A stretch of DNA of 64,000 nt from contig OX597818.1 in the NCBI GenBank assembly GCA_951406725.2, positions 42,222,001 through 42,286,000 of the forward strand, read 5' to 3'. This stretch comes from Octopus vulgaris. Its lineage: Eukaryota. The translations under genes were made by a program, and so were the position numbers. Of the stretch, positions 1 through 64,000 are shown one piece after another. Position 1 is the first letter of the stretch. Every line of letters begins with the position of its first letter. Below the pieces are notes generated by a model. It was not told the origin of the DNA, made no database searches, and saw only the letters and a program-made list of their open reading frames with translations.

Positions 1-582
1 AGATGACTTTCAGGAATACAGAAATGCGAACTCATCTGGAGGTGAGGAAGAGTGACTAGAAACTTGCCTAGTAACAGATAAATAGCCAGGCAGCTCAGAA
101 GTACGGAGAGATAAATGATGTGATGGATTTAAAAAAATGAAAATTTATCCCCATTAGAAACATAGATTAAAAATCTAAGCTCATGAAACTCTGGAAATCG
201 AACAAACTTCGGCTCTTGATATCCAGAAACTCCTATTCTCAGACTCAACATAAACCATAAGGTAGGATCTCACTTAGATATGTACATGACAGGGTGAGAA
301 GAAAATGGCCCTTCAGATTTAAAAACATTGCCAGCATGTCACCCAAGCAGTTCCGTCACGTGACTTTTAGAGATCCCTTGCAACTTTTTGTTTCGACCCC
401 CCCTCCCTTCAATCAAAATTCATAATCTACGCAATTTTTTCATAGTTATTTTTTTACTTTATAGTATCTGAAGTTCAATATTTCACGTTATCCTAAAGAA
501 CATCTTTAAAAGTACAAGTTAGGTTTATTTAAGTCTGTACCAAATTTCAATAAAACGTCCAGATATGATTAAAAGAGCACTT

Positions 583-749
583 GGCGATCCTTCGGTATAG
601 GTACCGTAAGTACCGGAAGTGCCTTTGTTTACATTTCTGGAGATAACAGAGACCCTTCCCCCCCTAACCCTAACCCCCACCCACATATATAAAAAAACAC
701 TTTCTTGAAATGTATCCGGTACTTCCGGTACCTATACCGAAGTTACGCC
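583..749. mobile_element. 167-bp MITE with ~35-bp TIRs and 8-bp TSD (Merlin-like)
   Basis: Left end GGCGATCCTTCGGTATAGGTACCGTAAGTACCGGA matches the reverse complement of the right end with 4 mismatches. GAGCACTT flanks both sides (575-582, 750-757). 5'-GG termini with an 8-bp TSD fit the Merlin superfamily. Confidence 0.85.
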
Positions 750-1721
750 GAGCACTTTTATAATCCCGGCAACTTCCAAAGACAAACTTTGATCTTAACA
801 TGGTGTTGTAGGGGTTTAGCGACGGTCCTGCGCTTTAGGGACAGTTAGTCTTACCTTTCAGTCTTTTCCTTTCATTTTCCATCTACACCCACCTAAAAGC
901 CATTTTATAAAATTTAAGTTTCAACATTAGCAACAATATTTTTATGTTTCTACTTCTTTTTGTCCTGTACTTTTCCAGGTTCAGTTAATTAAGAGTATTA
1001 TCATTTTGGCGACAGCGTTTTGCCTTTATTTTTAGGTTGAATACAGAATTAGGAGAAGGAAGAACCAAGGTGGAGAGAAAGGATGATCTTATGATAGATT
1101 AGTAAAAAAATTATCTGGATTAGATTAAAAATCTTTTAACTAAAATGTTTATCATATCTGTCTCATGTCAAAGACCACCAGAGGTTGCAGATTTCATTCA
1201 CTACGTAAATTCCTTTTCGGTAGTAGGATTGAATGTCAAATTCTTTTGCATAATTTCACTTGAAAAATTGTTCAAAATCTTTGTTTTTGCAGTAGGGCGG
1301 TGGTGGATGTGAACATATTCCATACCCATAGAGGAATCCTTGTTTCAAACATATTTTAAATCAATGAGCTTGTCTGTTTACCAGCACACAATCACACACA
1401 AACATAACACCACCACACATTTTATCTACAGAATCTATCATAAGCCACAAAGGGAATCCTTGAGTCTTTACCCGACATGCTAGAAACAATAGTTAAATCC
1501 CCTGCCGCCTCAAAAAAAAATGGAAGGATACGTTATATCACTTAGTCCTACAGACATTGCTTGAAGAAAGAAAGACGGGATGGTACTTGCTGGAACGCCT
1601 CTCATTCATTTAACCCTAACTTTCATTGTTTAGTCAGTGCTCACCAGGTTTCAGCGCTGGATTAACCACGAAGCAAATAAGCACGTTAGGGAAGGAGGCA
1701 TCGCAGAAATGGTAAATTGTT

Positions 1722-1976
1722 CGCAAGGAGTGGCTGTGTGGTAAGTAGCTTGCCATACCATTAATGTCTATGTCCAGCCCGCAAAGCTACATCTGTATAA
1801 TGCCCCTGTGGCAAATTAGATAAAATAAAGTAGCTTGCCTACCAACTACATGGCTCTGGGTTCAGTCCCACTGCGTGGCACCTTGGGCAAGTGTCTTCTA
1901 CTATAGCCTCGGGCCGACCAAAGCCTTGTGAGTGGATTTGGTAGACGAAAACTGAAAGAAGCCCATCGTATATATG

Positions 1977-2064
<88 letters not shown>

Positions 2065-2277
2065 TGTGTCTGTGTTTGTCCCTCCAGCATCGCTTAACAA
2101 TCGATGCTGGTGTGTTTACGTCCCCGTAACCTAGCGATTCGGCAAAAGAGACCGATAGAATAAGTACTAGGCTTACAAAGAATAAGTCCTGGAGTCGATT
2201 TGCTCGACTAAAGGCGGTGCTCCAGAATGGCCGCAGTCAAATGACTGAAACAAGTAAACGAGTAAAAGAGTAAAAAG
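1722..2277 (+). mobile_element. tRNA-derived SINE family A with internal (TA)n(TG)n tract
   Basis: A-box-like TGGCTGTGTGG and B-box-like GGTTCAGTCC head, and a tail ending GTAAAAGAGTAAAA. Homologous copies at ~7500-7720(-), 13575-13968(-), 18615-19030(-), 25805-25950, 27890-28050, 39685-39840 and 58150-58305. Confidence 0.85.
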
Positions 2278-2522
2278 TACGAAAGAAATCATCTTAAACT
2301 TGCCAAAATAATGTTCGGGATGCCTTATCTGTATTAAGTATAGAAGTAGATGTGTTATGTAAGATTAGATCTGAATATCTGATTAAGGATTTTGCATTGT
2401 TGGAGAAAATGTTTGCAATATAAATAAAGTGGAAGCAAGTATACAAAAATAAACATAATTTTTCATCTTACTGTCAGTTTTGTTTCATTTTGAAAAATAA
2501 AAATAAAATTATTTTATGGTTT

Positions 2523-3037
2523 ACTAGCAGTATCGCCCGGCGTTGCTCGGGTTTGTAAGGGAAATAACTATATAAGCATTTTTAGAGAGTTACTTCCCTT
2601 ATAGATGCCAATTCGGGCTTTCTTAGCCATTTCTGTTTTGGTGTCTTCAAGCCATGAAGTCGTTGTTCTAAAAGAACGCTGATCTCCTTGACAACGCTTT
2701 ACGACGTTGATTTCCTTACACTCCCTTCCCCACGGCTTCACGAGGGAGGGAAGAAGGGGGAGAAGCAAACAGGTGCAGGTGTGACCATGGACGCCAACTC
2801 CGCCGCCATCGACACACGAAAAATTATGCATTAAAATGGAATAAAAAATGATGTTAAATTATTTTTAAAATCGTAGACTCATCGTAGACGCGCGCTAATA
2901 CTCAGACGGGCTCGATATGAATCACGACTATAAGATACCCGAATTTGGTTAAACTGCACCGCAAAATGTGGGAGTAGTTAGGAATCTAAATCGAAGGGGA
3001 CAGACACTCACACAACTACAGTTTTATATATATAGAT
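2523..3037 (+). mobile_element. Non-autonomous Helitron/HINE-like element
   Basis: Begins ACTAGCAGTATCGCCCGGCGTTGCTCGGG (subterminal hairpin CCCGG/TCGGG) and ends TTTTATATATATAGAT. The same ends occur at 28560-28951. Confidence 0.65.
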
Positions 3038-3642
3038 TATTGTTTATATTTTGAATTACCAAAATTATTTAAGTGTTTAAGGCCTCTATAGGGTCTTAAT
3101 CATGCTCGTCGCTATGAGGGTGCACTGGACGGCACAACCCCCTCACTATTCAATGGTGTGCCCTCAGATTTAGAGTGATACACTTATTTCGAAACTCCAC
3201 TTTAACATTATTACAAATTAGTGCCCACCCAGAATATTCTGAAGCATCCCCAAGCACCAAAGTCTGGCGACGAGCCTGGTCTTATTTCGGCCCTTCCAGA
3301 GCTAAAGTATGACGTATACATATCGTACCTTTCAGGAGTCTCTATGAAGTGACTTGAGTTGCTACAAATAACTTCTAAATTTACCTGAAACCACATTCAA
3401 CCGTCTTAAAAAAGGAATGATCCAACATAGTGTTAATTAGGACTACTAATGTAATCCTACATAACACCATATTTGGTTAAAAGTGGGGGTGGTCACTTTG
3501 ATAGCATGTTGTACTACCTCAGACCTGACCTGAGGTTAATCAAATTATCATCATCATCATCGTCATCATAATCCTCGACATCGCCAACATCATCATAATT
3601 GACATGATGTAAATACGTATATATAGACGCCCTTTTTATTAG

Positions 3643-4046
3643 CTATTTCTTTACTACCCACAAGGGGCTAAACACACGGGGGACAAACAAGGACAGACAA
3701 ACGGATTAAGTCGATTACATCGACTCCAGTACGTAACTGGTACTTAATTTATCGACCCCGAAAGGATGAAAGGCAAAGTCGACCTCGGTGGAATTTGAAC
3801 TCAGAACGTAACGGCTGACGAAATACGTATTTCTTTACTACCCACAAGGGGCTAAACACAGAGAGGACAAACGGATTAAGTCGATTACATCGACTCCAGT
3901 GCGTAACTGGTACTTAATTTATCGACCCCGAAAGGATGAAAGGCAAAGTCGACCTCGGCGGAGTTTGAACTCAGAACGTAACGGCAGACGAAATACGGCT
4001 ACGCATTTCGCCCGGCGTGCTAACGATTCTGCCAGCTCGCCGCCTT
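3643..4046 (-). mobile_element. tRNA-derived SINE family B (Deu/Nin-like core), dimeric
   Basis: Core GCCTTTCATCCTTTCGGGGTCGAT-AAATAAGTACCAG occurs twice in tandem. CCTTTTTATTAGC is duplicated at both flanks. Confidence 0.8.
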
Positions 4047-6449
4047 CGTCCTTTTTATTAGCCTCAGTTCTTGGACTATGGCCTTGTAAAGACACTGTCT
4101 TCACCAGCACAGTCGATTAAACGGTCCCCAACACGTATTTCGGGGGGACATCGGAAGGATGAAAGACAAATAAAACCGTGAGCAAGATTTTATCTCAGAA
4201 CGTATATGGACGCATAACGACGAAATTTGGTACCAAGATGCAACGTACAAATGACTGAAGAAGAACAATATTAATTGATGGCCATTTATCAATATAATTA
4301 TGCTTGTTGTTACAATGTAGAAAATACAATTTCGTCCAGTTATTTCGATTCCTAGCTTAGAAAGTTGGTAGCTGTTCACTACATACGTAAACATATTTTG
4401 TCCGACGCTCTACCGATTACCAATTCTGCACGTAATATCCCCCCCCCCCCACACACACACACAGAGTCGAATACGATAAAAAAATGTCTGAACTTTATAT
4501 TACAAAAAGATTCGTCCCAATTTGCTTTTATTTATAGATTCAAATTTTAGTAAAAGTCCAGCAATTTGAGGAGGGTTAAATTGATTTCATTGCTCCTCGC
4601 GTTCGATAGGTACTCATTTTATCGACATTGAAAGGCAAAAATCGACCTCGGTGGAATTTGAACTCACAATGTAAAGACGGATTAGGGTTAGGGTGCTAAC
4701 GATTGTACCAGCTTGCCGTCTTCAATCAGCTTATGATAATAGAAACTAATTAAATATATGACAAATACTAAACAAAGCAATAAGACAATGTAACTACATG
4801 AAGTACTGTGCCAGGGTAGTAAAATATGAATGATAGACTGATTGAAAGATTAATTGAAAAAGTTTTGTACGACAAAGATCATTGAGACTAATTATCAAAA
4901 TATTCTGTGAACGTCAACAACGAGAGACTAGAAACATCGATGAACTTAGAAACATTTTTGTTCCAAACAAAAATATAAAGAACATACTAAGAAGTATGAA
5001 TATTCCTTAATTAACAAAACAGATAAAACTATAATCGCAGAGCTGGCAGAATCGTTAGCGGACAAAAATGCATGATAACTTTTCTTCTGGTTCTTTACGT
5101 GCTAAGTTCAAATCCTGCTGAGGACGACTTTGCCTTTCATCCGTTCCTTGTTGATAGAATAAATACCAGTTGAGCGCTAGAGTTGATGTAATCGACTAAA
5201 TTCCGCCCGTTAGATTGCTGGCCTTGTGCCAAAACAGGAAACAATTATATTAATATGTAGAGCATCACTGGTGGAATCTATAGAGCGCAGAACAAAATGC
5301 CTTGCGGTATTTTGTTACGGCTCTTTACATTCTAAATTCAAATCTCATCGTAGTTGATTTTCATCAGTTTAGGGATCGATAAAATAAAACATCACGGCCA
5401 ATGTATCCAAAGTATGTGACCTCGTGCCAAATTTAGAATTAATGTACCGTGTGATTAAATATCTAACACTTCAAGTGAGACTCATCATCATCTTTGCTTT
5501 TTACTGCGTTTCTTTCCCCCCAGGCTTTCTCAGATCGGTGAGATCGAGGTTTAGCTTAAATATTAGTTGGTGCCTGTATGGAAAACGTGAGCAAGAAGTG
5601 AGCTTCATTCTGAAAATGCAGTTACATTTAACACTGCCATGTGTTCGTAAGGGCACGTTATGATACACGACGCGTCATGGCCATTTTAGAGCTGCTGAAG
5701 CCCATCCTCTCTATGTCTGAGTCCGACCAATTTCTCCTTGAAAAAGACGTGGAAAGAAAGTGTGCGAGAAAAATATGCACCAGTACAGGAACTTTATTGA
5801 TCGACCCTCGAAAGGATGAAGTTGATAGCGACGATATTGGAACCCAGAACGCCGACAACCAGAATGAATACTACAACACAATCTCTCCGACACTCTAATA
5901 ACTCCGGAAATTCGCTAACATTTGATATTATTTAATGTCACGATCCGGTTTCGATTTCTGTCAGAGCAATTCGGGTTATTTTCATGAAGTGTTGGCAGGG
6001 TTAGGCTATAGTGAATAGACTGAAGAAAAGATGAACGAGTCTCTGCTCCCCATCTAACTGATGTAACTGTCAATACTGGCCCTGATGAATTAGCAACAAC
6101 TAAGGGATATTTCTCCTGTTTTCTTTTATTTCAAATATTCCACTTTATACACTACAACATGCATCCATATACACTCGGCTCTCTGCCTCTACATCTATTC
6201 CCCTTCCATCATAAACACGACCAAACAAATCAAGCGAATCAACGAATGAGTTGTCATGCAGTCAGTCGGTCGATACAATGGATAATGTAGTCCTATACAC
6301 AATTTGTCAGAAGAAAAAATACAACAATACCAACAACAAAAGCAACAGCATAAGACATCATTACCACAGGTGGTACATTTTGGTCATATGGCCGAGACCT
6401 GGACATTTTAAAAGTAAACTAAGAAATCAACAAAGTGGAGGTCACTTAC

Positions 6450-6542
6450 TTTTCTGCGATGTTCAAGGTAATACGCCTTATCCCAGCGTTGTTGTAACAA
6501 CCTGCTCTGACAAGGAAGGATTGTCTGATAAGATTTATGCAT
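6450..6542 (-). CDS. CFAP97D2: First coding exon of a CFAP97D2-like (CFAP97/hemingway-domain) ciliary protein
   Basis: ATG at 6542 gives MHKSYQTILPCQSRLLQQRWDKAYYLEHRRK, ending at a perfect phase-0 donor AAA|GTAAGT. It resembles the recalled N-terminal motif MHxSYQ..LP...LQ.RWD..YY.EHRRK of this family. Downstream exons were not located. Confidence 0.65.
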
Positions 6543-6554
6543 TCTTTCTTTCCT

Positions 6555-6586
<32 letters not shown>

Positions 6587-6996
6587 TAATTTGTTGACAC
6601 TGTCACTGTTCTTAATATGCTTATCACATGTTAAATAAAGGTGTTGTTATCATCATCATCATTATAATTATCATTATTAATTACTATATTTTACTCTATA
6701 TATGTAACTATCATTATTTTTAATTTATATACACGTCCTCATTAATATGTTCTACTATGTTCATTGTACATCATCATAAATAATATTGCAGCTTAGTCGA
6801 TGACAGTCGCGTGTGACCGTATCTATTTCACCCCTTACGTTATGAGTTCAAATCCTACTGGGCGTAATCTTTGTATTTCATATTTCTGAACCTGAAAAAA
6901 TAAAAAAATAAAGTACCAGTAATATACGGTGTATCACTTCAGTTAACTTTGTCCTCCTGGGCTGGTGCCAACGTTATAAATCATTGTTATTATTAC

Positions 6997-7198
6997 CAAT
7001 AGAAACTAATAGACGAACAAACACTTAGTTGTCCCGGAGCTGCAATCTCGCTAGTTGAAAATAACTCCTCTCCCTTTGTTGTTGTTCTTTTAATCTTCTT
7101 CTTTCTGCTCTTATCTTGTTGTACGGTTAAGGTAAATCGCACTGTTGTCGGTTGGCTGGACAGCTGTATATTTATATACTTCCAACTACCTGTCCAAT
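6997..7198 (-). promoter_or_regulatory. Candidate core promoter and non-coding first exon of the minus-strand gene
   Basis: CCAAT at 7194-7198, TATAAA on the minus strand at 7176-7171, Inr-like CAGT about 30 nt downstream (~7143), and donor TTG|GTAATA at 6997. The sequence is non-repetitive. Confidence 0.35.
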
Positions 7199-7499
7199 CG
7201 CCTTTATCTGCCGGCTGACACCCACATAACTCGAGTAGCCAAGGAACCAGCAACGATAAACTGTTCACACATCATTTATCAACATCATCGATTGATCTGG
7301 TAATGGCTTAAACAAAACAACTGTGTCTGTGTGCACCTTACTCGCTTATGTCTGTGAATGTGTATGTGTGTGCGATGTGTGTGTGTGTGTACAGTGAACA
7401 TTCGCACATATGTGTGTATGTATACATGTGTACATAATGGGCATATTATAAATCCACAAACACACACACACATGTATATATATATGGATGTATGTATAC

Positions 7500-7720
7500 T
7501 CCTTACTCTCTTTTTACTCTTTTACTTGTTTCAGTCATTTGACTGTGGCCATGCTGGAGCACCGCCTTTAGTCGAGCAAATCGACCCCAGGACTTATTCT
7601 TTGTAAGCCTATTACTTATTCTATCGGTCTCTTTTGCCGAACCGCTAAGTTAAGGGGACGTAAACACACCAGCATCGGTTGCCAGGCGATGTTGGGGGAC
7701 ATACACAGACATAGACACAC
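7500..7720 (-). mobile_element. SINE family A 3' part
   Basis: Reverse complement of 2065-2277. Confidence 0.8.
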
Positions 7721-7778
7721 ACACACACACATACACACACACACTCACACATATACACACACGTACATATATATATAT

Positions 7779-8643
7779 CAGAAAGCTCCTACCCCTACTG
7801 GCAACAAAAGGCCTCTCCCTCAGAGCAAAAGGTAGATTGTATGATGCATGTGTGCGAACTGCCATGCTTCACGGTAATGAAACATGGGCTGTGACTGCAG
7901 AAGACATGCGTAGACTTGAAAGAAATGAAGCTAGCATGATCCGCTGGATGTGTAGTGTCAGTGTGCACGCAAAACAGAGTGTAAGTATCCTGAGAGAAAT
8001 GCTGGATATAAGAAGCATCAGATGTGGTGTGCAAGAGCGACGCTTGCGATGGTATGGTCATGTGATGCGGATGGATGAAGAGAGATGTGTGAAGAAGTGC
8101 CACTCCCAAACAGTTGAAGGTATCAGGGGGAGAGGTAGACCCAGGAAGACATGGGATGAGGTGGTCAAGCATGACCTCAGAGCATTGGGCCTCACTGAGG
8201 CAATGGCGAAGGACCGAGATCTCTGGAGATATGCTGTGACTACAAAGACCCGGGCTGCTTTCTGCAGCAATTCCACATACCCCCTACCCATTCTAAGTAC
8301 CCCGGATCCCCAAAGTACCCCGGATCCCCAAAGTACCCTGGATCCCCAAAATACCCCGATCCCCAAAGTACCCCGGACCTCGTTGCCCCCGTGCCGCTGA
8401 CACGTTAAAATGCTCGAACCGATCGTGACGATGCCGGACCCTCCGGCCCCTGTGCAGGTGGCACGTAAAAAGCACCCAATCCACTCACGGAGTGGTTGGC
8501 GTTAGGAAGGGCATCCAGCCGTAGAAACTCTGCCAGATTCAGACTGGAGCCTGGAGCGGCCCCTGGCTTCCCAGACCCGGTCAAACCGTCCAACCCGTGC
8601 TAGCGCGGAAAGCGGACGTTAAACGATGATGATGATGATGATG
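7779..8643 (+). mobile_element. 5'-truncated RTE-clade LINE (ORF2 C-terminus, 3' UTR, (GAT)n tail)
   Basis: ORF 7837-8400 has the RTE-type C-terminal motifs (LHGNETW, RLRWYGHVMRM, GRGRPRKTW). An 18-bp minisatellite sits at ~8297-8378 and the element ends CGTTAAACGATGATGAT. Confidence 0.9.
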
Positions 8644-8649
8644 ATATAT

Positions 8650-8995
8650 ATATATATTGTTGTTGTGACCCCCTTCGGTCAGACACTGATCATGGGTTTG
8701 CACCTAGAGAGTTACCCTCTGAGGCGCAAGTCTGGGCAAGGTTGTTTTATGGAAGACCAGCAGTCGCCCATGCATACCGGCCTCCCCTCTCCACGTCACC
8801 GATGTTGTCCAAGGGAAAGGCAAGGGCCGATACAGCTTGGCACCTGTGACGTCGCAACTCATTTCTACAGCTGAGTGCACTGGAGCAACGTGAAATAAAG
8901 TGTCTTGCTCAAGAACACAACACACAGCCCGGTCCGGGATTCGAGCTCACAACCTCACGATCGTAAGCTCGACGCTCTAATCACTGAGCCACGCA
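8650..8995 (-). mobile_element. tRNA-derived SINE family C
   Basis: Minus-strand head GTGGCTCAGTGATTAGAGCG...GTTCGAATCCC-like, then TGTGTTCTTGAGCAAGACACTT. Homologous to 33645-33976(+) and 26518-26660(+). Confidence 0.8.
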
Positions 8996-9006
8996 TATAT
9001 ATATAT

Positions 9007-9160
9007 ATGGTTCCGGGTTCAGTCCCACTGCGTGGCACTTTGGGCAAGTGTCTTCTATTATAGCCTCGGGCAGACCAAAGCCTTGTGAGTGGTCTGCCCG
9101 AGGCTATAGTAGAAGACACTTACCCAAAGTGCCACGCAGTGGGACTGAACTCGGAACCAT
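9007..9160. repeat. Fold-back inverted SINE A head (~70-bp arms, short loop)
   Basis: 9007-9078 is the near-perfect reverse complement of 9090-9160. Confidence 0.9.
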
Positions 9161-9259
9161 GTAGTTCATAAGCAAGCTACTTACCACGCACCCACTCCTA
9201 TGCCTATGTATATGTATTTATGTATGATTTGTAGCTTTATGAGCATGTGTGTATAAATG

Positions 9260-9335
<76 letters not shown>

Positions 9336-9933
9336 CGAGTCCTTATTCACTCTGTGATTAAATACCTCGTTTAAATTATCTAAGATTACTGTATTGCTAA
9401 GTTTCGGACGTTCTGTGTGCGTCTACGGCACACACACACCATTTTACGTTTGCTTTCCATACTGACATGAACCGGATAGGTCCTTATGGGAAGCAACTAT
9501 CTTCGTCGGCTGGTTTTTGTACGTGTAATTTATATGTACATGTGCATGTACACACACGCAAGCACATACACAAACAAACATTATATGTATATAATGTTGC
9601 AATGCTTCAACAGTGTGTGTGTATATATATATATTCTTTTTGAGATCAGTTGATCTCGAAGCAAATAAAGCTATAAATAACAGCACGTGGTATTGGAATA
9701 AAAATCCTTTGGTCGAACTCGAACCCACATCTCCTTCAAATTTCTTTCTCCATTTTTGAAACTTTATTCTTACTAATGAGAATTGTATGTTGTTGACGTC
9801 AAACATTTATAAACTTCGAGAGAACGTTAAATAATTTTTGGAGGAACAATGGATCTTGTAGCACATAAAGCTACAAATAATAACATATAAAAATTGGCTT
9901 AAAAAACCTTTTGGACAGAAAGTATATTCGTTT

Positions 9934-10430
9934 CTATTTTTTTATTGTCCACAAGGGGCTAAACATAGAGGGGACAAACAAGGACAGACAAAAGGATTAA
10001 GTCGATTACTTATATATTCGTATGAAGTTTATTCGTTTCTACTCTAGGCACAAGGCTCGAAATTTTGGGGGAAGGGGCCAGTCGATTAGATCAACCCCAG
10101 TACAAAACTGGTACTTATTTAATCGATCCCGAAAGGATGAAAGGCAAAGTCGACCTCGGCAGAATTTGAGCCCAGAACGTAAAGACAGACGGAATACCTA
10201 TTTCTTTACTGCCCACAAGGGGCTACACAGAGAGAGGACAAACAAGGATAGACAAACGGATTACGTCGATTATATCGACCCAAGTGCGTAACTGGTACTT
10301 ATTTAATCGACCCCGAAAGGATGAAAGGCAAAGTTGATCTCGGCGGAATTTGAACTCAGAAAGTAACGGCAGACGAAATATCGGTAAGTATTTTGCCCGG
10401 CGTGCTAACGTTTCCGCCAGCTCGCCGCCT
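9934..10430 (-). mobile_element. SINE family B multimer/nested copies
   Basis: Repeated ATCGACCCCGAAAGGATGAAAGGCAAAGTCGACCTCGG core. The head is at 10430. Confidence 0.8.
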
Positions 10431-10928
10431 TGGACAGAAAATATATTACATGCAAGTGATGGCTGTGGTTATATGCGCGCGCACACAGCACACAAATCAC
10501 ACAGTTGTCTAAAAATCCATGTGACAGGCCAAACAGACACTCAGACACTGGTTAAGAGAGAGGGTATATTATTAATATAAATGTATAATGTTACACTCTC
10601 GTATCAGCCTCTTTAACAATTAGTTTCATATCAGAAGATAACCTCGACAATCGTCGGAGAAGGCTGAACAGAGTAGTATGGTGAGGGTTATCTGTTCCTA
10701 AAGAGCTGAAAGTATCACAGCCAACTTTCAGAATTCCAGTGGTAAAGAATGCATCCCACACTATTCTGTTCGGCCCTTTCTAATGATTACCGGGATTATC
10801 TCAACTTCTGTATGAAAGTAATTGATAAAATGCCTGATATGAGAATATATCTGTTTAATTATATGTGCGTGCGTGTGTGTGTGTGTGTGCCTCTCTGTGT
10901 GTGTGTGTGTGTGCCTCTCTCTGTGTGT

Positions 10929-10960
<32 letters not shown>

Positions 10961-11329
10961 ACGCACATATAATAGATCGCTGCTATATGGAGAGCTACCG
11001 TTTGTTTTGCACAAGATGTGTCACTTATGCATCTGTTCTTGAAACGGCCGTAAGATATTTTCTACACATTTTATTACTTCCTCACCTCTTATGATCTCTA
11101 CTCATGTAACCACTGAACTATCGTGTTTAAAGAAATAAATGTCATAAGCAAATATGAGACCAGTTGTTTTACCTGTTTGTATTTTTATCGTTTTATGTAT
11201 GCATCTGCTCAACTAATAAACTGCCAATAGCCATTCGTCATTATGCCGCTATAACATCCTCGCTTTTAGTTGCAGTTCAGATTCTTTGTACTCTACTTTA
11301 CGTCATCAGTCGTGATATTATTATTACTT

Positions 11330-11375
<46 letters not shown>

Positions 11376-11380
<5 letters not shown>

Positions 11381-11743
11381 TTGGCATCACCTTCAAAGAC
11401 TTGGACCCCGTGCCTTCCGTCCACAACAAAATCTAAATCGCATCTCATAACAGCAATACGGCACAATTACTTTACCTCAATTGGCCCCGCTCTCTTCATC
11501 ATTACAACAGGACACGTCAAAACAGAAACTGACCACACAAAATTCAAGTAGTCTTGGGACAAAGTCCTTCAAGCAGTCCCGGACAAAACATCCACACCCG
11601 GATATGTCTCCGCAAACAATAACTCTCTGCTCGAATGGGCCTTGCTGCCCAAATTCTGAATGGAAAGACTTCGCCAGGTGGTACTATTAAGTTAGACATG
11701 GCCTGGGCCAATACTGGCCAAAACCTTTCTAAGTTATTCTAAG

Positions 11744-11745
<2 letters not shown>
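11376..11745 (+). mobile_element. CR1/L2/Jockey-type LINE 3' remnant
   Basis: Degenerate reading (HNYFTSIGPALF...KFK...VPD) like LINE ORF2 ends. It terminates in a duplicated TCTAAGTTAT tail between TA tracts. Confidence 0.5.
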
Positions 11746-11796
<51 letters not shown>

Positions 11797-12082
11797 GGGA
11801 GTATATCCAAACTTACAGGGAAAAATTAGATTTAGGATTAAATCAAATTTCACCGTATAAATATACATTAAATTAGAGATAAAACCACTACTAGGCAACT
11901 CAAACAGTGATAGGCATAAACCAAAACATAAAAAACAAAAAATAAATATAATTAATATAATATACAATATATATAAAATATAAAATTTGAAATTTCAATT
12001 ATTAAAATTTGAAATTTTTAAATCTATATTTATAAATTTTTATATTTTTATATTTTTAAACTTTTAAATAATCTCTAATTTA

Positions 12083-12156
<74 letters not shown>

Positions 12157-12159
<3 letters not shown>

Positions 12160-12415
12160 TGAGAAAGTTGGTGTGTAAAAGCACGGGGTTGAATATATAG
12201 AAAATAGTAAAAAGTGTAAAAAAACTACAGAAGGCTTGTTTTAAAAGGTTAAAAAATATATATAAAATTTGAAAAGCTGAACGCGAAACCGGTCATTTCT
12301 TCAAAAACTATGTTATTGTATGAAAAAAATTTATAACATTCTTCAGACATAATGACTCAAATATATATTTTTTAACCTTTTAAAACAAGCCTTCTGTAGT
12401 TTTTTCACTTTTTTC

Positions 12416-12425
<10 letters not shown>
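12157..12425. mobile_element. Inverted-repeat element in TA microsatellite, Penelope pseudo-LTR-like
   Basis: ~60-bp arms (AAACTACAGAAGGCTTGTTTTAAAAGGTTAAAAAATATAT and its reverse complement) flank a degenerate CTGA...GAAACCGGTC motif. Confidence 0.55.
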
Positions 12426-12474
<49 letters not shown>

Positions 12475-12760
12475 TGTACGTACGTATGTATGTATGTATG
12501 TATGTATGTATGTACGAGAGAGCATATGAAGTATTAGATCAAAACAAGGAAGTATTTATAGTCTTACTCTAGAATATTTTTGACGCTATAGCTGTAACTA
12601 CTGAAGTGACTAAACACTTGTTAAGAGATTTACCTAGCTTAGTCTCATTCATATTCAGAACCATACATGTCTGTCAGTGAGACAGTAATACACACGCCCG
12701 CGCGCTCGCGCATATTTGTCTGGAAATGTTCCCGTGTGTGTGTGTGTATATATACACATA

Positions 12761-12801
<41 letters not shown>

Positions 12802-12828
12802 GTATATGTATATGTCAATATATATGTA

Positions 12829-12923
<95 letters not shown>

Positions 12924-13574
12924 CATATTTATTATGTATCTCTTTTGCCTTTCATGAACATCTCTCTCTCTTTGTGTATATGTATGTATGTGCACACATG
13001 CATATGTGTTTATAGGCGTATGAGAGACAGTGTGTGTGTGTGTGCGTGCGTGCGTGTGTATGTTTGAGAGAGTGCGCGCTTATGTGCACATGTGTGTTTG
13101 TTTGTAATTAATTACCTTATTTCAGATTAGCAAGTGGGTACCTGTCCATTTTAAACATTCATGCAAGTAAAGGTGTATCTCACCTTTGAAGTGTTGCCCT
13201 ATGAAAACACAAAACTATGGTCTGCAGGTGAGGGTTTGAAAACCTATCAATTTGCTTATTACAACTCCTTAAATGCATCAAATATTTAAGAGTCATAAAA
13301 ATTAAAAGAAGGCTGAAAGAATGCCACTGAATGCTCTACTTAATTTTACAATGATACGTTTTTTTTCCTTTATTGTCGAAGGGAACTGTGCAAAGCTACA
13401 GGTGGTCTGATTATTACGCCAACGAGGTAACCTCTATGCGGTCAATTGATTTTATAGAAATAGACGCAAAATTTCGTCCAAATTAAACCTTGTTGCCTTG
13501 AGGAAGGAACAGATGCATAGAAGAGTGTAATTCTACGAACCCTCTTCAGAATCGGAATTCTGTTAATTACATGC

Positions 13575-13968
13575 TCTTACTCATTTAGTCTTTTACTTGT
13601 TTCAGTCATTTGAATGTGGCCATGCTAGAGCACTGCCTTTAGTCGAGCAAATCGACCCCAGGACTAATTCGTAAGCCTAGTACTAATTCGATAGGTCTCT
13701 TTTGCCGAACAGCTAAGTTACGGGGACGTAAACACACCAGCATCGGTTGTCAAGCGATGTTGGAGGGACAAGCACAGACACACAAACATATACGCACACA
13801 CATACATATATATATATACATATATACGACGAGCTTCTTTCAGTTTCCGTCTACCAAATCCACTCACAAGACTTTGGTCGGCCCGAGGCATCGTAGAAGA
13901 CACTTGCCCAAGGTGCCACGCAGTGGGACTGAACCCGGAACCATGTGGTTGGTAAGCAAGCTACTTAC
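13575..13968 (-). mobile_element. SINE family A
   Basis: Near full-length reverse complement of 1829-2277. Confidence 0.85.
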
Positions 13969-14263
13969 TCTCCACTTTCTGGACTTAGTATCTAATGTGA
14001 CTTCAATATACACAACTTCTAGTGCCCGTGTTCCTTTCAAACTGTAACTCGAATTATTTGCTACATTCAGATGTATGCAGCAATTAGAATCCACACTGCC
14101 TGCATCTCAATCAGATTCCGCGATGCGGCAGTCAAGTACTGGGGTAGACAGTATCAATAGTTTCTTTAAAATGCTGACCTTGTGTCTAAATTAGACATAA
14201 TCGTCGTCATCATCATCATCATTGTCATCGTTGTCGTCATTGTCGTAATAATGATGATGATGG

Positions 14264-14329
<66 letters not shown>

Positions 14330-14331
<2 letters not shown>

Positions 14332-14862
14332 GTACTCTCATTGCTTCTGATCTTAATTGATTGGAAGTGTTATCATGTACATTGTTTTGTCTTGGTATAA
14401 AATATTCTGCTCAAATATTCTGCTCAATACCACAGATTTGCTTGTCAGTTGTTTGTCCTTAACCAGTTGATCATATCCCTTAGTGGCTGACGATATGTGC
14501 ATCTCTGACCACGAGCAGAAGTAGTGGGGGAGCATCATAGTCGTGTGTTGAGAGGGATTCTTTGGGGTTTTAATAATTCACCTCTGGAAACATGGGTGGT
14601 TCGTTCAACATCCTTAAACAACCCTTATTCAGGGACCGTTTGAGCGAGATGGGCTACTCGACCAGAAGAAAATTCTAACTGGACCCCACCTGCAAGGTCA
14701 TGTGCTGTTTATCTTGATATGAGATTACCATATCGCGCACATATGGTTGTGATGCATGTGCCTGGTGTACCCTTATCAGCCAGGTAGTCATGGTGGGTAT
14801 ACTGGGCTTCGTATATTTTACCCCAGTGTCACTTTGATGGCATGCATTGCTCTCTCACTCAG
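14330..14862 (+). mobile_element. ~530-bp non-coding interspersed element embedded in (TAA)n
   Basis: Homologous copies at 49140-49605 and 59563-60290 in reverse orientation. All abut TAA/TTA tracts. Confidence 0.7.
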
Positions 14863-15219
14863 TAATAATAATAATTCTTTCTACTACAGGCATAATTTTG
14901 GAGGAGGGGACTAGTCGATTACATGCCCACCCCCGTACTAGAATGGTATTTACTTCATTGACCCACAGAGGATGAACGACCTAGTCGATCTCGGCGATAT
15001 TTGAACGCTCTGTGTTTAATTCTCGCCGAGGAATAAGTGCCTGTTGTGTACTACCTTGCTTTAAATTGGATAAGCTACACCAAAATCTTAACCAGACACG
15101 ACGTCAAAGGACATTTTTTCGCATTTAGGTGCAAGCAGTGAGATGTCATACAATTGAAAAAAATGATGTTTTTGTGTTACAAAACTTTATTTCTTTTTAT
15201 AAGATTCATAATAAAACCG

Positions 15220-15470
15220 AATGAATAAGATATTATTTACAAGAAGTATGATCTTCTGCAATTCACTTATTTGGGAACTGCCAGGAATTTGGTCCACATA
15301 TTAGTTTTTTTTTTCCTTTTGATACCATTCCAAGTGCTGCAATAACAGAAGGTAATATTGTTGCTTTGAGATACCACATTCTTCTGATTTCTATCTCCTT
15401 GTCCTTATAATTGTCCAGTTTCTCAAACGTTTTCAGAGACGCGTTTTTGTCAGCTGGGGGCTGCAACATC
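15220..15470 (-). mobile_element. Degenerate R4/Dong-like LINE 3' fragment
   Basis: Translation EKLDNYKDKEIEIRRMW...VIAALGMV is homologous to 48629-49015. Confidence 0.7.
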
Positions 15471-17441
15471 CATAAAATTACATTTTTCCAACATAATTTT
15501 TTGAGATTGTCGAAAATGTTTTGTCTAGTCTCCTATGTCATGGATTTTTGTTAGGTAAATTACGTGAAAAGACTTCTCTTTTTTTCAAATCGAGCGATAG
15601 TAATGCAATTGTTTGCAATTCTTTTTTATTTGGAGTAAAAAAAAAAACAACTTTAATTTGCGAAAAAATATAATTTATTTTCTACCACTCAAAAACAAGC
15701 AAAATAATTACAGTATGTAATATATGTTCCCACGAAAAATTCCGAATGGAAAGAAACATGTTTTTACCGATAGTATACAGAAAAATTAACAAATTCCTCT
15801 GCTGAAAATATCCATTTCACAAGAAACAATTAATAGTTTTGTAACAGAGAATAACATAATTTTGAACAATTTAAACTCTCCAATAAAAATAACAATATTG
15901 ACAGCAACAATAACATGTGCATACGCACGCATTTAACGAAAGAATGCATTGACAGTTCGAGTTGAGAAACAGTGAAAGCATTTCCAGCCTTCCTACATTC
16001 TCTGGAGACATCTCAAATAAACAGGCCATACACATAGATTATCAGGCAGATAAAATATTTGTTTGGTAAACTTGTGTGACAAAGGAAGGCACGTCCATAC
16101 TTCAGCCCCTTATCGAACAACAAGTAAAAGAGAAAATTTATCTCTGCGTCTTTTAACACAAGAGCATTTCCCATTCCTACGAAAAAGCAACTGTATGCAA
16201 CTCTGACCATTGTGTGGGATAACATTCTCCGTTGACTGATGACGATACTCTGAAATCGTATGCGTAATACTCAAAACAAAGGACGAGATGAAAATCAATT
16301 TGAACCGACGCATTAACATCTGTCAAGGAGCTCATATCACACTACGTGGAGCATTACAACTCAAGCTTATGCTTAAACATACTGCGTCGCTTTTATAGTA
16401 CGATACAGGTAGGTGTTATTTGCCGAAGTAACCAAAAACAATCTCATATCATTTTTCTTTCTAAATGAGTCCTGAATACCGCACAGCAATCCTCTATTTT
16501 GTGTTTAATGTACATCAAACCGAACAGCGTGTCGGACAAATTGTTTTGCTGTATTTTCTCTAGCTCGTTGTATCCCCGAGACTAACTTTATCCTTCATCC
16601 TTTCGTGGTCGATAAAATAAGTACCAGTTGTGCACTGGAATCAATGTTATCAACTTTTCTCTCCTCTCATAATTGCTAATGTCGAAACAAACAGGGAAAT
16701 TCTATGGTGTAATGTAGCATAGTAATAAGAATCATTTTAGAAATGGGAAATGTTGAGATGAAAGATGCAGCATGGCTAGGGGAAAAGGATGACTGCAATC
16801 ACATCAATGTAGCTGAAGTGGACTCTGTATTGAAGGGCGTGAACTTGGTGATAAAATGGCGAAAGGAGAGGGAGAGGACAGCCCCACAACCTTGCGGAGA
16901 TCACAAAGAGAGTGACGTCCACCTGGGTAGATGGACGACTTTGAAATAGAATGAAAGGATAGTGAAGTGATCTTTCGATCGGGGGTGTGTAGGGTAGTTA
17001 AATCGGCATCGAAATGAGACACCAGGGCACTGGACATGAGGGAGAAGAGACGTCATGTAAAATTCAAATCTTTTGACCGACGTCTTTTCTACGATGGGCA
17101 TCCAATACGATCGGATGTGTACGGCGAGTTCTGGAAGATTTGTAGATTCTGGTAAGAAGTAGTATAGTGAAGGCGTACAAGTTTGCATAAGTTCTTTTCC
17201 AGTCAGAGTACAGAGAAGTTTCCTCTTTACTGAAGTTTGTTTCGTCAACTCAGTGTAAGAGATTGTTTTTTTACCGCCCCCATTTTTTTTACCGTTACCA
17301 TAGAAACATTTTCATAGCCTTATGACTAATGACGTGTGTGTGTGTGTGAAGGTGCTGGCCAAGTGGTTAGGTTGTTGTCATGTAAAGGCTCTTCTGATCG
17401 TTTAACCATGGCATTCTGTAGTTCCAGTTGAGTCTTTTTAT

Positions 17442-17915
17442 ATCATCATCATCGTTTAACGCCCGTTTTCCATGCTAGCATGGGTTGGACAGTTCGACCG
17501 GGTCTGGGAAGCCAGGAGGCTGCACCAGGCTCCAGTCTGATCTGGTAGTGCTTCTACAGCTGGATGCCCTTCCTAACAACAACCACTTCTTGAGGGTAGT
17601 GGATGCTTTTTACGTGCCACCGGCATGGAAGTCAGTCAAGGCGGCGCTGGCATTGGCCACGTGCGGATGGTGCTTTTTACGTGCCACCGTCACAGGTATC
17701 CAACAACAATTTCCATTTGATTTTTATTTGATGTTGATGTACTTGACTCAATAGGTCACCTCAAGCATAGCAGGTCACCCTACAATCCAAGGTAAGCACA
17801 ACAGGCTGTTCTACAATCCAAGATACTTTGGATGGGCTGGTGCAGGAAGCAGCCATGAACTCACGTTATTTGTCGGGTCTTCGCAGCCACAGCATATCTC
17901 CAGAGATCTCGGTAT
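17442..17915 (-). mobile_element. RTE LINE 3' UTR-derived repeat
   Basis: Starts (CAT)n-CGTTTAACG...CCATGCTAGCATGGGTTGGAC, the reverse complement of 8460-8643. Many more copies occur (27410, 29035, 30260, 35630-36183, 47875, 51258, 55798, 61615). Confidence 0.8.
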
Positions 17916-18614
17916 ACTTTTTTGTTTCTCCTATTTTTTCTTCAAACTGTTCGTCTAGAACAATCTTGCACGTAGTAATTCCTTCAATGACTATAATCAC
18001 CTGTAAATGCTACACCTTTTGCAGTCGGTGTTGTATTTGTTTCTATTTTATTTTTACTTAACTGTTAGTGAAATCATTTTGGGTTGGACTCCGCTTGTCT
18101 GCCATCGGATTGTTGGATCTTTTTACCAGATCTCTTGTTTCAAGCGTTCTTTGATTTCGGATACTCTCTTTTTCTTCTTTTTTATATTTTTATACTTTTT
18201 TTCTTTTAATTGTCATCTCATTATTGATTTCATTAAGGACTGAGAGATCTTTAAAATTTTTTCTTCTGTCTTTTCTGTATATTTGTTTTTCATTTTGTTT
18301 TGCTTGAATTTCGATATTGCTACAGAAGTAGATCTGAAGGAGAACTCACTTTCTTTTGTTACAGGGACTACTGTATATACTATCTCGGTTAACACGGTGA
18401 TATTGATGCTCATATCGGATTTTATTAAATCTGCGATGGTCAAGTTCGTGTATTTTACTGTTGTCATTTCGTCATTGTTTCATCTTAGTGATGTACATTA
18501 GCTGGTCCACGGAAATCATCTTGTAGAAAAGTTCTATTGTTTTTAATTTCAAAATTATTTCCAGCTTTTCGCTGTCTTTTTCATGGTTTTCATCTATAAT
18601 ATTTCCTAAAAGAT

Positions 18615-18829
18615 CTCTTTTAGTCTTTTACTTGTTTCAGTCATTTGACTGTGGCTATGCTGGAGCATCGCCTTTAGTCGAGCAAATCGACCCCAGGACT
18701 TATTCTTTGTAAGCCTAATACTTATTCTATCGGTCTGTTTTGCCGAACCACTAAGTTACGGGGACGTAAACACACCAGCATCGGTTGCCAGGCGATGTTG
18801 TGGGGACAAACACACACACACACACACAC

Positions 18830-18872
<43 letters not shown>

Positions 18873-19030
18873 ACGGGCTTCTTTCAATTTCCGTCTACCA
18901 AATCCACTCACAAGGCTTTGGTCGGCCCGAGGCTATAGTAGAAGACACTTGCCCAACGTGCCACGCAGTGGGACTGAACCCGGAACCATGTGGCTGGTAT
19001 GCAAGCTACTTACCACACAGCCACTCCTAC
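18615..19030 (-). mobile_element. SINE family A, full length
   Basis: Complete head (TACCACACAGCCACTCC) to tail homology with 1722-2277. Confidence 0.85.
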
Positions 19031-19422
19031 TCCTATATACACTTAAAATTTATTTTTACTGAGTATAGCTGCGGAAAAGTGTTCTTGTTTGACCATTTTC
19101 GATAGAGGACAGTCTAGAATGGACTGGACGTCTACTCTCACACCTAATGTTTGATAAGGCCTGACCTTAACATTTGTTAGATGTATAAACATACTTAGTT
19201 TACATCTAACTTAAATTGGTTTCCTGCAAAGAATAAGAAAACTCCTCCCTGCTCCCAAAAGAAAAAAAACACAGTTTGAATGCAACAACAGGGAAAATAA
19301 AATGAAAAGATATTCAATTATACGACAGCATAATCCAACATGGAAAATGAAAACAGTCGTTAGTGACGTAAATACAAATAATTCTTTCTAATTTTGGTAC
19401 AAGGCCAGCAATATTGAGGAGA

Positions 19423-20040
19423 AGGCGGCGAGCTGGCAGAAACGTTAGCACGCCGGGCGAAATGCCTAGCGGTATTTCGTCTGCCGTTACGTTCTGAGTT
19501 CAAATTCCGTCGAGGTCGACTTTGCCTTTCATCCTTTCGGGGTCGATTAAATAAGTACCAGTTACGCACTGGGGTCGATGTAATCGACTTAATACCTATG
19601 TCTGTCCTTGTTTGTCCGCTCTGTGTTTAGCCCCTTGTGGGTAATAAAGAAATAGGTATTTCGTCTGCCGTTACGTTCTGAGTTCAAATTCCGCCGAGGT
19701 CGACTTTGCCTTTCATCCTTTCGGGGTCGATTAGATAAGTACCAGTTACGCACTGGGGTCAATGTAATCGACTTAATACCTATGTCTGTCCTTGTTTGTC
19801 CGCTCTGTGTTTAGCCCCTTGTGGATAATAAAGAAATAGGTATTTCGTCTGCCGTTACGTTCTGAGTTCAAATTCCGCCGAGGTCGACTTTGCCTTTCAT
19901 CCTTTCGGGGGTCGATTAAATAAGTACCAGTTACGCACTGGGGTCGATATAATCGACTTAATCCCCTTGTCTGTCCTTGTTTGTCTCCTCTAGGTTTTTG
20001 TCTCCTCTAGGTTTAGCCCCCTGTGGGCAATGAAGAAATA
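19423..20040 (+). mobile_element. SINE family B trimer (one head + three 184-bp units) with TSD
   Basis: GGTATTTCGTCTGCCGTTACG recurs at 19471, 19655 and 19839. AATATTGAGGAGA is duplicated at 19410 and 20041. Confidence 0.9.
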
Positions 20041-20673
20041 AATATTGAGGAGAAGGGAAAGTCAGTTACATTGACCCCAGTGTTCAACTAGTACTTTATT
20101 TTATCAATGAAAAGCAAAGTCAACCTTGACAACCTTTGAGCTCAGGATGTAAAAATCTGGAAAAAACACTGCTGAGTATTTTGTCCCATGTAGTAACAAT
20201 TCTACCAGCTCTCTACCTTATACACATAAACTCGTGCACATTTGTTGCTCAATGAAAAAATAAAAAGGAAATGAAGAATAGTGAAGAAGTATCAGTTTTT
20301 TTGTTGTTTTTTTTTTTTTATTGCAGGGTGGGGTTCACAAATGGTGCCACTACAAACAGGTGCTAAACAGGAACCATTTGGCTAGAACAAAATGGTCCAA
20401 TAGAATTATGTGACCAGTAAAAGTGGCTCTTAGTTCTTCATCTATGAGAGAGAGAGAGAAAAAGGGACATGTATCTCCGCATTACCAAGAGCAGAACCGG
20501 TTTCTTTATGCGCTCAAAGGAACGGCAAAGAGTATGGGGTGGGGAATGCAGTGACTGAAGAAACTTGGATATACAGAAGGGGCTGGGGACAACAGGGGAG
20601 CAATGATACAGTGAGCAGGGTAGTGAGGACAATATTGGGGAGTGAGAGATAAGCATAAACTGTAAAAGAAGAA

Positions 20674-20837
20674 ATGTGTGGAAGAGAAGAGATGTAGTTT
20701 GGTTTGTTCGGGTAGGGTGTACCAAAAGTCTTATTGCTACATATAATAATAATGAAATATTTTTATAATATGTAGCAATAAGACTTTGGTACACCCTACC
20801 CTAACAAACCAAACTACATCTCTATTCTTCCACACAT
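20674..20837. repeat. Long near-perfect palindrome
   Basis: TGTGTGGAAGAGAAGAGATGTAGTTTGGTTTGTT...TTGCTACATAT pairs with ATATGTAGCAAT...AACAAACCAAACTACATCTCTATTCTTCCACACA. Confidence 0.9.
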
Positions 20838-21304
20838 ATAGTTAGAACACAGCTTTTCTTGAATTCAGTTTCACAGGAGTGGGTGGGTCTTCTCAATAAC
20901 TTCAGAGAGAGAGAAAGAGAGAGATTTATACACACACCCGCATGCACGCGTGTGTATTAACACACTCAAGTTTATATATGCCCCATGTAGTAAATACATT
21001 TTTTGTTTTTGTTTTTGTGCATGACATAAAAACAAAGTTTGTATCAAGTTGCTGGTGTTTATTTCTTTCCAAATAAGAGTAACAATATTGTCCTCATTTG
21101 AGATTTTAAAACAGAGGGTGGGAAATGCAGAATAAACATTCAGAAGAAAATGAAGTCACAAGATAAGGAAAAAAAAATATTTAATGGTTTGTTGGTGATG
21201 ATGACAGTGGCAGTTTTAGAAGTAAGCCGGAGGAGAAAAGTGGCTTGCTTGACAACTGTTAGCAGAGAGACTTGAGTTTAAGTGAGATTTTTATAGGTAA
21301 CAGG

Positions 21305-21379
21305 ATGAAGTTATCAATTTTTGTTCATGTAATTCTTGTTCTTCCATTGTTCCTGAATAAAATAGAAGCCAACATGCAG
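21305..21379 (+). CDS. Signal-peptide exon of mosaic SRCR/CTL/kringle/LDLa protein
   Basis: MKLSIFVHVILVLPLFLNKIEA-NMQ has a basic N-terminus, a hydrophobic core and an IEA cleavage-like site. Perfect donor CAG|GTAAGT, phase 0. Confidence 0.75.
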
Positions 21380-21712
21380 GTAAGTGATTGGAAGAATGTA
21401 TACTGGAAGTAAAAATATTATTAGATGTGATGATGATGTTGATGAGGATGATGAGGATGATGAGGATGATGATGATGATGATGTGATTGGTAAATGTCTT
21501 TAGTCAAATGAGATGTCTTTGAATTCCTAATTTCTTCAAAATTGTTTCTTGCTCCATTGTTTATTCTGTTGTATTTCATCACCCTTTCCATTCCGTTTTG
21601 TTTTGCTTTCTCTTTATACAACATTTGAGGAAATAAAATGACAATAAAATATATGAAACATGTACATGCACACACATATTCACACATGACACAAACATAT
21701 ATATATATATGT

Positions 21713-22035
<323 letters not shown>

Positions 22036-22067
22036 TCACACACACACATATACATATATACACATAT

Positions 22068-22210
22068 GCTGAGGTGGCCAACGTTAATCGAAAAGTTAAC
22101 TTCGTTAATCATTAATCCGTTAACCAAAAAGTCAACTACGTTAATTGTTAATCTGTTAATTCTTTGAAGATGCAACGGAAGTTAACGTTAATCCGTTAAC
22201 GTTAACTTTT
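22068..22210 (+). mobile_element. DNA transposon terminus with clustered GTTAAC/GTTAAT subterminal repeats (hAT-like)
   Basis: About ten GTTAAY motifs in 140 bp after GAGGTGGCCAAC. No partner end was found. Confidence 0.45.
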
Positions 22211-23287
22211 ATTGAAAAAGGCATACCTACAGTTTAATACCCCACCGACTTTGTCGACTCATAACTTCCTGAAAAATGGATACTTTTTAACGTAACTTTC
22301 ACCAAACAATCGCTTGTATACTGTAGATTGAGTGTATGTAAAGATTTGTTGGAAAAGTTTTCTCGAGGGTTTCGGGAGAGGGGTTTCGAAAAATTCACAG
22401 GACCCGACATTTCCTCCTCATAACTTTCTGGAAAACAGTTATTTTTTAATGAAATTTCATACAAATACCTTTCAAACGGTATAGATTACAAAAGAAATTT
22501 GTAGGCAAAATCTTTGGCAGGGATGAGGGGAGTTTCTGGGAAACGGTGTTTCGGATCAGATGGCCCACGTAAGTTGGAATTTCCTCGTTTTGACGGACAT
22601 TTTTTCCAATGATTTTCACCAAAGTCTTCAGAATGATGGGAGGCATCATTTCACGATAAAAAAGAAAAAAGTTTGAAAAGGTTTTCACTCCCGCCATCCC
22701 ATCACCACCCCAGTACGAAACGATTTCGGTCTTTTTTCTTTTTTCACTACACACTTAAAACCTGTGGAAGAAGCATTTTCAGTTTTAAAAAAAATTCAGA
22801 GAAAAGATGTATGATTTAAGGGAGATCTGGCTGTTGTTTCTACCACATCCCTAAACCTCCCTCCTCGTTTCTTTCTCACTCACACATCTATTGATATTTT
22901 TCATTATTTTTTCCCCATAAACAAATTTTATGGAATGATGATGTTATATGTGTGTGCAAGAAAAAAAAAGCCTAAAAATAGTTTTAATGTTCATATTAAT
23001 CTGCCAAATGTAATGCATATTTGTTCAGGTCCAAGAGGGGTAACCACAATATTTGCTTGTAACTTTGTAAAATTTTTACGTACAGATTGGAAACTTTGTC
23101 AGTGGGTGCTTTATATACCACTGGTTTATTGTTATGTAACTTTAGCTGATCTTGCTGAGTAAATTTGACTTTTATGGCTAGGTAAATTTAATTAACAGAT
23201 GTAAAAGCTATAATATTACGGAAAAACACTAAAATTGAAATTCTTAATGCATCTTGCTTGTTTGATTTGTTACTAAAATTATCTTAG

Positions 23288-23326
23288 ATGGCAACCGACA
23301 AAATTTTTGCCACTTTTCAAGATGAG
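23288..23326 (+). CDS. Candidate 39-nt exon preceding SRCR domain
   Basis: ACTAA branch point and TCTTAG acceptor, donor AG|GTACAT. The phase 2-2 reading WQPTKFLPLFKM-R joins in frame to LVGNS, giving the typical SRCR start xRLVG. Confidence 0.5.
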
Positions 23327-24528
23327 GTACATTAATTTGAATTAATTGGTACAAAATTTTATTCTTTCGGTAAATATTTCATACCTCGGTGTGTAATGAT
23401 TTTTTTCCATGTTTTTTTTTCTTTCGGGTGTATTCAACGTATCTGACCTCCAAACCCTTTGTAAGCCACTTTTTTCTAGAAAAGGAAGGTGGGAAGGGTG
23501 AGGGGGACCTCGAAGTTTCCCCACAAAGCGAGTTTTATTTTACGGGTCTTTTTTCTTTTCCAGGTTATTTTGCATGCTTCCAACGAATGTGACATCAAAA
23601 TCACGCGTAAACGGTTCCTTTTTCCAGAAAAGGAAATATTTGACCGCTATTTCTGGCACGCCCTACTACCACGTAACATTTATTTGCATTCACACCGAAA
23701 TATTTACCAACTTTTTTCCCTCCATTTATTTCTTCCACTTTATGGAAATCAATATTTTCTCTGTTGACATTCACCCCAGTTAATCTTGCTTTTCTCCCAG
23801 TTCTGTGCTTTCTGGAAGAAAATCCCTCACATTATCTCAAAGCTACAAGAATTCACTAACGTAATTTTTTAAATTTTTTTAAAAGATTTCGTAGAGGAAT
23901 TAGATACAATGGGTTTAGGCCGGTTTAAACACTAAAGGATTTAAAAGTGCCAAAACTATAAAAGCACCTTTTTTGGCGAGGGGGGGGGGGGGGCTTTTTG
24001 AGGGCTTTAGATTATTGGTGGGAGTATGCAAGTCTTCTGGTATAGAAGCGAGGCAGAGCCCTGCAGGAATTTCCAGTATAAGAGAAGAGATTCCCGGTAT
24101 AGGTGAAGGGGCGTGAATGGGTGAGCGCATCACCGACAAGCAATGGCTAGCTTCACCTCAGGAAATAGAAATAGCAGTAAGAAGACACTAGTGAGAGAGA
24201 CAGACAGACAGACAGACAGACCTGAAAGACTTTATTGCTAGAAGAAATCATGACAAGAATGAGAAAGACAAGCTATAAAACAAGGTGAGAATGTTTCCGA
24301 ATTTTAGAGGGAGAGTGAGAGATCTCTGAGGAAATCATGTCAAAGTATGGGAACACATGGGTTATGAAGCAGGGAGAGAACAGTGCGAGGATTTAAGAAT
24401 TATGGGTTTTGAAAGTTATTTGAAGAATTAAAGAATTACAAATTGCGAAAGTTATTTTATATCAAAGTACAGCATGTTAGTATTATGAGTTAGATGAATG
24501 ATGAGCAGTTAAAAATAATATATATATA

Positions 24529-25090
24529 CAGGCTGCGGTGAATAAACTGTTGACTAAATTACGCAAAAATGAAAATAACACTGACATTTCATTTTAACAG
24601 ATATATTTACCAAAATTACATAAAAATATCTTGAAATACTAAAGAGTAAATGCATTCAATAAAATCGCCATTGGCTTTAATCACGGCCTCCAGACGATTT
24701 CTGAATCGCCTGCAGCTTATCAGGACGGTCTCCTTGTTAAGTTGATGAATGCTGTCATTATCCTTGCTTTCAATTCATCTTTGGTGTTACAAGGAGTCTT
24801 TTTGGTCTCTCGCTCAACTGCGCCCCACGCATAATAATGAAGTGGGTTGCAGTCTGGGGAGTTAGGTGGCCAGATGTCAGGGGTGATGTGGTCGCAGAAA
24901 TTGTCTGGGTTATCCTGCTTGTGTGGCATGGAGTAGAGTCTTGTTGCCAGAATAGGGTCTTCCAGTAGCTACCCTCTTGACCCAGGGTAGCACTACATCC
25001 TCCAGGCACTTGATATAGGCCTCCGTGCTGAGTCTGAGGCCATGTGGAAAGATGAATAGAGGCATAACGTAGTCATCACTAATAATCACT
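24529..25090 (-). mobile_element. Tc1/mariner (DD37D/maT-like) transposase relic with one end
   Basis: Frameshifted QQDSTPCHTS...WPPNSPDCNPL.YYAWG motifs and a TA|CAG terminus at 24529. Confidence 0.8.
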
Positions 25091-25453
25091 TATATGCCTT
25101 CAAAACAAGGAGTAGATGAAACAGGGACAACTGATGAAGAGGAATATTCTTTATGTTGCATGTCTCATTTCTCTATTTTTTTCGCTGTCCCCAAAAAAGG
25201 TCGTTTCTATGTTTTCGTTTTTATGTTTTTGTTTCTCATTGTGTTCAACGTTTTTTCGATGTCCTGTACTCATATATGCATGTATATATACATATATATG
25301 TAGGTATGTACATATATGTATGTATATATGCATATAATTATATATTATTTATATTATTATATGATCGAACGCCACGCATCTTTTTCCAAGTAAGTTTTAT
25401 ATATGTGTATATATATATATATACATATATAATATATATATACACATATATAT

Positions 25454-25514
<61 letters not shown>

Positions 25515-25668
25515 TGAGGGAATATTATTCCAAACTTACAGAGAAAAATTCAATTTAAAAATACTAAATCAAATTTCACAAAATATAAAATTAGAAAAAG
25601 ACCTTTTATCAATTCAATAATGAAAAAATTAAATTATACCATTTAGAAAAATTACATCTTATAGAAAG

Positions 25669-25730
<62 letters not shown>

Positions 25731-26166
25731 ATTTTTCCAAATGGTGTATATATATATATATATATATATACGCACACATACAGAGATTCACATACACATA
25801 CGCAACACACTTCTTTCAGTTCCTATCTACCTGATTAACTCACAAGGCTTTGGTCAACCCAGGGCTATAGTAGAAGACACTTGCCCAAGGTACCATGCAG
25901 TGTGACAGAACCTGAAACTATGCGGTTGAGAAGCTATTGTACCACACAAATGACAAGGAAATATGAAACCATCAAATAAACTTCATTAGCTTACGGCTGT
26001 TTCTGCTGTAAGCTAATGAATTTCATTATAAAATTTCTTGTCCCCTTGTCATTTATATCATCTCTTATTATGCTCTGTAGCTGACCAATGCTTTTTTCAT
26101 GAGCATGTGTGTATTGTGTTCTAAAAGCTGGTTATTACTACCACTATGCTTAAGTGAAATATTAAA

Positions 26167-26200
<34 letters not shown>

Positions 26201-26744
26201 ATATGTGTATGCATGTGTGCATGTGTGTGTGTGCATGTGTGTATGCATGTGAGTGTGTGTGTGTGCATATGTGTATGCATGTGTGCATGTGTGTGTATAT
26301 GTGTGTGTGCATGTGTGTGTATGCATGTGTGTGTGCGTGTGTGTGTGTGTGAGTGTGTAAAATATAAAAAATATAAAATTTTCGTTTTGTTTTAGCTTCG
26401 ACATGAATCTGAAAATAAAGCTGTCTTTTTTGAACCTCTTGGCCACAGCCACATCGGGTAAGATTGACAAAACATTCTCTGCATTTTACAACTTTTATAA
26501 GTTCCCTAAATCATCAGGCATGTGGCTTAGTGGTTAGGGTGTTGGATTCATGACATAAGATTGTGGTTTTGATCCCTGGACCAAGCAATTCATCGTGTTC
26601 TTGAGCAAATCACTTTATTTCATGTTGCTCCAATCCACTCAGCTAGTAACAATGAGTTTAATCTAGAGAACGAAGGGCTCAGCTAGACTTTCTTGTCCTA
26701 GATATGCTACTTGGCTGCAGTGCCCCAATGACACCCACATTCAA

Positions 26745-27093
26745 ATTTTGGAGGAGGGGGCCAGTCAATTAGATCAACCCCAGTACTCAACAGGTACTTA
26801 ATTTATCAGCCCCGAAAGTATGAAAGGCAAAGTCAACCTTGGTGGAATTTGAACTCAGAACATAAAGACAGACAAAATACCTATTTCTTTACTACCCACA
26901 AGGGGCTAAACAAAGAGAGGACAAACAAGGAATGACAAACGGATTAAGTCGATTATATCGATCCCAGTGCGTGACTGGTACTTATTTAATCGACCCCGAA
27001 AGGATGAAAGGCAAAGTCGACCTTGGCGGAATTTGAACTCAGAACGTAGCAGCAGACGAAATACCACTAACATTTCTACCAGCTCATTGCCTT
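26745..27093 (-). mobile_element. SINE family B dimer
   Basis: Two tandem cores joined at AAATACCTATTTCTTTAC. Confidence 0.75.
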
Positions 27094-28388
27094 GAGTTTG
27101 TTAATAATATTGACACAATGACTCTTCCTACACACAAAAGTTTTTTCAACACACAGATTCAGATAAAGAATCTTGCAAATAAGATATAAAAACTATGATT
27201 TACATATCAAGAATTCCCAAAAACTAATCAAACCAGCCAACAACTATTTTAGATATTAAAAGAAATAATAAAATATATATTCAGTTTCTTTTGCCAAATC
27301 ACTAAGTTATAGCAATGTAAACAAGCTAACACTGGTTGTCCATCAATGTTAGGGTACAAGTATAAATACAATGATGCACACATACATATATATATCATCA
27401 TCATGATCATCATCGTTTAACGTCCACTTTCCATGCTGGCATGGGTTGGATGGTTTGACTGAGGACTGGCGAGCCAGATGACTGCACCAGGCTCCAATCT
27501 GATCTTGCAGAGTTTCTACAGCAGGATGCCCTTCCTAACGCCAACCATTCCTTGAACGTAGTGGGTGCTTTTACGTGTCACTGGCACGAGGGCTAGTCAA
27601 GTGGTACTGGCAACAACCACGCTCGAATGGTGTTTTTTACATGCCACCTGCTCGAATGTTGTTTTTCCCGTGTCACCAGCACAGGTGTCAGTGAGGCGAC
27701 ACTGGTAATGATCATATATATATATATATATATATGCATGAAATGTAAAAGCCGGACTAGACTATTTTATGCACAACTCCATTGTCTCCCGAGACAAAAA
27801 AGGATGCCAACCAACCAATATATATATGTACACACACACACACACACACAAACATATATATGTACATATATATACAAACATATATATATACAATGGACTT
27901 CCACTCAGTTTCTGCCAACCAAGTTAGCTCAAGACATTGGTTGACTTGGGGCAATAACAGAACACACTTGCCCAAAGTGCTGTGTAATGGTATTGAACCC
28001 AAAGCTACATGGTTACAATGCATACTTCTTAACCACAAAGTCATGCCTGTGGCCTGCATATTGTTATTATTTCAAGGCAACTGATGTTGCACTGTCAATT
28101 TACAATTTACAGGCTGGGACATTGAGAGCTATGTATATTGACCATGGGACCAGGTCCATATTAGTGACAGGAACTACAGACAAGATCCACAACCTGCCAA
28201 TTTAGTCATCACCCAACTGACTTGGCTAGCACCCTATCAACTTGCTCTTAGTACCCAACCAACTTAACCAGTACTCTACTATCTTGTGCCCTTGCTCCCT
28301 GGTTCATTGTTATATTCATACAATGAGTTACATACAACAAATAAAAACAGTTGATATTAATGTAAATCAAACTAAATTTGTTTTGCAG

Positions 28389-28523
28389 GCTTGTTGGTAA
28401 CAGCTCTTTCTACAATGCTGGTCTGATAAGTATTTACCGTAACAACAGCTGGGGTTATGTCTGTGATGACAACTGGGACATGATGGATGCCAATGTAGCC
28501 TGTAAACAACTTGGATTTTCCAG
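28389..28523 (+). CDS. SRCR domain exon 1
   Basis: TTTTGCAG acceptor; (R)LVGNSSFYNAGLISIYRNNSWGYVCDDNWDMMDANVACKQLGFS carries the WG.VCDD.W...A.V.C.QLG SRCR signature. Donor AG|GTGAGA, phase 2-2. Confidence 0.95.
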
Positions 28524-28559
28524 GTGAGAACTTGATACATTTTAACTGAATTTTATATC

Positions 28560-28951
28560 ACTAGCAGTATCGCCCAGCGTTGCTCGGGTTTGTTTCGACC
28601 TTTTAGAATTGGAATTTTTGAAAAGTAAAAATTTTGCATTATGTAGCTTGTTATTCTCTTTCAGTGAACATTTTTCTGGTTGAAATACATAGATAAATGG
28701 CGAAACAGCAGTCAAAAAATCGTAAAAAATAGGGATTTTCATAGAAAAGAAGCACCTTTTTTATGTAAATAATTTTTGGTCTTAACATGGTCCAATTTGA
28801 ATTTTTTCTTTTACAGAATAAAGAACAAGCCTTCTTCTATCATACTCTTAATTTTAGTCAATTTGTGCTGCAGGGTCTTGGAGGAGATAGTGTTAGCTGA
28901 AGGCTACCAAACCTGCCATACACAGACAACTTCAGCTTTATATATAGAGAT
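28560..28951 (+). mobile_element. Non-autonomous Helitron/HINE-like element
   Basis: Same 5' 33 bp and similar 3' end as 2523-3037, with a different interior. Confidence 0.65.
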
Positions 28952-29204
28952 TTTTATTGTCTCAGTAGTTTTATTTATATCCTGTACTTTCCCTGTATAA
29001 TCAAATACAGTTCTAAGTGCTTTGTTTAAGATCATCATCATCATCGTCGTCATCATTTAACGTCTATAGTTCATGCTGGCACGGGTTGGACACTTTGACC
29101 AGATCTGGCAAGCTGGGGAGCCACATCAGACTCCAGTCTGATTTGGCATGGTTTCTATGGCCGGATGCCCTTCCTAATGCCAACCACTTTACAGATTGTG
29201 CTGG

Positions 29205-29405
29205 GTGCTTTTATGTGGTATCACACAGATGCTTTAATATGGTACCGTACAGGCGTTATTACATGGCACTGCACAAGTGTTTTCATGTGGAACTACATGG
29301 GTGTTTTTATATGGCACCACATGGGCACCTTAATGTGTCACCATACAGGCAGTTTAACATGGCACTGAACAGGCACTTTATGTGACGCCATCATGAGTGC
29401 TTTAC
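29205..29405. repeat. Degenerate 24-bp minisatellite (8-9 units) in RTE 3' UTR copy
   Basis: Units such as GTGCTTTTATGTGGTATCACACAG and ATGCTTTAATATGGTACCGTACAG recur at 24-bp period. Confidence 0.75.
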
Positions 29406-29673
29406 ACCACCAGAGGGACTTCTGCTGCAGAGTATGCTTTTTCTTAAGTACAAGACACTAAGTATCTCAGTCCTTTGACATCTCACCTAAAAGGTTCAGT
29501 GTTCTGAGGTCGTTCTTCAGCACTTCATCCCATGTCTTCCTGGGTCTTCCACTGTCGTGTGCTCCATCTGCTTTGAGAGACCGGCACTTCTTTATGGAGC
29601 TGTCAGCATCCATCCACATCATATAACCAAACTAGTGTAGTCTTATCTCTTGCATACAGCAGATATATATGTA

Positions 29674-29900
29674 TCTATTTCTTTACTACCCACAAGGGGC
29701 TAAACACAGAGGGGACAAACAAGGACAGACAAACGGATTAAGTCGATTACATCGACCCCAGTGCATAACTAGTACTTATTTAATCGACCCTGAAAGGATG
29801 AAAGGCAAAGTTGACCTTGGCGGAATTTGAACTCAGAACGTAACGGCAGACGAAATACGGCTCCGCATTTCACCCGGCATGCTAACGTTTCTGCCAGCTC
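29674..29900 (-). mobile_element. SINE family B monomer
   Basis: Single head plus one unit. Confidence 0.8.
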
Positions 29901-32180
29901 TATATGTATCATCATCATCATCATTTGACATCTGCCTTCCATGCTGGATGGGGTGGTGGATGATTTGATAGGAGCCATCCTGATAGAAGCCTGCACCAAA
30001 CTTCTGTGACTGTTTTGGCAGGATTTTTACAGCTGGATGCCCTTCCTAACACTAACAACCCAGCAGAGTGGCTTAGTGCTTTTTATGTGGCAAAACCACA
30101 GGCAAGATCAGTTTTGGCAAGGGTTTTACAGCTGGACACCCTTCCAAATGCCAACCATTTTACAGTGTGGATTAGATGCTTTTTAAGTGGTACCTACACT
30201 GACAGAGTCACCAAGTAACTTACAAGACAAAAATCCTTTGGGAAGGGAGGGGTATATATATCATCATCATCATCAACATTTAACATCCATTTTTCATGCT
30301 GACATGAGTTGGAATGGCTTGACAAGAACTGGCAAGATGAGGAGCCACACCAAGTTCCACAATCTGTTTGGGCTTGGTTTCTATGGTTGGATGCCCTTCC
30401 TAATGCCAACCACTTTACAGAATGTACTAAGTGCTTTTTATGTGGTACCAGCACCAGTGCTTTTTATGTGGTACCAGCACCAGTGCTTTTTACATGGCAC
30501 CAGCACCCACACCAATGCTTTTTATGTGGCACCTTACTCTTAGGATCTTAATTCTGCTGTGGTGGGCAGGTCTTCTGGAGTATAGCAATGCACAACACAT
30601 CTCAGTCTTCTGTCAGCTCCTCTATGATTCAGTGTTTTGAGATCGGCCTCTAATTATTTTGTTCCACATGTCTTCTTGTGTCTCCCCCTTCCTTAATTAT
30701 AGAGACAATCTGATGCCTTTATAATTACTTCTGTCTAAAGCATCTCTCTTGTCCTAGTAGCAGCTGACTATGATACTTCTGCACCATTCACTAGGGATTA
30801 CACCTGCCTGAACAACCTGATTAACTATATGAATGACTAGACTTTATCCAACTCTACCAGATAGCTTAGCATCTCGGCCATTGTAGTCCTCTGCCTTGAT
30901 GAGAACATCATTGATTAGCATCATCAAGGTAATCTGCAGAAGTGATTCACAGACACAGACATTTTGAATATCTGCAAGTCCAACATGTAGAGCATATGCA
31001 GAGATAAATAACACTGTTAGATTAAACAGGATAATCTTAACTTAATAATCCTATCACATACCCTGTCTACTCATTCACCTTATTCACCATTTCTCTGCCA
31101 AAAGAATACCTACACTGCCTAACGGTCATTGCTTCCCACCCAGAACTTGTATCTATGTCCCCTGCCTGTAAGCAGTCTAACTCAGGCTCCCCTCCATCGT
31201 TCTTCTTGCACATAGCACACATTTACATGCCCCCACTCAAGCATTTCAACAATCTCAACAGACTTACTTTTCATTGTATTGATGTTGATAGTTGCAACTC
31301 TGAACTTGTGAACCTGGGAAGCCTGGGAGAGCAGTTGTGGGGATTTTTCAATATCTTGATAGGTTTTAACAGTCGCTTGCCTGGAGGTAGCAAGTCCTTT
31401 GGCTTAGTGTAGGCAGGTAAGGTATAAGTTGGAGCATGAATTACAATTACAGTTTCATTCAGTTTCATAAAGCCTTGTCGATACACAAATATGTTGGTTG
31501 GGAATGGGGACAGAAATTATTAAGGCAGCAATTAGTTTTTGGCAATGCAGAAGTAGCCATGCACACCAGGATAATATATACTTCTAAATCATCATCAGCA
31601 TTGGAAACATATATACATAAACATGCACTCATTTTTATAAGTGTGTATATGAACAATACATTACAAGTAGAGATATGCATGTGGGGCTCACAGGCTGTTT
31701 ATATGCATTATATGTACCCATATATTATGCTCCAGTAATAACAATTCACAGATCGTAGAAATTGTCGAGTGCACTATCTGTTTCTCTATATGCATACATA
31801 TATATACACATACTTAGGTGCATAAATATGTTCCCATAGAATTCCAGCGAACATGCTCATACACAAGCAGGGTAACAAACATACACAAAGATCAAATTGT
31901 GGAGATGCATTCAAACCTCCTTCAAGGTGGTGGTGAGGGATGCATGGGAGAGAAAACGAGATTCAATACAGATGGCACAAGTAGACAGTTCTCCACGAAG
32001 ATATCTAGGAGAAAGTGAAGTTAGAAATTTCCCACTAAAATTAAAAGTACCTGTGGAAGCGTATGGAGAAACAAAGATTGGATGGGGGTGAAATTAAAAA
32101 TTACAATAGAGCTTAAAAGTTGTACCTCAATACCAACATCGAAGGCAGATATTAAGCGATGATGATTATGATGATGATGA

Positions 32181-32221
<41 letters not shown>

Positions 32222-32356
32222 CCTGCTTGCTTAGCCAGCGGGGTGACCTCATTTGAAGGCTAAAACAATGCGAAGTGCATTGTGACCAGCAATGTGTAGC
32301 AACATCTGATAGCCTTGTCGGTCACGGTGATCATGGTGATATATATATATATATAA

Positions 32357-32565
32357 CAGGAAGCTTTATGAAAATAGACAAAAGACGAAGGCAGGTGGAA
32401 AACAAACAAACAATTGTATTAGTATGGCGCTCAGGAAATATAAATAAAACAAGTCTTTAACGTTTCGAGCCTACGCTCTTCAACAGAAAGATACACAGAG
32501 AGAAAAAAACACAGAAAGAAGGAGAGAAAAAAATGCGTGCAGTAACTAACGAACCAACATGGCGA
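32357..32565 (-). mobile_element. Penelope-like solo terminal repeat with near-intact minimal hammerhead (32454-32491)
   Basis: Minus strand reads TCTTT-CTGTTGA-AGAGCGTAGGCTC-GAAA-CGTT-AAAGA, flanked by TA tracts. Confidence 0.6.
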
Positions 32566-33186
32566 TATATATATATCACTGTGACTGACCAGGCTATCAG
32601 ATGTTGCTACACATCGCTGGTCACAATGCAATTCGCATTGTTTTAGCCTTCAAATGACGCCACCCCGCTGGCTAAGTGAGCAGGCCAACAGAAGAAAAAG
32701 TGAGAGAAAGTTGTGATGAAAGAGTACAGCAGGGATCGGCACCACCCCCTGCCGGAGCTTCGTGGAGCTTTAGGTGTTTTCGCTCAATAAACACTCACAA
32801 CACCCGGTCTGGGAATCGAAACCGCAATCCTACGCATATTTCTTTTCAGTCTTGTAAAGTAGTTAATTTCTTTGCATTCTGATTTGAAATGTCCCAATAG
32901 TTGTCTTGATTTTCTATCAGATCAGAGCCAATAAAACAAATACCAGTAAAGTACTGGAGTTGAATAAGTTGATTACATCTCTCCAACATAGAATGGGTGA
33001 ATTTGTTCCAACACTAGATCTTTTTATTTGAATAGCAAAATTGGTTGAGCAACACATGAAATACCCTGTGAACACTTAGTTATGTCCTTTACATCCTGTG
33101 TTCAAATTTTGCATGAAGTCTTTCTAGAATTGTATATATAATACCAAAAGATACACCCACACACACACTCACATATGTATGTGTGT

Positions 33187-33223
<37 letters not shown>

Positions 33224-33246
33224 TAAGCATCTACTTCATTTTTTAG

Positions 33247-33422
33247 GGGTGCTGAAGTAGCTACAGGAAATTCAAGATATGGTTTGGCAGAATCAGAAAA
33301 CTTTCTAATGGATAATACAGACTGTAAAGGAGACGAAAGAGCTTTGCAATATTGTTCATATGATACTGAACATGACTGTAAAAAGGATGAAGCTGCTGGA
33401 GTTATATGTAAACCGAACACTG
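33247..33422 (+). CDS. SRCR domain exon 2
   Basis: TTTTTAG acceptor; RGAEVATGNSRYGLAESENFLMDNTDCKGDERALQYCSYDTEHDCKKDEAAGVICKPNT. Donor G|GTAAGT, phase 2-1. Confidence 0.95.
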
Positions 33423-33644
33423 GTAAGTCTCAGAAGAAAAATTAACGAAATCATTTTTAGAATAAGTATTAACATCAAATGGAATTATAATTTTAGTAAA
33501 CTGAGAGCTTGATCTGGTTTCCATTCCCAATTTAGTTATTTCTCTTCAATTATATTTCATGCTAATGTAATCAGTCATAGGGAAATAATCAGAAAACAAG
33601 GAAGGCCTGACAGACTAATTAATGGTTGTAGTCACACTATGTGA

Positions 33645-33976
33645 AGGCGCATGGCTCAATGATTAGAGCGTCGAGCTTACGATTGTCAGATTGTGAGTTC
33701 AATTCCCGGACCAGGCTGCATGTTGTGTTCTTGAGCAAGACACTTTATTTCATGTTGCTCTAGTTAACTCAGCTGTAGAAATGAGTAACGGCATCACTGG
33801 TGCCAAGCTGTATCGGCCTTTGCCTTTCCCTTGGAGAACATCAGTGGTGTGAAGAGGGGAGGATGGTATGCATGGGCAACTGCTGGCCTTCCATAAACAA
33901 CCTTGCCTAAACTTGTACCTCGGAGGGTAACTTTCTAGGTGCAATCCCATGATCATTCATGACCAAAGGGGGTCTC
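33645..33976 (+). mobile_element. SINE family C, full length with TSD
   Basis: tRNA-like head. AGTC(A/G)CACTAT(G/A)TGAAGG is repeated at both flanks. Confidence 0.8.
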
Positions 33977-34719
33977 CCAGTCGCACTATATGAAGGAAAA
34001 GTTCTGAATGGTTCCTCCATAGCTAAATAATGTTTATGAGATTTTTAAAAATATTAATATATTAAAAACAATTAAATGTTTTTTTTATAATGCAAACATC
34101 CTGTTACCATAAAGAACACTGAAATCTGTTTGAGATTTTTAATAAAAACAATATTTATTTTTATTGTAAACAAAAATGTTGTTGTTACTACCAATGACAA
34201 ACACCAAGATAGTTTAAAGCTTAGTGCTCTTGGATTAGGTATATTAGTAGTTGTGGTCTTAAGTTTCTTGATATTAGCTGGTCATAGTGTGTTGCTGCAG
34301 CCACTGTCCATTGCTTTTGTGTTATGACTACACTCTGGCTTGATGTTAGTTCTGCTACTGCCAGCCATATGCTGTGTCCAATCTCCTGTCTACCTGTAGT
34401 GGCTAAAACGTGCTGAATATATAGTGCCAAAGATGAAATTGTTGTTAGATATGGTTCCACATAACATCTTGAGAGGTCAGATTTTTTTTTTTTTATGACG
34501 TTGGGTATAATTTAGTAAGACATGATTATATTCTTGAGTTGGTTTTTTTTTGCATAAGATATGGTGATAAAAGTTCCCTTACTAAATATTCCCTATACAA
34601 GCCTTTACTCAAGAGATCTGAAGCAGATAAATTTTTTTAAAAACTGAACAAATCAAATTAATTGAACATATCAAATAACTTCAAGATAACAAGTTGATGT
34701 GTTTCTTTTATTTTATACT

Positions 34720-35582
34720 TCTCTTATTTTTAAAGATTAAGATAAACAAAGTTCTTTTTTAAATCAAAAATATATTCGCCTTCATTTTGTACAATGCTCT
34801 TCCAACTATCTGGTAGACTTGCAAGGCCCCTCTTCCAAAATTCATTTGTCCATGATGAAAAATTCTCCTCCAGTACTGTTCTGACCTTGTCAACAGAATT
34901 CATATATTTTTTTGTCCAAATGATTTTGAAGACTGAGGAATAAATGATAATCAGATAGGACAATGCCCAGAGAATATGGTGGGTAGGGCATCATTTACCA
35001 TTCAAACTGTTCCAGCCTTTGGAATGTCATCCTCACTGTATGTGGCCGACATTATCTTGATGGAAGAACACTTTTTGTCTTGCTGGCTTTTCTGATGAAT
35101 GGTAGGATGACCAAATCCTAGCTTCTCTGCTAGTTCCTTAACAGTTATGATGGGATTTTGTTCCACTAGGGTTTGCAGGACATCCTTGTCGAGCACTACA
35201 GGTCTTGCAGGATGAGGCTCATCTTCTAGGCTGTAGTTTCAGGCTTGGAATTTCTGGAACCACCATTGACACTGGCTTACACTTATTGTCCAATCCCCAT
35301 ATTCTACATTAATTATTCCTCAAACTTTCTGTTGTGCTGTTGCCTTTATTGAACTCAAAGGAAAATATGCTAAATATACTCCTTTGTGACTTCCATTATA
35401 GCTTTGACAAAATAACTGTCAAAATCGAACTGCACTCTTCAAAACTTGCACTAAGAATAAGTACAAAGTTAAAATTACTACCTCTTTTTGTAGCAAGTTG
35501 ATGCAGAAAATTTATCCCATCTCCCTCCAACTTTTAGTTCATGCAATTGAAAAACCACATTATTTATAGGATAACCCAATAT
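34720..35582 (-). mobile_element. Mariner transposon relic
   Basis: Degenerate HTH (VEQNPIITVKELAEKLG), HPPYS-like motif and C-terminal LPDSWKSIVQNEGEY. TA-TTGGGTT terminus at 35582. Confidence 0.8.
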
Positions 35583-35592
35583 ATATATACAT

Positions 35593-35627
<35 letters not shown>

Positions 35628-36196
35628 CGCTGTGCTTGAGGAGACCTACTGATTCAAGTACATCAACATGAAAAATCAAAATCAAATGGAAATTGTAGTT
35701 GTGATACCTGTGCCAGTGGCACGTAAAAAGCACCCACTACACTCACGGAGTGGTTGGCATTAGGAAGGGCATCCAGCTGTAGAAACTCTGCCAGATTAGA
35801 CTGGAGCCTGATGCAGCCTTCTGGCTTCCCAGACCCCGGTCAAACCATCCAAGCCATGCTAGCATGGAAAACGGACGTTAAACGATGATGATGATGATGC
35901 TGATGATGTATATATATATATATATAGGTGGCACATAAAATACACCAATCCGACCATGGCCGTTGCCAGCCTTGCCTGGCACCTGTGCAGGTGGCACGTG
36001 AAAAGCACCCACTACACTCACGGAGTGGTTGGCGTTAGGAAGGGCATCCAGCTGTAGAAACACTGCCAGATAAGACTGGAGCCTGGTGCAGCCTTCTGGC
36101 TTTCCAGATCCCCGGTCGAACCGTCCAACCCATGCTAGCATGGAGAATGGACGTTAAACGATGATGATGATGATGATGATGATATATATATATGAG

Positions 36197-36475
36197 ATGT
36201 ACTTGCATAGCAAGTGATTTAATCTGAGACTGTGTGCTGAAACGAAAACAATTGCAGCGTGGAAGGTGTTTGTAAGTGCTGTATTGGATTACAAGGGCTC
36301 CAAGGTTATAGCTGAGGTGGTAGTTATGGAGTCATTGTAGATTTCCAATGAAGCAGATATATAATTGTTAAAGAGGACAACAAACATTGAGGCAAGGCAA
36401 ACATCTCTCAAGTTGTATACAAGTTTTCGTTTCAGCACACAATCTCAGATCAAATCACTTGCTATGCAAGTACAT
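36197..36475. mobile_element. Fold-back/MITE-like element with ~53-bp inverted ends
   Basis: ATGTACTTGCATAGCAAGTGATTT...GCTGAAACGAAAAC and its reverse complement at 36423-36475. Confidence 0.7.
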
Positions 36476-36509
36476 GGAAAAGATTCAAAGTCTTACACCT
36501 GATATATAA

Positions 36510-36542
<33 letters not shown>

Positions 36543-37122
36543 TGTATGTATGTATGTATGTATGTATGTACGTACGTATGTACGTACGTATGTATGTATG
36601 TATGTATGTATATAAACGCACATATTTAAAACACACTCACACACACACACATATTCACATACTCATACAATACAAATAGATGGTAAATAGATGCTAATAC
36701 TTAACTTCTAATGCATACATGCAGATATTATAAGATGCACTTACAGTTCTGCAAATGTATGCACATAAATGTTCCACCAAGCCTTTCTGCACAGTGACAT
36801 AAGCATAGTCATATGCTAACATATACATATGTATGCACAAATAAAACATACTCATAAAAGCATATAGCCAGTGATGGAAATGGTTGATTATGCAGTGGGG
36901 TAGCAGTCCTCTACTTTACAATTCACAGAGGTGAGTAGATTATAGCATCTTACCTCACCTTACTAACCCCAGCCTTTCAAACCTTAACATAACCCTAGGA
37001 ACTAATATCCATTTCTGTCACTGTAATTACCTCACAAGGTATGTGAATGTATCTTTGAAATTTATGTATGTAAAATAAACTTTTCCATATATAAACTTTT
37101 TTTATGTATTGTATTTTGACAG

Positions 37123-37293
37123 GCTGCAAACCTGGTTGGATTTCTGGTCCAAGTGGTTGCTATCATTTGTTTAGCGGCAATATTCAAAGACTCAATGCCA
37201 AAGAAATGTGTGACACTGAAGACAGTCATTTAGTGATTATTGACAGTTTGGAAGAAGATGCATTTCTTTCAGTTTTACTTCAGACCAATAATG
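37123..37293 (+). CDS. C-type lectin domain exon 1
   Basis: GACAG acceptor; GCKPGWISGPSGCYHLFSGNIQRLNAKEMCDTEDSHLVIIDSLEEDAFLSVLLQTNN. Donor G|GTAAGA, phase 1-1. Confidence 0.95.
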
Positions 37294-38170
37294 GTAAGAG
37301 CATAATTTTATAAATTTCTTTAATAATTGCTTTAAATGTCATCCTTGGTCATAAACTTTTGGAGTAAATTTTTCTTAAGCAATTTTTAACAGTTATGAAA
37401 TGTATAAACATGACTTTTACTGGAGTAATTCTTATACATCTGCTACATATGTGAAATGTGTCCAATTAATTTTTTTTTAACGTTATGTACTTTATTAAAA
37501 AGGTTTCCTTTTAAAAAATCTTGAGTCTAATCACCTACTCACACCGGATTTTCCTTCCAATGTCTCCTCATTTTGAATTTTAATTAGTAACAATTCAAAT
37601 TGAATATTAATTCTATCAGGTGAACATTATCTTCAAATCTAGGACATAAAAATAAAATATAACTATCTACAGAGTACAACTCTCATATTTAATGTCATAA
37701 AAGACACAGGGTATATTAGACGTACCCTAATTTCAGCAGTACATACAGGAAAAAATGTTTTTAGTGCATTGAGGTTTAAAGGAGGCCCAACTTTGCATGT
37801 AGGACCATTTATTTACTTATTGAAAAAATGTCCCTTATATGCCATCAAATATGGTCATTAAAAAGGCATGAACTCCTTGCCAGAGATTTTCTTCTCATGT
37901 AAGAAGTTGTTATTCATCACCTGTACAGTGATGTATAAAAATTATAACTGATATAGTGTAATCTTTCAACCAAATACTTCATGATTATTATCCTGTCATT
38001 AACACTTCACTAACTCAAAACATTTCAGTTTTGGTCTGTAGAACAACTGTGCGAAAGGAGAGGTGACAAATGAATGACTCCTTTAATCACTGCATGGTCA
38101 CCTTACAATAAAAGCCAAAATATGGATAAATGAATATGAGTACCAGCAGGAATAAGGAAGGTGACACAGC

Positions 38171-39152
38171 TGTTAGAAGGTTTAAGCGAAAGGTTTACTT
38201 CAGGTGTTAGCAGAGTGTGTGTCCATGAGTGCGACATAAGAACAATAATAGACAGACTGTCAAGCATACATAAAGTGTATGTGTGTTAGCAGAGTGCGTC
38301 TGTGAGTGTGCCATAAATACACATATAATAAGAACAATAATAATAGACAGGCCGTCATGCATACAATAATGTGTATGTGCGTACAAACAAGAGTGTATGC
38401 ATGTGAGATAAAATACAGAGCATAGAAAGTGTTTACAATAGGACGCTAGATGAATGTTCAAACAAGATGAAGATAACAGAGCATAGAAAGGAGTCTATAA
38501 CAGGACGTTAGAAGTTCAGACACAATGAAGTGTGAGATAAATACCAGTTCGTAGTAAGATACGCAATAGTAGAAGTTCTGTAGCAAAGAAGTTGAGGTTA
38601 CAAGGCAGAGCTGGTTGAACACATATCGTGTAAGCGGTTGTGGCTGCTATGCTGTTCCTGGTTACTTGGTACAGAAAGTACTCGCAGGTTGAGCTTACTG
38701 TTAACCATGGTGAAGTTAAACCTAGGCGAAGTCACTGTTGGCATCATTAAGATGAAGGCAACAGAGATGGAGGTCCTGAAATACTGCTAGTGTTGTCTGT
38801 CGCTGGAACTGGCTGTCTGTCGCCGGGTGCTCTCTGGTTAGAGGTTAGTACTTAGAAGGACTAGAACCAAAGACACTCGATTCGATGAATTGCTGTGTTT
38901 TATATCAAATTATAGGCTCAAATGAAGCATTTAGAAGACTGCGTCACGGGACCTTATCAGAAAGTTGCGATTGGTTGGGTTGCACAGTGGCATGTAATAC
39001 AGCAAGAAACAAACTGCACTGATACCAACCAATCAGAGTAGTGGACACAACAGGGCCCAAGCAGCTAAAGGTTAGCTGTTATCTGCTACATCCATATTTA
39101 TGTTATATATGTCAGAGAGAGAGAGGATGAATTTCACTAAGGGTACGTTACA
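38171..39152 (-). mobile_element. Possible solo-LTR-like element
   Basis: Minus strand starts TGTAACG, has CCAAT boxes, TATAAAA and internal tandem duplications, and ends CA. No TSD could be confirmed. Confidence 0.3.
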
Positions 39153-40088
39153 GGTCTTTTAAATCCCCTTGCCACAATTAACTAACTTTCATAAAAATAG
39201 ATCACTACTGTTGGAAGAAGTGTGAACACTGAATAAACAACTTGCCTTTCATTAGTCTATAGTGTTGAATACAATTGTTTATGAGGTCCCAGATTTGCTT
39301 CCATTGGCAAGTATCTTCCTTTCTACACTAGTGAATCAGATTCATCCGAGCATTATGAGTTGGGCAGATGGCAACTGTGTAGAAGTCTGTTGGGTGGATA
39401 TACCTGTAATGTAAAGGGTGATGCTGATTCTGTCCTAGGATTATGTTAAAGAAACAAAAGTCTGTGGAACATTCAGCCACCTACAATATAATACAAGAGG
39501 TAGGTAGTTCAGACGATTAATCAATTAGTAAACTCATTGTTGAAACTGACACAAGATTCATCATCATTATATATAGATAGAGAGAGAGGGGGAGGGAGAG
39601 AGAGATAGAGAGGGAGATAGAGCTAAAATGCAAATTAACAAATAAACACATTTGGGTTTGATACATGTAGCTTAGTGGTAGATGCAGGCATGGCTTCCCA
39701 ACCACACGGTTCTGGGTTCAGTCCTGCTGCATAGCACCTTGAGCAAGTGTGTTCTATTGTAGCTTTGGGCTGACCAAAGTGTTGTGAGTGAATTTTGAGA
39801 CAAAAACTGAAACAAGCCTGTTGCAGATGTGTGTGTGTGTGTGTGTATGTCTTTATGTGTCTCTCAAGGGGAGAGAGTATGGTATTTTGGGTCTGACAAT
39901 TGTTCTGGGGGGCGTGGAATTACATGATATCTGTAATGTTGATGGATGGAGTGTGTAAAAAGTAAAGGATATGCAGCCAGTAGTGGCTACATATAAACAT
40001 TGCTGTAAAACCAACCTCTGTCTTCAGAGTGGAGAGATTGGCACACACACACAGGCACGCACACACATACACACACATACACAAACAT

Positions 40089-40152
<64 letters not shown>

Positions 40153-40700
40153 GGTGGCTGCCCCCTCGTTATCGAGTATGGCCATTGCACGAAGCATAAT
40201 CAACATTGTTATCATGCAATGCCTGTGCAAGAAGATTTTTTTTTAAGTGAGGAAAGGCTGTGCACTGAGTCAATCCCACTCACTAAGCAACAGCAGCCAT
40301 AATCCAAAAAGAAGAACAAGTCAACATCATCAGTAACCACTGAGCCACTGGATTTATGCCGGAGTTATCCCAGTTACCTGAGTTTCCTTCTAGAAGGATG
40401 CCCTAACAAAGGCTAGGAGTCCTTCACTCCCAATGGTTTAACCACGCGATCGGGTATTCAGTCCAATTATTTCTATGTCCCCGTGCATGATACAGCCTTA
40501 AGACATTTATTGGATGGCTGTTGACTCCCAAGAGTTCCTCCGCCCTTTGACAGGTTTTGTTTTTCATCCCGCAGGGTGTCCAATAAACACCCTCCTCACC
40601 AAGCAAGCTTGGTGGGGTTGCCGGTTTAGTTGCCAACGACTCAACCATGCAACAGGTTGTACTGGGTTACATGTTACCAGTAGCACTCGAAAGTGACCTG

Positions 40701-40752
<52 letters not shown>

Positions 40753-40759
40753 ACTATAC

Positions 40760-40823
<64 letters not shown>

Positions 40824-40826
40824 ACT

Positions 40827-40880
<54 letters not shown>

Positions 40881-40966
40881 TGTACTAATGAGCAAGGTTT
40901 GTATATACCTTAAGTATTGTTGTGTTCATGTCCCACTGATTATTTTCTTTTACCTATTTTTTGTAG

Positions 40967-41062
40967 ATAATCATGTCTGGTTGACAGATGGTTTCAAGAA
41001 TGGAAGGAATTGGGAATGGAACTATCAAAGAGAAACTATATCTACTTTCTATTGGTTTCCTG
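40967..41062 (+). CDS. C-type lectin domain exon 2
   Basis: TTTTGTAG acceptor; DNHVWLTDGFKNGRNWEWNYQRETISTFYWFP. Donor G|GTAAAT, phase 1-1. Confidence 0.92.
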
Positions 41063-42426
41063 GTAAATATAGTAATTTTAAAGCATAAAAGCATCTCAGA
41101 ATTTAAGCCTTTTAACTTTTCAAACTGGAATAGACTAGAATAAACGTTTCTAAATTTAGTAATAATGAAGATGAAACTACGACCAACTGCTTTGATAATG
41201 ATTTTTGAAATAATCACGTTTTCAATTATTTTCATAAATTACCAGCCCTGAGTCATTTATCTTAGTTTTTTCCAATTCTGCAACTGGATAAGAAATGTAC
41301 AGGATGCTTAATGTAGTACTAATTTCTGAGAGCACAGAAGAATGATGCAACTCAGATGAGATATGAAATCACATCTCATCAATCACCATTATCCATTTTA
41401 TTATTGTCATTAGCTGAAATAAACCTGTATCAAATGGAATGTTTCACTTTTAGTTCTTATGGGCCTGGGGAGCAAGCTGGCAGTTTTGTTAGCATGCTGA
41501 GCAAAATGCTTAAGCAGCATTTCATCCAACCTGAAGTTCTGAGTTCAAATTCTGCCATGGTTGACTTTGCCTTTCATCTTTTGGAGATCAATAAAGTGAA
41601 TACCAGTTGAGCCCTGGGGTCGATGTAATCAACTTAATCCCTCCCCTAAAATTGCTGGCTTTGTGCCAAAATTTAAGCCCATTATAAATCTGAATATTCT
41701 TTCAAACTTAAAGGAAAGGAAGTACTCAATATAACTTTTGTAAAAAGCTTAGCTCTGAATTCTATAATACTATAAAGAGAATGAGATATTAATGTCTTTC
41801 TCTTTCCATTAAGCACTTGTTGACCTGCCTTTATTATTTATTTATGTATCTATTTATTTATGTATATATTTTGTTGTTTATGTATATATTGAGCTGTACA
41901 ATTGACATTGATCTATTATGTGTGTTTTTACTCAAAATGTTTGTTATTGAGTGAGCAAGATGGGAATATTACAGAATGTGATATGGTTTAACCCTTTAGC
42001 ATTCAGATTACTCTGTCAAAGGTAATGCTTATTTGTTCACTTTGTTTTGAATTAGTCATGCATTATCTCATAGCTTCAAGATTTCAATGATATAACAGTT
42101 TATTTTTAGAATAACATTGTAGGGTCAGTGTGAGAAACTGAATCTGATCAGTTTGAACATAAGACAAGGAGAATATTTGGGCCAGATACAGCTGGTTTAA
42201 ATGTTGAAGGGTTAAAATGGTAGTCTTTTATGATATTTATGAATAATGCTTTGATGGACATTTTGATGCTCTCATGAAACTATGCGATAAATGTCTACAT
42301 GTGAAGTGAGAAATGTTTTACAATTATGTCGAGTGTGATATGAAACGGTATGGTGCAGACTGCTCAGTGTGACAAGTCAACATTAAACCTAGAATTGAAC
42401 AAGCCTGTACTACCATTTCTTTACAG

Positions 42427-42609
42427 GATGGATACCTAATAAGAAGTCTGCAGAGCCAAGCAAAAGAGGGAGATGTATTAGTTTATCCAATGTGTTTGAG
42501 TATGATGGAGAACTGCACATAACTAGTTACTTCTTCTGGAAGACATCTAACTGTAGCTCAGTCACAGGTTTTATCTGTGAACAGAAAAAAACACCTGATT
42601 TCACAGAAG
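42427..42609 (+). CDS. C-type lectin domain exon 3
   Basis: TTTACAG acceptor; GWIPNKKSAEPSKRGRCISLSNVFEYDGELHITSYFFWKTSNCSSVTGFICEQKKTPDFTE has the C...W...C.....FICE signature. Donor G|GTAAGT, phase 1-1. Confidence 0.93.
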
Positions 42610-43129
42610 GTAAGTATGCAAGCTGGTTCTCCACCTTGATTTTTTTTTAATGATCATTCTAAGAAGGAATAGTGTTTAGAAGAACATTCGTGTTCTCTGA
42701 GATATCACTAAGGAACTAGGTTAAGTTTATATGATTGTTTGAACTTAAGCATGTTATTCATTGTAAGGAAAGAGTGAGATCTATAGGAAGACAGTTCTGA
42801 GGAGAAAAGATGAAATGAAGTCCTTTAATATAAGGGTCTAATTGGAGAAGACAATAAAAGTATGCAAGTGAATCAAATGAATTAATTAGGGATGACATAG
42901 TAAAAGAAGTAAAGGGCCACCAATCTTAGTGACAAATGGTGCAAAGACATATATGCTACAACCAAAACAAACTTAGCAACTAAAGATCTCTTGTATAGAA
43001 AAAAAAAACAACATATAAATAAAAACAAAATATATTAATAATCATCTTTTAGTTTGAAGAGACAACAGAACCTTTAGTTAAGAAGTATATCAAAAGTGAT
43101 GATAGTAGAAATGTATTTAGTAGTGAATT

Positions 43130-43462
43130 TATTGGGTTGTCCGGAAAGTTCGTGCCGATTTATAGCAGCATACCTTTCGACTTATTTTAGAATATGGTTT
43201 AGTCCATAAAATAGGATTTGATTACACCTCCATTTAGAGCACAGTTTTCGTGGAAGAAGGTTTATGTTCCTATAACCTGTGTAAATTCTGTAACCCTTTA
43301 AAATGAAAGATAAGAAAGTTCATTTTCAGCACTTGATGCTTTGGGAACCAGACAAAAAATGCTGCAGCTCAGCTGGGATGTGTTACCCCACCCTCCATAT
43401 TCACCAGACTTCTTGCTTCTTCAGATTTCCACTTATTCAGGTCTCTGCAGAATAGTCTTAAT
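43130..43462 (+). mobile_element. Internally deleted mariner relic
   Basis: TA-TTGGGTTGTCCGGAAAGTTCGTGCCGATTT terminus and WDVLPHPPYSPD motif. Confidence 0.8.
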
Positions 43463-43465
43463 GGT

Positions 43466-44320
43466 AAGGAATGAAACCAGTATGATCCGATGGATGTATA
43501 ATATCAGTGTGCATACTCAACAGAGTGTAAGTACCTTGAGAGAAAAGTTGGACCTAAGAAGCATCAGATGTAGTGTTCAAGAGAGACAACTGTGCTGGTA
43601 TGGTCATGTGGAAAGAATGGATGAGGATAGCTGTGTGAAAAAGTGCTACACCCTAGCGGATGAGGGAACCTGTGGAAGTGGTAGACCCAGGAAGACCTAG
43701 GATGAAGTGGTGAAGCACGACCTTCAAACATTAGGCCAAGACTTTTGGAAATATGCTGTGCTTGAGAAGACCTGGCAAGCTAAATGAGACTATAACCTTT
43801 TGGCCTATGCCAGGGGTGTAACCAGCCCACTTATGCGTACCTTCCCTTCATTGGACACTGCTTGCGAAGACATTTGAGGCAAGAGAAATTGAAATCAAAT
43901 TCGATGACTGGCATCCGTGCAAGTGGAACACTAAGAGCACCATCCAAGCGTGATCGTTGCCAGAGTGGCTAACTGGCATCCATGCCAGTGGCACTTAAAA
44001 AGTACCATTTGAGTGTGATCATAACCAGCGTCACCTTACTGGCACCTGTGCCAGTGTGCAGGTGGCACATAAAAAAAAACCACCATTTGGGTGTGGCTGC
44101 TGCCAGTACCGCCTGACTGGCCCTCATGCCGGTGGCACGTAAAAGCACCCACTACACTCTCGTAGTGGTTGGCATTAGGAAGGGCATCCAGCTGTAGAAA
44201 CTCTATCAGATCAAGATTGGAGCCTGGTGCAGCCATCTGGTTCGCCAGCCCTCAGTCAAATCATCCTACCCATGCTAGCATGGAAAGCGGATGTTAAACG
44301 ATGATGATGATGATGATGAT
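43466..44320 (+). mobile_element. RTE LINE 3' fragment with (GAT)n tail
   Basis: RNETSMIRWM...WYGHVERM...GRPRKT is homologous to 7920-8260. Confidence 0.85.
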
Positions 44321-44424
44321 GTCTGTGTGTGTGTGTGTGTATGTGTGTGTATGTGTGTTTGTGTGTGTGTGTGTGTGTGGGTGTGTATGTGGGAGTGTGT
44401 TTATATAAGTATGCATTTACATAT

Positions 44425-45395
44425 ATATCATCATCATCGCTGTCGTCATCATCGTTTAACATCCACTTTCCATGCTGGCATGGGTTGGACAGTTTGACTG
44501 AGGAATGGTGATCCAGCAGGCTGCACTAGGCTCAATCTGATCTGGCAAAATTTCTACTGTTGGATGCCCTTCCTAATGCCAACCACTCAAAGAGTGTAGT
44601 GAGTGCTTTTATGTGCACAAGACTAGTCAGGCGGTTCTGGTAGCAACCACGTTCGTAAGATGTTTCTTACATGCAACCTAAACGGGAGCTAGTCAGGTGG
44701 CACTGGCAATGACCACTTTTGAATGTTGTTTCTCACATGCAACCGGCACATGTGCCAGTAAGGTGACGCTGGCAATGATCATGCTCAAACGGTGCTTTTT
44801 ATGTGCCACCGGCATGGAAACCAATCCATGGCCCTTGCAACAATCATGCTTGGATGTGTTTTTAATGTTCCACTGGTATGAGTGCCAATAAGGAGTTACT
44901 GTCATCGACCACGTCCGTGATTTTGATTTGATTTCACTTGCCTCAATAGGTCTTTGCTAGCAAAGTTTATTGTCCAATGAATGAGGAGTACTCATATGTG
45001 GGCTGGTTACACCACACACTTGGATGTGTTTTTAATGTTTCACTGGCATAAGTGCCAATCAGGCGGTACTGTCATCAGCCACATCAGCGATTTTGATTTT
45101 GATTTCACTTGCCTCAATAGGTCTTTGCAAGCAAAGTTTATTGTCCAGTGAATGAAGGGTATTCAGAAGTGGGCTGGTTACACCCACTGGCATAGGTGAC
45201 GGACTATGGTCTCACTTGGCTTCTCGGGTCTTCTCAAGCATATCTCCAATGGTCTCAGTCACTAGTCATTGCCTCGGTGAGGCCCAATGTTCGAAGGCCG
45301 TGCTTCACCACCTCATCCCAGGTCTTCCTGGGTCTACCTCTTCCACAAGTTCCCTCAACTTTCACACTGCTTTCCTCATTCATTCGTAACACATG
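44425..45395 (-). mobile_element. RTE LINE 3' fragment, tail-to-tail with previous copy
   Basis: Reverse complement of the RTE 3' UTR and GRPRKTWDEVVKH region. Confidence 0.8.
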
Positions 45396-46334
45396 GCCAT
45401 ATACACCTTACATTGGCAACATAATGTATTATCATATTATGAAACATTTTATTATTATGAAACATTTATGGACACATGGGACAGAATTATGGCACAAGTT
45501 ATCTTTTAATGAGCAAATACTTTCAAGAACTTGTTTGTATGCAGCTTCAATTTTTTGTTTGTTTGTTTTTTGTTGTTGGAGAGGATATACACCATTGGTT
45601 ATATCATGCCTTTCTTCCCCAGATGAATTCTTGTCAATGAAATGAATGGTGAGATGAAATTTTAAAGGTTCCATCAACTAACCAGTTACTTTTATTTGCA
45701 AAAATTTGCAGATTTCCTTCCAGGATAATCAGAATCAAAATCACGTAAAACAAAATGTAGTTTGTAATGGATTAGATTTATAAATTCCTCCAATAATTCT
45801 TTGGATGACTACATAGCTCTCTGTACTGGCCGATCGACCCCTCTATGTAGTCTTACTGCAGTAATTATTACCATATTTGGTTGAGCCTGTGGCAGCAAAG
45901 ACTTCTGGCATTCTTGGCCCCTAGACCATATCTTTGCTCATCGCTACAGGAGCAGTGACTGCTGTCCACAAGTGTGATCCCCATGACTCAGGGTTGCTGT
46001 TCCAGTGCATCTACCTCACCATTCTCTGGAGCAACACTTTTTCTATTTTGTCTACTGGGGCCATGTGGCAGTCTGACTTGCAGGAAATTGTATACTCCGC
46101 TCCATAAATACTTAGATTCATGCAATATTTCTTTTCATTACTTCCAATCCCATCAGGATGGACTTTTCCCTTTTGTCTCTTGAGGGTTAATAAAAAACAA
46201 TGATCACTGCATGCAACAATATTTCTTCCGGAAAACCATTTTGATTTTGAACCAAAGTAAGAAATACTTATTATTTGTACAATTATGTATGTGGTTTTGT
46301 GTAAGTTGTTCATGTGACTCATTAATGCTTTCAG

Positions 46335-46453
46335 AATGTTACAGTGGAAATGGTGTGTCCTACAGAGGGTCTGTATCAGAAACAGGCAAAGGAACACCTT
46401 GCCTTAAATGGACAGAGAATCCTAAATATAACACAATAAACTCTCCCAATGCA
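46335..46453 (+). CDS. Kringle 1, exon A
   Basis: TTTCAG acceptor; ECYSGNGVSYRGSVSETGKGTPCLKWTENPKYNTINSPNA has the CY..NG..YRG....T..G..C..W signature. Donor GCA|GTAAGT, phase 1-0. Confidence 0.95.
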
Positions 46454-48417
46454 GTAAGTTTACTTTGAATTTTAATTGCTTATCTTGACAATGGTTTGAA
46501 TACATAGTTAGATAATTGATACTGACAATAAAAAAAAAACTGATATAAATAACAACCATTTAGATAATCCACCTTGAATAGCCATAAATTAATTATTGAG
46601 AGGAATACGATAAACAAAAGTAATAACTAGTTTATTGATAAACATTCTTATCGTTTTCTATAGCATCAGGTAAAACTGTTAGCAATGACCAAGCACTATT
46701 AGTTAGTGACATTAGTTATCTGAGATTTTTAATTAAACTGAATCAGTAGCAGAATTTTATATATTTTGCTCAATCCAATCAAACAAAAATTACAGGTACT
46801 CATCAAAATGTGATGAGCTTACAGGTGATTCATGCCCTCCAGATTCAGAACAGTAAAACTGTTTCAAATTTTAGCAAAAGCCACAAATTTTTGTGAGGAC
46901 AGGTAAGTCAATTACATCGACTCTAGTGCCCAACTGGTTCTTATCTTATCAACCACCAAGAAGGCAAAGTTGACCTTGGAAGAATTTGAACTCAGAACAC
47001 AAATCTGGAAGAAATATTGCTGAGCATTTTGTCCAGAGTGCTAATGATTCTGGCAGATCACAGCCTTTCAGCTCAGTGCAATTAAAAAGAATACATAAGT
47101 ATTTTAGGTTGCTATGATGAAAGAGAATATCCATTATTTTGATTGGATCCACTTTTCAATGAAGACTCTTCTCTAAATATTAAATATTCCCTTTTCTATC
47201 TAAGCTAAATAATACTTCCTTTTTCTGAATTTAACAAAATTTGTCTATATTAAATTCTGAATTCTTACTTTGTAAGGTCCATAGTGGCTTTTATATTGGT
47301 TTTTTTTTTTTTATAAGTACTTCTGGTTTCTATGCCAAGGTTATGAATTGTTTTCTAGATTCTCATCATCATCATTGTCATTTAACATTCGTTTTCCATG
47401 CTGTCATATGATGGACAGCTTGATAAGAGCTAGCAAGGCCAGGGGCTGCAAAAGGTTCCATTCTCTGTTTTGGATTGGTTTCTACTACTGGATGTCCTTC
47501 CTAACATCAACCATTTTATAGAGTGTACTTTTTACATGGTGTTTTTTACATGGTACCATCACCAATGCTTTTTTATGTAGCACCATAACCAATAGTTTCT
47601 ATGCAGTAAAAATAGTTCTAGAATTTTCTAGTAATGTAAATTTTTAATAGCAAATCTTTCCATATCGTCCATGTCTAAGATAATAATGCATTATCCTCAG
47701 CAGAGAAATACAGATATGATAGAATTCTTTCTTAGCACTACCATTCTGATTTTGATAATCTATTGTAATTCTTACAATAGATTACCAAATAATAAATGAT
47801 GATGATGATAAAAATGATAATGATGATGATGATGATGATGATATATCAACCTGTGTATAAATATATATAACCTCATCATCATCATCATCATCGTTTAGCA
47901 TCCGTTTTCCATGCTAGCATGGGTTGGACGGTTCTACTGGGGGTCTGTGAAGCCAGAAGGCTTCATCAGGCCCAGTCAAATCTGGCAGTGTTTCTACGGC
48001 TGGATGCCCTTCCTAACGCCAACCACTCCGTGAGTGTAGTGGGTGCTTTTTACGTGCCACCCGCACAGGTGCCAGACAGAGCTGGCAAACGGCCACGAAC
48101 GGATGGTGCTTTTTATGTGCCACTGGCACAAGGGCCAGGTGAGGCTGGCAACGGACACGAAACGGGGCGGTGCTGGCAACGGTCGCGAAACGGAAGGTTC
48201 TCTTACATGCCACCGGCACTGGTAACACATCTGCAATTTCCATTGATCGATTTCCATTCTGATCCTCACTTGCCTCAACGGGTCTTCACAACCTGTCATA
48301 TATAATTCTTTGCTTTTTAACATCCATTCTTTTCCATGCTTGCATGGGGCTGAATGGATATGTATAATATAGTAGAAATAATGATTATTATTATTATTAT
48401 CATCATCATCATCATCA

Positions 48418-48459
<42 letters not shown>

Positions 48460-48460
<1 letters not shown>

Positions 48461-49015
48461 GTTTTTCCTTCTTTCTTCAAATTTTCTTCCGTTTCTCGCC
48501 GGGTGTTTTCCATACACCTAGGGCAGAGAAGGGCATTGTATGCATTCCCAGATTACATGCGCAAATTCACAGATAAAATATGTATTTAAAAATTAATAAA
48601 TAAATAAATTCATGGATGGATGTTATTTTCACAGTGATATTGCTCTTCTCAGTACATTAGCCGTTCCAGTTAATACGATTTTTTGCACCTCCTGTAGGGA
48701 TGGTAAACCTGGAATCATTTTCAAATAGGTTTCAGTACCTTTTTTTATCATTCCTAGAGATCCTACAATCACTGGTACTGTAGTCACCTTGAGATGCCAC
48801 ATTTTTTCAATTTCTATTAGCAGGTTTTTATATTTACTAATCTTGTCAAATTCTTTCATCGCTATATTGTGATCACAGGGAATACTCATGTCAATTAATA
48901 AACACATCCTTTTTGTCTGATCTTTTATAATAATATCCGGTTTATTAGCTTTTATAGTCCTGTCGGTCTGTACGGGAAAGTCCCATAGAATCAACACATT
49001 TTCTCCCTCAGTCAC
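48460..49015 (-). mobile_element. R4/Dong-like non-LTR retrotransposon 3' end (REL endonuclease) in (TAA)n
   Basis: ORF 48629-49015 contains LWDF...TDR...NKPDI...LID.SIP...KY..L (PD-D/ExK restriction-like endonuclease). TAA tracts lie on both sides. Confidence 0.85.
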
Positions 49016-49038
49016 AGTTTATTATTATTATTATTATG

Positions 49039-49073
<35 letters not shown>

Positions 49074-49139
49074 CATCATCATCATCCTTATTATTATCGC
49101 CATCATCATCCTCATCATCATTATTATTATCATTTCAAA

Positions 49140-49605
49140 GTAACATTGGGCCATCAAAGTAACACTGGGGTACAAATATACAAAGCCTAGTACACCTATC
49201 ATGACTACCTGCCTGATAAGCGTATACTAGGCACATGCATCATAAACATATGTGCATGACATGGTGATCTTATATCAAGATAAACAGTGCATGACCTTGC
49301 AGATGGGGCCCAGTTAGAATTTTCTTCTGGTCGAGTAACCCATCCCACTCAAAAAGTCCCTGAATAAGGGTTGTTTAAGGATGTTGAACGAAACACCCAT
49401 GTTTCCAGAGGTGAATTATTCAAACCTCAAAGAATCCTTCTCTACACATGGCTATGATGCTCCCCCACTACTTCTGCTCATCACCAGAGATGCACATATC
49501 ATCAACCACTAAGGGACATGCTCAACTGGTTAAGGTCAAACAACTGTCAAGCAAATCTGTGGTATTGAGCAGAATATTTGCTGCAACCCATCTTTTATAC
49601 CAAGA
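49140..49605 (-). mobile_element. TAA-associated non-coding element
   Basis: Reverse complement homology to 14390-14840. Confidence 0.7.
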
Positions 49606-49617
49606 TTATTATTATTA

Positions 49618-49669
<52 letters not shown>

Positions 49670-49758
49670 GCCAAAATGTATCTGACACATATCTCAAGCA
49701 AAATATAAATGAAAATATAAACATTTGTAACTTTAAATTTCATTCCTACTTCCTCTAG

Positions 49759-49942
49759 GGTCTCGGAGACCACAATTTTTGTCGAAACCCTGATGATGAT
49801 GAGCGTCCATGGTGTTGGGTAGCACCAGCTTTCCAAAATCAGTTTGGATACTGTAAAATTGATCAATGTAAAAATGTTACAGAAAGCACAACAGTGGAAT
49901 CAACTGTGACTACATACCCAACAACAGTGGCATCAACTACTC
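49759..49942 (+). CDS. Kringle 1, exon B + Thr/Ser-rich linker
   Basis: CTCTAG acceptor; GLGDHNFCRNPDDDERPWCWVAPAFQNQFGYCKIDQCKNVTESTTVESTVTTYPTTVASTT. Donor C|GTAAGT, phase 0-1. Confidence 0.95.
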
Positions 49943-50499
49943 GTAAGTATTTTAAAAACAATTTAAACACCAAATGAAGGCAATAAGACAATTATTAGTG
50001 CTTTAATGAAAACTTCAACAGTAACAGATCATTATAAGGGGAAATATAAATCAGTATGTAGTATAGATATTTCCTGCAAAACTTAATTTGACTGTAAAAT
50101 TAATGAGCTAAAATAATGAAGATATTTTCCATGTGAGCCTTAATTTAAAATCAGTTACAGATCCTTTTGCTATTACTGAATGTCTTCCTTCAAACACTTC
50201 AAAATATTGCAGTAGAACTTTTGATTCATGGTCTGGTTTGTGGGGACAAATTCCCGATGCACAATACCTATTTCTTTACTACCCACAAGGGGCTAAAAAC
50301 AGAGAGGACAAACAAGGACAGACAAACGGATTAAGTTGATTATATCGTCCCCAGTGCGTAACTGATACTTAATTTATTGACCCTGAAAGGATGAAAGGCA
50401 AATTCGACCTTTGTTATTGCCTGGAGGACTATGATGAATAGAAGGGGACTAAGGGCTGAAACTTGGTGGACCCTCTACTTCTACCCGGAATTCTTCACA

Positions 50500-50690
50500 A
50501 TACTAACCTTACTAACAGCCTCTCTGTATAGGGCCTGTACAGCCCTTATCACCTATTCGTCAATCTCCAGTTTCCGCATTGCCCACCAGATAAGGTATAA
50601 GGGGACCCTGTCAAGTCCACAAAAGTTAAGTAGAGTGGTTTATCTTTAGCTAGGTATTTCTCCTGCAGTTGTCGAACCAGGAATATGGCA
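50500..50690 (-). mobile_element. RTE reverse transcriptase fragment nested in SINE B
   Basis: DAIFLVRQLQEKYLAKDKPLYLTFVDL RT motif, with SINE B halves on both sides. Confidence 0.75.
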
Positions 50691-50784
50691 TCAGAACATA
50701 ATGGTAGATGAAATAAGGCTACGCATTTCGCCCGGCATGCTAATGTTTCTGCCAGCTCACCGCCTTCCCGATGCACAATACCAC

Positions 50785-51191
50785 ATTTCCGGTCGGTGAT
50801 GCTTGTGGCAGCTCTTCCAAATCACTCATCGTTTTTCAGGGAGATTCTTCTACTTTTGAAGTGACCATGCCAGCTGAAAACTTGCTTACGACCCATTGCT
50901 TCATCACTGTAAGCTTGCCAAAGTGTGCTCAATGTCTCTATAGCAGACTTCCTAAGTTTAATGCAAAATTTCACGTTGGCTCTTTGTTCCTGTCCATGAC
51001 AAATTCACAGACTACAGTATACATGTGATCACAAAACACAAATTTCACTACTTGCAAAGTAAACACTATGGTGTCACTTGGCACACTACATCATAAAGGT
51101 CCCTGCTAGCTCTCACTGTGCATGCAATCTTGTGCTGCCATCTGCTGGAGCATTACAGAACTAGTTCGGAAACTGTTTGATTACACCTCAT
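50785..51191 (-). mobile_element. Mariner 5' relic
   Basis: Minus strand begins TATGAGGTGTAATCAAACAGTTTCCGAAC (mariner TIR-like), followed by a degenerate N-terminal ORF. Confidence 0.55.
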
Positions 51192-51822
51192 ATATATATA
51201 CATGTGTGTGTATGTGTGTGTGTTTGTGTCTCTGTGTGTGAGCATGTGTATGTATATATCATCATCAGCATCATCATTTAACATCCACTTTCCATGCTAG
51301 CATGCATAGGATGATTTAACTGAGGGCTGGTGAACCAGATGACTACACCAGGCTTCAATCTTGATCTGGCAGAGTTTCTACAGATGGATGCCCTTCCTAA
51401 CGCCAACCACTCCGAGAGTGTAGTGGGTGCTTTTACATGCCACCGGCATGGGGGCCAGTCAGGCGGTACTGGCAACGACCTTGCTTGAATCTTTTTACAT
51501 ATGCCACCAGCACAGGTGCCAGTGAGGTGATGCTGGTAACAACCACGCTCGAATGGTGCCTTTTACGTGCCACCGGCACAGAAGCCAGTTAGTTGCTCTG
51601 GCAACGATCACACTCGGATGGTGCCCTCGGCACCCTACTAGCACGGGGCTCAAGTGCCAGTAAAATGACACTGTTAACAATCACACTCGAATGGTGCCCT
51701 TTTATGTGCCACTAGCACGGAAGCCAGTTAGCCGCTCTGTCAGCGATCACACTTGTATGGTGATCTTTGCACCCCGCTAGCACAGATGCCAGTCATCGAA
51801 TTTGATTCTGACTTTGATTTGG

Positions 51823-51864
<42 letters not shown>

Positions 51865-52686
51865 GAAATATGTTACAAAAAGAAAATATAAAATACACGT
51901 GGAAATATAAGGGTAAAATATGAAAAATCAACGAAAATGCACATTGCAAATAAAAAAAGGCTATTTATGATGGGTAACGACAAATATATACATTTAGATT
52001 GACTGAGGTAGTAATAAGAGTTATAAAAGTCATTATTATGAGATGATTATAAGATGATAATAAAGTAAGAAAACAATGCGAACCATGGTTTATGCAAAGC
52101 TGTTCATCACTTGACAAAAAAAAAAAAAATATATATATATATATATAATCAGTGATATATATATATATATATATATATAATCAGCGATAAATACATAAGA
52201 CAAATGAAATATATCCAAGAAAGATGACACTGTAAAGTATAGTGCAGTAATGTCTTTTATATGCAGTTAAATATATGTCCAGTCATAGAGTTACCAGTGG
52301 TTTCACATCCATAAAGGGCTTAGCCCCATGGACAACTCTGGGAGGTAGGAACCTGTTATGATCAGTTGATTATTAAGGAAACAAACAGTAAAAATTACAG
52401 GTCAGCAAGGATAGGTTAACACCCTTAGACCAACCAGTCCATATGGGTCAAAAAAGGGGGAACAGGGAATTTTGCCCTTAGGTTGTTTTTAGCTCATGAG
52501 GACCTTTCTGGATCTTATTGAGGAATGGACAATCCCATGTTCGCTGCAGGTAGCATTTTAAATGGTTGCGAAGGCTGTAAATTTCTTGCAGTGAGTTCAG
52601 TAATCCTAGTTTCAAGGAGTGTTTGAGGATCCTAGCTCACTCAGCCATGCAAAGCTAAGCACTTTATGCAAGGACATATACTTAAC

Positions 52687-52726
<40 letters not shown>

Positions 52727-52730
<4 letters not shown>

Positions 52731-52960
52731 AATGTAATAGGTGACAATTATTCGGTAGCCATGATAAAACTCCAAGTTTTGGATGCCAATGGCCAGATAA
52801 CTGAAGAGATGGCGGCGTGGATTTCCACCTTGGCATCTGAAACTCAGAGTTTTATCATGGCTACTGAATAATTGTCACCTATTACATTTACAGAAAAACT
52901 CCTCTATTTACATGATATCGAGGTCTCTTTCTTTCTTTTGCTGTCTTACCATTTTTATCA
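52727..52960 (+). mobile_element. Penelope-like terminus: ~46-bp inverted arms around minimal hammerhead (52796-52856)
   Basis: GATAA-CTGAAGA-stem II-GAAA-CTCAGAGT-T-TTATC. Arms 52727-52772 and 52847-52892 differ by one base. Flanked by TA tracts. Confidence 0.65.
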
Positions 52961-52993
<33 letters not shown>

Positions 52994-53638
52994 ACTTATA
53001 AAATAAGGGCAAAAGAAAAATTCTAATGCCAAATATGCCGAAAAAAGACAAAATTGTCAATAACAATTATAATTTATGTGTCTCGAAACAAGCCGATAGA
53101 AATTTCTAAAAAATTCCGTTATTACCGTATTGGTCCCAATTTCGGGGTTAATTCATAAGAATTTTTCCCTCTTCAGCGATAAATACATAAGACAAATGAA
53201 ATACTTACTCATACCCATGGAAAAAGTAAGCACTAAGTCCTGAGCAGACCTAAGTACCCCAAATATATCCAAAATAGAAAATCTTCGGCACATCTCGAGA
53301 CACGTGTGATTCGAACTAGAAACTTTCACAGAGTGAGAGAATCTGGAAGTGAACACTATTAAATTTACAACTAATGTAGGATAAAATTTTTTTTCGAAAA
53401 AATGGTGGTGGTGCTGGTGCTGGTGCTGGTGCTGGTTGTGGTAGTGCTGGTGGTGGTGGTGATGATGATGATGAGGAGGAGGAGGACGATGATGACGACG
53501 ATGACGACGGTGAAGTTCTCTTATTTTCTATGCACCACTAGAATGATAAATCTCTCCTGAAAATGGAATAAACAGAAAACTTACATGCTTATTTAATAAA
53601 TGTCAAATACAAGATATGAAGTGAATTTTATTTTACAG

Positions 53639-53699
53639 CTACAACTAAACCTAAACCAACATGTTCTCCTGTCCAAATGCTATGTAAAGGATCAAATAC
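53639..53699 (+). CDS. Linker + LDLa domain exon 1
   Basis: TTTTACAG acceptor; PTTKPKPTCSPVQMLCKGSNT. Donor AC|GTAAGA, phase 1-2. Confidence 0.88.
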
Positions 53700-54284
53700 G
53701 TAAGATTTTTTTTACCTTTTTTTATAACAATACTTAAGAAATATTGAAAATTTCCAAAATCAATTTTTTAAATTCTACTTTTTACTCAAAATACTAAGCT
53801 ATGTCATGTTATTTTAATTTTAAAAAGAAATATCTAGAATACAACTTTGGTTAATAAGCATTACCTTTTGAGTCAACAGATAAGCCTCTGCCTAGCCATT
53901 CCTTACAAGAAATAGCAGCCAAATTTCCTTCAATTCATACTATAACATCTTACACAAGGAAGGACATTCTGGAAAACGTGATTATAGACTCACTATACCT
54001 GAAAATAAAATAGTATGGTTATGACTAGAATTACTTTGAACAGAGGTCTGTTTGATCAAGACTCATTAGTGATTAAACAACAACGACATTTTTTTTTTTT
54101 GAATGGCTAATTTATTCATTTTTATCATATTGCTGACAGTGAAATAAAATATTTAACTACCATGAAATAATTTCTGGTCAAAAATAAAATAAGTGTGGTA
54201 TATTTTTTGGCTCCAGGATTGCTCAGTCAAAACAAATGTATGCATTAATGTCAGTACTAAAACTGCATATTTTTATCATAATAG

Positions 54285-54355
54285 GTGTATTTCACTCGTT
54301 TGGAGATGTGATGGAGAAAGGGACTGCATCAGAGGTGATGATGAAGAGAACTGTC
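54285..54355 (+). CDS. LDLa domain exon 2
   Basis: TAG acceptor; CISLVWRCDGERDCIRGDDEENC has the CI....CDG..DC..G.DE..C signature. Donor C|GTAAGT, phase 2-1. Confidence 0.95.
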
Positions 54356-56524
54356 GTAAGTATACTGGTGACAATATATCGTAAATAAAATTGAGATGGT
54401 GTCATTAGATGTTTGGTTTCAAATTTTGGCACAAGGCCAGCAATTTCGAAGGAGAAGATAAGTCGCTTGCATCAACTCAAGTGTTCAACTGGTAATTTTA
54501 TCAACCCTGAAAAAATGAAAGACAAAGTCAACCCCAGCATAATTTGAACTCAGGATGTAAAGCTGGATGAAATGCTGCTAAACATTTTGCCCAGCATGCT
54601 AATGATTCTGCCATCTTGCTGCCTTATGTTTGGTAAACATCATAACAAAATGACAATAGGTGTAAGTAATGGTGGTTTAGGAAGGAACTTATCAAATATT
54701 GTTAGGAGGGACACTAGAAATGACAGAGTGTCAGACAAGACAGAAAGTCGACAATCCACAGATAATAAAGCATTTTTTCCTTCTCCCAAATTTTTAGTTT
54801 TCTGAATATGTTAATCCTCTACCATTCAGATTACCCAGTCAAATGTAATGCTTATTTATTCACATTGTTTTGAATTAATCCTTCATTATGTCATATATTC
54901 AAGATTTCGATGACATGATTATTTATTTTAGGAAGGACATCAAAGTGCAGGTATGAGAGGCTGAATCTAGTCAGTTTGACCATAAAATAGGTAGAATATT
55001 TGGGCCAGATATAGTTGGCTTAAATGCATTGACTGCATTTCATCCTGGTTGATAAAATAAATATCAATCAAATACTGCTGTTGATATAAACAACTGTTAT
55101 CACCCATCAAACATGTGATCTTTTGACGAAGAAAGAAATCATTATTTGAATTACAGAATTAGTAATATGCCAAATAAAATACTGTTTTCCATATTTAGTT
55201 CTAGCTTTTTAGGTGACAAACAGGCAGAATCATTAGAATGCCAGGCAAAATGTTTAGTGGCGAGCTGGCAGAAATGCCTAGCAGTATTTTGTCAGCCGCT
55301 ACGTTCGGAGTTCAAATTCCGCCGAGGTCGACTTTGCCTTTCATCCTTTCGGGGTCAATTAAATAAGTACCAGTTACGCACTGGGGTCGATTAAATAAGT
55401 ACCAGTTACGCACTGGGGTCGATATAATTGACAATCCATTTGTCTGTCCTTGTTTGTCCTCTCTGTGGGTAGTAAAGAAATAGGTATTTCATCCATCTTT
55501 ATATACTGAGTTCAAACTCTGCCAAGGTTAACTTTACCTTTGATCCTTCCAGTGGCAATAAAAATAAGTACCAGTTGAATACTGGGGTTGATGTAATTGA
55601 CTTATTCCATCCCCAAAATTGCTGGCCTTGTGCCAGAAATTTGAAATCAATATTCAGTTTCTTCCCTTTACATTCTAAATTCAGATTAATTCAGATTATC
55701 TTTGCCTTTTATCCTACCAGGGTTGAATAGGTACCAGTCATGTAGTGGAGTTGATTTAATCAATTGTGTTCCTATTTCAAATTTATGATCTTTTACTCAT
55801 CATCATCATCATTATCGTTTAACGTCCGTTTTCAATGCTGGCATGGGTTAGACGGTTTGACTGAGATCTGGAGAGCCAGTGGCTGCACCATGCTCCATTC
55901 TGATTTGGCAATGTTTCTACAGCTGGATGCTCTTCCTAACACCAATCACTCCAAGAGTGTAGTGGGTGCTTTTTACATGACACCAGCACAGGAGCCAGTC
56001 AGGCAGGCTTGGCATCGATCACATTTGGATAGTGCTTTTTACATGCCACCTGCACTGGACCCAGTCAGGTGGCTCTGGCATTGATCATGTTTGCATAGTG
56101 CTTTTTATGTGCCATCAGTACACAAGCCAGTCAGGGGGTACTGGCATTGGCCATGTTCAGATCATGCTTTTTATGTGCCACCAGCAAAGAAGCCAGATAT
56201 GGGGTACTGGCCACAGCTACGATCTTGGTTTTATTTGATGCAACAGGTCTTCCCAAGCATATCATATCGCCTGACGCATCAAGGGTACTCTTAAATGGAG
56301 CAGACATGCAACACTGACATCAGCCAATGCTGCAATCTCACTTTAGTTGCTGGGTCTTCTCAATCACTGCATATTTCCAAAGGTCTCAGTCTCCTGTCAT
56401 TGCCTCTGTGAGGCCCAATGTTCGTAGGTCATGCTTCACCACCTCATCATGCTTCACCACGTGAATCATGACCTTCAAATATTGGGCCTCACATGTTCTT
56501 CATGTGATTCATTAATGCTTTCAG

Positions 56525-56643
56525 ATTGTTACAGTGGAAATGGTGTATCCTACAGAGGGTCTGTATCAGAAACAGACGGAGGAACACCTTGCCTTAAATG
56601 GACAGAGAATCCTAAATATAACACAACAAACTCTCCCAATGCA
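56525..56643 (+). CDS. Kringle 2, exon A
   Basis: CYSGNGVSYRGSVSETDGGTPCLKWTENPKYNTTNSPNA, with the same splice sites as kringle 1 exon A. Confidence 0.92.
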
Positions 56644-59562
56644 GTAAGTTTACTTTGAATTTTAATTGCTTATCTTGACAATGGTTTGAATACATAGTTA
56701 GATAATTGATACTGACAATAAAAAAAAAACTGATATAAATAACAACCATTTAGATAATCCACCTCGAATAGCCATAAATTAATTATTGAGAGGAATACAA
56801 TAAACAAAGGTAATAACTAGTTTATTGATAAACATTCTTATCGTTTTCTATAGCATCAGGTAAAACTGTTAGCAATGACCAAGCACTATTAGTTAGTGAC
56901 ATTAGTTATCTGAGATTTTTAATTAAACTGAATCAGTAGCAGAATTTTATATATTTTGCTCAATCCAATCAAACAAAAATTACAGGTACTCATCAAAATG
57001 TGATGAGCTTACAGGTGATTCATGCCCTCCAGATTCAGAACAGTAAAAGTGTTTAAAAACTTTAGCAAAAGCCACAAATTTTAGTGAGAACAGGTAAGTC
57101 AATTACATCGACGCTAGTGCCCAACTGGTATTTATCTTATCAACCACCAAGAAGGCAAAGTTGACCTTGGAAGAATTTGAACTCAGAATATAAATCTGGA
57201 AGAAATATTGCTGAGCATTTTGTCCAGAGTGCTAATGATTCTGGCAGATCACAGCCTTTCAGCTCAGTGCAATCAAAAAGAATACATAAGTATTTTAGGT
57301 TGCTATGATGAAAGAGAAAATCCATTAGTTTGATTGGATCTACTTTTCAATGAAGACTCTTCTCTAAATATTAAATATTCACTTTTTTCTAGCTAAGCTA
57401 AATAATGCTCCCTTTTTCTGAATTTAACAAAATTTGTCTATATTAAATTCTGAATTCTTACTTTGTAGTTCCATAGGGGCTTTTGTAATTTTTTTTTCTT
57501 TTTATAAGTACTTCTGGTTCCTATGCCAAGGTTATGAATTGTTTTCTAGATTTTCATCATCATCATTGTCATCTAACATTCATTTTCCATGCTGGCATAC
57601 GTTCATAGGAGTTGGCAAGGCCAGGGGCTGCATCAGGTTCCATTCTCTGTTTTGGATTGGTTTCTACTGCTGAATGTCCTTCCTAACATCAACCATTTTA
57701 TAGAGTGTACTTTTTACATGGTGCTTTTTACACGGTACCATCACCAATGCTTTTTTATGTAGCACCATCACCAATAGTTTCTATGCAGCAAAAATAGTTC
57801 TAGAATTTTCTAGTAATGTAAATTTTTAATAGCATATCCTTTCCATATCGTCCATGTCTAAGATAATAATGCATTATCCTCAGCAGAGAAATACAGATAT
57901 GATAGAATTCTTTCTTAGCACTACCATTCTGATTTTGATAATTTAATGTAATTCTTACAGGTTCTATTTATTCATCATCAATTGAAAACCAAATAACAAA
58001 TGATTATGATGGTGATGATGATGATGATGATGATATTGTAATTTAATTATACATATATAAAATATATCATATATAATTCTTTGTTTACTTTTAACATCCA
58101 CTTTTTACCATGCTTGCATTGGGCTGGATGGATATGTATAATATCCAGGCATGAATGTGTGGCAGGAAATTTGCTTCCAACCAATGTTTCCAGGTTCAAT
58201 TCCACAGTGTGGTACTTTTGGTCAAGTGTCTTCTATTATATCCTTGGGCCACCTAAAGACTTGTGAATGGATTTGGCTAACAGAAACTGAAAAAAGCCTA
58301 TCATATATGAGGCAGGGGTGCCACAATCACCTTACCTTGACATCACATGATTAGTGTAATTAGTGTAATTATGAAAGTTTACACCAGCGAGAAAATTCTT
58401 TAAAATTCTAAATTTAACATATTTTTATCAAAATGTGGTTTTTGATTTTCTTTTGTTTCAACTACAGAAACATAATTTTAATTTACTGCGAGGTATCATT
58501 TTTTTAAAACCATGAGATAGTGTTCCCCCTTTGTCATTTTCTCTCTCTTTACACTTAGGACTGTAAAATGAAATGTTATATATTTTAACAATTGACCCCT
58601 TTGCTGAGATTATTGTTCACTTTGTCATATGATTTACAGGAATAAAAAAAAATACAATTTCCTATCTCTGTACATCTGAAATTGTGTGTTTATGTAGGTT
58701 ATTAATACTGATATATGCAAATATGTATATTGACAGAAAAATAATGCAGAGCATTACAAGTGTTCAAATCTACAGTAAGTTCTGCAGTATGAACTTTCAC
58801 AGTACATACTTGGAGTGCTTCTAGTTCACTGTCAGGCAAAGTTGTAAAATCTGATATGCATATATATGGTGAACCAAGGATATTTATGTAGCTAAGTTAT
58901 GTCAGCATATTACCAGATTTCTTCATAAATTCTGACACTATCTTTGAGTCCTTGCTATTATTCTAAATTTATTTATTGAATGAGAGAGTGTTGTTACATA
59001 AATATCAGATATGAAGAGAAATTAAATCTGACATATCAGAAAAACTATACGAATTGAGAATTAAATGTATAAACATGATTTTGTGACCAGCAAAAAAAAA
59101 AATAATAAACCATCCAGTGGGCAGTTTTCTGCCAGTGTGTAAAAATAACTGATCATAGTTCAGTGTCAATTTACATAACCAAGAATAAGATACTTGTTGA
59201 CAACAGTCATTTAAGTAGGGATATTTTTTTTTATTACTAGGAATCTCTCTGAAGTTCAAATAATGGACTGGCAGAATCAGTAGCACATTGTGCAAAGTGT
59301 TTAGTGATGTTTTTTCTGACAATCTAAGTTCTGAGTTTAAATACTGGGAGGTCAACTTTGTCTTTTTTATTTTAACCTTATGGGCTTGATGAAATAAATA
59401 CCATTTAAGCACTGAAATCGCTGGAATTGACTAGTACCCACATCCTTGAAACTAAAATTTCAGGCCTTGTACCTATAAGAGAAAGAATTATTATTATTAT
59501 TATTATTGTTGTCGTTGTTATCGTCGTCGTCGTCATTGTTGTTGTTCTTGTTCTTGTTGTTG

Positions 59563-60290
59563 TTGAGTGAGAGAGCAGGACATGCCATCAAAGTGACACT
59601 GGGGTACCAATATACAAAGCCCAATATACCCATCATCACTACTTGTCTGTAAGGAGACACCAGTCACATGCATCACCACCATGACTTTGCAGGTGGGGTT
59701 CAGAATTTTCATCGGGTCAAGTAGCCCATTCTGCTCAAAATTTCTCTGAATAAGATTTGTTTAAGGATGATGAATGCAATACCCATGTTTCCAGAGGTGA
59801 ATTATTCAAACCCCAAAGAATTACCCTCAACATTTGGCTTTTCTGCTCCCCAACTACTTCTGCTCATGATCAAATATGCACATATCATCAGCCTCTAAGG
59901 GACATGCTCAACTGGTTAAGGTCAAACAACTGACAAGCAAATCTGTGGTAGTGAGCAGAATATGTGCTGTGGCCCATTTTAATACCAAGACAAAACAATG
60001 TACATGATAACACTTCCAATCAGTTAAAATCAAAAGCCATTATTGTTGAGAGAGTAGTGCATGCCATCAAAGTGAAACTGGGTTAAAATATACGAAGCCT
60101 AGTATACCTATCATGACTACCCATCAGATAAGGGTAAACCAGGCAAATGCATCACAACCATATGTGTGCAACATGGTGATCTTATATCAAGATAAACAAT
60201 GCATGATCTTGCATGTACATGATAACACTTCCAAGCAGTTAAGATCAGAACCCATGAGAGCCACTACTGGTACTGCATCAGAGCATTCAT
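59563..60290 (-). mobile_element. Two tandem TAA-associated elements
   Basis: GAGAGAG...CATGCCATCAAAGTGA starts at ~59565 and ~60048, homologous to 14330-14862. Confidence 0.65.
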
Positions 60291-60361
60291 TATTATTATT
60301 GTTATTGTTGTTGTTATTTTTGTTATTGTTGTTGTTGTTGTTATTATTATTTTTATTATTA

Positions 60362-60429
<68 letters not shown>

Positions 60430-60435
<6 letters not shown>

Positions 60436-60884
60436 TAGTTTTATTTTTATAGCGTGCTTTCACTTCACTACCGAGCACAGCTCTGTGTGCCTTAGGTATG
60501 TGCTGTGATTTGTTGTGATGCTCTGATGGTTATTGTATGGAAAGTGTTCTGCGTAGGATGTGTGCAGTGCCTAGTAGTGCAATTTTCTGTATGTTATATG
60601 TGTTTGTAAGTCCTGGTGTTTTTGTTATATATTTGTCTAAATATTTTTTTTATCATGCCTAATGCACCTACTATGATAGGAATTGTTTCTGTTTTTAGAT
60701 TCCGCATTCTGGTTACCTCTATTTCCAGGTCTTTGTATTTTGAAAGTTTCTCCATTTCTTTTAGAGACACGTTGTCATCTGCCGGTATTGATACATCAAT
60801 TAGAAAGCATTTTTTTCTTCATGATCTCTGACAATTATATCTGGTCTGTTGGCCTTAATTTCTCTATCTGTGTGTATCGGCATT
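60430..60884 (-). mobile_element. R4/Dong-like LINE 3' end in (TAA)n
   Basis: PIHTDREIKANRPDII...IQKIALLGTAHILRRTLSIQ* (stop 60530-60532), flanked by TAA tracts. Confidence 0.85.
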
Positions 60885-60885
60885 A

Positions 60886-60938
<53 letters not shown>

Positions 60939-61027
60939 GCCAAAATATATCTGACACATATCTCAAGCAACATATAAATGAAAATATAAACATTTGTAAC
61001 TTTAAATTTCATTCCTACTTCCTCTAG

Positions 61028-61211
61028 GGTATCGGAGACCACAATTTTTGTCGAAACCCTGATGATGATAAGCGTCCATGGTGTTGGGTAGCACCAGCTT
61101 TCCAAAATAAGTTTGGATACTGTAAAATTGATCAATGTAAAAATGTTACAGAAAGCACAACAGTGGAATCAACTGTGACTACATTCCCTACAACAGTGGC
61201 ATCAACTACTC
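61028..61211 (+). CDS. Kringle 2, exon B + Thr/Ser-rich linker
   Basis: GIGDHNFCRNPDDDKRPWCWVAPAFQNKFGYCKIDQCKNVTESTTVESTVTTFPTTVASTT, with intact splice sites, phase 0-1. Confidence 0.92.
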
Positions 61212-61835
61212 GTAAGTATTTTAAAAACAATTTAAACACCAAATGAAGAAAATCAGGCAATTATTAGTGTTTAAATGAAAACTTCAACAGTAACAGATCA
61301 TTATAAGGTGAAATATAAATCAGTTTGTAGTGTAAATATTTCCTGCAAAACTTAATTTGACTGTAAAATTAATGAGCTAAAATAAAGGACAGATTTTACA
61401 TGTGGAACTTGATTTAAAATCAGCTACAGAAGATTATAAATTCTTTGAAATTAAATTTGGATTTAGATGAAGTTTCTTACTGCTAAACTGCTTCAAAAAC
61501 AGATATTATTGTTTTCTGGTTTCTTTCTATCACTTTATGTTGCATTTTGTGCACATAATTTCTTACTTTCTGGACATCAGTCTTACTAAATTAAGACATT
61601 TCTCTATGACTCCTGGTGCCACATAAAAAGCACCCATGCCAGTATCAAATGACAGCAACCATGCTGGTTCTACATATAAAACACCCAGGTCACTCTGTAA
61701 AGTGGTTGGCATTAGACAGGACATCCAACCATAGAAACTATGCTGAAACAGACAAGTGGAGCCTGGTGCAGCTCCCTGGGTGGCCAGCTCCTGTCAAACT
61801 GTGCAACCCATGCTAACACGGAAGACAGATGTTAA

Positions 61836-62020
61836 ATGATGATAATGATGATGATGGTGGTGATGGTGGTGGTGGTGATGGTGGTGGTGGTGGTGGTGTT
61901 GGTGGTGTTGGTGGTGGTGGTTGTGGTGGTGGTGGTGGTGGTGGTGGTGGTGGTGGTGGTGGTGGTGGTGGTGGTGGTGGTGGTGGTGGTGGTGTTGGTG
62001 GTGGTGGTTGTGATGAAGAT
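61836..62020. repeat. (GGT)n microsatellite grown from RTE tail
   Basis: GAT-to-GGT triplet run follows GATGTTAAAT. Confidence 0.9.
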
Positions 62021-62335
62021 TATGTTTTAATACAGAATTATTAACTTGGATTACATTACTCAAATGCAAGGTAATAATGGGAGTCAATATGTGAGCAAAT
62101 ACAACGCAATATATACTCAAGAAATACACGCTGATTAATAAAAAAAGCGAAACATAAAGATCCAAGTACAAAAAATATCATGCCACTTACGAAACAAACC
62201 AGTATGCAAATTAGAAGGCAGTCAAAAGTTGAATTTAAAAGGACACGAGGGGAACACACAAAATAAAGTCGTTAAACTTAGTTCAATACTTAGCCAGAAC
62301 ATGGAAATATTAGAATTAAATTAGAGCAATATAAC

Positions 62336-62636
62336 AATGATGATACTGGATAATGATGATGATTATGATGATGATGACGATGACGATGATGACGATGATG
62401 ACGATGATGATAATTATGATGATGATGATGATGACGACATTGCCGCCGCCGCCGATGATGATGATGTTGATGACAACGACAATGATGATGATGATGGTGA
62501 CGATGATGATGTCAATGACGATGATGATGATGACGATGATGTTGATGATAATGATGATGATGATGATGATGATGACGATGATGATGATGATGATGACGAT
62601 GACGGTGATGATGATGACGACGATGATGATGATGAT
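62336..62636. repeat. Imperfect (GAT/GAC)n microsatellite
   Basis: ~300-bp triplet tract immediately before the duplication junction. Confidence 0.9.
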
Positions 62637-62885
62637 TATTTTAACTTCATCCCACAGATTATTTTAACTTCATCCTGACATCAGCCAATGCTGCAATCTC
62701 ACTTTAGTTGCTGGGTCTTCTCAATCACTGCATATTTCCAAAGGTCTCAGTCTCCTGTCATTGCCTCTGTGAGGCCCAATGTTCGTAGGTCATGCTTCAC
62801 CACCTCATCATGCTTCACCACGTGAATCATGACCTTCAAATATTGGGCCTCACATGTTCTTCATGTGATTCATTAATGCTTTCAG

Positions 62886-63004
62886 ATTGTTACAGTGGAA
62901 ATGGTGTATCCTACAGAGGGTCTGTATCAGAAACAGACGGAGGAACACCTTGCCTTAAATGGACAGAGAATCCTAAATATAACACAACAAACTCTCCCAA
63001 TGCA
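62886..63004 (+). CDS. Kringle 3, exon A
   Basis: Identical to 56525-56643 including splice sites. The gene continues beyond the window. Confidence 0.85.
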
Positions 63005-64000
63005 GTAAGTTTACTTTGAATTTTAATTGCTTATCTTGACAATGGTTTGAATACATAGTTAGATAATTGATACTGACAATAAAAAAAACTGATATAAATA
63101 ACAACCATTTAGATAATCCACCTCGAATAGCCATAAATTAATTATTGAGAGGAATACGATAAACAAAGGTAATAACTAGTTTATTGATAAACATTCTTAT
63201 CGTTTTCTATAGCATCAGGTAAAACTGTTAGCAATGACCAAGCACTATTAGTTAGTGACATTAGTTATCTGAGATTTTTAATTAAACTGAATCAGTAGCA
63301 GAATTTTATATATTTTGCTCAATCCAATCAAACAAAAATTACAGGTACTCATCAAAATGTGATGAGCTTACAGGTGATTCATGCCCTCCAGATTCAGAAC
63401 AGTAAAAGTGTTTAAAAACTTTAGCAAAAGCCACAAATTTTAGTGAGAACAGGTAAGTCAATTACATCGACGCTAGTGCCCAACTGGTATTTATCTTATC
63501 AACCACCAAGAAGGCAAAGTTGACCTTGGAAGAATTTGAACTCAGAATATAAATCTGGAAGAAATATTGCTGAGCATTTTGTCCAGAGTGCTAATGATTC
63601 TGGCAGATCACAGCCTTTCAGCTCAGTGCAATCAAAAAGAATACATAAGTATTTTAGGTTGCTATGATGAAAGAGAAAATCCATTAGTTTGATTGGATCT
63701 ACTTTTCAATGAAGACTCTTCTCTAAATATTAAATATTCACTTTTTTCTAGCTAAGCTAAATAATGCTCCCTTTTTCTGAATTTAACAAAATTTGTCTAT
63801 ATTAAATTCTGAATTCTTACTTTGTAGTTCCATAGGGGCTTTTGTAATTTTTTTTTCTTTTTATAAGTACTTCTGGTTCCTATGCCAAGGTTATGAATTG
63901 TTTTCTAGATTTTCATCATCATCATTGTCATCTAACATTCATTTTCCATGCTGGCATACGTTCATAGGAGTTGGCAAGGCCAGGGGCTGCATCAGGTTCC

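Follow-up and report, generated by a model that had tools for sequence, protein, structure and literature searches.

The honeybee protein SP23 is arranged as CBD-SR-Clect-KR-LDLA-PA-2LDLA-SP (PMC1761132, Table 1), and it shares with Anopheles Sp22D and Drosophila Tequila (GRAAL) the same core order of SRCR, C-type lectin, kringle, LDLa, PAN, LDLa, SRCR, and protease domains. Molluscan members of this type of family are labelled "svh-1-like" or "neurotrypsin-like" in databases. In C. elegans SVH-1 and vertebrate HGF, a ligand role accompanies the loss of catalytic activity (PMC11305532), and the KIV-2 repeat of LPA is known to have more than 30 alleles (PMC7613587). Judged by domain order only, the Octopus vulgaris gene described here belongs to the SRCR-lectin-kringle-LDLa-PAN-protease family of SP23, Sp22D, and Tequila. 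Its protein differs from these three in several respects: it has no chitin-binding domains (none appeared in Pfam scans of P0001–P0003, nor do the Pfam lists for molluscan relatives show any), it carries two or three kringles and between five and eight Thr-linked LDLa repeats, and its catalytic Ser is replaced by Asp, with a degenerate activation site. Chiton, nemertean, and other spiralian relatives also show the order SR-CT-KR-LA-PAN-LA-SR-LA-SR-protease, and the clusters lying nearest in the Atlas are those of nematode and arthropod LDLa-SRCR-trypsin proteins, the arthropod cluster standing at 0.88 as a lead only; no arthropod sequence was matched among 92 proteins, nor among the 114 of a profile search crowded by SRCR arrays. 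The original prediction of a cephalopod recognition protein was right as to the cephalopod gene, but the product is more than a recognition protein, belonging to a mosaic serine-protease family that is already known.

The window, i.e., the whole 64,000-bp stretch of contig OX597818.1 that was analysed, contains the first 14 coding exons of this gene (Table 1), which, when spliced, equal residues 1–585 of the annotated O. vulgaris protein CAI9722759.1 (P0008) with 0 mismatches. This protein has exactly three kringles followed by LDLa repeats, PAN, SRCR, and a trypsin-like domain, and the gene product, likely secreted, is a large mosaic protein whose family is distributed across invertebrates. 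The window has three copies of kringle exon 1 and two of kringle exon 2, the latter with its Thr-rich linker, so that the cassette predicted to occur at least three times is confirmed for its first exon and incomplete in its third copy, whose exon 2 is known from the annotated protein. All of these exons have AG/GT sites and phase 1-0-1, and because of this phase-1 symmetry, any extra kringle cassette stays in frame. The internal intron of cassette A is 3,305 bp long, 13 of the 25 residues of the kringle B linker are Ser or Thr, and the splice from the LDLa exon to kringle B (54355 joined to 56525) is expressed in an RNA contig. No paper on this gene was found in the literature on octopus kringle/LDLa proteases and invertebrate kringle arrays, with most subscription journals outside the coverage. 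The third kringle of this mosaic-protein gene probably derives from one very recent tandem duplication of 6.36 kb. It is an ordinary exon duplication, not a long apolipoprotein(a)-style array, and the predicted extension of the array beyond the window is not borne out, since CAI9722759.1 stops at three kringles and continues into LDLa repeats.

Table 1. Features of the gene and of the duplicated units in the window (positions within the 64,000-bp stretch).
Feature	Position	Strand	Evidence
First coding exon with ATG start; N-terminus hydrophobic, likely a signal peptide	21305..21379	+	equals P0008 residues 1-25
Exon 2	26396..26457	+	P0008 match
SRCR domain, 2 exons (28389-28523, 33247-33422)	28389..33422	+	domain scan and P0008 match
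C-type lectin domain, 3 exons (37123-37293, 40967-41062, 42427-42609)	37123..42609	+	domain scan and P0008 match
Kringle cassette A, exons 46335-46453 and 49759-49942 (kringle second half and Thr/Ser linker)	46335..49942	+	
LDLa domain, 2 exons (53639-53699, 54285-54355), between cassettes A and B	53639..54355	+	tblastn and P0008 match
Duplicated unit B, 6,361 bp	56314..62674	+	
LINE 3' end remnant, presumably RTE-like	56314..56450	-	
Kringle B exon 1, 119 bp	56525..56643	+	P0008 match; RNA contigs of runs X12 and X15 cover it without differences
Kringle B exon 2 and linker, 184 bp	61028..61211	+	P0008 match
(GGT)n microsatellite, about 53 units, 158 bp	61855..62012	.	
(GAT)n microsatellite, about 100 units, 300 bp	62337..62636	.	
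B/C junction, 19-bp sequence twice (62634, 62657)	62634..62675	.	sequence comparison
Duplicated unit C, start only, runs off window	62675..64000	+	
Exon 1 of kringle C, no difference from that of B	62886..63004	+	P0008 match

The cassettes are related at two levels. Cassettes A and B are 94% identical and lie 10,190 bp apart with the two-exon LDLa between them, whereas the 1,328 bp of B and C that can be compared in the window (56314–57641 vs. 62675–64000) show 99.77% identity, with one substitution (56799 A/63158 G) and one 2-bp poly-A indel. The differences that tell the second exon of B from that of A lie more than 22 bases ahead of the splice site. The distance from B exon 1 to C exon 1 is exactly 6,361 bp, so the spacing and the near-identical introns claimed for copies 2 and 3 both hold, as does the claimed absence of an LDLa between them: no remnant was detected in 61212–62885 (best tblastn match E 0.36) by a search that recovers the A/B-spacing LDLa exon with E 1e-12. 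The predicted junction setting is likewise correct for the LINE remnant, as the 5' breakpoint of unit B (56314) lies immediately past the stop codon, on the 3' side, of a C-terminal remnant of a LINE, and for the GGT and GAT tracts before the junction. The RTE name is our assumption from the C-terminal motif; a longer LINE copy in the window (7900–8265) scores 0.95 to Atlas clusters named "endonuclease-reverse transcriptase fragment", the junction LINE being a C-terminal remnant only. Unequal crossing-over between two LINE copies was considered as the cause of the B/C duplication and rejected because the flank on the C side and the repeat on the B side are not homologous. The junction consists of 40 bp of non-microsatellite sequence containing the 19-bp internal repeat, which is absent elsewhere in the window, and has homology to the B flank of only about 1 bp. 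Templated insertions have been described as a hallmark of polymerase-theta joining (PMC7368036).

Copy C could also be an assembly error, a false tandem duplicate of unit B at the GGT/GAT microsatellites of a gene that really has two kringles, which we regard as possible, if somewhat unlikely. The near-identity of B and C, the adjacent 158-bp and 300-bp microsatellites, and the two kringles in all four O. sinensis models and in one O. vulgaris model are in keeping with such an error, but the window has no N gap, and an assembler would be unlikely to invent a 40-bp non-microsatellite junction with an internal repeat. Moreover, B and C differ less than two alleles should: at the published O. vulgaris heterozygosity of 1.22%, about 16 differences are expected in 1,328 bp (Poisson P 1.4e-5 for the observed number). 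The 62637–63100 segment has best content shares of 0.66 and 0.57 in the 24 listed sequencing runs, shares that are blind to the presence of the junction, and among these 24 runs no RNA run is on record as containing the segment. The heterozygosity argument loses some force because assembly polishing can make a false duplicate uniform.

Contigs of four of the 24 sequencing runs were compared with 53550–57990, all contigs being retained. The B/C junction did not appear among the joints listed for these runs, in which dispersed repeats predominated, a further 605 joints and 2,067 loose ends standing outside the listing. C-type letters (56765 C, 56799 G, and 56809 G) are found in a DNA contig of run X2 and B-type letters in run X1; therefore, both variants exist in reads. 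The X2 contigs without 31-mers common to copy A have depths of 111 and 122, while four flank contigs have 49–81, a weak hint of more than one B-type copy. Depending on the flank baseline, the implied number of B-type copies is 1.1–2.5 in X2 and 0.6–3.5 in X1, contig depth not being a copy-number measure; X2 exceeds one copy under every baseline tried, which speaks against an assembly error, whereas X1 gives one copy with the highest flank contig as the baseline, as that error would predict. The X2/X1 depth ratio has no step at the duplicated unit. Repeats and the paralogue may inflate contig depth, and X2 may be the source of the window itself. Taken together, the 19-bp templated-looking repeat, the differences too few for alleles, and the depth in one run are weak signs that favour a real and very recent B/C duplication.

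The one informative RNA contig, from run X12 (depth 7.5), continues without interruption from the LDLa exon to the end of B exon 1, the exon at which a splice from B exon 2 to C exon 1 would be expected to branch in. The missing branch at the start of B exon 1 agrees with an assembly error and also with a duplication that is real DNA but silent, its transcripts using one B-type cassette by skipping and the protein keeping two kringles. This second possibility, to which the two-kringle O. vulgaris model P0002 beside the three-kringle P0008 also lends some weight, is unlikely; C exon 1 has intact splice sites identical to those of B exon 1 and 211 bp of identical upstream intron. It overlaps with the duplication reading on the DNA and differs only on splicing.

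The comparison with related species, proposed in the original prediction, places the two duplications apart in time. O. sinensis has the A/B duplication in common with O. vulgaris but only one B unit, with two kringles in each of its models (P0001, P0004, P0005, and P0006); P0002 likewise has two, the paralogue and Argonauta have one each, and 10 of the 29 relatives have extra kringles. Kringle A is identical in protein sequence to O. sinensis kringle 1. In the kringle tree, orthologous A and B kringles pair across the two Octopus species; hence, there is no sign of A/B homogenisation, and gene conversion between A and B, which was also considered, is unsupported. The octopod kringles group with those of the spiralian family, and the shark plasminogen kringles stand separately (support 81/85, 79 columns). 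The predicted convergent array is thus upheld as a duplicated cassette independent of vertebrate kringles by the tree, but its scale is two near-identical neighbours only. Near-identical arrays can collapse in assemblies, and further unequal exchange can act on two near-identical 6.4-kb units; together with a unit anatomy close to LPA and a degenerate protease domain, this would suit a B-type cassette that shows two units in this assembly but forms a KIV-2-like multi-allelic array of variable, larger numbers among individuals, kept uniform by unequal crossing-over, on a protease-dead protein. We consider this scarcely probable at all: annotation goes no higher than three kringles, the B unit of O. 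sinensis is single, A and B pair by orthology, and the implied B-type copies stay at or below 2.5 (X2) and 3.5 (X1) even at the lowest baseline. No evidence of many copies or many alleles was found in the annotated models or in contig depth, which is not a copy-number measure, from the two DNA runs.

The protease domain lies outside the window, and both its state and the three-kringle limit rest on predicted gene models, those of the two paralogues appearing to be chimeric in part. In the annotated models of both Octopus species, GDDGGP replaces GDSGGP and the activation site is degenerate, while GDSGGP is kept in the paralogue and in 28 of the 29 non-Octopus relatives. With its catalytic Ser changed to Asp, the trypsin-like domain is predicted to be inactive; since the triad is intact in the paralogue and in 28 of 29 relatives, the protein was filed as a protease homologue of the spiralian family. 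In alignment with plasminogen kringle 4, the octopus kringles keep both Asp after CRNP and the Trp of PWC and have Lys-Phe (B and C) or Gln-Phe (A) at the plasminogen Arg-Trp position before the last Tyr-Cys, the positions compared being those of lysine-binding kringles of the plasminogen K1/K4 type. The lysine-binding role of the residues compared is our assumption, except for Trp72.

The duplication history that we favour would have begun with a one-kringle active protease gene that duplicated, one copy losing its catalytic serine before the O. vulgaris/O. sinensis split, and the A/B cassette duplication would fall in the same period. In the O. vulgaris line, a non-homologous break and rejoining beside the long microsatellites would then have produced a further copy of cassette B and may have left the short templated repeat at the junction. 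From its family and domains, the product could act non-catalytically, by binding or as a scaffold, and one more kringle with its likely O-glycosylated spacer would make it longer and raise its valency, probably with minor consequences. Two- and three-kringle forms of the allele may segregate, with no indication of a long or hypervariable array. The gene offers a phase-symmetric exon-cassette duplication caught at two ages and already in public annotation, and it is also a warning that one annotated isoform may hang on a single unverified 6.4-kb duplication. If it is length-polymorphic, this protease-dead, kringle-expanding mollusc duplicate would parallel the apo(a) of primates and hedgehogs at an early stage and could serve to test whether loss of catalysis frees kringle modules to expand. 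That the octopus has independently taken the apo(a) path, with a protease-dead duplicate carrying a copy-number-variable, in-frame kringle and mucin-linker cassette and yielding haemolymph binding proteins of different length in different individuals, is very unlikely. A growing LDLa-linker array would be a further part of that path.

Several other systems resemble this locus in part. The octopus protein shares with SVH-1 and HGF the architecture of kringle, PAN-type, and protease-fold domains; this likeness is one of domains only, and the Ser-to-Phe change was not enough by itself to give the growth-factor form of SVH-1. Three adjacent kringles occur in oyster P0018 and two in oysters, scallops, and Solemya, the Solemya pair being nearly identical. 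Under the database name "apolipoprotein(a)-like", amphioxus P0017 carries 16 kringles and Saccoglossus P0061 seven. On the tree, the bivalve and kringle-only invertebrate arrays are independent events, and the family members with a readable motif keep GDSGGP. The LPA-like unit anatomy that had been predicted is found in the two-exon kringle (exons of 119 and 184 bp in octopus vs. 160 and 182 bp in LPA), the internal intron (4.4 kb vs. about 4 kb), the spacer intron (1.7 kb vs. about 1.2 kb), the Ser/Thr-rich linker, and, for B and C only, the near-identical introns between neighbouring units, which in KIV-2-type arrays are 98–100% identical, and it is accompanied by a protease domain predicted to be inactivated in the duplicate gene of both Octopus species. 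However, LPA derived from plasminogen, whereas the octopus kringles group with the spiralian family; the KIV-2 repeat of LPA has many tandem copies, whereas the longest octopus model has three kringles, two of them near-identical neighbours; and, unlike those of LPA, the octopus kringles sit among SRCR, lectin, LDLa, and PAN domains.

Fourteen exons in the window correspond to residues 1-585 of the O. vulgaris three-kringle model P0008 (CAI9722759.1) with zero mismatches, the one solution of a backtracking splice search, and the spliced product has 18 differences over 546 residues from the O. sinensis model P0004. P0008 is composed of SRCR, C-type lectin, kringle, LDLa, two kringles, eight LDLa, PAN, LDLa, SRCR, LDLa, SRCR, and a trypsin-like domain, and is exactly one 101-residue cassette apart from the O. 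vulgaris two-kringle model P0002. The second kringle exon as a query picked out three protein clusters, each of them from Octopus, from 11 candidates.

In motif scans of the window, the exon for the first half of a kringle turned up three times and the one for the second half, which carries a Thr/Ser-rich tail, twice. Within the window, the original prediction of a cassette occurring at least three times holds for first halves only, as copy C is represented there by its first exon alone. The cassette is in phase 1 at both start and end, so any extra copy keeps the frame. A two-exon LDLa separates cassettes A and B; none was found between B and C in a search with a positive control, as had been predicted. 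Self-comparison of the window revealed a single long near-identical repeat, in agreement with the 6361 bp spacing and near-identity proposed for copies 2 and 3, along with an older upstream copy. The repeats thus compared represent duplication at two ages.

Coordinates of features in and around the kringle cassettes (window positions)
Feature	Position	Paired position	Remarks
Exons matching P0008 residues 1-585	21305 to 63004		14 exons
Near-identical repeat	56314-57641	62675-64000	6,361 bp offset; 99.77% identity; one substitution, one 2-bp poly-A indel
Older upstream copy, first segment	46305-47842	56495-58028	94.0% identity
Older upstream copy, second segment	49614-50161	60882-61430	94.9% identity
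Segment between GGT and GAT microsatellites, just before junction	62021-62336		316 bp; no match elsewhere in window
3' remnants, LINE family of the 56314 breakpoint	7900-8377; 29464-29632; 43466-43907; 45200-45400		at 7900-8300, open C-terminal frame, then 18-bp unit x4.7
Very abundant dispersed repeat	19471-19985; 55351-55423		forms: 184-bp tandem (2.8 copies), internal 32-bp duplication
X12 RNA contig, splice	54355 to 56525		274 bases; depth 7.5
X15 RNA contig, span	56535-56644		this span only

Copy C is probably a real duplication, and its being an artefact is rather unlikely. The junction has a 19-bp sequence present twice and nowhere else in the window, and shares next to no homology with the B flank, which argues against an artefact; insertions of this kind, templated locally, have been described for polymerase-theta joining where a tandem duplication or a deletion is sealed (PMC7368036). 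At 1.22% heterozygosity (PMC10700109), ~16 allelic differences are expected in 1,328 sites, more than the two observed between B and C. The read check covered contigs from four of the 24 listed runs, and both letter types were present, B-type on a contig of DNA run X1 and C-type on one of DNA run X2, again disfavoring an artefact. The X2 contigs without 31-mers common to copy A have depths of 111 and 122, above the flank contigs (49, 67, 80, and 81), and under a two-copy model the value for each of the four unit contigs is 54-61, while X1 has 45 and 30 against a flank of 13-30; contig depth is no copy number according to the tool, and the implied B-type copies range broadly (0.6-3.5 in X1, 1.1-2.5 in X2), which tells against a real copy. 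The long microsatellites adjoining the junction, itself not visible in the run contigs, point the same way, as does the X12 RNA contig, unbroken through B1 where a break would tend to arise if B2 were spliced to C1; however, contigs drop rare forms, and the break expected from copy A is missing too. At position 56627, the X1 and X2 contigs have T, the state of copy A and O. sinensis, and the X12 and X15 contigs have the C of window copies B and C, a discrepancy that may be due to allelic differences or to copy A having been merged in. The repeat is real but small: two kringle cassettes are certain, and a third is likely.

The array had been expected to extend beyond the window, but P0008 goes on into LDLa past its third kringle, so the array ends at three in that annotation. 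Among predicted models, all four from O. sinensis that include a B-type kringle carry two kringles in total, and a single kringle is present in the neighboring paralogue of each species and in the Argonauta protein. The larger repeat of the gene is the LDLa run, eight domains with Thr-rich linkers at P0008 residues 652-1057, outside the window, four of which are 73-89% identical. This run has five to seven LDLa in O. sinensis models, five in the paralogue and Argonauta, and one in most other molluscs; length variation is more plausible here than among the kringles.

Also outside the window, the models of both Octopus species (P0001, P0002, P0004, P0005, and P0008) possess a GDDGGP catalytic motif and a degenerate activation site, the catalytic Ser being replaced by Asp in these predicted models. 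GDSGGP is found in the paralogue and in 28 of 29 relatives, the remaining one being without a match. The product is probably a pseudoprotease of a widespread family. In the O. sinensis model P0006, kringle B is fused to a protease end of the active type, and the model seems to combine the two paralogues. Paralogue isoforms (P0003, P0010-P0014) use two different protease-domain first halves (P0010 vs P0014), which suggests that the exons concerned are alternatives or exclude one another.

The relatives are 29 non-Octopus proteins with a lectin-kringle-protease layout, drawn from 92 matches to residues 40-560 and belonging to molluscs, a nemertean, an annelid, and unnamed transcripts, with the core order SR-CT-KR-LA-PAN-LA-SR-LA-SR-protease. 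Seven have two or three adjacent kringles behind the lectin domain, and a further three have two extra kringles ahead of the protease. In a weakly resolved kringle tree (44 rows, 79 columns), the nine octopod kringles form one group (87/91), kringles B and C of O. vulgaris join the B kringle of O. sinensis (97/84), the duplicates in bivalves form separate pairs, and those of shark plasminogen lie outside. A published table gives honeybee SP23 the core order of these relatives; the protein is described as closest to Anopheles Sp22D and Drosophila Tequila, and its function as unclear (PMC1761132). Tequila is described as abundant in haemolymph, with a null mutant lacking a phenotype (PMC11050137), and beetle Tequila as having CBM, LDL, SRCR, and PAN domains (PMC11172050). 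Kinship with these insect proteins is putative, drawn from domain order and an Atlas lead. Literature searches found no paper on this octopus gene, and the available portions of PMC11305532, PMC6337849, and PMC10855680 do not describe it.

Exon structure, frame symmetry, and LDLa-to-kringle B expression are established. Gene duplication may have been followed by loss of the catalytic serine; the A/B duplication would predate the O. vulgaris/O. sinensis split, and a later single non-homologous tandem duplication of B would have its 5' end inside a LINE remnant and its 3' end beside the GGT/GAT tracts. The product would be secreted and serve as a multivalent binding protein lacking catalytic activity; in sequence comparison, more putative lysine-site residues of the plasminogen type are kept in kringles B and C than in A.

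Long invertebrate kringle runs are already present in databases (16 kringles in an amphioxus protein, seven in one from Saccoglossus), and convergent apo(a) is reportedly known in hedgehog. The LPA unit is 5.6 kb long (PMC6314250). Its kringle is encoded by two exons (160 and 182 bp) with ~4 kb of intron, successive units lie ~1.2 kb apart, and LPA, which comes from plasminogen, has >30 alleles of KIV-2 and a protease domain that is inactivated (PMC7613587). The octopus unit, with exons of 119 and 184 bp, a 4,384 bp intron, and 1,674 bp between units, resembles a single LPA unit, and protease loss is common to both. The octopus gene, with three kringles annotated, differs from LPA in copy number and in plasminogen origin. 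An apo(a)-like copy-number-polymorphic reading is improbable.
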